A DNA stretch of 64,000 bases from Takakia lepidozioides (lineage: Eukaryota > Plantae > Bryophyta). The stretch covers positions 10,292,001 to 10,356,000 of the forward strand of contig CM060731.1 of the NCBI GenBank assembly GCA_030704615.1. The letters are read 5' to 3'. This document shows positions 1 to 64,000 of this stretch, one piece after another. The translations under genes were made by a program, and so were the position numbers. The notes below the pieces were generated by a model that worked only from the letters and a program-made list of their open reading frames with translations, had not been told where the DNA came from and did no database searches. Each line of letters begins with the position of its first letter. Position 1 is the first letter of the stretch.

Positions 1-1301
1 CACTGGAGTGGCAGGCTGTCCTTATCAAGGGGGCCAAACTTGATGCTGCCAAGACTGAGTTTGCCCGTTCTGTGTGAGTTATGTTGATCGGTTTTCTGTT
101 TTGAGCAACCAGTTTCTGCCGCACCACCCCCCTCCCCCCCCCCCCCCCTCCCAACAAAGACCTTCTCCTTGTCAGCATGTGCCCTTTCTCGATGTGGGAC
201 TGGCAAAGCAACCACAGTCTCATGTGTTGTGAGCTAGAAGCTAGATGACCAGGGATCAAACCAACATTATTCCACTCTAAGTTCTCCCAGCCCACTCCGT
301 CAGAATACACATTACATCCTATTCCATGATCCCAGTATGTTCTAGATTATCTTCTGCGTGGCCCGCACTGCACCTGCAACCTCCACAAAGGTTCAAAGGC
401 ACATACATAGAATCTGGGTGCTGTTACATTGTTGTGGACAAAAGTGAGGCACGGTATGGGGGTCCCACGGTAGTCTGCATGCACAGAGTACTTTGGGCGC
501 AGTCTAAGTAGGGTGGAGTGGTCCTGGTTTTACGTTGAGGTGGTGAAAGACTCTGTCAAGTGACAGCTGAGAGGTCTTCCACCCAAGAAACTGATGGGCG
601 GCACATCTATACTACATTACCAGGAGCAAGTGCAATCAACATTGGATATATAATGTAGCACCAAGGTCTTATGTTTTCAAGCATCTCACTAGACACTTCT
701 TGTGTATTCTAGGACTCTCTCACTTAGGTTAATGGATGCTGGAGGTCTCGGTTTTGTTGAAGGTGAACAACAATTGCATGGTATTTGGGTGGTGTCTCTA
801 GCATCCAGCATGTTTTCTGGAGACACAAAGATGTGAGTCTTAGCAACAAAGGCTTCTCCTAGGATCACCGTCAGGTGATATTTAGTTATCAGCATTGCAA
901 CAACCCCCGGACTTACAGTGCAAGCTAGGAAGCAAACTAGACCTACCGAAACATATGATGCCCCTAGACTTTGGTTCACCATTTGCCAATCAGCCAGGTA
1001 TAGACCGTTGGGCTAAGTAACCAGACTAGTTAGTGAACAAAACCAACTTTCTCAATTACACCTCTGACCACAGGCAGATAAAGATCATGTTCCCTCCAAA
1101 ATGCAAAACAGAAACCAAATGGAGTCATTGCAAAATTCCTGAGGAAAAGGTTCATATGAGTCCAGTGTCCTCCAGGAGTCCCATGAGGGACGGTTATTAA
1201 ATCTCATGCATTCACTTCTTAGACATACTTAAGTTTTCTTTCCTTTCACAGTTTACAGTACAACAGACTCAATAGTGGGACAATCATTTTAACTCTGATG
1301 G

Positions 1302-4300
1302 CTAAACAGAGGTAATTTTACTTCCTATCGTGGTCCCATTCATAGTTGCTGGCTCGTCCACGCAAAGTTTGCTAAGTTCAGGACTTCCACCACCTACAGT
1401 TTGGCAAATGGCAGTGAATTGCTCAAGAGCACGGACAAACTGAAAACCCTGCAGCAGCATCACGCGGGTCGGCTCATCAGTTGTCTTTATACAGACAAAT
1501 CTAAAAATAATAAAATTTGAGAGAACTTCGGTCAATGGACTAGTCCCTGTACACTTCCAACCAAAGCCTCCACAGAATCCCAGCTAACCATCTGAAAAAC
1601 ACGTAAGTGGGTTTATCATTCCCCCAGTGCCTGAACCCCAATCTGATTCTTATGGTGCTCATGAATAGCTAAGGACAGTCCCATCACGACGAGAATTAAC
1701 TTAATGGGTCAGCCTTAACACATAAAGCATGGTGTTGAACCAGCACTCCTACACTTATGTGGATCCACCTCAATCAGAGCCTCGTGAAACAAACATATCG
1801 GACATTCGCAAGGATGCAACATCCTTGTTGGAGTTTCCATACCATAGCCTGATAGCCTTGTAGTGGAGACAGAGAAGGCAAGCATAATATGTTCCAAGTG
1901 ACAAAGACCCTCCAGGAGATCGATGGAGGACCAACGGATGGAAGATCCAAACAAAAACCCACGCAAACCCACAGACAGACACAACAGCAGAAGGTAAAAA
2001 GATGGCACATTAACCGCACGCAAGGATATTAAGATGCAGCTGTTCCATCTTGAGAGTGTGTCTTCAGAGCCCCACCCCCGAAAGGGGGCAGTAGCCGTAA
2101 GGCGAATTGTCTCTTAGATACGCCGGTCCACTGACCGGAGTCTTCTCTCTCTCTTCTCTCTCTGTGTCTTCAGAATAGAGCGCAACTGCACTTTGGAAAA
2201 ATGATGTAACTGCGGTGTAAAAAAGGGCAGAGTCAGAATCCTGACAGTGGGAGAGAAGACAACTCCAGCTCCAAATTTTGGTTTTGCTGAGTATGGACCT
2301 CTTGGCGAACATCATGTACCCCGCCCACTTATATCATGTCAACCAGTAGATATATTACAGAGTTACTCACACTCTGAGACCTGAACTAGCTAAGAGTTGG
2401 ACCTTCTTCATCTGGCGCATCTTACTATGAGGATGAACAGAAATAAAACCAATCATAACAAACGGTCGCCATGCATTAACACCAGTGAAACAGTTCTCAC
2501 TTAAATGTGCACAGACCAGGCAGCAAGACCGAGACAGAGGAATAAATTACTACCCACAGGGGATACACACTTCATATTTTCTTTAGTTTAGTTCATAAAA
2601 TTTCAACAGAAACTCTCTAGATTATTGCACTGGCTCTCTAAACTCTATGAGTGTGTGTGGTGATGTTTATGACAGCTGAACTGCTCCAGTCAAACAACAT
2701 AATTTATTCAAAGTAAGCTGAACAACACCAATGTCCTCGTGATTGACGTTCAAAGTATAACCCACTCAAGATGAAGGTTCAAAGAGACAACATACCTGCC
2801 AGTAAATGTGATGGCAAACGGCACACTGCCAAAACTCATCAACAGAAGTCAACGCGGATTCTGGGATGACTTGAATCCAAGAAGCTGCTGCCGCTGCTTG
2901 ATTAGCACTCAATGGAGATTGTATAAAGTCCCCATTGCATTTGACACATCTTGACAATAGCTTGTCTTCAGAGATATTGAGCTTGAAAATTTCGATTACC
3001 TGCCCAACAGAAAATCACAACAAGCCATTTGCATGATTGGAGAAGTAGAAGAAAAGTGACTTTCAGAAATCAGGTGCCACTAATACAGAAGGGGGGAGTA
3101 GCGAGAGGTGGGGAAAAAATACCTCGGCTAATTGTTCCCACTTGTCAAGGGCCCTCACACGGTAAGCTAAGTTGTCAGGGACAAGGCGGCGTCGGAGTAG
3201 TTTAATATCTCTGGTCAACAAAACACGACCCTCCCTTTCTGCTTGTTCTACCATTTGCCTGACTCCCCAACAGTTATACTGTTAGTCGTACTATAAACCA
3301 CAAGAATGGCAGCTTTTGTGTTTTCCACACAGCCCCAAAAAAGGGAGAGAGAAAGAGAGACACATGTTACTCATAAGACGTTGTTTGCCATAGCCTTGTG
3401 GCCACAGACCCTGCACCCAGTTTGGCAGAACAAAGAGACAGAGACAATGAGAGAGAGAAAGCTACATCACATGATGCATAGTTATCCACAATGCAGGACA
3501 TATCCAATGAGAATCCTCTCAATGTTTGTTGCAGACAACATCAGGCAAAACACCAACCTGGGGTCACTCTTCTTCTTGTCTGGGGGACTTGCAGCATCAA
3601 CACCTACACAGCGCAGCTGCCTTGCCAATCCCTCCACCTGATCCAACACGCAAGTATCATGCCTTTAGTATTCTCAGAGACCTGGTGCGCAGCCAATATG
3701 GGGTAAAGCACAAATGCCAGTCACACCAATACCTAAGAACACTAGTCAACCCAGGCATCCTAAACTCAACATCAGATCTATAGACAAAATATACGTCCAT
3801 AGATCTTCCATAGATCTCCCAGATGTGACAGAGAATGGCACACCATGACATCGCACAGAAACTTCGGTAGCCCGTCACCACTAGCTGCAGCCTCCCAGGG
3901 TGCAGGTCCCATCCAATCCAACTCTTCCATGTCCACTGCCTCATTATCCTTCAGGGCTTCTCTGGCCCGACGACCCCTTGGCCGTCTACGAGAACCTGGC
4001 TTATTCGAAGGCCCATTTATCAGCAGGCATTCTGCATATTGCTTAACAAATCTTGCACATCGCTCAGAGGATCCTCCCCAACTTCCCCCCATTTGATGAA
4101 ATGGTGTTGGCTCACCCAGATGCAATCCTACTCGAGGACAAGAAATGCTGGAAGCAACAAGAGAGTCTCTGACCATGGCTGTCGCAATGCCCCGCTTCGG
4201 TACGTAGACATTGCCTCTTGCTTGATTGGTTCTGTCCTTGTCTGCAATAGGCCCAAGCAAAGCAACTCAAATAAAGAAAGGAGTTCAGCAACTCTTCTAA

Positions 4301-7300
4301 TAGCAAAAAATGAAGGCTATCAACAACCTTGGCTAATGCATGATGATCTAGCACTCAACACAGGGGTGCCTGCTGGTAGGGCATTAGGGCACCACTCATC
4401 AATCCAGATACATCAATTCACTGCAGAGTAAGTAAAGCTAATATCACAGGCAGATAGAGCCCCAATTTGATAGTTTCAGGCTCTTTGAAATACACACAGC
4501 TTCAAGGGGAGAATTAAAAAGCAACTTTGTGAAGTTGTTGTCCATACCTACAAAATTGAGTAGCTCAGCCAATCCAACACTCCTACTCCCTTGGGGGCTT
4601 GTCCCCCCCTCCTCATCTTTAAGAGCTGCTTTCTCACCCAAAATCCACCATGAATGGAACCCTAAGCACAAGATGTCTCTGTTCCCGTGTAAAGAATGTA
4701 ATATTGAGCAAACCATGAAAATTCAAATAAAACTTCCAAGTTCCAAGCTTAATAAATGGAGAGAGAGACGGAAAGATAAACAGGTCAACCCAAATAAAGC
4801 CCAGGTAGGAAAAAAGACAATTAGGGGCACCACTACAAGTGGAACAAAAAAAATGCTCAGAACCTGAAATTTTACTCACTCAATGATGACAGTAATTAGA
4901 CTTCAACATCTCTGACGTGGGTATGGGATCTAGTAGCTGCTATTTCATGCCATTTACCAATAGGGTAGAAGTACCTATAATAGCTCAACTAAGAGATTAT
5001 ACTGTTCAGATCACTTCCCATAAGAACAGACTAAATTAGGGAATGGCCCCATTTTGTAGGCCTCCAGAAAAGCTTTCCAGACCTAGGCCCCAATTAGAAA
5101 ACGGTTTATTTTAACTAAGTTAACAAAGGTCTTAACAGGGGAAGGTAGCATACACCAAATTTTAAGAAGTTGGTGACATATAATGCCCATAAACACTAAG
5201 AGAGCTCCACAACATCAACCGCTTGATGCCTCATTTTCATGGAGAGGATCTTCTGAGGCCTAAAATACACCATGGTAGATGTAGGTGGTTGTACTCGTAT
5301 AGAACACAAGCATCATGCCAATTGATTAAGAATTCTGACATGAATGAACGGGTTTAAATGCCTCAGTACATGATTTGACGGCTCAAAGTGCACGAGTGCG
5401 CTATTACAGGTTACCTGCACTGTATGGGTACTTTTACGCTAGAATTAATTGAATCTTGACGGTCTCCATTTTTTGCCGCCACAAGACACTTACCAAAGAA
5501 CACATACTTGGACAGGATTCTCGCTGACCTTGACAATAAACAAGCATCTGAATGTTTTGCAGGAGGTCTTACTAAGAAATGAGGGGGAGGAGGGGGGATT
5601 CCAAACAACTTCATGAGAGTTCACTCAAGCAAAATAATGTGAAGTACTCTGACCTCGCTCAACTCGAAGAACATCTTGTAGGAGTACATCGAAGATTGAG
5701 AGGAGGCAATATGCATCAGCAGCTGCATACTCAATCTGCTCTAGTGTTAAAGGTCGTTGCTCCCAATTACTGCACTGTGAATCCTGCATATTTTGAATGT
5801 ATTACTTGAATGATAGACACCACTTATTTCAAGCACACTATCTGGGATGCCATGAGTCCAGTCAAGTCAACTCTGGATTTCCAATGAGAAATGAAAAATA
5901 ACAGAAGCTAAGATGCACTTCAATTAGGACTGTGAACACTTCGTTCAAAACCCAAATAACATAGACTTCCATGTCAATGTCCTGAAAAGGATTGGGTCAT
6001 TTGTGTTTCCTTCAGGGGATTCAACATTCTACCATCTCCCGAATCCGAAGTAAATTAACACACCACCGAGAGAGAGAGCTAAAACTAGCCTTTGGGAAAG
6101 AAATTTGAAGTCCTTCCTTCCTCTAATGTGTCAAAGGCCTCAACAGAGAGGGAGTGTGAACAGGCTAAGGATGAAGGTTTAAGGTCAAATTCGAATTGTA
6201 ACATTAGTAATGACCTTGCAAAGGGGCACCCCGAGAACTGCTGTAGAGATGCCGACCAGGCTGAACTGTCCTCCAATTGATAACTTCCTTCTGCGTTGTT
6301 GTGAGTTTGAATGGGGTGAAGATCGCAGTTGACGGTACAATTTCCCTATGTCTATGTAAGGCTCCACCTGTCCCCATCCATCATATACACTAGCACGGTA
6401 AGGAATTCTCCATCAAATTGATGCTCCAGTGACCAAATTACATACAATAAAAGGCCCCAATCGACTCTTTTAAAAAGTCTATTGGAAGATTGACCGGACT
6501 CCCCCCCCCCCCCCCACACCTCTCACTAGATGAATGCTGCAACATCACCTTCAGATACCAAAACTACCCCACCTCGTTTACCTTATCAAAGCACCCACGG
6601 CCCTCTGGACCAGGGAAGGAGGCAGTGAGGTGGAGTAGATCCTGCTTGAAGGCAAACCCTAGCTTCAAAATGCGAGGGGATGATAGCATCTTCTTCATTG
6701 CAGCACCAAACGCCGACACTTGAAGTGCTAGCATATCCAATAAAAAGATAACCTCTCCACCTTTATTTCCTTGCCTCTCCAAGCCCCTCCAGTCATCATA
6801 TCCACTTTCCCCCATGACCCCAGGAGCCCCTATTAAATGCAGCATATCATGAACTGGACCACTTCTAAACTCCCCACCTGTCTCGCTATCGCTTTGTTCT
6901 GAATTCCCTTCCTCTTCACCAACACTCCTTTCCATGCGCTGTGCATTCTCCTCCTTACTCCACGTAATCCTCTCCCCTTCATTTTCTTCTTCCATCAATT
7001 TTCCCTCCGTATCCTGGCCATAATCTTCATCCTCCTTCGTCCTATCACCGACCCATGTTAGCCCTCTACTACTGCCGCCCGCCAGCTCCACCTCCTCCTC
7101 CAGAATTCCCACCCTCTGTACAATCTCCCGATCTTTAATTTCCGTCCCATAATTGCATCCTGCTTTGTCCCCATCAAATTTCTCTCTACACTCTGCCGGA
7201 AAGTTACTAGATGCATCTAGTCTCCTCTCCATCATGTTCCAAGCGGCCGAATTATCCCTGATGCGGCAGGCAATTTGAAGTATAGAAATACGGGGAGACA

Positions 7301-7538
7301 CACCGGCATTGGGGACGGGTTTCCACTCAGCATCCATACCAACAACCAACGCCTCCTCCATAGCCACAAGGAACAGACTGAACAGTGAAGTGTCTGGCGA
7401 ATCTACAAAGAAAATACGTTCATGCGGCAGAGGCAATGTCCAAAAGCAGGGCTTCTCTTCTTCTTCCTGGCCTCCTCCACCCTTCCCTGTCCCCTCCTCC
7501 ATCTCAGCTTCCTCACACACAAGATCCAGCGCACGCAT
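1302..7538 (-). CDS. EXD3/Mut-7-like DEDDy 3'-5' exonuclease with C-terminal Mut7-C RNase (PIN + Zn ribbon) domain; spliced, about 9 exons
   Basis: Approximate exons joined at GT-AG: 7538-6582 (VGMDAEWKP ExoI, LKLGFAFKQDL ExoII), 6367-6215, 5793-5654 (CSNWEQRPLT..YAAADA ExoIII), 4661-4548, 4241-3843 (KFLCDVM), 3637-3557 (VEGLARQLRCVGVDA), 3258-3124 (EGRVLLTRD), 2999-2796 (SRCVKCN..FWQCAVCHHIYWQ), 1448-1302 (GFQFVRALEQF..stop). Confidence 0.88.
1950..2314 (+). repeat. Possible LTR fragment or structured insert in the last intron of the EXD3-like gene
   Basis: Cluster of short hairpins (CCCCC-GAAA-GGGGG, GTAGCC-GTAA-GGCGAA, CCGGTC..GACCGG), a CT tract and an end in ...AACATCA. No TSD or partner end found. 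Confidence 0.3.
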
Positions 7539-8203
7539 ATGTTCACTTATTCACAGAGGGACCGGGAATCTTCTAACATACACTTCACCTTTGTGGATTA
7601 GGAAACCAATAAATGTAGAGAAAACCAACCACCAAAAAGGTAATTCTTTTCTGTAGTTGGGGAGGAACTGCAATTGCGCTGTAAGAGCATGCACCGCGTT
7701 GTATGTTAAGTGCTACCTCCTCAATGTGGAGGGCATTGATTACAGCAACTCAAACAAGCGTTCCGTAGGAAGATAGAGAAAGTATCGTTGCATGCTACAG
7801 TACAAAGCCTTTGAGAATCAGTTTGTGCTTGAGGCTCTACATTGAGGGTGTTTGATGCAATGGAATATAATGGAATACTCGAGTAAGTGCCCAGGTTGTG
7901 ATCCTTGTTGTGTTTGATGATCTGGATACTTTGAATGTTCACAACAATTTGTGCAAGCTGAATAGGGTAATAAGCCCAGAGAAGTATGAGATGGAGTCCA
8001 TTATTTCTGCCAAGGTTCAAATCAAAATTTGGTACCCTTTCGCTGCACAAGTTCTTCTTACCTTAATACAGCGGTAACAGCTAAACATGTAACAGCCCCT
8101 CTTTTGTGTCTAGTAGCATTGAGACCTACATCAAATAAAAAAGGCAAAGAGCAAAGAGGAATGGCGCAAGAGTGACATTTGAGCCAGCCTGGACAAATTG
8201 TTA

Positions 8204-11200
8204 TTAAAAGCTGAGGTCAGCAAGGCCGAAGGACCTCTCAACCGCCTTACTCCAAGACTGGTATCTACTCTCTCGCTCCTCCTCCTTCACTTGAGGGTGG
8301 AAAACAGTGGGCTCTGCTCCACCTGCCCCATGCTCAAATATCTGTTTTTCAGTCCACATGCCTACAGCCAGGCCTGCAGCATATGCTGCCCCTAATGCCG
8401 TCGTCTCGATGTCTGCTGGCCTCACCACTGAGCTCCCCATCAAATCAGCCTGCAAATTACAATTCTTGGTCAAAATTGAGTGACTAGATCAAGCACAATG
8501 TGATAAGCACCTCTTCCGTTTCACTGATTGTCCCACCTCTGCTTTTCCTTGACAATGTCACTGGCAGTGGTGACATTTGTGGCCAAACTGGGGGCTACTG
8601 CATCAGTGCTGGAATGACAGTGGTGTTTCTAGCATACTGTCTAGTACATTAAGCCTCAATTTACTGTCACAAGATCGTTGTTGGCTTGAGCGAGTGATAT
8701 GAAAATTTCTGGCTGAGTTTCCACATCCTCGTGGAAATCCCACAACTAGCCCTGAAGTTGGTTGATCCTCTTGGACAATGTCCTCAAAGGTATATTCGCT
8801 CCTGATAAGGAGACAACAGAAACAGTGCACACACACCTGAAGTTGCATAAGGAGGTTGTTGACACTTGCCCCTCCATCCACTCTGAGCAAAAACTCGCCG
8901 GCCACTTTCTTTTCCACGCTGCCAGCATCAGCCTTCATGGATGTTAACACTTCCCTTGCCTGCGGACATAGGGTAAATCAGATAAGACAATCACAAATTA
9001 GCCAGATTGGGATTGTATGTACTAGGAATCCAATGCATGCAAGGCCCTTTTACATCTAGTTTGAAAGAAGTCCAGAGCTATGTCCAATAGCTTGTTTATT
9101 TATCCTGATATTACAACTCTGCACAAACTGACACTGAACAATTGCTGATACTCATGTCCAACTCTGCTCTGCTACTGATGTACTGAGGTAATTGTAAGCT
9201 GTGTGTCTATGTAAACAGTTCATGAAAAAAATGAGGACTCTGGCAGTGTGCCAGTCAAGACAACAAAACAGCCTAACCCTGACTTTCAAAAGCATACTTT
9301 ACATTCATTTGATATGATCCTACCTGGAAGCACATGCTTTCAAGTGTCGCACGAGCAAGGTGGCCCTTGTTAGTATAGCGGGTAATTCCCACTAGAACTC
9401 CACGGGCATCATCTCTCCACCATGGGGCATATAGCCCACTAAACGCTGGCACAAAATACACCCCTCCGCTGTTATCAACTGACATGGCCAAGTCCTCAAT
9501 CTCGCTGGCACTTTTGATCAAGCCCAGATTGTCCCGCAGCCATTGGACAGCTGCCCCAGCAATGGCAATAGAACCCTCAAGTGCATAATTTGTTGGGGCA
9601 TTCGGTCCCAGCTTGAATGATATGGTGGTTAGCAAACCATGATTAGAAGGCACAATCTGCTCACCCGTATTCAGAACAATAAAACATCCCGTCCCATAAG
9701 TGCTCTTGGCCTCTCCTTTCTTGCATAGCTGACCAAGTGTGGCCGCATGTTGGTCTCCCAGGCAACCAGCCAATGGAACCCCCTGAAGAGGCCACCCCTT
9801 AGAGACCTCACCCATGACCTCCGCATTGCTTATAATCTTGGGAAGGATGCTGGCTGGAATCCCTAATGTCTTCAATGTGGGTTTATGCCATTGCAAGGTG
9901 TCAAGTTCCATCAGCATTGTTCGAGAAGCATTCGAGCAGTCAGTTACATGGACAGCAGACTCTGAATGTGCACCGCCTGTCATGTTCCAGATGAGCCAAG
10001 AGTCAATGGTCCCAAAAAGGGCATCCCCACTTTCGATAGCCTCCTTCACACCTGGTACTGACTCCATGAGCCAGAGCACTTTCAGGGCACTGAAGTAGGG
10101 GCTCAACGGGAGCCCACAGGTCTTCACAAAATGGAGACGGCCTTCTGAGAGTTGTGCCTCCAAGCGCCTACAACAAACAGAGAGGACAAGACCATAAGTC
10201 TGATGAATACAAGAATCCAAATTCAGAGGAATGAGGTACTGGAGTTTCAAGCGTCCAGCCTACAGAATAGGCTAAGTAGTATTCCCAAGAGATACTTGAC
10301 AAACTGCTACCAGAAAGCCCAAGACCAGCATTGGCGTTTGACCAAGGTACTTATCCAAGTGCAGAGTACACTCCAAACTCACATTTGAAAGGTACCAAGT
10401 CTGGCACCTTCAGTGAAAAGAAAACATTCAAACGAGTTCTTCATATGGGAGACTTGCTGCTGAGTCCCCACTGACTTTGTAAGCTCTTGACTCTGGCGCA
10501 GAGGTGCTGAGAGGTTCTATCATCAGAATAAACACAAGAAAATAACCTGAAAAAAAGGGGCAAATAATTCGAAGTAAACACAGAGCAAAGGGAAGACAAC
10601 CTGAAACAATTTAAGAAAGGAAGAAAAGGATCAGAAAGTGATATTTCTCCTAACCACAGACCAAGGACTAAACCACTCTTACACTGTGCTGCAAAACTAT
10701 GTTGATGGAGCAGTTTTTGTTGATTAATAGTTGCATATTTAATCATGTGCAGTTGACGCTCGTAGCGATCACTAATATGCAAAACTAGACACAATTCATT
10801 TTGTTCCGCCCCCGAAAGCATGGATAATGACCTACCGCAATAAGCACGTAACAATTCGTTAGCGGAATAAAACAACCTCACGTCGTCCCTTCTACGCAAA
10901 ACCAAACACAACTCATTTTGCTTCCTAACATCAGCGCTCACTTGGGGGGGGCTCCAATTACTTTCCTTACTACTTTCAAACTCATCACAACAAGTGATTT
11001 GGGTGGCATAGTCATTATCATGTTCTACCAACCCCCTCTTTGTGGAGGCGAAAGTAACCCCCCTCATTGTCTATGCTAACAGTAACCGAACCATCATCTG
11101 CATCATACACGCTCATGGAGCCAAGATAATTCCACCACTAGAGAGTGCAATCCCAATCACACAGATGCCGCAGCCTACTGCCAGCAACGTCACAATAACC

Positions 11201-12661
11201 TCATGCTGTTGACTGGAGTAGGGGAGTGGGGGACAGTGGCGAGAATCCACCAGACAGATAAAGGACCAAATAACAAAGTGGTGGGAGAGAGGAAAGGAGG
11301 GTTCACAGTAACCTGCAGATAGCACTGGGGCGGCCATCCATCCAGACAATGGCATTGTAAAGTGGCTCGCCGGTAGTCTTGCTCCATAGGAGGGTGGTTT
11401 CTCGCTGATTCGTGATGCCAATTGCTTTCAAGTTGCCTTCTAGTTCAATCCCCGCCTTTCTAGCCTTGGCAACTGTCACTTTCATGGCCTCACGCACAGA
11501 GTCGAGAATCTCCATTGGATTGTGCTCCACCCATCTATAAATCGCAGATACAACTCATTCAATCCCAGCTTGCCTTCAACAAACTTGACCTCACAGTCAG
11601 GCACTTTGCACAAGGAAAAGGTGAATTCCGCCCTGTCAAGTGGCTACAAAATTGGGCACAATCTGACGGGCTAACCGTTCCCAATGATTTTTCTTGACCT
11701 TATTGCGGCCTTGATCTCGGACTTCAATTACTTCAGCAATTCATCTGGGTCTCTAAGCCCACTATATGCACAATCATGCTCGAGTGCGGACCATAGGATG
11801 CGAAAGAGCTCACAGACTTCAATAAGTGAGCAAGAGAGTTACATGAAACTTCCTGCTGATCTGCTGAATATATCTGCCTGACTGTCAGCCATCAGAATCT
11901 GGGATTTTTAAATTACAGGGAATTTCGGCCAAAATCCACCACTTAATGAGGGCAGCAGAAACAATACAAAGAGAATCCAGTAACAATTCCCACGAGATTC
12001 AGTCAAGTGCTCTGGAACCCGGGTTTCCGTGCACAGGGACTTTATCACCATGTTTGAGAAACTGTCGAAATTCCTGACAGTTTGCCCTTTGACTTTCGCA
12101 GCAGCTCAGAACGAAATTCATAGACAAACCATCGCCCCCACAAGAAGAAAATATAAGAGAAATCCATTCCCATCACAGGTGAAAGTACATCCCTTGCGCG
12201 GATTAGGCACATTGTTGACATGAAGGAAAGACAAAAAGAGTGTGAGAAAGACAGGGGAAGAACAAGGATCTGAAAGAGCTTCATGCACACCGCAGAAAAA
12301 ACACCAGATTGTATCATAACACAAGAGTACGGATCAACCAGCGGATTTCAATGCCCACCGTGACACTGCACCAGTCAAACAAAATCCCTCAACCTAGAGC
12401 ACGAAACATTGCACGTTGCATGCCACTGAGAAACAAGCAAAGAAAAACGCACCCTGCTTGCGGGAAAATCTGACCGAACTCCAGCTGATGCGACGCCACA
12501 GCCTTGGCATCCTCATCGTACACTATGAACCGCGTGCTGGTCGTTCCCTGGTCTATGGCCGCCACATACCCACCCTTCCCCATCCCCCCCTCCTCCTCCT
12601 CCTCCTCCTCCTCCTCCTCCTCTCCCTGTCCCAGCAGATTGTTGGTCTCTGCAGAACTCAC
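8204..12661 (-). CDS. GLPK: Glycerol kinase (FGGY family; plant GLI1/NHO1-like), 5 exons
   Basis: [114 protein letters not shown]. Approximate exons 12661-12453, 11533-11313, 10168-9324, 8959-8837, 8449-8204. Confidence 0.96.
12589..12622. repeat. (CCT)n microsatellite encoding an N-terminal poly-Glu tract of glycerol kinase
   Basis: Direct repeat of cct; translates to [14 protein letters not shown] on the minus strand. Confidence 0.9.
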
Positions 12662-13594
12662 AGAACCCCCTGCCAGCTTCTGTGAAGTGATCTCTGAATA
12701 TTTTCCTGCGAATGCCGCTCTCTCCTCAAATACCTGCGGATCACCGACGATCCCACCGCCCGCAACAGTCTAAGTCTTACTGTGGGCGTGTTGCCCACAG
12801 ACGACAAGGCTCCATGACATAGTCGCCTCTCCTGTCTGTCAGACCCTCCAACGCGGCCTCCATCACCCACCCACCCACCCACCCATGCATTTTAAATGCC
12901 CCCCTTAATATATGAATCGAGGGTACATGATCCAGAGACATGAAGTGAGTTGTGGATAATGATAGAATAATAGAATATTCAGAGCATCAGATCGGCAGCA
13001 TTTATCTGCCACGTTGACCCTACCGACATTTGGCTAAAGAAATAGTATCTGTCAGAATCTTTACCGCATTTTACTGAACATGATGGCCGTCGTCGTGGAC
13101 TAGATAAATTTCATTCGTGAGCTCGTTTTGTCATCCATGAGACATTCCTTGCTCATCCCGACATTCCATCGTCCATCAAGCCGCGATTCAGTCATGGATC
13201 GCGAAAGCCACAGACCTCATCCACCACGGATGGATGCTGAATGGATGAGCTGACCCGGTGGCTGGAAGTACAGCTATTCATCCGGTTGCCGCCCGTAGTC
13301 ATGTACTCATCGATGGTCTGGCAGTCGACACGGGGAGCAGATCACGGGCGGCAGCTGCCGGCCGGAGGGCCGGGCGTTTACGTCGCCCTAATTAGAAGTG
13401 TAGGTAGTGGAAGGCCGCATATATTGGAAGGCCCCGATTGGAGCTCCCTGATTTGAGGGCCTAAGGCCTGGACGGTATGGACTATGTATGGACACAGACC
13501 TTGTACCCAAATGTGCTCGCGTTACAAAATTGCAAAACTGTTTCAGATTTGTGCTCCGGTGAGCACAATCATACTACACTTGCATACATACTTC

Positions 13595-16500
13595 TTTTTT
13601 ATATTTATTTATTTATTTAAAGGGGATAGTAGCCCTAGGAGACTTTATTAAAATTATTGTGGGGAAAAAAATTAAAACCCCCGATTTCACCATGAGGCAC
13701 ACAAACTGCTAGCAGTGAATAACGAACCCACCTTCTCAACATGAGAGAGCGACTAAGAACGACTAAGAACTACATAACGGAGAACAGAGATCTCAACTGT
13801 CTCTTGAGTATTGGTTGCCAGAGGCCATAGATGGTGGATGTTGAAGAAGGAGCCAATCTAAGGCATCCTCGAAAAAAAACTACCTTGAATAGCACTGAGA
13901 TCAGATGAAACTTGGAATGTAAGGACTACATTACGCTAGAGGTACGAGGCCTGAGGAAGCCTGGGAGAGAAAAAACCCCGGAGAGAACTTGGCATTAGAG
14001 ACGGTTGTGACAGGGACTACCTTTTTATATAAAGTACCTCTCCCCCCATTCTATCTATACTGAAGCCTTGAGGCTGTAGAGGAGGGCTTCAAATGCTTCC
14101 AGTTGATGTCTCGATCAAACTCCGGAGATATGGTGGAGTGTCGCACCATGGTCCCGCCAACATGATGGAGGGAGCTCGGTCCAGATGCAGGTGTCAATGT
14201 CTGGGGAGAAGTAGATAAGGCCCCGCTTGCCCCAGGTGTTTTGAAAGGTAGCATGAATGGCTGTTGCATTCCTGGAGTTGCGCTCAATATCTGTACTGTT
14301 TTAGACCAAGCCTTTCTTGATTCCACCCCTAGATCATAAAAGACACTAGCAAGCAAGGCAGAGATAGGCGATGTCTCACCCGAGAAGGTTTTCTTGCAGT
14401 ACCTAGCTTTCCATAAGTGCCATAGGGTGGAGCTTCTGAGTGTCTCAAAGACAGGACAGGAAACAGATCTGTGCTTGGTCTGTTGGTTATAGTTGAGCAG
14501 AATGTCCAAGGATGAAAGCGTCTTAGAGTCCCAATGACTATAGAAATTTTTAACCAAAGGCCAGATTATAGCTGGGGCAAGACAGAGGAGAAGACAGTGC
14601 TCCAAGGATTCCATCGTGCCTGTTATGCAACAGCTACAAAGAAGAGCTGTCTGAAATTGCAACCACTCTCCCACCTTAAGCACTATGTTGGCCACTTGCC
14701 AGAGCCAGTTCTCATTCTGGAAGCCATAGAGGTCCCATTTTGCTTCCTATTTGCTTTTCAAGCAGCGAGCGTTAGAGAGGGCCTTGTATCATTTCCTAGT
14801 GGTGAACCCGAAAAAAGGTTCAGGAGTGTTTGCAAACTTCCAAGACCACACCATAGGGTCCATATCCAACTCTGCCAGTGGACGACCCAATATCCACACA
14901 AAGGTATTATTTGGAAGCCATTGGTGATGGATGAAGTTGAGTCAGTAACAAAGAGGACAAAGAGACAGTTTTGGAGAATGGCAAAAGCCCAGCACGGGAG
15001 GGAAGGAAGGGAAGGTCCAGTTTGAAGGCACGAAATCCATTCCGGATTTATGAATCGAATGATTTCCTGATATCCTGCTGCAGCCCTAGTGTGGAAATGG
15101 CCAATTCATTTTGAGATTTGAAGCTGCCATTGACCCAAATGTTGTTGATCTGGCTGATCCCAAGGCGGTCCAAGGAGGACCAGCGCTTAGCTTGACTTTC
15201 CTGAAGGGTTGAAGGCTTATTGGTATTCAGAAACAAGTGTTGGCGAAGGACCTCATAGTAAGAATCTGTTGGTTTCAGAATTAGAAACTGCCTGAATCTT
15301 CCCCATGCCTGCCAAATGTTTGACCACAGAGTGGAACCTATGGACTTTAGATTGAATCCATGCGTGATCCAACATAGGGGGGGTCCAAGTAGTTAGTTTC
15401 AGAGGGGATGAGAGGCCCATATTGTCATACACGAGGAACTTCCAAAGACCCCCTTCCGGACCCAGAAATCTAGGAATCCACTTTGCGAGAAGAGCTGAAA
15501 TTTGTATATACAAATCTATAATCCCCAGCCCTCCCTTCTTTTTTGGGCGGCAGATTTGAACCCAGGACACCTGTGGCCTTTTGTTCTCAGCAGAGTTTTC
15601 CGCTCCCCAAATGTAATTCCTGGTTAGCTTCCTAACCTCCTGAATCTGGGCAAAGTTTGGACGCCATACTGCGGCATAGTACCAAATGCCTGCAGACAGG
15701 ATTTGATTGGCCGTCAAGGCTCTACCCGTTATAGAGAGATGCATTCCTCCCCAATAGGTAAGCTTGTATTTCAGACAGCACAGGTTTGAACTTCTGAGCA
15801 TCTGAGAGATCAATCCCATAAGTGTAACCGAAGAGGGTTGTTGGTTCTCCTGGCCGGAGCCATTTCAGGCCATGGATTGCTCCCCAAGTCGGTGTCTCAC
15901 CAAGCATTGATTCTGAAAGATCGCCTACCAATAGAGCAAAATCTTATTCCAATTAACCTTGAATCCCGAAACCAAGCAAAAGGTGTTTAGGGTAGCTTCA
16001 GCATTGTCCAAATTTGGCTGGTTGGCCTGAAGCATTAAAAATGTGTCGTCAACAAACATAGAGTCAATGACTTGGGAGTTCAGGCGAGTGATGTAGTTGA
16101 TTATTCTAAGGCCTGATATCTATCTGTTGTTTTGAAGCATGTATCCCAAGGAGTCTGCCACAATGAGAAAGAGGAACGGAGAGAGAGAACAGCCCTGGCG
16201 CACTGATCTAAGTAGAGGAAAGGAAGGAGAGAGATGTCCATTAACAATGACCCTGCTAGAGGAGGTAGAAAAGGAGTATTTTAACCCATTGGCAGAATGA
16301 TTGTGGGAACCCAATCTTGGATAGAGCTGCGAGAAGAAAGCTCCACTCGACCCTGTCAAAAACTTTCTCAAAATCCAAAAGAAGCAAGGTTATTGCTTGC
16401 TTACTTCTATGAGCGTAGTGAGGGAGTTCTTGAGCTAATAGCAAATTGTCCAATATATATCTTCATTTCACAAACCCTGTCTGGTTAGGACGAATGAGGT

Positions 16501-16779
16501 TTGGCAGAAGAGGCTGCAATCAAAGAGCCAAAGCTTTAGCCACAATCTTGTAAGCCACATTTAGAAGGGTTATCGGTCGATAGTTAGAAATATTAGTTCT
16601 ATTTCCTTTCTTGAAAAGAAGTGTGATAACTCCTTGGGACATAGAAGAGGACATAACTCCGCTGTCAAAGAGGTGATTAACCATGTTTGTAAATTCATCA
16701 GCGATGTGATCCCAAAGAGCCTTGTAAAACTCCACCGGGATCCCATCTATGCATGGGGGTTTGTTGTTCTGAAACTTGA
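13595..16779 (-). mobile_element. L1/Tx1-type LINE ORF2 remnant (RT + zf-RVT) with 3' UTR and A-rich tail; frameshifted
   Basis: DGIPVEFYK, NYRPITLLNVAYKIVAKALA, LDFEKVFDRVEW, SVRQGCSLSPFLF, SMFVDDT, GGLGIIDL, ESLEHCLLLC spread over several frames; (TAAA)n/A tail at about 13595-13620. Confidence 0.88.
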
Positions 16780-17100
16780 CACTACAAGAAAAAAGGGGGG
16801 TTTTCGACGTCGCGGCGTCGTAAAACAGCCCTTTTTGGACAGGGGGAAGAACCAAATTTGCGACATCCGGGAGTCGCAAACCCGTCGCAAACCCGTCGCA
16901 AGGGCGTCACCAAAAAAACTTCGCAAATTTGCGACCAATGGGGGGCGCAAAAAGGCGAAACCGCGATTAGCGACGCCGACGCGACGTTCGAGCGTCAAAA
17001 AAAATAAAAATAAAAAAAATAAAAATAAACTACTCTGCATTGCAGAATTAGCACCGTCCGAGGGTCGCAAAGTGCGACGCCCAAATGTCGCAATTTAAAG
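16780..17100 (+). mobile_element. CACTA (En/Spm) transposon terminus
   Basis: Starts CACTACAAGAAAAA exactly where LINE homology stops, followed by subterminal GTCGCAAA/TTTGCGAC repeats in both orientations. Confidence 0.8.
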
Positions 17101-17935
17101 GGGTACATTTGAATTTATGCGAGAAAATTTGAATTTGAAATTTTGAATCTCCTTGTTGACCATTGACTCCGGTTCTGTCTAAAGGCGATATGTTCATTGT
17201 TCTACATATATCATGCACTTGGGAGGGTGCACTCTTTATAAAATGTCCGTATCACGTGCGTGTGCCGCCTAATAAAAAAAACCCCTATATACGGGTCCTT
17301 GGATCATTTATACCCCCTATGTACATACATTTTGAAGATTATAAAACCCCCTCCTGTAAATATATAAAAATTTATGATCTTTAAAAAGTACCCCCTTCTA
17401 TATGTATATTTCCCTTTTCAATCATTAAAAAATACCCTCAAATATGTATATGTATGTTTTTATATTATATCAACTTTATTTATTTAAGAACAAAATACTA
17501 ATAAATTATTAATAATAATAATATTTGCCCTCGATAAAATTATCAAAGACTTGGTGTGGAATCGTCAAGCTGATATCAAATATCTCACTCTGGAAGAAAC
17601 AGATGCAAAGAGGAAAGGGACATTGTCAATGCCCAATGTACAAGAGGCCTGAAGATAGTTTCCATTTTCTGATACACAGTCCTGGGTATTTTCATCAGAG
17701 AGTGACCCTCTTGAGGACCATCAAGACCTTAACCACTGCACCTCTGTTCATCAAATAGGACAGTTTCTGAACTTGTTCTATAGTTTCAACCTTTACAAGG
17801 TCCAATTATGTTCAAAACCTATTGTTGAGAATTCATCTTCGAAAAGATTTCATGCACCTTTGTTGCCACTGTTGGAGTCCAACCCGACTCGCAGCTGGCA
17901 AAGAATGCATTCAATTAGGTGACAAGCATTTCATT

Positions 17936-19229
17936 TCACCAGTACTCCCCACAAGAACAAACATCATTTTGGAAGTGGTGAAAGCGGTTGGCATCCCGTA
18001 CAACAATCTCTTGCTTAGCTATCTTTGAGATGAATTTGGTGGTGTGGCAGTCACCACACACCCAAAGGTTCTTGATGATCCCTAAAGGCATCCCAGAGGG
18101 TGTGTTGATAAGCCCAAAATCAATGGCCAGCTTCTCATTGTGGTGGCAAAGAGACGATTCTTTAAGCTCTTCCTCAACATCATGCAATGCAAAGCGCGGG
18201 CTTCATCCCTTCGCACACCATTTGCTCATAGGTCTCCAAAGCCTCCATCACGCGCCCTTGCTGTGCATATCCTGCAATCATCGCACTCCACGACAGCACA
18301 TCTCGTTCAGCCATACACGTTCGCCCTTCATACATGTCCACGAGGGTATTGTTCAGAATGACATTTGATACAATTGTTGCTCTTTGCCCTTTTCTAGAGT
18401 TGCCAAGCTTGCACACGCATTGCAAATGCACACAAACGTGTTGTGGTCGAGCATGTGAGTATGCACCTGCTTTCCAGCTTCCAGACCTTCCATTGATGCA
18501 CTTAAACAAGAGACAGACATACATATTTGAATATGCTGAAATGCCTTGCGATGTGGTTAGGCTTCACCCCTTCCCCCATCATTTGCTCATAGGTCTCCAA
18601 AGCCTCCATCTCGTGCCCCTGCTGTGCATACCCTGCAAGCATCATGTTCCATGACACCACATCTCGTTCAGCCAAAGTGTTGAAAACTCTCCTCACATCC
18701 TTAATGCACCCACATTTGGCAAACATGTCCATCAGGGCAGTGTTCAGGATGACATATGGTACAATTCCAACTTCGACAATGTCACTATGGACCTCTTTCC
18801 TCTTTTCCAGAGCTCCCAGGCTTGCACACGCATTGCAAACACAAACAAATGTGATGTGGTTGGGCTTCACCGCTTCGCACATCATTTGCTCGTATGTCTC
18901 CAAAACATTCCTACCACATCTATGCTTGGTAAATCCTTCCAACATAATATTCCACGTGATCAAAGATCATTGAGGCATTCTGTTGAACATTTGCAGGTGA
19001 ACATCCCTGATGCTCAGCACTTAACATACATATTTACAAGGGTGTTGAGTAGAAAAACATTTGTCGTGAATCCACTTTGGATAATGTGAGTGTGCACTTG
19101 CTTTCCAGCTTCGAGACCTTCCATCTTGATGCACTTAAGCAAGAGACATACATACATATCTTTTTGGTTTTTGGGGTGAATTGTCATGTTCCTTGTGAGG
19201 GCTGCGAATGACGCCACCTTAATGCCCAA
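17936..19229 (-). pseudogene. PLS-class PPR-DYW RNA-editing factor pseudogene
   Basis: PLS repeats (NTLVNMYVKC, RDVVSWNMMLAGYAQQG, KPNHITFVCV) and DYW domain ([33 protein letters not shown]), with several frameshifts and deletions. Confidence 0.9.
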
Positions 19230-19364
19230 CCTGTTTCATTGGTAGAACATGGCTGTTCGCTTAGGTTTTGTTTTAATTTTAAATATTTTAATTGGTTTTT
19301 AGGTTGGATTCCTATGTGCCGTTTGGATTAGGGTTACAGTTCTGGGTTTCTGGCTTCCGTTTTT

Positions 19365-19405
19365 GCTTTGGGGTTTGAGGTTTGGGGTTTGGGGTTTGGG
19401 GTTTA
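19365..19405. repeat. Short telomere-like (TTTGGGG)n tract
   Basis: tttggggtttgaggtttggggtttggggtttggggttt. Confidence 0.6.
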
Positions 19406-19835
19406 TCATTGCGGGCATGGGTTTTCGGTTTATGGTTTTCCATGGGGGTTTGAAATTTGGGTTGCGGGATCAGTGTTTGTAGTTACGGTTTCCCCGTGTT
19501 TCCCCGGGTATAGAATTTGTCATTAATGCCGTGTTTGCCGCACAATCAATTTTATTTCAGTCCATGCATCCTCCACTCTTCATGACTCACGTTCATCCCA
19601 CATTCATCCATCATTCATCCATCATCCATCCATCACCTTCTTTCATTCATCCATGCCTCTTTCATCTGTCCGTTTTTTATGACATATTCATCCCACATTG
19701 CATGCAGGGAGCACGACATGGAATGGTCCCTGGTCGCCTACGTGAATTTGCATTCAGAACAGTTTGCGTCCACCGCAATAGGCCCTGTATTACCGCGGCT
19801 TAAATCTGCTCACACTTAAGGAATTCTGCTCATGC

Positions 19836-21900
19836 TTAAGGATTTTGCTCACGATTAGTGTGCAAAGCGTGAGCTGGCTCATGTGAGCTGCTCACACGGT
19901 AGCTACCCTCAAACCAGGGAAATCCTCCACGTATGCTCCCCAACTGATCTTTGTTGTAAAGGTCAAAAAGTAATGAGGGAAGAAGGCTTTTAAGAACCGT
20001 TGAATTTTTAGTCTTATCATTGTGACTGGGTTGCTGTGTGGGGAGCAGATTTGTAGATGTTGCACAATGTGAGCTGCAGTGATCCAAAGGGACTCAACCA
20101 ACTCAAAATCATCCGAAGTGATCAAGAATGATGGGAGGTTACCATTTCGGAAAATGAGAGGAGTGATGCAAGAGGCCATAAGAGCATCCTTGACTTGGAG
20201 AGCAGAACACCCTTTTAAATTCAATGTTGGAAATGAGTCTATCCTCATGCAGAGCCTTGCAAAGGCAGAGTTAACTGCAATTCCAGTGATGACCCTAGGG
20301 ATTGGAGTGCTAGATGGTCAGGTGGGTTTAGTGGGCTGAATGAGCTCCACGGTGAGCTGCTCAACAAGGGGGCGCTGGAGACTTGCTGAAAATTGCCCCT
20401 GGCATTGGTGGGCCATAGCTTGATGACACAGATAGGTTCATGCTTCGAGTTGCATGGGGTCTAAAGAGGCGTTTTGCTTAACCCCTGACCATTGTTGCCT
20501 GAATTGCATTGTATCTTGAACAGGGGGAGAGACTGCAGCGACGGTAGTGAAGGCCGATGAAGGACCATCTGATAGCCGTGGGTTGGAGCCTGGAGCAGCC
20601 TGCGGAATGATGAACTGCCGCGAAATAGAATGCTTGTCAGGAACAGGTTTGAGGGGGGTCTCAGAGTTGTAATCAGATGGGGATCTTTTTCGCTTTGCAG
20701 TAGTACATTCCGCTTTGAAGTGACCCAATTGTCCACAGTTAAAGCAAGCCGCCGAAGTAGATTCTTCGAAAATTCGAACTGTGTAATAGTTACCATCCCT
20801 ATCAATAGGAAGCCTAATGCATCGAGGCAAGGTAGCATCATTGGGCATCATCAGAACAATTTTGGGTCATCCAGTGTCATTCAGGCGAGAGGCAATAGTG
20901 TCTGTCCTCCATGCAGGGTCCTGGCACAAAGTTGCAGTACACATTTGCGGGTCAAAGACAGAGAGGCAGCCCAAGTAGGAGCCAAAATGATTGGCAATAT
21001 CTGGAAGGTTGCCAAGATACTGATCAAGAATGAAAGGGATAGAAATGATCCGGGGTCCCCAAGCCTTCCCATTACGATTTCCTATCTTAGATGACCATGG
21101 GAACAAATTGACATTGAAGCCTTGGGTGTGAGGATTAAACAACAAAGCACGGTCTGCCATTTCCTTTGTCTCAAAAACTATTGAAAAAAAACCTCTTCCT
21201 TTGTTGTGACAGAACTGTTGTCTAAGTTCTCCCGAGCCACCCAAGTGACGGATTGCCCAATCTCGGACATGATCTCTATGGGTCTTTCTCTCTGGAAAGT
21301 GCAGTAAAATGCCATGCTCTTCCATCATAGTAACTCTATCATCCACCCCCTGGAGATCCACGGGAACCAGAGGGGAATCTTCTTCCATATCTTCCAAATT
21401 GATTTCCTGATCCTCGGGCGAGCTTAACTCAGCAGCTAGAGAAGATGGAACCTCCAGCAACAACGGGTCAACCCTGGGAACCTGGAGAAGAGGAGGATAA
21501 GGAGGAGAACGGGGGTTGAAAGAAGGGGGAGGAGGAGGCAATCTTATGGGGCCTCTGGAGAAATCATGTCTGGTCTGGGCGTGATGAGCCAGGTAGAAAC
21601 CCGTTCCAGAGGAGGGTTGGTAGCTTCTCCACATGGGTAGCATAGGGTCCCTGGGGAAGCGAGAGCCTGATGTTTCCATGAACTGCCGAGAGTTGTTGCC
21701 AGAGGATGCCATGAAGAAACTTAAGAAAGGTGGGGAGAATAGTACTGTGAGAATAGTATTGCGAAGGCAATTCAGCGGGAGAAAGACTAAGAAAATAGAA
21801 CGAGCGCAAGAAGCTGAAGACGGTAGCAGCACAAAGAGGAAAGAGAGAGCGGGGGAAGACAGCAGGGGCTCAGCGACTCAGATGGCGGCAACTCAGTCGA
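19836..21900 (-). mobile_element. LINE 5' portion: ORF1 (DUF4283/RRM-like + CCHC knuckle) and downstream degenerate sequence
   Basis: KGRGFFSIVFET..ALLFNPH..LFPWS, IANHFGSYL and CFNCGQLGHFKAEC in ORFs 20867-21832 and 20438-20851. Confidence 0.75.
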
Positions 21901-22584
21901 CAAAGGTGGCAGTTCCCATTAATGCCGACGGCTCGCATGAGAGAGTCCGGAGAAGACAACGCTGCTAAAAGAAGAAAACTTAATGGGAGTGCGATTAGAA
22001 GGAAAGAAGAGGGCAAGAGGGAGGCTCATTGGGACAATGATGAAAGGAGCCATAAAATTGACATAGGGATGCATACAGTAGAGAAAGTCGGATGAAGGGC
22101 AACTAAGACGACGAAGGTTGAGAGAGACTTTAGGACCTTAATGAAGAAAGGGAAGTTATGAAGATTTTGTGAAATCTAGATCGAAATGAGGCAATTCGCC
22201 TATGTGTGAAAAGGTTGTCTTCTGTACTTCTAGAATGATTGTAGGAAGGGTACACAGATGATTATTGTGCAAAGGGAAATCCAATGGAAGAGACAAAGAG
22301 ACCATTGGGATCTCCTTCCGCAAACCGCGGAGCGCTCGTCATCGCTCCCCCTTTATTTTATTTTTTCCAGTGCGATCTTCAGATGCGTCGCTGGGACATT
22401 CCAAAGAATCAGTAATTTATGTGACGGATCGCTACAGAGATTATGATGCGATGGCTCAATTACTGTGCTCACTTCTTTGCATAAGATATCCATCGAACAA
22501 TTAAAGCATTGGGAATAAATTTCGACCACAAAACAAATTTTTAATTTTCAGTTTTTTCTTTGTTTTCTAACAAGGGAAACACCT

Positions 22585-22740
22585 GTTGAGAGATCAAGTT
22601 CTCTCTTCACCAAAATCGGTGTGTGTGCCTTATGGTGTAATGGGGGTTTTAATTTTTTTCCCCAAAATAATTCACACTAAATAAAGTTCTCAAAGGGCTA
22701 CCTCCCCTTTAAACCAAAAAGAAACCAAAAAATAAAAAAC
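22585..22740 (+). mobile_element. Short 5'-truncated copy of the LINE 3' end
   Basis: Similar to the reverse complement of about 13595-13710 (tgtgtgcct.atggtg..gggggttttaattttttt.ccc..aataa..gggcta..ccccttta + A-rich tail). Confidence 0.7.
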
Positions 22741-22779
22741 ACCTGGGAGGAGAAAATAACATTTTTCACAGTAACCTCG

Positions 22780-22900
22780 CCCTAAAGGCGTCCAAATGGG
22801 ACACTGCCCAAGGGAAGGGGCAAAAGAACATACCACACCCATCAAGATAGAATCATCTGGGTGGCACTCAGTGCACTATCCAACTGAGCTATGACTGTTT
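22780..22900 (-). mobile_element. Possible tRNA-derived SINE remnant
   Basis: Minus strand starts gtcaTAGCTCAGTTGGatagtgcact (A-box-like); no clear B box or cloverleaf. Confidence 0.3.
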
Positions 22901-24849
22901 TTTTTTGCCAAAGACATTCTCCAAAAATAGATGTGTTTTATTTGAGACATCTTCTAAGTTCAGTTGCTCGCTTATTGGCAAAATGGTGTCGTTTATGATA
23001 TTATTCTAATATTTAAATGAATTATTTTACTATTATAATTTTGTTGGCTCTCTTCAATAGATTCAAGAGAGACTATGCATCGTATTAAAGTCAACAGAGA
23101 AAATGTGGTCAAAAGACCTTACACCATATCAACTTGGCTACAATTGCTTTCCTTCCAACAAGATCAAGTAAGTTTATATATATGTGTATATATAGACACA
23201 TACACTCTCTCTCGTAGTAGACCACCTAAGTAGATCATATTGATGTGCTAGAACCATATGTCTATTTATGACTTATATTTCTGTTTTCAAACATATTACC
23301 ACTATAACCGTGGATTGTGCTCATGCAAGCTTTTTTCCTACTCACGTTGTGTTCATAGTTCATACCGCTTTTGTTAGCACCTCTCCTTAATGCAACTTCA
23401 TCCACCCTCGGCTTCCAGCTCTCAAATCCAGGAAGGACCTCCAATTCACCTCTACGTCAACCTCCCCATTATATGCAGCAAATCGCCTTCGCCTGAGATA
23501 AAGGCAGGGCCTTTTTAACCACCGTCGGACCTCTCCCAAATTGACCCTTAAACGACGAGCACTATTTTGGTGGGCCCACAAAAATAGTGCATACCCTCAT
23601 GGATAAGGGTGTAACTTTTTACCCCCAATCATCCATATGGATGAACCTTATACTTATGTGCATATCTACTGTCGAAAGTGTAGGCAATTTGACGATTGGA
23701 TTTGGAAGATTGTAACAAAATAATATGCACCAATTTATAAATGTATTTTAAGATTGCATGGAAAAAATGGTTTGACCACTAAATTCAAAGTGTCGAATTG
23801 ATATTTCTGAGGCATATGTCCTCCACAATCTGATTATATGGCACTTGAGGGACTCTCTCCCCCAAAAAGCAGACCGAAATTCCAAAAACTGAGATAGGTT
23901 GCTTTGTATGTGAAATACAGGGGATAAATTTTCATGGTTTGGCTTCTTTCCCAAGTACACCCACGTGGTGGTATTTGTTTTCTAATTCCTCTAGTAAGTA
24001 AGTGCACACTAACATTACATAGTGCTTTGTCCAAAAAATTTGGCATATTGATAAATTTTGAGCCATAGATGTTATTTTCAAGATTGCTCATTTGGCCTGC
24101 CAAGTGGGCAGGTCAATGCTGGATTTCCAGACCCCTGGCACTTTGAAAAATTCTAGAGAGCAGAGCTTTTATTGTTTTAGGGCGCTGTAAATTTGCACAT
24201 GTGCTTCTCCCTAACCCCCAGCTCACTTTACCTGCAGGAATCATTTCCATCCACTGACATCCATAAAAGTTGGATTGTGACAGATGATTGACGCGATCCT
24301 ATGCGGGTTGCGTCGTCGTTTAGGGGTTAAGCAAATATCTACCATTTGTCAGTAACTCAGTTAGATACTTATGCATAAAAGAGGTTAATTTTCTCAATTA
24401 ATGGGCCTATCCTAAGTTGTGAGCAGGCACTCTCGAATACTTGGACGACCGGTTACAACTAACTTAGTAATTTTTGGAAATATGATAGGTTATTGTCGTA
24501 TCAACAAATTTCAACGTTGAATGAGGTATCTCTTGACTTAGATATGATATTTTACAAGATATACCTATCATGTGGACACCTCTTGATGGAGACTTATTAA
24601 TGACTTAGCCAGGATATCATGGAGCTGGAGATTGAACCCAAGATCTCATGGTGCTGAAGCATTGAACATAGAATCTCATGGCCTTCAAGCATTGAACCCA
24701 GGATCTCAGGAGCTTAAGAGCATTAAATAAGTTTTTCCATGGGCCCACCAGCCCCACCAATGGGTCAAGAACCAAGAACCGGACTTAGAAGCGCTTTGGT
24801 AGGTACTAGAGACATTCAGGGCTACAGCCCCATTTAGGGCTACAGCCCA

Positions 24850-25064
24850 GGGGTGGACCGGAACCGGAACCGCTTTGGAGCTGGAACCGCCGGTTCCCAC
24901 ACGTGTGGTCGTAGCTGGAACCGCCGGTTCCGGTTCCCACACAATCCCCAATGAGCGGTTCCGGTTCCGGTTCTGCACAGGCGGGTCCGGTTCCGGTCCG
25001 GTTCCACATAACCGGAACCGGAACCGGCGGTTACCCGGGGCCAGGCGGGTAACCGCCCAACACT
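24850..25064. mobile_element. MITE/hAT-like fragment with GGAACC/GGTTCC subterminal repeats
   Basis: Many ccggaaccgg/ccggttccgg motifs in both orientations; ends ...aaccgcccaacactg (CAGTG-type terminus). Confidence 0.6.
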
Positions 25065-27220
25065 GGTTATTTCCTAATTAAATACCTATGGTTCCAATTA
25101 TACTCTCTTAGGTTCTTTGAAATTTTGAGAACCATCGATTAAATGGGTATATATCCAGATCCATATCTAGCGGATACCAGGTCCCAAATCAAAGATCCTC
25201 TCGACACTCATGTCCCTATCAATAACCCCCCCAAGTTTGCGTGGGCTCCGAGGATTAGAGGATGATTCAAGAACATAGATACACATGGATATATCCAATA
25301 TGGACCCACAAATAGAGCCGGCTATCTAAAGTGTCCATGCAAGTATCCCCTAAGCCTTTGAATGCAATAAATTTTCTTCCTATTTTTGAAGGCTAATGCA
25401 GGCTGCATCTTACATTTGTAGCAAAGAATATGTACCTTCATAACCTCAAATGGCTTCAACTTGATATTGGTGGTGTTGAGGGTGTTGTTAATTGACATTG
25501 CTGGTATGCTCTTTCTTGACGGCTTGCCTCTTGCAATTAGCGTCAACACTTAGTGTTAAATAAACTATGGGGAATCATGCCCCATTTACAATTAGCTTAA
25601 TGGTTTTCAGTCTCAGTTCAGATTATAAGTACTAATTGAACATGAATGAAACGTGGAAACACATCTTAACAGTGTGAAACACATCCAACTTGAAAGATAA
25701 TTGGATTGAAAAGAAGCTAACAACTAGAGAGTGAACAATTAAGAATCTTCAGCAGTGAAGGAGTGAGAGGTGAGAGTGAGGCAATAAGAACGGGAGAAGA
25801 ACGTGGCCCGCGATACTGAAGGAGTGAGAGCAAGGGAGGGCTGAGGGTGGCCCGAGCAAAAAACAAAGTAGGGGTCAATTATAAATGAGGGTAAGACAGA
25901 GTATATTCTAGGCAAATCTCAAAAATAGGATCTTTCAATTTCCAAAACAATGATTTCATGGTGCGTCATGCTATAAAGAAAGAAATTTCCATTGAGCATG
26001 ACGATTTGCACAAAACAAAGACACTCTTCATAAATAGATGTGATACATTTGAGTCATCTTCTTCAGTTGCTCGTTTGTTGGCAAAATGTTGTCGTATGAT
26101 ACAATCTAATTTAAATGAATCATTTAACTATTATAATTTTGTTGGCTCTCTTCAATAGATTCAAGAGAGACTATGCATCATGTTGAAGTCAACAGAGAAA
26201 ATGTAATCAAAGGACCTTACACCGTATCAAGGCTCCGATTGCTTTCCTTCCAACAATATCATCATACAGTCAAACCAGGATAAATGTTACCTCTTTTTTT
26301 GTTATATCATCTTAAATGTTATGGTTTTCTTACTATGTAAAAATATACATTTTTTTTTTAATACACTGAGAATGACAAAGAGAGTGTTATTTGTTATTTG
26401 TTATTGAATACCTACTCTCCTCTTTGTTAAAACACACCTCTGTAATTGTTACATTCAATAAAATAATAAAATAAAATAATAATGGTACTAGTACTCAAAT
26501 TCAAATTCCCTATTGAAATGGGCATTTGAACTGTTGAAATGGCCAGGAGAACCCTAACCGCCACCTGTTAGGGTTGGGGGGCCTCTAGGGAACTCGAGAA
26601 CCTCTTGGTAGGGTACTGCGAATGTTTCAGGAACAGATAACAGTAGGTTAAGCACTATGTGATGACACCTTCAGTGCTACAGAGATACTATGAGCGTATG
26701 TTTGAAGAAGAGAGGAAATATCGGTGCTACCATTGTACGTGTCGGCAAATGTCTTGTTATGAGGTGGATCGAGAATCCAACAAGAAGCTGTATTTATAGA
26801 TTAAACGTGAGGTTCCACATTGGTCTAGATTTTGCTGTGAGAGCCAAAAGGTTGAAGTGCAAGTGCTTGAGTAGATTTAGTCTCAGATGAGGAAATATGG
26901 GATATGGTTGCAGCAAGTGAAGAAATCCATGAGGACGATGAAGAAGAATTAGTAGCCTCGGATGTACCTTCAGTCTCTTACTCTGAGGTCAAAAGGGCTA
27001 TAGAAACGGTTCATTTGTATCTTGCACAAAGTTCCTACTCTTGGAGCATAACAATTATCCAGGTTTGACTGTAGTACACACATTTTTAAACCACCTAAGT
27101 AGATCATATTGATGTGGTAGAACCATATGTCTATTTTATGACTTATATTTCTGTTTTCAAACATATTACCACTATAACCGTGGATTGTGCTCATGCAAGC
27201 TTTTTTCCTACTCATATTGT

Positions 27221-27400
27221 CACTAGAAGGAAAACGCAGTATAACCACTATGTGAACCACTAGTTTTTGAGTGGGAAATGATACTAAACCACTCCGAGCC
27301 TATCAGTGTTATAGAACGAGTGGATTTCGTGTCCCAGTGGTTAAAGACATAACGTGTCACCAGTGGTTGAAGACAGTGGTTGCGACCACTGGCCTCTGAA
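27221..27400 (+). mobile_element. Second CACTA transposon terminus
   Basis: CACTAGAAGGAAAA begins exactly where homology to the 23220-23350 repeat breaks; ACCACT/AGTGGT subterminal motifs follow. Confidence 0.65.
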
Positions 27401-28039
27401 GCTCCACCCTGCGCCGATCTGAAGCTTGGGGAAGAGCTGCACACAAAGCCAACCGGGCTTTTCTCCCCTTAGTCCTCAGGTCACATGAAACATAATTCTC
27501 TTGACTTAGATAATATATTCTAAAAGATATCTCATGTCACATATCTATCATGTGGACACCTCTTGATGGAGAAAGCTAGTAAGCAGATTACTCACATGGG
27601 TTTTTTTTGTAGTTAAGAAAAAAACTAATCTTCACTCTCTTCCGACCTTGGACATGCTTTGTGCTCGGCAAGGTTACTTTGAAAGAGGTTATTTTCATTG
27701 TTGGGCAGATGTTTGATTTATGTCATATATATTCTCCAGTTCCGATTTTTTCGAGCTTTAGAAAATTAAGAACCTTCTGTTCCGAATATAACAAGATTTG
27801 TGTCAAGATATATCCTACGATCCCGGACACTAGTAAAAACCTCAAACATTTTATGGATCTCATCAAATTTTTGGCGATTTTTTCACAAATCTTGTCAGGG
27901 ATATTTGATTGGTTATTACTTAATTAAATACCTGTGTGTCCATACTCTTTCAGGAATTTTGAAATTTTGAGAAACGCCAATTAAATGGATATATATCCGG
28001 ATCCATATCTAGTGGATACCAGGTCCCAAATCAAAGATA

Positions 28040-28184
28040 TGTCGTGCGCATACATATCGCTACACAACTACATCGCTGTCCAAAACCACACAACACATGT
28101 GCACACCACACACTAGTATACCACTAGTCTACCACTAGTCCAGCCACTAGTCCAACCACTAGGCTACAACTAGTCAGTCACTAG
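28040..28184. repeat. Repeat Y, outer copy (145 bp; element 3' terminus)
   Basis: Identical by eye to 28512-28656; rich in CCACTAG motifs. Confidence 0.95.
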
Positions 28185-28509
28185 ATAAAGAAGAAGAATA
28201 CAAGCACAAGCTCATGCGAGCTCACAAAGCTGAAGCATAAACTCATGCATATATAACCTCATCACTCAAATACAAGTCAAGCCAAGTGCACCCCACGCCA
28301 TGGGGAATCCACACTACGGCGCCATAGCTAGGCGCGGTGAGGCTCAACTCGAGAAAGATGAGCCTCCCGCGCTTGCCGTGAAGATAACCACTCCAGGGCC
28401 TAAATCTGCCTTGACCCCTGGATTGACACTTGGGCCAATCCCAAATGTCAATATGTAAAAGCTAGCTATTTCCTAGCTAGTTTCACACTAGTGGTAAAAT
28501 AACTTGACA
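28184..28509. repeat. Repeat X, inner copy (326 bp)
   Basis: Matches 39958-40284 except one spot (tgcaccccacg vs tgcccccccacg). Confidence 0.95.
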
Positions 28510-28511
28510 GC

Positions 28512-28656
28512 TGTCGTGCGCATACATATCGCTACACAACTACATCGCTGTCCAAAACCACACAACACATGTGCACACCACACACTAGTATACCACTAGT
28601 CTACCACTAGTCCAGCCACTAGTCCAACCACTAGGCTACAACTAGTCAGTCACTAG
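28512..28656. repeat. Repeat Y, inner copy (145 bp)
   Basis: Identical by eye to 28040-28184; joined to inner X through TTGACA-GC-TGTCG. Confidence 0.95.
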
Positions 28657-28959
28657 GCTGCCACTAGGCTGCCCACTATGGCAGTCACTAGTCCACACAA
28701 TCGCCCCCCTAGCTGGTGCTTAGGTCCCTCTAAGTCCAGGTAGCCACAAGATGTGATAGTGACCATAGCCTCACTAAGTCCTCCACCACTATCCCCACTA
28801 CACTCAAACTCGATAGATCAAGAGGCCGGGTGCAAGAGTTGCCCCATCGTTAGTCGCCGTCTTGCAACCTGTGAACTTGAGCTTGGGATCTCATGTATTG
28901 ACTCCTATGAGCTTGGCCTCCCATGTCTTGTTAGCTGCCTCCAGTCATGTCCACTGCCA

Positions 28960-29105
28960 CTATCCCAAGCAGTGTGAACACAACCAATCTCCGTCAGGAA
29001 CCTTCTCAAGAGGTGGTGTCAAGCATCCCATATGCCAACCCCTTGAGCACCGATCACACACCAGCATGGTGGCTGCCCCTTTGGCAGACCCACAGAGCAT
29101 GCACC
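28960..29105 (-). CDS. PHD finger at the integrase C-terminus
   Basis: CMLC..MLVCDRCSRGWHMGCLTPPLEKVPDGDWLCSHC, a canonical C4HC3 pattern. Confidence 0.93.
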
Positions 29106-29384
29106 TCAAACCTGCAGGTACCACTGCCAAGTTTGGGTCAACTCTGCCATCAACATTGGGAAGGTGACATGGCGCACAATTACGCACATGGTCTTTCCAA
29201 GTCATGCCATCCCGACCCTCTAAGATCAGGACCCCTGAGGGCAACACCTCTCGAACCCTCAGAATAGCACGCCCTGCAGTAACATCCAGAGTCGTAGGAG
29301 CAGTCTGCTGCAAATAAACATAGTCACCAGGGCTAAACCTCCGAACCCCAAGACGATATCCTCCACCACGTATAGTGACATACC

Positions 29385-31926
29385 TCAACGTATCACGGTG
29401 CTGTGCAATGGCAAGGTTCTCAAAAGCCATTGGCATGACTTTCTTGAACAACTCTGCACGCTGATCACATGCACGTACCCATACGTCCGGATCGTCAAGG
29501 TTAAGGACTTGAGCAGTGTCCCTCGAATGGCTGCAGGCAAATCCGGCTCTCGGCCAAAGAGAAGGAAATATGGTGAGAAGGAGGCAAGTGATGCTTGTTT
29601 GCTGAACCTGTAGCCCATGGCTAACCAAGGAACCTGAAGATCCCAATCTCCTAGGTGTCCCTTCTGCAAGCCATACTTGCGCAAACCCCTCTTCACCGTC
29701 TGAACAACTCTCTCTGCTAAGCCATCGGCCTCAGGATGATCCCGAGAAGTGGTGCGGTGGTCTATCAAGGCTTTATCACACAAAGCCTGAAACTCCCCCA
29801 AGAACTCTCTCCCTTGGTCCGTGAGTACCTCAGCTGGAGCACCAAATCGGCTAAGTACACGATCCAAGAATGCATACGCAGCCCCCTCACTAGCCTTGTC
29901 AGGCAATGGAACCAACTCAATCCACTTGGAGAAGTGCTCCACCATCACCAACACATATCTGTGGTGGCGCATAGTCAGTGGCAACGGTCCTGCGAAGTCA
30001 AGACTCCACCTGTAGCCCAATCCCATGATAGGTAAAGGATGCAACTGTGGTGTAGGGGCGTTGAATAAAGCACGCACCCTGTCACACACCATGCACATAG
30101 CCACAAACTGTTGCACCTCTGTATGCATACCACGCCACCAATACTGCCCCTGCAGTAAACTGTGAGTGCGTCGCACTCCAAAATGCCCCAACTCCTCATG
30201 GGCATGCCGCACTAACCGTGCACGCTGTGTGGGGTGAGGCACAATCCTCACCCGACCATCCTCCCACACTCGAAGTATGTGTATCCCCTCCCACTTGAAC
30301 CTCTTGGCTCGTTGCAGGATCCGATCCCTCTCCCTGGCAGTCACAATGGCTGTCGTGTCTCCCGTGCGGAGGTAGTCCAACACAGCCGAATCCTCATGTA
30401 TATCTCTGGCACCACCTAGCTCATCACTAGCCTCAGGGTCCTCAGACACTCCGTCTACAGTCATCCATGTTGTAGGTCCAATCTGACCTCCCGATGCCAA
30501 GATACACAAAAATGCAGATGCGTGCCATCCCGGCACCATCTCCTCGTCCGTCTCACCATGCCACCGAGCTCCAGTGTCATCCTGCTGGCTCATGCATGGA
30601 TTGCGACTCAATCCATCCGCATCCCGATTGACCAAACCCGGTCGATGCACAACCTGAAAGTCATACTCCTGGAGTATAAGTGCCCACCGTGCAAGCTTCC
30701 CCGTAAGCTTGTCTGACTCCATCAACCACTTGAGTGGCTGGTGATCCGTGACAAGGGTGAAAAGATTGCCGTATAGATAGCACCTGAAGTGTGCCACGGC
30801 CCACACTGCAGCTAAGCACTCTCCCTCATATGAGCTGTACTTAGCCTCTGCAGCGTTGTTCGAGCGGCTAGCGTAAGCCACTACGAACTCTCTTCCCTCA
30901 TCATCCACCTGTGTGAGCACCGCTCCAAGCCCCAGCATGCTCCAATCCGTATGCAGCTGAAAGGGACGCCCCCTGATAGGTCGTCTCAAGATAGGCGCCG
31001 AGGTCAACCTCGCCTTGAGCTCTTGAAAAGCTCGTTCCTGCTCATCTTCCCACTGCCACTCCTGGTCGACCTTGGTCAGCTTGGTTAGAGCCTTTGCAAT
31101 GGTACTAAATCCCTTGACAAACCGTCTATAATAGTTTGTCAACCCCATGAAAGCTCGAACTCGGCTCACATCCGTGGGGCGTGGAATTTGTGCAATGGCC
31201 TCTACCTTAGTCTGCTGTACCCCCAATCCTCCAGGATATATCATGTACTCAATCTGGTTGTGGAAAAACTTGCACTTCCCCGGATGCAACTTCAATCCGT
31301 GCGCTCTCAAGCGCTCCAATACCACCTGAAGGTGTCTCTCATGCTCCTCCATCGTAACACTAAAGATGATGATGTCATCTATGTAGCACCGAGCAAAGTC
31401 CACCCCTGCTAGAATCCTATCCATGACTCTCTGAAACTCTGCAGGAGCATTCTTAAGCCCAAATGGTAAGAACCGCCACTGATATAGGCAATCCTTGCCG
31501 TGCTCATTGATCCCCCAGAATGCCGTCTTCTGCTTGTCCGCCTCCTTGATTGGCAACTGGTGATATCCGGATCGTAAATCCAAAGTGCTAAAGGCCTTAG
31601 CATGCCCGATGGCATCAAAGATCTCCTCTGGTGTTGGCATGGCATACTTATCGGACTTGGTCTGACGATTTACAGGCCGATAATCACCGCACATACGTCT
31701 CTCCGTCCAATTGCCATAGACATCCTTCTTGGCTGGCATCACTGTGGCTGAAGCATACTCTCCACCAGAGAGCTCCACCAAACCTGCCTCCCAGAGATCT
31801 CTGAGTCCTCATCTGAATCAAAGACCTCTCCATGTCACTGTATCTATAGGGTCTCCGAAAGATTGGCGTGTCAGTGGCCAACTCAATACGGATCTCTTGA
31901 CCCTTCAGTGCTCCCAAGTCCTTCAA
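29385..31926 (-). CDS. pol: reverse transcriptase, RNase H, H2C2 + DDE integrase (lesioned)
   Basis: RMCGDYRPVN, LDLRSGYHQ, PFGLKNAP, YIDD; HTDWS..YASR..EGECLA..TDHQPL; HEELGH..CMVC, WSLDFAGP, TDQGREF, DGLAERVV. Confidence 0.95.
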
Positions 31927-32384
31927 ACTGAAGGCAAAGCAATTCCTGTAAGCCCTCAGGAACCGCCGTATACGTCGTCTCTCTCCTCCGGTGACAATGG
32001 GTCCAATGTCAGGCTCCCAATTGTCCTCCGTAACTACAACCTTAAGTCCAGTGGGCTTAGAGGTAGAGGACGCGTCCCGTGGTTGCTATGCTGCAACCTC
32101 TTGAGCAGTACTCCCTGCCTGCTCAGTCAATGACAAGACCTCATCCTGCCCCATCATCTTATCATTGAGGACCTCCTCAACCCGAGAAGAATCCCCAACC
32201 TCATCTATCACAGCCGCCTTGGCTGCCAACTCCCTCTGAACCTCGAGCACCTCCCACGTGTGCCATGGATGCATGCACCCCGTGGTCCTCACATGCTCGC
32301 CCCCACTCACTGCCTGTACCGTCTCGGTAGGCAGAGAGACCATTGAGGGAAGTGTATTCCGCACTCTGCGTTGCTCAGCCAGAG

Positions 32385-33335
32385 CCAAGCTGATAATCCA
32401 GGTCAAGCAATTGAGATCCATTGCTTGCCCCAACACTTGACGACGTGATGCCTCAGAAAGAGACGACACCGCCATGGTACCAGTGGTAAAACCCATTGCC
32501 CGCTCACGCTCGTCAGCATTAGGCTCCACTAACTGCTGCAACTGAGCATCCCACAGGAGGCCAGGTCCACTATCCCGGAAAGCATGCGATCCTGGGAAGC
32601 TGAGCAGTGTAGGTAATGCTGCCCGTGGTTGACCCACCTTATTGACCACTGCCAAAGGCGAACGGTCATCGTGTCTCACACGCTGAGACTGACTCCCTGT
32701 GTCCAGAATGTTATCCACTGTGAGATGTGCTGGCCGCTGCACCCCATCAAATGCACGCTTGAGCAGTGCGGGTGGCATCAAGTTAGTCCACCATAGCCGT
32801 GGACGATGAGCCCGTGACCCCACTGTAGCTGCATCTAGCAACACTGCTGACCCAAGCCACGACCGGACTTGATGCACACTGGCCATCACCCTGGCCCGAG
32901 AATCGCCCATCAGTGGCACATTCTCCAAGATGTATACTGGAGATACAGCTTGATGAAGCTGCAAGTGGCGCAAAATCCGCACCATCTCCCGAAACAGACC
33001 CGACCTCGAGTCTCGCAATCCATTGCCATGCCCGGCTAATGAATGCCCTTGGCAGGGCCAACTTGCCACTACCAATCAATGGAGCCAACCCGCTCCAAAT
33101 CCTGCGCCCCCAGCAACAAAATGTCTGCTGGCAAGGCCTGTTGATATCCACGAATTGCAGACACCGACAACAACTCAGGGTACCGCTGCACCAACTGAGT
33201 AACATGGCGAAGTGAAACGCGTCGTGCAGTCTCATCCCTCTCCACATACAGGTAACGCCGAACTCGTACACCTGCCTGTAACACAGCAGCCAATCCGGTG
33301 CTGATCCCGCCAAACAAGTCCAGAAGATAAATGCC
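32385..33335 (-). CDS. DNMT3/DRM-like C5 cytosine DNA methyltransferase domain inside pol (1-bp frameshift at about 33075)
   Basis: Motif I DLFGGISTG, II VERD, III ADI, IV WPCQG, SRSGLF, VI ILENV, VIII AHRPRLWWTN, IX ERERAMGF, X RRQVLGQAM, in unpermuted order. Confidence 0.93.
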
Positions 33336-33739
33336 TTCATCCGGATACTGCCACACAATAGGTGTGATGTCCAATGGAGACAACTGAGGTGGTCCTGGTG
33401 CAATCCCCGCACTCTCCTCCTCTCTTGACGGTACAAAAGCCTCCACCCAGGCTTGTTGCACCCGTCGATCAGCATCCCGCTGCAAATCCTTGCTCGTGCC
33501 CCACAATGGAGTCTGAGCAACCATGGTAGGCAACTCCGCCATACCATACATGTTATCCTGCTCTCCCGGAGGTGGTACATCCTCTGAATGAGCATTGCCC
33601 TCAAGCAACTCTCTAGGCCAACTCACTGCCGCTGTGAATGCTGCTAGTGTCGGCATCTTGCCTCGCTGGGCAACCGCAACTCCTCCTATGAACGTCACAG
33701 GGAGCTGCACACGCCGGCCCTCCCCTGACTGCCATGCAG

Positions 33740-34110
33740 GCCTATAGGAAGCTGACTCCTCCCAAAAATCCAGGGTGAAGCCCATGGGGTACAATACTGC
33801 CCCACCAACCAGGACATCGTATGAGACTGCGTCTGTCACAATGGCCTTGGCTCGCATCACTGAGCCATCTGTAGGGTGATCCGGCCGTAGTCTGATAGCC
33901 AACTCACGCCGTGTCATGCCCCGAGTCTGCTCCGATCCTCCCAGAGACGTCTGTATCTGGAAAGGACAAGGCTCCATATCCGCCTCCGTGAGGCCCAAGC
34001 CTGCAATAGCAGCTCTGCCCAGCATCAATGGCTGAGCTCCCGAGTCCAACAAGACCCGCAGTGGCCGGTACCTCTTGCCTGCCGGTCCACTCAAACAGAA
34101 AATGCCATCC
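33740..34110 (-). CDS. Retroviral-type aspartic protease
   Basis: VLLDSGA...YDVLVGG in ORF 33069-34205, in frame with DNMT motifs I-III. Confidence 0.88.
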
Positions 34111-34815
34111 TGGTTGTCTAACATGACAACTCCAGGTGTCACCATGGCGCGCTCAATGGCTGGCCTAGCTGGCAGCTCCATCAACTGGTAGCTGCAGCTT
34201 GCCATGGCGCCGCCGTGGCAGTCTTGACCCTCAAATCCGAGGATCCCTCCGGCACTACACCTCCTACTATCTCCGCAGAAGATGAAGTAACCTCCCCACT
34301 CTCACAGAGTGTAGCTGCCAGCCTGAACACCTCAGCTGGTCTTACCCCCGGCGTCGCAATCATGGTAGCCGAGAACAATGGAGCCTGGCACACAGATGTG
34401 GCCGCTCCTAGCAGCACACTAGCTGCCGTAGCCTTGGCAACACTAGGTAGTGGTGCTACCCGTGTAGCTCTTCCCAATGGCATAGTAACCTCCGCCTCGG
34501 TAACAGTCGGGCGAGAACTAGGTGCCATGGATGGCGTCGACACTGTCTCCGCCAATGTGAATGACTGAGGAAGCCTAGCCTGACGGCTTGCCTCCCCACG
34601 CTGTGGATCCAACTCCACCTCTGCACCTCGTGGCTCAGGAACTCGTGATGCTCCTCGAGTCACGGCTGCAGCAGACTCCACCTGCACTAGTGGTAGTGCT
34701 GCTCCACACATGAATCCCATGCCTCCCATATCTCCTCCCTCAGGAGCAGGAGGTGGACCATCCGGCCTTAGAGCCGGTACCACCTGAGCTGTAGCCATGG
34801 CAGCGAGCCTCTGCT

Positions 34816-36235
34816 CTAGCTGCTGAAGCCGGTTGGCCATGCCTTGGTCAACACCCTGACCTCCGCGTCCTTGGCCACGTTGAGCTTGCCCTTGGCCTGC
34901 ACCTTGTGGCTGGCCACCTCGTCCTCTCTGGGCTGCTCCCCTCGCCCCCGGCCACCATTGTTCCCTTGGAACTGGCCTGGGCGCAACTCAGGATGCAAAC
35001 TATAACACTGGGCCTCTCCATGCCCGTGCTTGCCACAATGCCCACACTGTAACTGTGCAGGCTGTGCATGTGCCGGCCCTTGCCTCCCTTGGACAATCCT
35101 TCTTGACATGGGGTCCTCCACATGTCCAGCACACCACATCCGCCCGTTGTTGGCCAGCAAATGAAGGGAGAGACCCCTGCATCTGAGGTCCTCTCTGCCC
35201 TTCCCTGAGCTTCACCTGAGCCCCCTTGTTGCCTTGAGCACGTTGAGGTAGTGGTTGGCTAGGAGCACCACTACCCCGTGGTGTCTCCTTAGCAAATCCC
35301 ACCATGACCACTCGTTCCTCCACCATGTTGAGCTCTATCCGCTCTGCCAGCAAAAACACATTTGCTAAGGTGGGTTGGGCCGCTTGTAGGAGAGTTGCAT
35401 CCCACACCCTTCTCCTCAGCTCCTTGTCCAATATCCCATACCAGAATTGGACTGCCTGAGCTTCCGTAACCCCTTGGGTTACATTTATCAAGCGCCTCAT
35501 GCGAGTGAAAGCCTCCCTCAAGCTCTCGGTCGGCTTCCGTTGGAACTCTTGCAAGCTCCGCAACTTCTCTGTCCTCACCCCTTGGTAGTTCCCTCTCAAC
35601 TCTTCAAAGAACTCCACAACAGGGTTGAAGGCAGGCACGGGTGCTAGTGCTGGTGCGGTGGTGGCTTGGGTGGACGTCGTAGCTACTGTACCACCAGTCC
35701 CACTGCTGCTTGCTGAAGCTGCCGGTGCAGCCCTCGTAGCTCTAGTGCCCCTAGTGATGGAGACATAGTCGGGTGACCAGTACATCCTCCACTCCTCGAT
35801 CTCAACCTCATGCCCCCGCCTGAACTCATGGTAATCATCCATAGGCGGCCCCTCAAGGTGCTGAAACAGCCCTTTCCATGCCATGAAAGGCGTAAATAGT
35901 TGTGGATTGCGCATTTGCTGCAAATCACACCAACTATCAAACTCTTGGATAAAATCATCCAACTCGATGGTGCCCACCGCCCCAGAGTACCTTCGTGGCC
36001 CCTTGGTAGCTCCATACATCTCCTCCATTGTGTCCCACAACAATGGCAAAGAAGCGACTTGCACCGCCGGTATGAGCCCTCCTGATTCACAATCCGAATC
36101 AGAACCTTCCGTGGAAGACACAGGAGGTGAAGGTGGCCTAAACCGCACACCTCGTCTCGTGTACCCACTAGTATCGCTAGTGCTCGAACCGGCACTGTCC
36201 CCAGCAACTAGTGGCACCTCCGTGTTGACACTCAA
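34816..36235 (-). CDS. gag with two zinc knuckles (frameshifted)
   Basis: RYSG..LDDFIQEFD, QRKPTESLREAFTRM, CWTCGGPHVKKDC and CGHCGKHGHGEAQC. Confidence 0.85.
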
Positions 36236-36499
36236 CCGGTCATGAACATGTCCCTAACCCCCTCTCCACAAGGTAACCGGGTAGAGAACCTGTTGCGGCT
36301 TATGGTTTGGAATACTAAGTTCCTAACATAGCCTACACCTGAACTTGCATGACCATGGGAATATCATGAAGATACTCCTCAAACCGCCCTCCACGAGCTT
36401 CAAAATTCGGCCTTCCAGACCACATGCCAGTCCTTAGTCCACCAGTGCCTCCACGAGTCAGCACAGGCCGTCCACAGGTCAACACGGGCCACCACAGAC

Positions 36500-38425
36500 C
36501 AGCACAGGCCCACACAGCTCACTGGTCACAGCCGTCACAGTCCCACAGGCCACTGGGCACAGCCTGTCGCAGCCCCTCACAACCTGTCACAGCCTCAAAG
36601 GCCTCAGGCACGGCCTGTCACAGCCCCTCACAGCCCCTCACAGCCCGTCACAGCCCCAAAGGCTATGGGCACGGCCTGTCACAGCCCCTCACAGCCCGTC
36701 ACAGCCCCAAAGGCCTCAGGCACGGCCTGTCACAGCCCCTCACAGCCCGTCACAGCCCCAAAGGCCATGGGCACGGCCTGTCACAGCCCCTCACAGCCCG
36801 TCACAGCCTCACAGGGCACAGGGCACAGCCTCTCACAGCCCATCACAGCCCATCACAGCCCGTCACAGCCTCAAAGGCCTCAGGCACGGCCTGTCACAGC
36901 CCCTCACAGCCCCTCACAGCCTCAAAGGCCTCAGGCACGGCCTGTCACAGCCCCTCACAGCCCGTCACAGCCCCAAAGGCCATGGGCACGGCCTGTCACA
37001 GCCCCTCACAGCCCGTCACAACCCCAAAGGCCATGGGCACGGCCTGTCACAACCCCTCACAGCCCGTCACAGCCCCAAAGGCCTCAGGCACGGCCTGTCA
37101 CAGCCCCTCACAGCTCGTCACAGCCTCAAAGGCCTCAGGCACGGCCTGTCACAGCCCCGCACAGCCCGTCACAGCCCCAAAGGCCACTGGGCACAGCCTG
37201 TCACAGCCTGACACAGCCCGTCACAGCCCCACAGGGCACAGGGCACAGCCTGTCACAGCCCATCACAGCCTCAAAGGCCTCAGGCACGGCCTGTCACAGC
37301 CCCTCACAGCCCGTCACAGCCCCAAAGGCCATGGGCACGGCCTGTCACAGCCCCTCACAGCCCGTCACAGCCCCAAAGGCCATGGGCACGGCCTATCACA
37401 GCCCCTCACAGCCCGTCACAGCCTCAAAGGCCTCAGGCACGGCCTGTCACAGCCCCTCACAGCCCGTCACAGCCCCAAAGGCCTCAGGCACGGCCTGTCA
37501 CAGCCCCTCACAGCCCCAAAGGCCATGTGCACGGCCTGTCACAGCCCCTCACAGCCCGTCACAGCCCCAAAGGCCTCAGGCACGGCCTGTCACAGCCCCT
37601 CACAGCCCCAAAGGCCATGTGCACGGCCTGTCACAGCCCCTCACAGCCCGTCACAGCCCCAAAGGCCTCAGGCACGGCCTGTCACAGCCCCTCACAGTCC
37701 GTCACAGCCCCAAAGGCCTCAGGCACGGCCTGTCACAGCCCCTCACAGCCCGTCACAGCCTCAAAGGCCTCAGGCACGGCCTGTCACAGCCCCTCACAGC
37801 CCGTCACAGCCTCAAAGGCCTCAGGCACGGCCTGTCACAGCCCCTCACAGCCCATCACAGCCCCAAAGGCCATGGGCACAGCCTGTCACAGCCCGTCACA
37901 GCCCCGAAGGCCATGGGCACAGCCTGTCACAGCCCGTCACAGCCCCACAGGCCTCAGGGCACAGCCTGTCACAGCCCCGCACAGCCCGTCACAGCCCTAA
38001 AGGCCACTGGGCACAGCCTGTCACAGCCTGACACAGCCCGTCACAGCCCCACAGGGCACAGGGCACAGCCTGTCACAGCCCATCACAGCCTCAAAGGCCT
38101 CAGGCACGGCCTGTCACAGCCTGTCACAGCCCATCACAGCCCCAAAGGCCATGGGCACAGCCTGTCACAGCCCGTCACAGCCCCACAGGCCTCAGGCACG
38201 GCCTGTCACAGCCCATCACAGCCCCAAAGGCCATGGGCACAGCCCGTCACAGCCCCACAGGCCTCAGGGCACAGCCTGTCACAGCCCCGCACAGCCCGTC
38301 ACAGCCCCAAAGGCCACTGGGCACAGCCTGTCACAGCCTGACACAGCCCGTCACAGCCCCACAGGGCACAGGGCACAGCCTGTCACAGCCCATCACAGCT
38401 TGCCATAGCCTGTCACAGCCCCTCA
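36500..38425. repeat. About 1.9-kb tandem array in the retroelement leader; about 51-bp unit built from 10-bp TCACAGCC(C) subunits
   Basis: Consensus ggcacggcctgtcacagcccctcacagcccgtcacagccccaaaggcc(tca/atg) with higher-order blocks. Confidence 0.95.
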
Positions 38426-39957
38426 CACATGGCCGCTCTGGCAGTTTAGCCATTTCTCCAAGGGGTTTAGCCACGCCAAGCTAGGGTTTGTGTCTCTTGG
38501 ACTCTAGGCTTCTTTCCACCGAGCTATGGTGGCTGTGAGGAAACCAGCAAGGTATCCTTGCTCTTTCGGCTCCCACACACCACCATAGTAGCCCTAAGCC
38601 ATGAGGTGGTTGCCACAAACCAAGCCTTCTTTCTCACTTAGCCTCCCCAAACACGCCACTAAACTCAATGGCAAACAACCAAGCCCTGCTGGTTCCCAGC
38701 CCTTGTGAGCACTCATTCAAGCACTCCCCTCATTGGCCATAGCATCTGTCTTAGAGCCTATTCCAGCCCTCTACACCTGTTGCTTCAAGAGTTGCGCTCC
38801 CTTCAAGCTTGAAGTTGAAACCCCAACTCACATAGGCCCTACAAGTGCTGTTCTTTCACTCCAAGTGGAAACCAGCCCTAGACCTTCCGTTCTAGCTCTC
38901 TAAGCTTGAAAACAAAGCCTCAATGGGCTGAAGGCATGCTCCACACATGCCCCACTCTCACCATAAGAGAATCAGCTCCTTTGCTTCATTTCTTGCACCA
39001 CAAACCTGATAATACAAGCTTCAGCAGGCTGAAAGCATGCTCTACATGCCCTACAGGGAAACCAGCCCCTTCCTTCCTTTCTTGCACTCCCACACCTAAA
39101 AGTGCAAGCCTTCACCAGGCTAATAGCATGCTCCACACATACATTGCCCTCACATAAGGGAAGTCAGCCCTTCCCTCTTCCTTGCTTGCCCTCCAAGCTT
39201 GAAAATGGAAGCTTCAATGAGCTGAATACATGCTCACACATGCAACCTCTTCACACAAGAGATATCAGCCCCCTATCTTGGCTCCTTGGCTCCTTGATGC
39301 TCTCTAAGACAAGACTAAGCACTCCATAGCCTTTGCCAAGCTCCTGAAACCTAAGGCTTACATTTCCAGCCACAAGACACTTCTCTTGTGGTGCAAGAAC
39401 TCTTCTTCCAAGCTCTGAAACCCTAGGTGCACATTCCATGGCCTTGCCGCACCTCTTAGCTCCTGTTCCAGCCCTGCTCTTGCCATGACAAGAGCCCTCT
39501 CAATGCTGAAGCTCGAGATTGAAACCCAATCTCACCATACTCCACAAAGTGCACTGATTTGCCCAAGCAAAATCAGCCCTTTCGCTTGGTCTTGCAATCC
39601 TTCACACAAATGAAAGCTCGCATTCCCAAGCCAGTTCTCAGCTTTGCCACAAAGCCACTATAACCTGCTCTTGACTGGTCCTCTCCCAATCGTGCTTGCT
39701 CATGCATGTACACAATCTGGAACCATCAAGGTGCTCTGGAATTACCTGCAGCATGGTGCTTTCATCTCTGAAGCTGAAAGATCAAATGCCAAAGGTCTAC
39801 CACCTCGTAACCCACATCGCCTCTGCTTCTAACAACTAAGAGCTCCACGGTGCTCCTTGCATAACAACTTGGTTTCTCTCATTCTCAAGCAAAAACCACA
39901 AGTGCTACAACTAACTCGTATCCGGCACTCACAGATACGAGCTGATCTTTCTCGAGT

Positions 39958-40284
39958 GATAAAGAAGAAGAATACAAGCACAAGCTCATGCGAGCTCACA
40001 AAGCTGAAGCATAAACTCATGCATATATAACCTCATCACTCAAATACAAGTCAAGCCAAGTGCCCCCCCACGCCATGGGGAATCCACACTACGGCGCCAT
40101 AGCTAGGCGCGGTGAGGCTCAACTCGAGAAAGATGAGCCTCCCGCGCTTGCCGTGAAGATAACCACTCCAGGGCCTAAATCTGCCTTGACCCCTGGATTG
40201 ACACTTGGGCCAATCCCAAATGTCAATATGTAAAAGCTAGCTATTTCCTAGCTAGTTTCACACTAGTGGTAAAATAACTTGACA
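39958..40284. repeat. Repeat X, outer copy (327 bp; element 5' terminus, LTR-like)
   Basis: Sense strand starts TGTCAAG; near-identical to 28184-28509. Confidence 0.95.
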
Positions 40285-43200
40285 GATACTCTTGACACTC
40301 CTGTCCATATCATTAAGGGGCATGATTGTGAGCGGTCGCTCTTGGGTTGTTTCCATTTAAGAAAAGCTAATCTCCATGATTATGGAATATGTATATAGTA
40401 ATTTGTTCCGTAACATGCATTTTGATAATATTTGGCCACTATTCTTGTGACTATCATTGCATATGAGCGAAGACCAAAATATTTACTAAATTGTGGTATT
40501 TCCCTTCAGCAAACAAGCTACAAACAAGCTGCTAGTCGTGTATGGCTCATCCTTCTTTATGGTGGATTCTACTTTCATCCATATAATTCATCCATTTATT
40601 TCTCATAAGTTGTTCAATAACAAAAAAATACATATGGGAGTGTTACTTGGGGAAGGCACACCATGGATGTAGTTGTCCGCGATGAAGATGATGGACACAT
40701 GGGGAAGGCACAACAAGGGCTTTGCAAAATTTCTACGCTGATGTGTAGTCTCCTCTTTAGAAAAGGTAAGCAATTAAACAGAGAAATTTAAGGCAATGCA
40801 CATAGATACATGACATGGATATATGCAATATTGACCCCACAAATAGAGCTGGCTATCTGAAGTATCCATGCAAGTATTCCCTAAGCTTTTAAATGCAAGT
40901 TGCATGTTGCATTTGTAGTAAAGAATATGTACCTTTACGTCAAACATAACCTCAAATGGCTTCAACTTGATGTTGGTGGTGTTGAGGGTGTTGTCAATTG
41001 ACATTGTTGTATGTTTTCCAACTTGATCCTTCTTAACGGCTTGCCTACTTGCAATTAGCATGTCATGGTTTTAATCATGGTTAACTAGAATTACCTACTT
41101 CTAGTTAATTATGACATTTTGGATATTTATATTTGTATATGTGTGTTGGGATTTCATTTGGTTTCATATGCCAAGTGAGGTGACAACCAGTGTTGGTCTG
41201 GTATCTCGGTTTCGCCGGGTATCAACCCGGGCATCAACCCAGGTATCTCCTAACCTAACCTACCGTTCTATGTTCCGTAAACATTCGTTGTACCCTACTA
41301 GAAAGTTCTCGAGTTCCCTGGCGGCCCCCCAAACCCTAACAGGCGACGGTAAGGGTTCTCCTGTCCCCGCCATAGCTCGACTCGTCGCTGCAAATATGTT
41401 CGGGTATCATGCTGATATGCACATATAGACTATAGACATTATGATGCAGGGTTTCATGTATAATTGTATGGGGTTAGTATCCTATGAGATGAGCAGGTTT
41501 CCCTTGTGCTCATGCCACCCAATCTCTATGATGTATGAGGGCCAGTGTTTTTTTTCTTGGCGAAAAATCGCCAAATGGCGACCTCAAAAAATTAAAATGG
41601 AATATTCTTTCGTAAATTCCCAATTTTTTCATGGATGAAATCGCCAAATTTCTACAAAGATAAAATAATAATGGATGAATTTGCCAAATATGTATGATAT
41701 AAATGGATGAAAGTACACAAGAGGATGATTCTATCCAAATTTCAATGGATGAACAGAATATATAGCTATTTATTGTAAAATTGAATAGCCATTCGTGCTA
41801 TTTTTCAAATTCAAGAAAAAAAATCACTGATGAGGGCTATCAAAATGGCCATTTCAATATTGAATTTGAATTTGAATACTAGTAATCCACCTGTTGGAAG
41901 TCATTACAGTGTTCACCTTCCCACCGGAAGGCAGTAGCCCTATGGGGTCAAGTGACACCATAAGTTATGTTTGCTTCGGCAACGCGTCCACCTTTGAATA
42001 CTAGTAGCATTTTTATTTTTTTATTTAAAAAAAAACCATATCCGAGTTCATATTTCCAGGTTATTGACATTCAGATACCATTGCTCATCTCTGGATTGAT
42101 TTTTTTTTCTTAAACCACCTATGCATACCAAATTCATACTTGAAAAAATTAGGGGCTGCATTATTGGAAAACCTACCTGCCTTAAAAACAAATAGCATTG
42201 CATACCAGGACCCTTCTAGTATTTCCAATTCAAGATACCATACCAATACTAGTGACAACTCACTTCGGACATGAGGATACATTTTTCCCCTTATGAGGGT
42301 TGATGAGACACATTTTTTTATAGTGATAAGACATGAGAATTGAGAAAAGTGGAAGACAATGAAAACACTCAAAACATGAAAGCAATCACATTAAGAGGAA
42401 ACCTAGTCCCTCCAAGTGAAAATCCACTCTATCACATAAATTATGTTAAGTTAAGGGCACCTTTGCTAAAGGAATCCACCCTACAAAGCCCTCAACATAC
42501 TCCCTCTCAATACCTAGAGCTATATGGAGGTGAGAGAGGCATGGAAACGATGGTTAGGTGCGCAACAAGCGTCAACAGTTAGTGTGAAATAAAATATGGC
42601 GAATCATGCCCCATTTACAATTAACTTATGGTTTTCAGCTCAGTTTAGATTATAAGTACTAATTGAACATGAATAAAACGTGGAAACATATCTTAACAGT
42701 GTGAAACACATCCAAGTTTAAAGATAATTGGATTGAAAAGAAGCTAACAACTAGAGAGTGAACGATGAAGAATATTCAATGACCTGAAATAGTGGAGGAG
42801 TGAGAGTGAGAGTGAGAGTGAGGTGATAAGAGCGAGAGAAGAATGTGGCCCGTGGTATTGAAGGAGTGAGAGCAAGTGAGGGTTGAGGGTGGCCTGAGCA
42901 AAAAACATAGTGACGCTATGGTGTGAGCCTGCTCATGTTAACCTAGTTTAGTGGTATGAGTTATAATCTGGTTTAGTGGTCTTATGTTAGAGGCCCTATT
43001 GACCTACGTAACGATACCTAGAAATTCCGCCGGCGAAACCCCGATACCTTGATTTATTTCACTGGCAATACCCAAATACCTTGATTTATTTCTTTGGCAA
43101 AACCCGTTTGCCTCATTATATGAAATTGTTCAATTATTGTTTGGTATTTGTGTGTTTTGGATGGTGTTGGTTATTGTACTCTTTTTTTCCCTAATGTGTT

Positions 43201-43454
43201 ATTCTTTTATAGGACACCAAAGCTGTAAATGTGTGGAACTTGGAGCTTGTAGATATACATTATGGGTGCATATTTTGCATTGGGGTTTAGGGTTTAGGGA
43301 CAGAAATAGGGACAGAAACCCTATTACGTGCGGCGTGTCTCTATATCCGCCAATGTTTTATTCCATTTTGAAAACATATAACTCTTGTCACCGCAGTTTA
43401 AAAACATAAAACCCCCATGACCGTGGGTTGTGCTCCCGTGCTCATGATTGAAGA

Positions 43455-43640
43455 GTGGGTATTTTCCAAAGAATGGAATTTTTCAATTGGATACCCAAGG
43501 GTCATAAAGCGTTTGAAGGATTTAAAACGTCATTGATAACTGCACCTATACTTAAGATTGCAGACCCAAATCTACCTTTTGAGGATCACATTGATGCATA
43601 TAGGAGCTATGTTTTACCAAGATGGACATCATATTGCGTA
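43455..43640 (+). mobile_element. Ty3/Gypsy RT-RNaseH connection fragment
   Basis: FNWIPKGHKAFEGFKTSLITAPILKIADPNLPFEDHIDA. Confidence 0.7.
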
Positions 43641-44616
43641 TGGAAATCAACCACTAAGGTGTAATGAGCGCGAGCATCTACACAGCAACAGCGCACAAAT
43701 GAACACGGAGTCACTTAGGGGATGAAGCATGTGTTAAGTGAAAGTCGGGTGTGGCCGCCTACATTGTTTTCTCTTCAGCTGCAGCGGCATGATGAGATCG
43801 CATTGGACTGAAGTTTAGTCTCTGAACAAAAACCTCCTGTAGGTCTCTATAACCAGATCAGTCAGCTGGGCATATGTTAAAACTTCGCTGTAGCTATGTC
43901 CCAGGAGTGCAGATACTCAATACAATTTGGTAAGGGACGAAATGTCCAAAGGGGAATGTCAAGGGCATGCAGAGCTGAGGAAGGCAAGCATCACTCTACA
44001 GCTTGAAAGGACCAAAGCTACATGACCTACCCAGTACCTGCATGAGACACTTGCATGATTTATTTTCAGAAATCAAGCATGCAGGACAGCGCTGTCAAAC
44101 AAGAATAGATTTGATGCTGCTGCATGTCCAGATTTGCAACCAGCAAAGCACTAGTAATATTCCTCTATGATAAGTTAGGTTGCTGCTGTTTTTTTTTCCC
44201 TTTTGTGTAACTTTCTGGGCTTTACTCTGATGAAGGTAGCGTTAAAAGATAAAATGTAGCCCTAAATCCCAGCTTTCCAATCCTAGCATGCTGCCAGCAG
44301 ATCAAAACGAGATTTGTTATGAATTTTAGAAGTCATTCAAAGCAGCTTTTTTGGATGCCGGGCTACAGAATCTCGCTGCCCAGCTGCCCAAATTTGCATC
44401 CGTGGGCACTGTTTTAGGGAACACCTTGTGGTCCTAAATCAGGGTTTTGTCACCGGATCTCTCTTCTCTAGATGCTCGATTTGTGAGTTGATCTGTGGGT
44501 TGAAGGTGAACATATCATGCTGAAGATATCATGTCCGACACACCCCAAAATCAGGTGAGTCAAGGATTACCAAGCCGAGCCTCTACAAGCCCCTCATTCG
44601 AAATGAGATGGCCACG

Positions 44617-46340
44617 TTACGACTTCAACTTCCTCTCCAGTCTTCTTTTCTGCAATATCAACGTACAAACAAATGAAATCATTCAGTAAAGATGTCACCC
44701 TCCACCCTGTTGTGAACACCCATTATGACCTCTCTGGGAGCCTTAGTTTTGAAGTATTAGTTCTTTGTCTATTGCTGTGTAACTCGATCTATGTTCCCCA
44801 TCTTTCCCGTCCCCACTTAGGTCATGCTCACAGCATATGTTCAAACTTCTGCACATAACTTCATGCACACTGTTTCCCTGATCCTTTCCACCTATCTGGA
44901 GCATTTACATGCTTGTGTTGCCATTGCCTTTGCTAGAATGCACAAGGAATGTGTCATAACTTTAACAAGTCTAAAAGTGGTTTGGTTTCCATGTGGAAAT
45001 CACAAGTCTCCAACTGTGCCCACAATCCAAGCAACTAACTTGCAAAGGAAAATTCAAAGCACATCACCTTCATGTCTGCAAGCATTTGAGGCATTTTCTC
45101 CATGAGCTCAGCTGTCCTTGTTCGCCTGTAGCATGCCAGTGACAACTTTACTTATGACACCATCCTCTGGAGCTTCATGCTTACCAAAGATCTCCTAACC
45201 AAGGCACAACACCCAGTGGACACCTCCCCAGCTTGGATCCCCCCACAGCAACATTCAGGATAATAAAGCTGGCAAGTGAGATGCGATGAACTGCTGACAA
45301 GCAAGCAAATGTCTGAGATTACAACACAAGGACTTTTCATGGTGTTCAAATATGCACCTGCCATTAATCAAGGGGCAAGTTCAAATCTCTTTAAGTACAA
45401 TGAGGTGCCCGATCTTTGTTGAGTATCATTAATCATCTCTCGAAAGAAAGAAAGAAAGAATGGAAACTTCAAAACGTCCCCAGGCAGCTCAAAGAGACAA
45501 AGGCAAAACAAGGCAAACACAACAACCAACCACCACAATCATAAAACTACCAGAATAGATGTAGAGAAATGTGCATCGATGACATTGTTTGGATGTGAAT
45601 TTCTACCTTGCACTGAATTTCAGTGTCATCCGCTACTACAGACAAAATGCAGGGGCCCCAAGCTTGAAAAACAAATTAAAAGTGCATACTTGAGAGCTGC
45701 CTCGCGGTCAACTTTGTGACCCTTCATCCGGGTCTTCTCTGGCTTCCTTGGAGCATCATATGGCCATTCTCTGCACCATGCTGCTGCTTAGCGAATTCTC
45801 AAGATGAGCGAAAACATCTCCTATTTGGCAAAGACTCTGTTTCAACAGAACAGCTCCTTGACTTAACCATTGGGTAACAAAAACTTTACAGACGCGGAGC
45901 CCCTTACCCCCTTTTTATGTCTTCTCATCTGTTTCCCCCGCTCTAACGGTGTGCCTGCACTGATCCGTGGAAAGTGGCAGGCTAATGCTGACAGCATGGT
46001 GCTTTCTGAAAGGATGCCAGCATTCTATCAATACTCGAGTGCTGTAACCAGATTGTCATCAGCTTTGGGCATGCTATGGCAATCTGGCGAAAACCCATCT
46101 CTTCTACCGAAACTAGGTATGAATCGCACAATCGCTGTCTCTCCTTTATCTCTCCTCATTTCTAGCAAGGTATTATTAGAGGAAGTCTGCCACAAACCCG
46201 CCAGACAGCAGAGTTTCTTTACGAAGACGAGCTCGGTGGCGGGCGCTAATAGCAACAGGCGTCCACCGCCCATTCGCCCAGTAGCCGTGCACGCCCTTGG
46301 CAAGCTCACTGGCCCATTTTGCTAGTCCTGACGCCGCCAT
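44617..46340 (-). CDS. Mitochondrial ribosomal protein mL59-like, 4 exons
   Basis: Spliced product MAASGLAKW..GRWTPVAISARHRARLRKETLLSG/EWPYDAPRKPEKTRMKGHKVDREAALK/RTRTAELMEKMPQMLADMK/KRRLERKLKS*. The KGHK and MPQML motifs are typical of mL59/MRPL25. Confidence 0.85.
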
Positions 46341-47361
46341 TGCCTCCACTTCCAAACTCCACAATTCCAAGCTTCTGCTATCACATGAAATGCGGGGAAA
46401 AGATCTTCCGCACCTCCTGACCAGCACGAGAAAATTCAAATGACACACATACATTTGCAACAAACACCACAGACTGGGGAGTCTAGGAAAGGATCGGAAA
46501 CAGTTCGTAACAAAACGGTCGAGTCTACACACAAGATTGATCGTCCCAACCCGGCAAAACACAGTTTGGTTTAGCCAATTCTCTTAAGGAATTTAAATTA
46601 GACTTTAGATGTGGAAAATGTGGCCACATTTCTCACTTAGAAAAACAATCCAATGGCGAAACGAGTTTGGCCAGCTGAGCTCCATGTCAACCCTAATGCT
46701 GTCGTGCCCTTCTGTCTCTTGCCCTGCGCACGTTGCGTCCCGTGTCACTGATTCCTTGCTGGTGGGGAATGGTGTTAATGCTTGATCATGGCTTTCTTTT
46801 CTTTCTTTTGGAACCCTGTAAAGCTTTATTTACAAACTGACATGAGGTAACTGTACAAAGGATGGAAAGTTCCCATAGCAAGGGAAGATTGAACATAAGG
46901 AATGAAAAAGAAAGCGTAGCAAGCCAATCAAACCAAATGATCATCCCATCCAACTGCCTAAATCACATCAGACAAAGAAATGGGTGTGACATCGGGAAGA
47001 GCAGAAAGATGCGACGGAGCCATGCCAGCTACAGTAGTAGCCCGATGCAAAATGGACATGGCCTGTGCCCTCTGTAGAGCTACGAAACCGTTGTCTATAG
47101 AGTAGGTTTTGAACGGAAGCCAGAATAGGATCTACTATCTGCGAAGACTATCTGTAAATGTGCAAGTTGGAATAAGAAAGTGGCCTGGCTGAAAGCAAAT
47201 TGTGGACAGGGACTGAAAAATGGCATGGTCATTTCAAGAGCTGTGCCTCCGTCGTGGGATTTCGTGGTTTGCTTTTGAAACCTTGGCTTTTCTGTTCGTA
47301 GACTTCTTCCTAGTTTGCTGATAGTTTTACTGAAGTGGCGGGGGAAGCCTATGGCGTGATC

Positions 47362-48390
47362 ATGGATTCAAGATGGAGTGGCTTGCCTTTGGATTTGCAA
47401 GAACGAGTGCTTGCAAGGATACCAATTGCTTGCATATATCGATTACGCTCAGTCTGTAAGATCTGGAACACAATATTGTCTTCTTTCAATGTTCTTCGCT
47501 GCTGTGTTGAACGCTCCCTTGAAAGACCAACTTTGTTGGTTCTAAACCCAGCCCTATTTGCAATCACATGTTTTGATCCTCTCACAAGCAAACTGCATGC
47601 TATTGGGATAAGATCGCTTCCAAAAATCTTGGAGGTGGAGGCAACAGCTGCGGGGCTATGGTGTTGCAAAGCTTATGTGGAAGAGGTTACGAGGTGTATT
47701 GTGTGTAATCCTGCAACCAAAGCTTGGGTGCTACTCCCTTGCACTGGTTTGAAAGTTGTGAAGACAGTTATGGTGGTTGATCGAAGCATCCAAGCATTCA
47801 AAGTAGTCAAAACATTACAATTACCTGCAGAGACGGACACCAGTCAATTGACTGTAGAGGTGTATGACTCGAAAAGCAAGCGCTGGACCATGGTTGGCAC
47901 TATGCCTCCACGCACAATATTTGGTTCAATAGTTGTATGCCAGGGTCATATGTACTCGTTGGGGGTTGGATTGCCATTACATGCTGTAGCATTTCACTTA
48001 ACGCTTGGTACCTGGAACCGTATTTCATTACCATCGGACCGAGGAGTTCTTCAGTTGATCGAGCGGGATGATCAGTTGTTTTTTCTCGGCTACGATGAAG
48101 ACATGTTTACAATTTTTGTATGGAGGCTGGAGCAAGTGACGATGGAGTGGATGGTGTATACGACGATGCCAATATTACCAGGGGACTTTCTGAGCAACTC
48201 GTATATGAATCTTGTGGCTGTCATCAGTGGCAACTTCCTGTACTTGGCCTCTCCTAGCATAAGAGACAAGTTGGTTGCTTATGATTTTGTCCAGGGATTG
48301 TGGGGATATTTGCCAATGTCTCCTCTACTTCATATTTGGACTAAGTCATATGTTTGGGGATATGATCCTTGCTTGGATGGTCCGTGGTGA
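47362..48390 (+). CDS. F-box protein with kelch/FBA-like beta-propeller C-terminus
   Basis: WSGLPLDLQERVLARIP..RLRSVCKIWN F-box; IVCNPATKAWVLLP, VEVYDSKSKRW; uninterrupted ORF. Confidence 0.9.
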   Translation: MDSRWSGLPLDLQERVLARIPIACIYRLRSVCKIWNTILSSFNVLRCCVERSLERPTLLVLNPALFAITCFDPLTSKLHAIGIRSLPKILEVEATAAGLWCCKAYVEEVTRCIVCNPATKAWVLLPCTGLKVVKTVMVVDRSIQAFKVVKTLQLPAETDTSQLTVEVYDSKSKRWTMVGTMPPRTIFGSIVVCQGHMYSLGVGLPLHAVAFHLTLGTWNRISLPSDRGVLQLIERDDQLFFLGYDEDMFTIFVWRLEQVTMEWMVYTTMPILPGDFLSNSYMNLVAVISGNFLYLASPSIRDKLVAYDFVQGLWGYLPMSPLLHIWTKSYVWGYDPCLDGPW

Positions 48391-49245
48391 ACTATCGGGA
48401 AATTCCTGTGATACTATCACTGTGTCGTGGTGCTCTCCTAAACTGGTGAGTGGGATCATTCTTCCATTCTCCACTTTTTCAGTCAGAGGGAGTTGCATCA
48501 TTTCCACTTGAAAACTCACCCTCAAAATGGTCCCGCTGAAAGTTCTTGCTAGTACAGCACATGGTTGTCCAATTCACAGTTGACTTTGTATTTGAGAGAG
48601 AAGCAGTCCAATACAATCCATCATGGTGAGAAAGAAGAATGACTGGACTGCTGCACTTGGCAACAGCTCATGGCCATTCCACAGTTCTGTCGATGCAAAA
48701 TTTGCGTGTTCAGAAGCTTCCCCCCACCAAAATTCTAAAGAACGAATTTTTACCAGTTGGTTTTATGTCTAGACTTGGCGAGCCCTGACTAGCCTGTACC
48801 TACAAATGAACTGCAATGTAAGCAAATCCGTTGACTCCCCAGGTCTTGCAGTTCACAATTGTGACATCAATTCTTTCTCAACCCAGTAAAAGTTTGAAAG
48901 AAAGCCATCTGCTAGTTGTCAATACCAGGGAGAGTGGTGCAATCTTTGTCTTGCTTTCTGGGTGCACAATGACAGGTCATGTAAGATTTGAGAAATTCTC
49001 TGGGGAACAGGACAAGCATGACCAGATAAACCCTTCAGGTATAGCCTGCTTCAGGTCAACCGGACCAACACATGAAGAATCAGTTCAGTAGGATTCGGTG
49101 CACTGTTGTTCTCATTTGTACAGGAGTCCTTAATCCTAGATTTTTTTCCCTTTTTACCTCACCTTATGGCAGGTGTGCTGATTTTCGGGTCACTAAATGT
49201 AGAAACTTCCTAGCATAATCCTGCAATAATCCAGTACAATAATTC

Positions 49246-49785
49246 ATGGAGTCCTTGCCTGTTTGGTCCTCCCATGAACAGGATGCTGCTGCGACTTATG
49301 CGTTGCTCTCAAACATCTATGCTGCAGCTGGCAGGTGGGATGATACTGCAAAAGTGAGAAGAATGATGAAGGTCAGAGGGGTTAGAAAGGAGCCAGGTCG
49401 CTGCTGCATTGAGGTTGGCAACAGGGTGCACACCTTCGTTGCAGATGACAAGTTGCATCCCAGAATAAAGGAAATCCATGCTGAGCTGAGAAGATTGTCT
49501 GGGCAGATAAAGGAGGCGGGGTATGTGCCTGACACGCATTTTGTATTGCATGAAGTGGGGCAGGAGGAATAGGAATTTTTTTCTTTGCCACCACAGTGAG
49601 AAGCTGGCCATTGGTTTTGGGCTGATCAGCACGACCCCTAGGACGCCTCTCCGTCTCATCAAGAATCTTCGAGTGTGTGGTCACACCTCCACCAAATTCA
49701 TCTCAAAGATTGTTGGCCGAGCAATTGTTGTACGGGACACTAACCGCTTTCACCACTTTGAAGAAATGTGGGGATTACTGGTGAA
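49246..49785 (+). pseudogene. PPR E/E+/DYW fragment
   Basis: [48 protein letters not shown] (DCH deleted), RDTNRFHHF; premature stop. Confidence 0.88.
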
Positions 49786-50303
49786 AGGATGTTTTCTTGG
49801 AAAGATGCGAGTGTCTTGCTTCATTCATTGATCTGTGTAGCTACTCAGATCATCCACCATTGCCTCAGAGTATTGACCATGATGTACTGTTGAGTGCATT
49901 TATGTACTGTTGAGTCATAGAGGATTGGTCATAGATGCCTATTCGGTCATAGGCCAACTTCCCGTAGTGTTTTGGATGGAAGGCTAGTGATGAATTGAGA
50001 ATCCCCGGAGTTCTCGACGTTGATCTTATAAGGTAAAATTGGGGGGCTCTATCGTGAGCTCACAACCTTGTTTTTAAATACAAAACCTCCCACAAGACGA
50101 TTACATGGCTGAACTGCCCCAGAGCTTTGACTCGGGAGACACAAGAAACAACGACATAGTCCAAAGTCCACCTTCCCCGTCCCCAATGGACCGGACTCCT
50201 CAACCTCTGCTTTCCCCAACAGTCGTGGAGCTTGCCAGGCGTTGGTAGGTGTCCATGAGACATGTTTTGTGAGCACTTTTGCTTGGGTCCCACTTGAGGA
50301 TAG

Positions 50304-50516
50304 ATGTTGCCACATGTTCAGCCATCTCCACATTGCCATGGATTCTGCAAGCAGGTCCATCATGCAGCCAAAGTGCTTTACTATCGGAGTGACACCATGA
50401 TCTTGACTCAGGGAATCAAAGTAGCATCTTCCTTCATTCAGTCGGCCAGTGTGGTTGCATGCAGAGAGAACACATATAAAGGTGATACTGTCCGGCTTCA
50501 AGCCGTTCTTTTGCAT
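50304..50516 (-). pseudogene. PPR fragment
   Basis: KPDSITFICVLSACNHTG..YFDSL..HFGCMMDLLA. Confidence 0.85.
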
Positions 50517-53500
50517 TCCTTATGCCTCTCAAAAATTCCGTCCTCTCCTTGGGGGACTGTCCACCTCACCTCCTGGGAATCTTCTGCCTCTTCTCTCCCA
50601 CTTTCCTCAGCAGAATCTAAGACAAATCTACGAGCCTGACGGGCTCTAATAGCTGCTGCCTCCTCCCTCATCTTCATTTTCTTGAGGCTTGCCTCGTCTA
50701 AAATCTGTTGTACACGACTAGGTTCGGAAGACCTCCTAATGGACACCGAAGCAAGCCGGGCAACATAAGTAGGAAGTATGTAGTCCCTTTCTAGACTAGG
50801 CATGAAATCCCCCCTGGCAAAAAAATGCACATTCGTCCTGCCCATGAACTGCGGTGTAGACGTCCCTCCTGCAGTACTTGGCATCCTGCAGTAAAAACAA
50901 ATCCACTTTAAGAATGTTAATACCAGCAGAAGCAAAAAATGGTCTTTCAATGAAATAAGAGAGCGAAGGGAGGTGCCTCACGAAATCAGGAGGCAACTTA
51001 CAATGAGACCACTCACTCATAAACCGGGGGCTCCTCGGCCTCGATCCCAACTTGTACCTCCCCCTGCTCCTTGTCGGATTCTTCCTCATCCTCCGAGGAT
51101 GCCTCTTCCTCTTTCGGCAGACGTTCAGCCACTGCAAGTTCGGAGTTCTGGAGGGCAGTATCTGGCTCGAAGGCGAAGACATGCCTGTCGGACAACGTCC
51201 CTGCCAACATGGAAGCACTTGAAGGACAAAGCGAGCAGTTAGTAGCATGCGGCATGCAATTGCAATCGGGCCAGGGGACAAACTGTGAACGTGAAGGCTT
51301 ACCCGTGCCGCATGTGAGGTCAAGAATCCGCCCTTGGACATCCGAGCACGTCTCCATAAGGGTTTGGATGAAAGCAAGGCTCCGGGTCCGGCTGTACCGC
51401 CACGGTTTGTCTGTCTTTGTGTCCTTCGACATACTAGAGTGGGGCACATAGTTGTAGAGGACATCGTAGGTAACAGGGTCCACAGCGGCATCAACAAGAC
51501 GACCATCATTGCGGAATTTGAACGTAGACCCTCTCTTCACAAAACAATATGCCTCAAACACCAATGTCTGCACATCCAACAAAATAGGGATCAACTCCAG
51601 GGTCTAGTTTAGATACACCACAATATGAAGTGAATGCAACAGATTGATCACTTACACTCTGGCCCTCTGTTCGCAACCCCTGTGTATTGATGCAGAACCA
51701 TTTTTTGAGGAGGACTGGGGTGACACTTTTCGGTGTCCATCTTGCCACAACATTCTCTGTGGTCTTCCCTCTTGTGGCAAGGACCACCATACATCCACCG
51801 TCATCCAGGGCCATCCCCGCCAGCCCAAACCCGGCTCTCCAGTAGTCCTCAGTAAACCTGTTCCAGGTGGGCACACCATCCAGGCCCTCTAGCAGCTCCC
51901 CATCTGGAATATCGAGGAGAATCATATCGCAGGCTCTCTCCACCTCAACTCCCCCCCCCCCCTTCCCCGAGTGCTCTTGCAATCCGTGCTCACAGCCGTG
52001 ACAAATTCCATTATGGCTTCCAAACCAGGGGTGTCTTTAGGCTCTGTACCGGCAGCCCTCTTCTTGGCTTTCCGCTTCAGCTCCTCCAGAGACTTATTGT
52101 GTGCCACTTTCTTCGCCCTGGCAGCCAGAGCGTCAAGGAAGCTCCCATTGACACATTGGATGATGGTTGGGGGTTCTAGCTTTGGTCTCTACGGAAACGT
52201 CACCGCCGAATACCGCCGTGTAGGCTCGCCCTCAAATGCCAACTTCTTGGCAGAGCCAGTCCCAGTCCGAACTGACTTGGGAACCCGGACGACCGGTGAC
52301 TTGGTAGCAGCAGCAGCAATCGCAGGACCTTGCACAAAGTCGTCGTTGGAGTCACTCCCTTGGGGGCCCTCCTGCGCCTCCTCTGGTGCCCCGGTGGTTT
52401 TCTGTTTTTGGGGGTTACTGTACTCCCCTGTTTCCGTGTCCTTTTCTTTTGTCCTTTATTCTTCTCATTCAATTTCTCCTGAATACCTGCCTGAGCAAGC
52501 TCTGCCGCTTTCCTGGACTTGGCAAGCGCTTTCGCCTCCTTTGGACCCAGCGGAGGCAGCGGAGCCCGGTTTCGTCGGGCCTCCGCATCCAGCTTCAATT
52601 GAAACTCGGATGAGTCGAGCGAGCCGGGCGGAAGGTCCACATACCAAGGGCAGTCGCGCAAATGTTCCAGATGCTACTCCTTCACGATAACGTCAGTGTA
52701 CATAGAGTCAGCCCCAGGGTTCCTCCATGCGAGAAAAAATGGCGGCTCGAAGGACAGATGACATTTCTCCAAAAGGGAGAACTTGCAGTATCTGCATTCA
52801 AGAAACACACAGAATGAGGTCCCGGGAACGAGGTAAATTTTAGGGAATGCAACTGGAAAAATGAAACTGAAACTGGGTCCGGAACTGGAAAAATGGCGCC
52901 GAATTTCCGGTTTCGGTGCCGGCCACCCCAGGGACTTAGCCATTTTCGGGGCCCTGAACTGGAAATTCGGCGCCATTTTCCCAAGTTGGGGCTGAAAATG
53001 GCTAAGTCCCAGAACTGACTGGGCAGGGAACTGGAAAAATGGCGCCGAATTTCCAGTTTCAGTGCCAACCACCCAAGGGACATCCATTTTCGGGGCCCTG
53101 AACTGGCAATTCGGCGCCATTTTCCCAGGTTGGGGCTGAAATGGCGAAGTCCCAGAACTGACCAGGCCCGGAACTGAAAAAATGGCGCAGAATTTCCAGT
53201 TTCGGTGCCAGCCACCCCAAGAACTTAGCCATTTTCGGGCCCTGAACTGGAAATTCGGCGCCATTTTCCCAGGTTGGGGCCGAGAATGGCTAAGTCCCAG
53301 AACTGAATGGGCCCGGAACTGGAAAAATGGCTCCGAATTTCCAGACTGAGTGCCAGCCACCCCCTGGACAGCCATTCCCCAAGGCCCGAATCATGAAATT
53401 CCAAGGAAGCCATTTTTCCAAGGACTTATTTTCATGCGCCACATAAGGCCTCTTATATCTTGGAAATGTATGGACTAAAAAGAACGGCGTATGTACCTGT

Positions 53501-55150
53501 ACCAAAGGCGCATTGCCGCTTTGTCCGCGTTCGGCTGGTCGGTGAACTCGTGGCTCCGCCGGGCATGGGGTATCTCTCGAAAGAATAGGTTGGTTTTGTA
53601 GAGCAGAAAGTACCTCGTCACATAGTCGCGTAGGCTCTCTGCTTCATCAGAAATCTCTAGTTTGAACTGATGTGCTTGTGTGTCAAGCTGCTCTTGCGCA
53701 TTCGTCATCACCTGTGGAAATTCTCCATCAAACCGCTTTCCTCAAAAAAATACAGTAAATCCACCCGGTACAAGCGTAGAACCGGCAAATGAAGCATGGG
53801 AAAGTACCTGAAACCACCATGTCATGCCGTTCATCCACATGTCGAATGTGGGGTCAGACAGTTTGTCGGGTTTGGGGAAGCTCCACATGTCCCTTGTACT
53901 TTGGGAACCATTCCAGATTTGGAGCCACCGGGTCTGTCCAACCACCCAGCATATTAGTAAGCGCCAAACACCACAAAAACGAATTGTTGCCACGACAATT
54001 TGGTTAAGAATGTATCACCTTTTCTGTTGCATCCACACAGGATGTGGCTAGACGATGCAACTTCTCCAATCTCATCGTGGGCTTCAGAGCGCGGGAGTAG
54101 TGCTTCCCCACCTCCACCAGAAAGTCGGCACCAAGGGCGGGATCAGCTATGGCCACGTACTTTACCATCCGCGACTTGTACTTTATGCGGGCCTTCGCCT
54201 TGGCAACTTTGAGATACGATTCCAGTGCCAGGAGGGTTAGTTTCTTCTCCTCTGACTCCATGTAGAACCTCCGCGCATGTGCCAAATCCTGCTGAATTTT
54301 CGTCTGTCAAGAATGCGCACATAAGATTAGAAATCCTGGTCAACACTTTTTCTTCTATTGGGGGAGGAGAGACAGATTAGCTGAACAAAACAGTCAGGAG
54401 CTTTACCCGAAATATGTAGTCCACCATGGCGTCCATGCTCAGCCTATACCAGGTTCTGTCTGCCTTTGCCTCCGACTTGCGCAAGAGGTAGGCACTGAGC
54501 GAATTGGCAAACTCTTGCACCCCCTGCTTCCCGACATCCTTCACTCGGAAGAGCATATGGGACAAGTTGGTGGCAATGAAGGCATTCTCAGTCACCCTGC
54601 AATGCCACATTTTCATTAAACAATACTGAAATGAGAATTTGCAACAAATATGACGATTGGCAATGAGACGACTGTTTCAAATTGAAAGATCCAAAGCAAG
54701 AGGCATTGTAACTTACGAGTTGATGTCTGCCATTGCAGCTTTGAGAAGACTGCGATCTTTGGGCCCCGCAACATATCTAGGTCATTGGGGTGGGCTTGGG
54801 CTATGTACTTCATCCATGCCAGGAGGCGATGATTGCCGTCCCAAACGTAAAACATCTTTCCGGACAAGTGCTGGAAAAGAGGATCAGTAGCAATCAATCT
54901 CTCGAACTCCTCATTTCGCCTTTGCCAATGGGAACCCCATTTGTCCACCTCATCGGAAGTGTGGGCACGAGAAGTGGTCATTCTCAATGGAAACGTAAAA
55001 CGCGGCAGACCCCATTCGATATCCCTCCCGGAAAGAGAATTTCAGCTTGTCGATATCGTCTGGGAGGGGGACTCGCATCTCTGGATTGGAAGCGTTGGTG
55101 GATTGGTCAAAACCCACAGCAGGGGATATCATTCTTGTAGCACATGTATC
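50517..55150 (-). pseudogene. Spliced, decayed gene: ParB/Srx-like domain + linker + beta-class N4C/N6A DNA methyltransferase-like domain
   Basis: N-terminal part DDIDKLKFSFREGY..FYVWDGNHRLLAW. C-terminal part IQCVNGSFLDAL, DMILLDIPDG, LDDGGCMVVL, RSLAFIQTLMETCSDVQGRILDLTCGTG, ASMLAGTLSDRHVFAFEPD. GT-AG introns, stops and frameshifts. Confidence 0.7.
52870..53400. repeat. About 145-bp tandem repeat (about 3.5 units) with internal inverted repeats, intronic
   Basis: Units start at about 52879, 53026, 53168 and 53313; AAAATGGCGCCGAATTTCC/GGAAATTCGGCGCCATTTT arms. Confidence 0.9.
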
Positions 55151-56049
55151 TGCAGGTAGAGTGGGCTGGTTTGGCTTTTACGATGACACCAACAGTGCAG
55201 CTGCAAAACAGCCTAACACCGTTGTACTCAGGTCAAGATTCATGTGTGTTCCTAACGAAGAGTGGGGGCCACATGCTTTGGGCCTGGACCCTTCGAAGGA
55301 GAACGAGTGTTTTTATATTCTTACCTTGTTTCAATGGGTGGATGAAGGCTGGGACTGCATTAAACAGCTGGACGAACTTCCTTCCCCCATCATGCGCAAG
55401 CTTCAGAAGGGTTGCAGACCTGAAAGACCTTGGACCAGGGCTGGTGAAATTTGCCTAACTATTGAGGATGGAGTGATGCATGTCATGTTTGCTTCCTTCA
55501 TGCATTTGCGGAAGAACTCATCCTCGGTGTTTTTGCGTGTCTTGCCGCATTGGGGGAGCAATATTGATTAATCACTTCCACCAATCAGTCTTCTTCTTTC
55601 GGTGGGATATGCGAGTGTGTGTTTGGAAAGAGAGAATGATTAGGCAAGAGGTTCAGGTGCCTAACTATGAGTGGAATTTCAAAGAGGTTGACTGGTCAAT
55701 AGCATCCTGAACCTCTTTCACTAGCATCACATAGTTTGTCTCTTTTCTACGTTTGTGTGACCCTTCAGGGTGGAATTCTGGAAGCATGTGATGTTTGCTT
55801 GAACAATGCAAATGCCAAGAAACAGATTATTCATGTCCAATGTGTACTCCCGGCATTCATGGTTTTCATTTTGCTCTCACATGGTTTGAAGGTTCTCCCA
55901 CCTTACTTGCACATGCACGGGTTCATGCACTTGCATATGTTCTGAAGTAGGTGCAGCAGGTGGAGTTGAAAGTGAATGACACATGCTGGGAGTTGTTGGA
56001 ATCACTTAGTGTTGGGGTTTTCTCATTAGTGAGCAACCCTCTTCAGGAC

Positions 56050-58240
56050 CATACTCCTGACACCTCTGTTCACCAACATTGAAAATCAGGAGGCTCAGCC
56101 TAAAGCCCTGCTCCTCTTGGGGTATACAACACATGGATGCTTGTGTGGAGGGATTTTTGCAGGAAATCTGGAAAGCCTGAACAATTTCCTGAACCAATTT
56201 TATATACCAACGTAAGTCTCAGTACTGGATTAACCCCTCACAAATGTAGGTCTATCGACTCTTCTGCTGCCCAACCATGGATGTGGGGACTATGGCCACA
56301 ACGCTATGGCAAACAACGTCTCGTGAGTACTCAGGACCAGCAAGAACATAGTCTCTCCCCGCGCCTGTGTTCACCAACTTTCAACCACTTTCACAAACTT
56401 TGTCGAGGCTGAGCCTAAAGCCCTGGCCATGTTGGGGTCTGATTGTTGGGCAGGTCATACTCAGTAGATTCATGCATGTGTGAAGGACTTTCTAGAGGAA
56501 TGAAGGAAAGCCTGAACAATGTCGAACAAAGTCTCTCCCTGCAGCTCTGTTCACCAACTTTCAAGAGGTTTAAGAAACTGCGATCCAGGCCGAGTCTAAA
56601 ACCCTGGCCATGTGGGGGTATGATTGCTGGGCAGGTCACCCTCAGCATGTTGATGCATGTGTGAAGGACTTTCTAGAGGAATGAAGCAAAGTTTCAACAA
56701 TCTCCTCAACCAATTTTTGTATACCAACATAAGTCCCACTACTGGACTGAACCCCTCACGAAGGTAGGTCTATCGCCTCTTCTTCTGCCCAAGAATGGAT
56801 GCGGGGTCTATGGCCACAACGCTGTGGCAAAGAATGTGTCATGAGTACTCAGGACCATGTCGAGCATAGCTGCTCCCTGCACCTCTGTTCACCAACTTTC
56901 AAGAGGTTTAAGAAACTGCGATCTAGGCTGAGTCTAAAACCCTGGCCATGTGGGGGTATGATTGCTGGGCAGGTCACCCTCAGCAGGTTGATGCATGTGT
57001 GAAGGACTTTCTAGAGGAATGAAGCAAAGGTTCAATAATCTCCTGAACCAATTTTGTATACCAACATAAGTCCCACTACTGGACTGAACCCCGCACGAAG
57101 GTAGGTCTATCGCCTCTTCTTCTACCCAAGAATGGATGCGAGAATGGATGGAGCAACCCAAATTTCCAAAAAGGGGGGTGGCAAATGATGTGGTGTCTGT
57201 GTGGGTGTGAAGCAGTGGGAGCTGTGGGGGCAGCGATACAGCATTGGGAGGGGATCATGGGCTTGCCCCAGGCAAGAGGGCCATGCAACCAATTTAGCTA
57301 CCACATGACCACTGGTTGAAACAGGTAGTTAGTAGAGAGAGAGAGTGAGAAGGAGAGTAGAGATACATGAGCTAGAGGTGTTGTGGAACCTGGGTGGGTG
57401 GTTGAATGTGTGGGCAGCAGCGTCCAATGATGTTGTAAGCTGCAGGGAGAGGGGGCTGTAGTACCAGTAGTTAGTGGCGTAGAAGCTAGGGAACAGGGAG
57501 GGCAGACTGCAGATTGAAGATGAGCAAGAGGGTCCTCTATATGAGAGGGTAGTATGGGTTTATGGGTGTCAAAGAAGACCTTAATGTACTGGGTAACATA
57601 GCAGCTCTGAGGCATGCATGTAGTACAGACAATAGGGTGTGTTAAGCTGGTGTAAGGCAAGAGGTAGGGAGTGTGGAGGGGGTAAATTACCATGAATTTG
57701 GTACGTGTGTTGATGCAGGTGCTAGTGTAGGGCAGATCTGGTGGTGTTAACAGTGGTGGGATAGCATACAGTCTCACATCATCTAGCGTAGTATGGCCGG
57801 TCCGTTGGAAGGGGGCTGGGCAAAACTTGGTCAGCTGCAGGTCACCCCCAGCAGGTTCATGCATGTATGAAGGCCTTTCTAGAGGAATGAGAAAGCTGCA
57901 ACAATCTCCTGAACCAATTTTGTATACCAACATAAGTCCCACAACTGGACTGAACCCCTCACAAAGGTAGGTCTATCGCCTCTTCTTCTGCCCAAGAATG
58001 GATGCGGGGTCTATGGCCACAACGCTATGGCAAACAACGTCTCAGAGTATTCAGTACCATATCAAACATAGTCTCTCCCTGCACCTTTGTTCACCAACTT
58101 TCACCCACTTTCACAAGCTTTCTGGAGGCCGAGCCTAAAGCCCTGGCCATGTTGGGGTCTGGTTGCCGGGCGGGTCACACTCAGCAGATTCATGCATGTG
58201 TGAAGGACTTTCTAGAGGAATGAAGGAAAACCTGAACCAA
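56050..58240. repeat. Diverged repeats of about 180-340 bp
   Basis: Recurrent tgttcaccaactttc, ccctggccatg, ggactttctagaggaatgaag and ccaacataagtcccac..ggactgaacccc blocks, interrupted by unrelated sequence at about 57140-57840. Confidence 0.85.
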
Positions 58241-58417
58241 GAGTCTTCAACTCATACCAACTCTGAGAGAAGTAATTGTTACAACATGCATGTACTATAT
58301 GTCTGAAGCCGACTTTCATGTACAAACCCCGAAATAGGGAGGCACAAAACGAGAGTCTGGTGCAATGAATTCAGCCAGTACCAGGTCTTCAATGAAAACA
58401 GGAGAGTCTTACAATCT

Positions 58418-58909
58418 CTAACCATTCAGTCCTGCATAGCTGCGGACCTCATCCTCCCAAAACCCCTTAGAGGGGTCTACAACTATTATGCCCCTCTTAC
58501 TTTCTGGGATGAGTTCCGGAAACTCTTGTACCCATCCCTCTCCCATATCTACATGGTACCCCCAATCCACAACACCCTCCCCTTCATAGCGGCTACTTGT
58601 GTGGTGCCAGGTCTTCAACACAAGCCTGTCCACGAAACCTAACAGCACAAGGCACAAAACCACAGCTCCTTGCTCCTCTTCATTCATTGTGTAGAAACAC
58701 TTCATGTCGCCCATGTGGATTGTCATTGTCTTGACTCCTCCCTGGATTTTGTAAACCCACACTTTGTCCTGCCCCTCTTCCGTTTGCACCTTTTCCAGAA
58801 GGCGCAAGATGACCTCATGGGGAATGTGGGCTGGCAATTCTTCAATTCCTGCATAAATCTTGCGGAGCCTGAAAGCTACACCCGCCCCAAATTCCATTGC
58901 AACCCTCAA
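58418..58909 (-). CDS. Hypothetical protein (possible mobile-element cargo)
   Basis: 163-codon ORF with protein-like composition; no recognised motif. Confidence 0.35.
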   Translation of the reverse strand: MRVAMEFGAGVAFRLRKIYAGIEELPAHIPHEVILRLLEKVQTEEGQDKVWVYKIQGGVKTMTIHMGDMKCFYTMNEEEQGAVVLCLVLLGFVDRLVLKTWHHTSSRYEGEGVVDWGYHVDMGEGWVQEFPELIPESKRGIIVVDPSKGFWEDEVRSYAGLNG

Positions 58910-61310
58910 CTTGATAGAGTAGTCTTCTCGAAATATGTAAGTACTATAGTGTGTGGAGAAGATGACTCCAAAGAGCTATGACTTTCTTAGAAGAACACCA
59001 GGAAAACAATGTATACAGGAGACGACTTGGGTAACCCTAAGATAACAACAGAACTTCCTGATACTCCCTCTTGAAAGAGATGATGTGAAGAAAAACAACG
59101 ATGAATCACATGAAACACAGAATGACCCTGTGCTTATATTCAATTTTTCAACCTGCTCTTCCACAAGGTCTTGGTGGGACAAACGTGAACTCCCCACCAC
59201 AGAAGAAAAACCTATATATATATATATATCCCATCGAGGGTTGCACTGTGTAACGGCTGCACCGTTACACATGGCATTTGCATCCGTTTGTCATCCATCC
59301 GTTCTGTGTAGTCATCCCCCTGTCGGATTTATCAGCTTCACTTCTTCTCCTCTTATTCAATTGAGGTTAAGTAAAGTCTTTGTCGCTGGAGAATGAACCT
59401 AGCTTTGTAAAATGTTGTTATGTACACATACACAATGAATACATCGTTCCTCTTGTGCTCAACATTCTAGAAGCGCTAATGTGAATGCTCGTCACAGTTC
59501 AAAGAAAACAACCAACTTGAAGATGCACGTAGGTTTTTCATACTCCAGCTTGTCCTGCTCTTGTGCAATTCATGTGTAACAACATGTCAAATTTACAGTA
59601 TGACGCTACCATTCCAACACGATATCAGTAACCCATACGGAATGAATTTGCAACATTGTACATGGCCCAATATGAATGCAAATGGCAGTATGAACATGAA
59701 CCCTAAAATACCAGATGCATTGAGGTTTTGTGACCATAACCTGTTGTAGTGTTACTCAATTCACATCTGTAGTCTCTTATTTTGCATGTGAGAGGGAGTG
59801 GCGAAGACTTCGACAATCTTAGTCTGCATGGGGTTGGGTTGGCTTGTGTGTCACGGAATAGAATGTCCATGCCAGGTTACAATTTACATGTTTTACCAGC
59901 AACAGGACTTGCTGCGAAATTGAAGCATAACAAATCACCATTGAGAACATAACTGTGAGAACCATGGTTCAGAAAATGGTACAGACCGTGGATATAATCG
60001 TGTGAAATTGTGACCTCATGTTTGGAGGCATAAGTCTGGAGGCATAAGTCCTGAATTCTGTGAAAGAAAGACTCCAATGAAGGTAGATACGGGAACAACT
60101 GTTTCCTCGAATGCCCCATTTGGATCGCCGATGTGCATCCCATGGAACGATGAAGTCTGTAACGTCCGCACGGTTACACATGAAGTTTCATCCATTCTTC
60201 TGTCAGTTGTCTTTGCATCCGCTAACCATCATCCGACACTATCATCCTCAACCCTCATGTTCTGCCGTTGTTCATCCCATCGACGGATGAAATATGTGTG
60301 CATGCACGGTTACACATGATTGTCCATCCATTCTTTTCTCAGTTGCCTTTCATCCGCAGATCATCATCCATCTGTCTCCCCCTCAAACCTCATGTTGTTT
60401 TGGCGCGTAAGAGGAAGGTGTGCTTGACTGTACCTGTGGAGGCTGTTTCGGTTGGACAATATTATGGCTAATGGTGTTGGTATGTCCATAGAACCGTCGC
60501 AGATCATTGTGTACTCTGCTTAGTTGCAAGTTCATCTTCTTACGGTCCCTGTTGTGATGATGCAGTGTCTATTTACACTAGTATTGTGGAGAAAATGTGT
60601 CATATGGAGCTTGGTTGCTTGGCCTTCATGTGGAGCGGCAATCGACGAGGTTGATCTTTGTTGTGAAACGGAATCCAGTTGCTGCCGCCGGTGAGAATCG
60701 GAATTGAGTGCATTTCATGAACTGAATATCTGTGATGTTTGAGAAAGTGAGGTTGCATTTTCCTCCTCTTCTTTTCTTAAGGCTGCATAGGTTATAGCCT
60801 TCGCACCATCCGATAATATTCCGACTCTTGCACACGGAATAGCTGCTTATGTGACCATCTGCATGAAAGCCCCAAAAAACAGTGAAACGTGGGAAGCGGC
60901 ATATGTTTAGTTTCTTCAGTTCCCAAAATCAGTAATGTATATCTTCATTGTTTTTTAAGGAGGCAGTATACAGTGGAGGTGAACCTCACTCGTTCGAGAC
61001 GTTTGCTGGTTAAGCGTGTTCATGAAGATTTTGCTTTCGGAATGTTGATGAATGCTTTCCCAATCGGTCTGGGCCGAGGGTGGCAGTGTAGCAGGGTTGG
61101 CGGTTTCGCAGCTCTAGTCGTTGGTGACCTGGCAAACTGCATTTGAACTGGCATATGTTCAATCGCAGCTTAAGTCGCAACTGAAAAAGCATACTCGCAC
61201 TTAAGTTTCGCACTTAAGTTTGGGCAAAGGCAGACACATTTCAGGGCGTTTGTTTTAAGTACCGGGGTTTCCAACTTCCTTTGGGCTGCTTTTCATTACG
61301 AACTCGGGTC

Positions 61311-62000
61311 ATGGCATACTATTCAGGTACGAATGGCAGTCTTATTGAAGTTGCCATTGAAGATCCCCGCGATATCTCGGAGCCGCGATTGGCAGGGACA
61401 CGCAGTGTCGTTGCAAATATTTTGTTTGGTTCCAGCATGGAGAAATCAATGTGTCTGGAAGGAATAGTGTTGTTGTACAAGCCGAATGACCCAAAATCAT
61501 ATGCTATGCAATATGTTACTATGGGGGTTTCTTTGTGTATTTGGAATGTGATTGCATGTGCTGCACAGGCGAAAGGATTTCATGTGGACACAACCACGAA
61601 GGCTCGGATTTCTGGGGAGTACTTGTGGTTGGAGGTGAACCTGCGGAGTCCTCAGAAGATCTTCAGCATTGTGGAGGCAGACGAGACCGGGTTCCTATCC
61701 AAGGTCCCCACTGTGGACCTGAAGAAGACCCTCGCTGATATAAAAACTAACGTGATGGTGAAGGGTAGCTTTACAGTGCGACTAAAGAAGCAGTATAGGG
61801 TTGAGAGAGGAGAGCATAGTGTTAGTTGGTCGTTGGGGCTCACTCCCACTACTGCTTTTTTTATCGACAAAATCGACATCGATGAGACTTCTGCCATGGA
61901 TGAGCTGGTGCAGGACTTGGGTGCTCTTAGAGTCAGTCCAGCCCTCTCAGCTTTGCTTGTTGGTGGGGTAGGATCGTCCACGCCAAAATCTGAGAAGTAA
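61311..62000 (+). CDS. Hypothetical beta-rich protein (possible mobile-element cargo)
   Basis: About 229-aa intact ATG-started ORF with alternating hydrophobic strands and an acidic C-terminal region; no recognised family. Confidence 0.5.
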   Translation: MAYYSGTNGSLIEVAIEDPRDISEPRLAGTRSVVANILFGSSMEKSMCLEGIVLLYKPNDPKSYAMQYVTMGVSLCIWNVIACAAQAKGFHVDTTTKARISGEYLWLEVNLRSPQKIFSIVEADETGFLSKVPTVDLKKTLADIKTNVMVKGSFTVRLKKQYRVERGEHSVSWSLGLTPTTAFFIDKIDIDETSAMDELVQDLGALRVSPALSALLVGGVGSSTPKSEK

Positions 62001-64000
62001 TTGACAATGCTTCATAGAAAACACGGTCGGCGGCTTAAGGTGGGGATCCAATTGAGTGCATGTGTTTGCTCTTTCAAAAACTGAGGCTGGATTTTGTGGG
62101 GCAGTTCATAAGTATTGCTAAACTAGAGGAACTCCTTGGTCGTCCAGTACGTTTCTTATGTGTCACTTACCCTTCTACATACAGGTCACATGGGAAGTAT
62201 GTAAATTCAAAAGGAATGATTTTGCAGCTCCCATGATGCTGGCAAGGCAGGCTTGCATTTGTGCACCCTGAATTCACAACACATAAGTGGATGAAGTAGA
62301 AGAAGTGTAAATTCCTTGGGAGATAGGGATGGGTACAAATTGGGGCCGAAGTATGAAAGGACATTTGAACAGTTTTTTTTTTTTTGGTTGACACGCACCA
62401 TTGTTCTAGAGAAGTGCACAGGCTTCGGTGAAGATGGAGGAGAGCAGGTATACGAGGAGGGGAAACATCACCATATTCAATCCTTTCATGTGTTTGAATG
62501 AAAGACAACGGCAAAGAGAGATGGGGATGGAGAGGCCCATGTGTTCAAACATTGTGCCATAGACATGGAAATATATGGACCACAACGTCCCGAATTTCGT
62601 ATGTTGGTGCAATCACGGTTGATATCAGGTGCCCTCTGTGTATGTATCACTATGGAAATCCGAATGGCACGCATAGAGAACCCTACACTTCGTTGATTCA
62701 CCATTGTGCAACACACTGGACCTCGTGGCATGTAGAGCACAGGTGTTTGGCACGAGTTATATTAAATATCATTGCTGAGAGACCAATTGCCACACTGGCA
62801 CCAGCACAATAACATTCATGTGATTGACTTGAAGACTGATTGCACTGGGGTGTGCATTGTGCCCATTTACGATTGTTGCATGGAATGGTATGTGCATGTG
62901 TTACCAATTTCCTTTACATGCAGTTCCTGGCTTGCTTGTATATGCAATGTAGGCATGTGTTGCATGTAGGGAGCTACTTTGAAATACCCCAGTTACCAGT
63001 GCTTCTCAACATATACTTGTTGAAACAGTCCTAGTCTTCAGTATTGGGCATTATGTCACTGCCCAATACATGTAAGCAAGGAAACGGAACAGTAATGTGG
63101 CACTGTGAAGTGAGTGTGTTAAGATTGTGGGGCAACGGGGATCCCATTGGCTGCCATCATGTTGAACAACATGCCCTTGAATCAAAAACATTAGAGAGAA
63201 GGAAGAGACACCCCAAAATAGCATACCCCAATGTAGAGAAGGGCTGACTGGGGGTAGGAAAGAGGGACTGAAGCGAACTTGCAAAACAAAGCAGAGAACG
63301 TGCACTGACGGTCGGAAATGTGCTGCCTATAAGAAGAATAAGACACAGTTGTGGGAAGCAAAGGACCACAAAAATCAACGCAGAAAGGTAGACAATTAAT
63401 AAATAATACTTTCTGTAGCCAATTGTATCCAATGTCACAACGCTTTGCCGACTTTCTTGGCTCGTTTACACTGTCTGCGTGTGAGAGGAGCTGGAGTGGT
63501 GGCCACAGGGAAGAGAGGGCTGCTGCAATCTCCAACTTTGCGTGGGGGTTTGGGCACTGCATATGGAGGCTCGTGCGATGGGTGACCGTCAAGCTCGTGC
63601 AAAATAATGTCTTAAAGTTCATACCTTTTCTCGCGCACGGCCTCAGTAGGGAACCGGTCTGATGTGAGCTGCAAAGAAAGAAGAACAAAGAATGCAAAAG
63701 CAAACAATGAACAAGCAATGATCGTTGTTAGAAATTCATACAATTTTCGTAAGGATATTCATGTTCATTCTACCCGATACATGGATTCAGCACATTGCGT
63801 GAGCACATGAACGTCCACAACTAAAACAGGCGGCAAATGATCATGTAAACCATGAGCAGCTGCCTCTACCCGAGCTTGCACCACCAGGTTGTGGATTCAA
63901 GTACGTTTGCACTAAGTACAGCCTCAATGTAATGAACTACAAACAGACCGCACTGCCATGTGTTGGCCTGCTGTGGAACAGGCGGGCAGAACCACCGCTT

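Follow-up and report, generated by a model that had tools for sequence, protein, structure and literature searches.

The window, by which we mean the whole 64,000-nucleotide stretch of Takakia lepidozioides DNA analysed here, carries a 12.2-kb Ty3/Gypsy element on the minus strand (28040-40284, between 4-bp target duplications) with a DNMT3-like methyltransferase domain between its protease and its reverse transcriptase. Our overall explanation, to which we assign a probability of about 0.6, is that this element represents a bryophyte family of the KnitGypsy-Dnmt3 kind in which the enzyme would end Gag-PR just before a leaky stop, be packed at Gag-like amounts and likely methylate the element's own cDNA. 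Across the family, the domain order is gag-PR-DNMT-stop-RT-RH-IN-PHD in a single frame, and the repeats have a split layout (A1, body, B1, A2, B2; that is, A-body-B-A-B). In the window copy, the features are as follows.

40285-40288 (-): left target-site duplication TATC, the same 4-mer as at 28036-28039
39957-40284 (-): repeat A1, with a TGTC start and a CA end; 324 of 326 columns identical to A2
40122-40134 (-): predicted self-primer inside A1, a 13-nt perfect complement of 39945-39957
39945-39957 (-): predicted primer-binding site, not tRNA-like (no TGG)
36526-38427 (-): tandem array in the 5' leader, with units of 10, 41 and 51 nt (the 51-nt period has a TRF score of 1887)
34184-36253 (-): gag with zinc-knuckle region (PF03732 E 0.0017, below cut-off; one CCHC knuckle)
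33680-34140 (-): aspartic protease, LLDSGA at 34035-34052 (PF13650 E 0.017, below cut-off)
32385-33340 (-): C5 methyltransferase domain of DNMT3-like type, interrupted near 33076 by a one-base frameshift
32080-32088 (-): conserved stop in readthrough-type context TAG CAA CCA, the TAG itself at 32086-32088
30600-32085 (-): pre-RT segment, reverse transcriptase (YIDD at 31371-31385) and RNase H (PF00078 E 2.8e-31, PF17917 E 8.4e-36)
29110-30250 (-): integrase, H2C2 plus D-D(34)-E (PF17921, PF00665)
28963-29103 (-): PHD finger ending the integrase (PF00628 E 8.3e-11)
28701-28712 (-): polypurine tract (PPT)
28512-28700 (-): repeat B1, from the PPT to CACGACA, its last 145 nt identical to B2
28506-28515 (no strand): internal palindrome GACA-GC-TGTC at the B1/A2 join, predicted integrase att site
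28185-28509 (-): repeat A2
28040-28184 (-): repeat B2, lacking ~44 nt of the B1 start, with a CACGACA end
28036-28039 (-): right target-site duplication TATC

The element is a Gypsy element by its enzymes and an atypical one by its ends. The PR-RT-RH-IN order is present, the second ORF of an intact relative (L033) has Ty3 Gag-Pol as its best PDB match (E 4e-98), and the D(34)E spacing is found in 12 of the 13 integrases examined. The window gag is 60% identical to the N-terminus of a Marchantia protein model (P0003), and the protease of L033 matches PF13650 at E 0.0002. Two full direct LTRs around the body were not found, the repeats being split instead. Pfam detected no chromodomain in the window, L033 or L050; a PHD finger was found instead, and in L033 it shares one ORF with the integrase. 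No tyrosine recombinase family was detected in the 35 ORFs scanned (out of 37 of at least 75 aa in the window, the other two lying in the tandem array), and a DDE integrase is present.

Within the window domain, methyltransferase motifs I to X occur in unpermuted order, with motif I at 33303-33323, the RxR of motif VIII within 32782-32814, ERERAMGF (motif IX) at 32488-32511 and LGQAMD (motif X) at 32416-32433. PCQ (33049-33057) and ENV (32917-32925) are intact on the minus strand, as the first-pass annotation had claimed, and the HMM check that it proposed matched the C-half ORF (32089-33075) to PF00145 at E 4.2e-9 and 36.7 bits, above the curated cut-off of 22. ORF positions likewise confirm its reading that the N-half continues the protease frame (ORF 33069-34301) and that the C-half shares the frame of the pre-RT segment beyond the single TAG at 32086-32088; between the halves lies the frameshift near 33076, just before motif IV. 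Its placement of the domain between protease and reverse transcriptase also stands, but not as part of a separate pol ORF, as gag, protease and methyltransferase form one ORF in intact relatives. Further frameshifts in the window copy lie near 34939 and 34185 (gag), 31801 (RT region) and 29523 (integrase), making five in all and leaving this copy, as assembled, unable to make its proteins. The indel at 34939 is present in other copies. A1 and A2 are nearly identical (one substitution, and one indel in a C run) despite the five ORF frameshifts; this would be explained by a recent move of a defective copy in trans or by assembly errors behind some of the frameshifts.

By profile and by modelled fold, the domain is DNMT3-like, and DRM, DNMT2 and bacterial enzymes are more distant from it. 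A family profile ranked DNMT3A (E 5e-24) ahead of a DRM-type entry (2.5e-13), M.HhaI (5e-8) and DNMT2 (2e-6); its alignment to DNMT3A left out the target-recognition region. An AlphaFold model of the intact domain of a relative, L002 (pLDDT 91.3), had DNMT3A and DNMT3B as its best structural matches (TM 0.73; Z 28.6, rmsd 2.7, 274 aligned), while the best bacterial fold match reached Z 25.1. Both results uphold the DNMT3-like identity first proposed from the motifs. Across 23 diverse relatives, at 31-44% identity, the catalytic C, E and RxR do not vary. A search of the ESM Atlas yielded nothing but generic phage C5 methylase clusters, from which we conclude nothing about origin.

We also considered whether the window domain is a fragment of a host gene, captured by one copy and decaying neutrally, as the five frameshifts and the mostly non-synonymous private changes of this copy might suggest. 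However, this architecture is found again in the fetched loci and in another three bryophyte genera, the reverse transcriptase and methyltransferase trees agree at their main splits, and sequence comparisons, run across copies as the first-pass annotation had advised, indicate that the domain is under purifying selection across the family. Between the window and Sphagnum-type copies, dN is 0.19-0.25 and dS ranges from 1.7 to saturated; closer pairs in other clades give dN/dS of ~0.13 (L033/L034) and 0.09 (L050/L044 and L050/L049), and recent decayed Sphagnum-type pairs give 0.5-0.9. Among the host-copy variants (40 of 62 rows listed), shared changes are mostly synonymous (10 synonymous and 6 non-synonymous), in contrast to window-private changes (2 and 9; Fisher p 0.047). 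The annotation had held that its reading would fall if the domain occurred only in this copy and evolved neutrally; we find instead many copies, in several species, under purifying selection. Because of this recurrence and the selection signal, we regard the captured fragment as refuted and give it next to no probability.

Relatives of the domain extend well beyond Takakia. Among 53 domain homologues, 21 carry a species name (17 Marchantia, 2 Calypogeia and 2 Sphagnum, up to 73% identical), and no vascular plant is among those 21. A profile search returned 577 clusters at E 1e-30 or better, the named ones including Scenedesmus and Closterium, and Closterium accounts for 8 of the 28 rows in one homologue listing. 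Of 600 stretches read in a metagenome scan, 330 were confirmed as relatives, and 80 loci were kept; their main group is Sphagnum-type, with L002 100% identical to an S. fallax model over 141 residues. A search of viral contigs found no relatives. In the host run X1, 17,665 contigs fall on the 1.3-kb domain region, and the host must therefore contain many differing copies; the contig depth, which sums to ~1 million over the element where single flank contigs have 44-69, is to be read only as "many copies" and not as a copy number. Partial element contigs also occur in two runs guessed to be RNA, from which we draw nothing about expression.

FastTree analyses of the reverse transcriptase (47 rows) and the methyltransferase (43 rows) recover the same main groups: one with the domain after RNase H, including Scenedesmus, and one with the domain before the reverse transcriptase, in which Closterium elements group with those of bryophytes. 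Nested in the latter is the clade that bears the stop (support 0.997 and 0.979). These trees exclude P0208 and P0299 (partial RT) and hold no host DNMT3, DRM or bacterial sequences; no named Klebsormidium protein is among the homologue matches. In the majority of distant relatives, the domain lies between RNase H and integrase, and RT-RH-MT-IN-PHD is the commonest multi-domain layout among the proteins examined (34 of 154, including Scenedesmus P0220 and many of P0206-P0354). In the sister clade (most of L043-L080), motif IV reads WEC rather than WPC and motif VI ENT rather than ENV. One Closterium protein (P0421) has its methyltransferase match annotated together with the Copia RT family PF07727; separately, PMC12344493 says "Copia" where PMC5890265 says Gypsy. 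Inverted A or B repeats lie upstream of the methyltransferase in four loci (L013:5921-6035, L016:5931-6045, L062:4688-4976 and L077:8572-8732) and represent either neighbouring copies on the opposite strand or rearranged insertions.

A reading of the TAG after the domain as damage did not hold up: it is a conserved feature of the family. The linker is covered by 69 of the 80 loci, 40 of them close relatives and 29 from the sister clade (L024 was dropped as a spurious pattern match). An in-frame stop with a CAR-YY-type context is present in 37 of the 40 close relatives (29 CAA CCC, five exact CARYYA and three single-base variants), the three misses being two deletions and one TAC, and in none of the 29 sister-clade loci, where methyltransferase and reverse transcriptase share an ORF. 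After a stop triplet, the background frequency is 0.67% for CARYY and 0.17% for CARYYA. The exact CARYYA occurs in the window, L030, L033, L034, L038 and L068. Between six subfamily exemplars, the 30-nt flanks of the stop are only 8-22/30 alike, and within the hexamer only the degenerate positions vary. No stop variant was seen among host copies in the 40 of 62 rows listed. In the intact L033, a 1369-codon gag-PR-methyltransferase ORF, TAG CAG TTA and a 1047-codon RT-RH-IN-PHD ORF abut in the same frame. A lesion was rejected on the strength of this conservation in relatives and host copies and of the abutting ORFs in L033. An apparent conserved stop before the domain in the sister clade was likewise discarded, as it is a sporadic TGG-to-TAG change.

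As gag, protease and methyltransferase form one ORF that ends at the conserved stop in intact relatives, the domain is the C-terminus of Gag-PR. Marchantia P0003 is an uninterrupted Gag-PR-methyltransferase model, and four Marchantia and Calypogeia models, compared as protein models only, end 96-100 residues past motif X, against 115 in the window. Stop-codon readthrough with CARYYA occurs in TMV and SIRE1, and plant-virus work puts the yield of readthrough at a few percent. The hexamer has been described as important for readthrough (PMC3441728), and judging from its conservation here, RT-RH-IN-PHD is likely made in this way: most ribosomes would stop after the domain, and a minority would read through into RT-RH-IN-PHD. 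The enzyme would then be made at the level of Gag, and reverse transcriptase and integrase at a few percent of it. Such Gag-level expression is not needed to keep the domain, since the sister clade lacks the stop and most of the distant relatives carry the domain between RNase H and integrase.

The same architecture could also be expressed by reinitiation, or from a spliced or internally started RNA. Ogre elements provide a precedent for splicing between gag-pro and the reverse transcriptase. In the Sphagnum-type family, where the stop context CAA CCC is one base off CARYYA, an in-frame ATG two codons after the stop would allow reinitiation, and L034 has one after four codons. In the window, L033, L038 and L068, however, the first in-frame ATG is 47-116 codons past the stop; moreover, the ORFs abut in frame across a single codon, and the hexamer varies at its degenerate positions alone while its flanks diverge. 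We therefore consider expression by these other routes improbable and retain readthrough.

How the element primes its own reverse transcription is suggested by its 5' end. No tRNA-type primer site was found after A1. Instead, 39945-39957 is perfectly complementary over 13 nt to 40122-40134 inside A1, and the two are paired in the minimum free energy fold (z -5.86). Such a helix, with at least 11 paired nt, is present in 12 of 24 elements (some of these rows being the same insertion seen twice), versus at most 8 nt in 192 control windows, and it is kept in three families with differing sequences. In the other 12 elements, the pairing is below 11 nt, and two of the 12 positives pair elsewhere in A. 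A second stable hairpin (39913-39943, minus strand) directly follows the primer-binding site. Self-priming has been described for Tf1 and Tcn1 elements (PMC6317226), and we predict that a helix of the Tf1 type replaces the tRNA primer site here. With high probability, the RNA would start inside A1 and self-prime with the site after A1, and plus-strand synthesis from the PPT would complete a linear cDNA with B, att and A at both ends.

The inserted form does not look like this product. Ordinary LTR reverse transcription would give B+A at both cDNA ends, yet the inserted element starts with A and ends with B, so that joining of the ends followed by a cut at the upstream palindrome is the simplest reading. 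A GACA-NN-TGTC palindrome is present at B1/A2 in 17 of the 25 elements with a 3' end, seven of them reading exactly GACAGCTGTC; the remaining eight comprise seven without A2 and one that is rearranged (L044 was dropped from this count as a spurious pattern match). The outer ends of the element are the two halves of this internal palindrome. Target duplications of 4 bp are exact in 7 of 10 insertions, two others have one mismatch and the last has a degenerate end, and B was found upstream of A1 in none of the 23 loci with an intact A1. Foamy virus integrase is known to cleave palindromic junctions of two-LTR circles (PMC1180852). From the split palindrome and the 4-bp duplications, we think it somewhat probable that integration proceeds from a two-LTR circle: the cDNA ends would be joined, creating the A2|B2 seam, and the DDE integrase would cut the upstream internal palindrome and generate the 4-bp duplication, yielding A-body-B-A-B without a recombinase.

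Two points count against the circle. It offers no account of why only the upstream palindrome would be cut and the downstream one spared, and 11 of 15 loci have a precise A2|B2 seam. In its favour, the seam is altered in the other four loci and in the window, where ~44 nt have been lost; host contigs show several seam forms. If no circle were formed, the integrase might cut the upstream palindrome on linear cDNA and hold both pieces while host repair sealed the A2|B2 seam at about the moment of insertion; the product would be the same, and the sole use of the upstream site could be explained. This route, however, needs a three-ended complex, and the foamy virus precedent is for cleavage of a circle junction, making it, in our judgement, unlikely. 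We continue to favour the two-LTR circle. We do not accept forms with an A-body-B structure as proof of double cutting, because L059 and L079 have common flanks but not the same form; recombination or assembly collapse explains such forms.

What the enzyme does is a separate question. The enzyme could plausibly be packaged with the cDNA, as the first-pass annotation had supposed, and a fusion to Gag would make this more plausible still. The methyltransferase might then mark the cDNA before integration, either shielding it from host recognition or presetting its chromatin, a step on which we are evenly divided; the PHD finger would help to choose chromatin targets. Conceivably, the conserved domain acts elsewhere, on the element RNA or the host DNA at the target site, or serves the particle as a DNA-binding component without catalysis. 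In yeast, no methylation by the Klebsormidium enzyme was seen, a result that the authors call inconclusive, and they leave the role of the retrotransposon methyltransferase open (PMC5890265). In line with such other roles, we saw no extra CG depletion in the element (CG o/e 0.48-0.64, versus 0.47-0.51 in the flanks), and the target-recognition region is the part of DNMT3A that the profile leaves unaligned. On the other hand, the catalytic residues are invariant even at 31-44% identity, the fold is closer to DNMT3 than to DNMT2, and SymbioDIRS-Dnmt3 enzymes methylate CG de novo (PMC5890265). We consider another substrate possible but the less probable option, and keep the element's cDNA as the favoured one.

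Combining these strands, we tentatively propose, as a reading that we think rather doubtful as a whole, that a green-lineage branch of Ty3/Gypsy cuts a fixed internal palindrome on a two-LTR circle instead of processing linear ends, and that one bryophyte clade within it moved DNMT3 to the end of Gag-PR before a leaky stop. Enzyme present at capsid levels would mark the cDNA and could possibly block cutting of the second palindrome, which contains CHG sites.

Elsewhere in the window, a glycerol kinase exon (9276-10259, minus strand) is 81% identical to Sphagnum fallax and groups with mosses (99/95), as sister to Sphagnum and Ceratodon, in a 28-row tree without hornworts. From this one gene, an early-diverging moss such as Takakia is a likely host. 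There are also an F-box/kelch-type ORF (47314-48390, plus strand), a PPR fragment (18505-18966, minus strand) and local repeat clusters at 52876-53387 and 56127-58237, with units of ~145 and 180-340 nt. Three repeat pairs, 86-94% alike and 17 kb apart, flank the element (25533-25869 and 42562-42911), possibly reflecting an older element or a duplication.

Why a transposon keeps an enzyme of the silencing class has been an open question since 2018, in part owing to the inactivity of the algal enzyme in yeast and to hosts that were hard to manipulate. Marchantia polymorpha, a genetic model, carries the same kind of element, with the intact P0003 model, and the question of retention is therefore testable in a plant. 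The conserved stop predicts the amount and the destination of the enzyme, and the structure of the ends suggests, in concrete terms, a mechanism by which a Gypsy element could have DIRS-like repeats. Software that looks for two complete LTRs may overlook such elements or draw them wrongly, and fragments of them are annotated as host methyltransferase genes.

The kind of element described here is already published, as KnitGypsy-Dnmt3, and the conserved stop, the self-priming helix and the ends made of palindrome halves are features for which we found no report. In the open-access literature (a scope outside which lie subscription papers, Repbase and the 2018 figures), we found no prior account that places the family in bryophytes or describes the conserved stop or the internal att model; the portions consulted of PMC12344493, PMC11244446, PMC6453930, PMC9985172, PMC9406493 and PMC6317226 contain no bryophyte report. 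The first-pass annotation had pointed to the DNMT retrotransposons of de Mendoza et al. 2018, and the description of KnitGypsy-Dnmt3 from Klebsormidium nitens (PMC5890265) justifies that link: it shares the Gypsy domains, a DNMT3-related domain that keeps its key residues and is under purifying selection, and the DIRS-like A-body-B-A-B repeats. Set side by side from description rather than sequence, the two differ in host, an alga in one case and a land plant in the other, and in that the algal enzyme shares its ORF with the reverse transcriptase, whereas in the moss element the frame is the same with a conserved stop between them. The sections of that account consulted give no priming or integration mechanism. 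SymbioDIRS-Dnmt3 of Symbiodinium (PMC5890265) also combines a DNMT3 domain in a retrotransposon with the same repeat layout, and its enzymes are the only members with demonstrated CG methylation; it uses a tyrosine recombinase, in contrast to the DDE integrase, 4-bp duplications and absence of a recombinase ORF in the moss element.

Other parallels concern single features. Among the Tcn1/Tf1-Sushi chromoviruses are Ty3/Gypsy elements of mosses that are also predicted to self-prime (PMC6317226, PMC2864245), but these end in a chromodomain, whereas the element described here has a PHD finger, a methyltransferase and split repeats. Known cases of CARYYA readthrough (PMC3441728) likewise have a stop and CAR-YYA between two in-frame ORFs, but the moss stop falls after protease and methyltransferase rather than right after gag. 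Finally, the foamy virus integrase cuts a palindromic CA..TG junction in a circle (PMC1180852), as proposed here; its palindrome is the end-to-end junction itself, while that of the moss element is a fixed internal site of the repeats, apart from the ends produced by reverse transcription.
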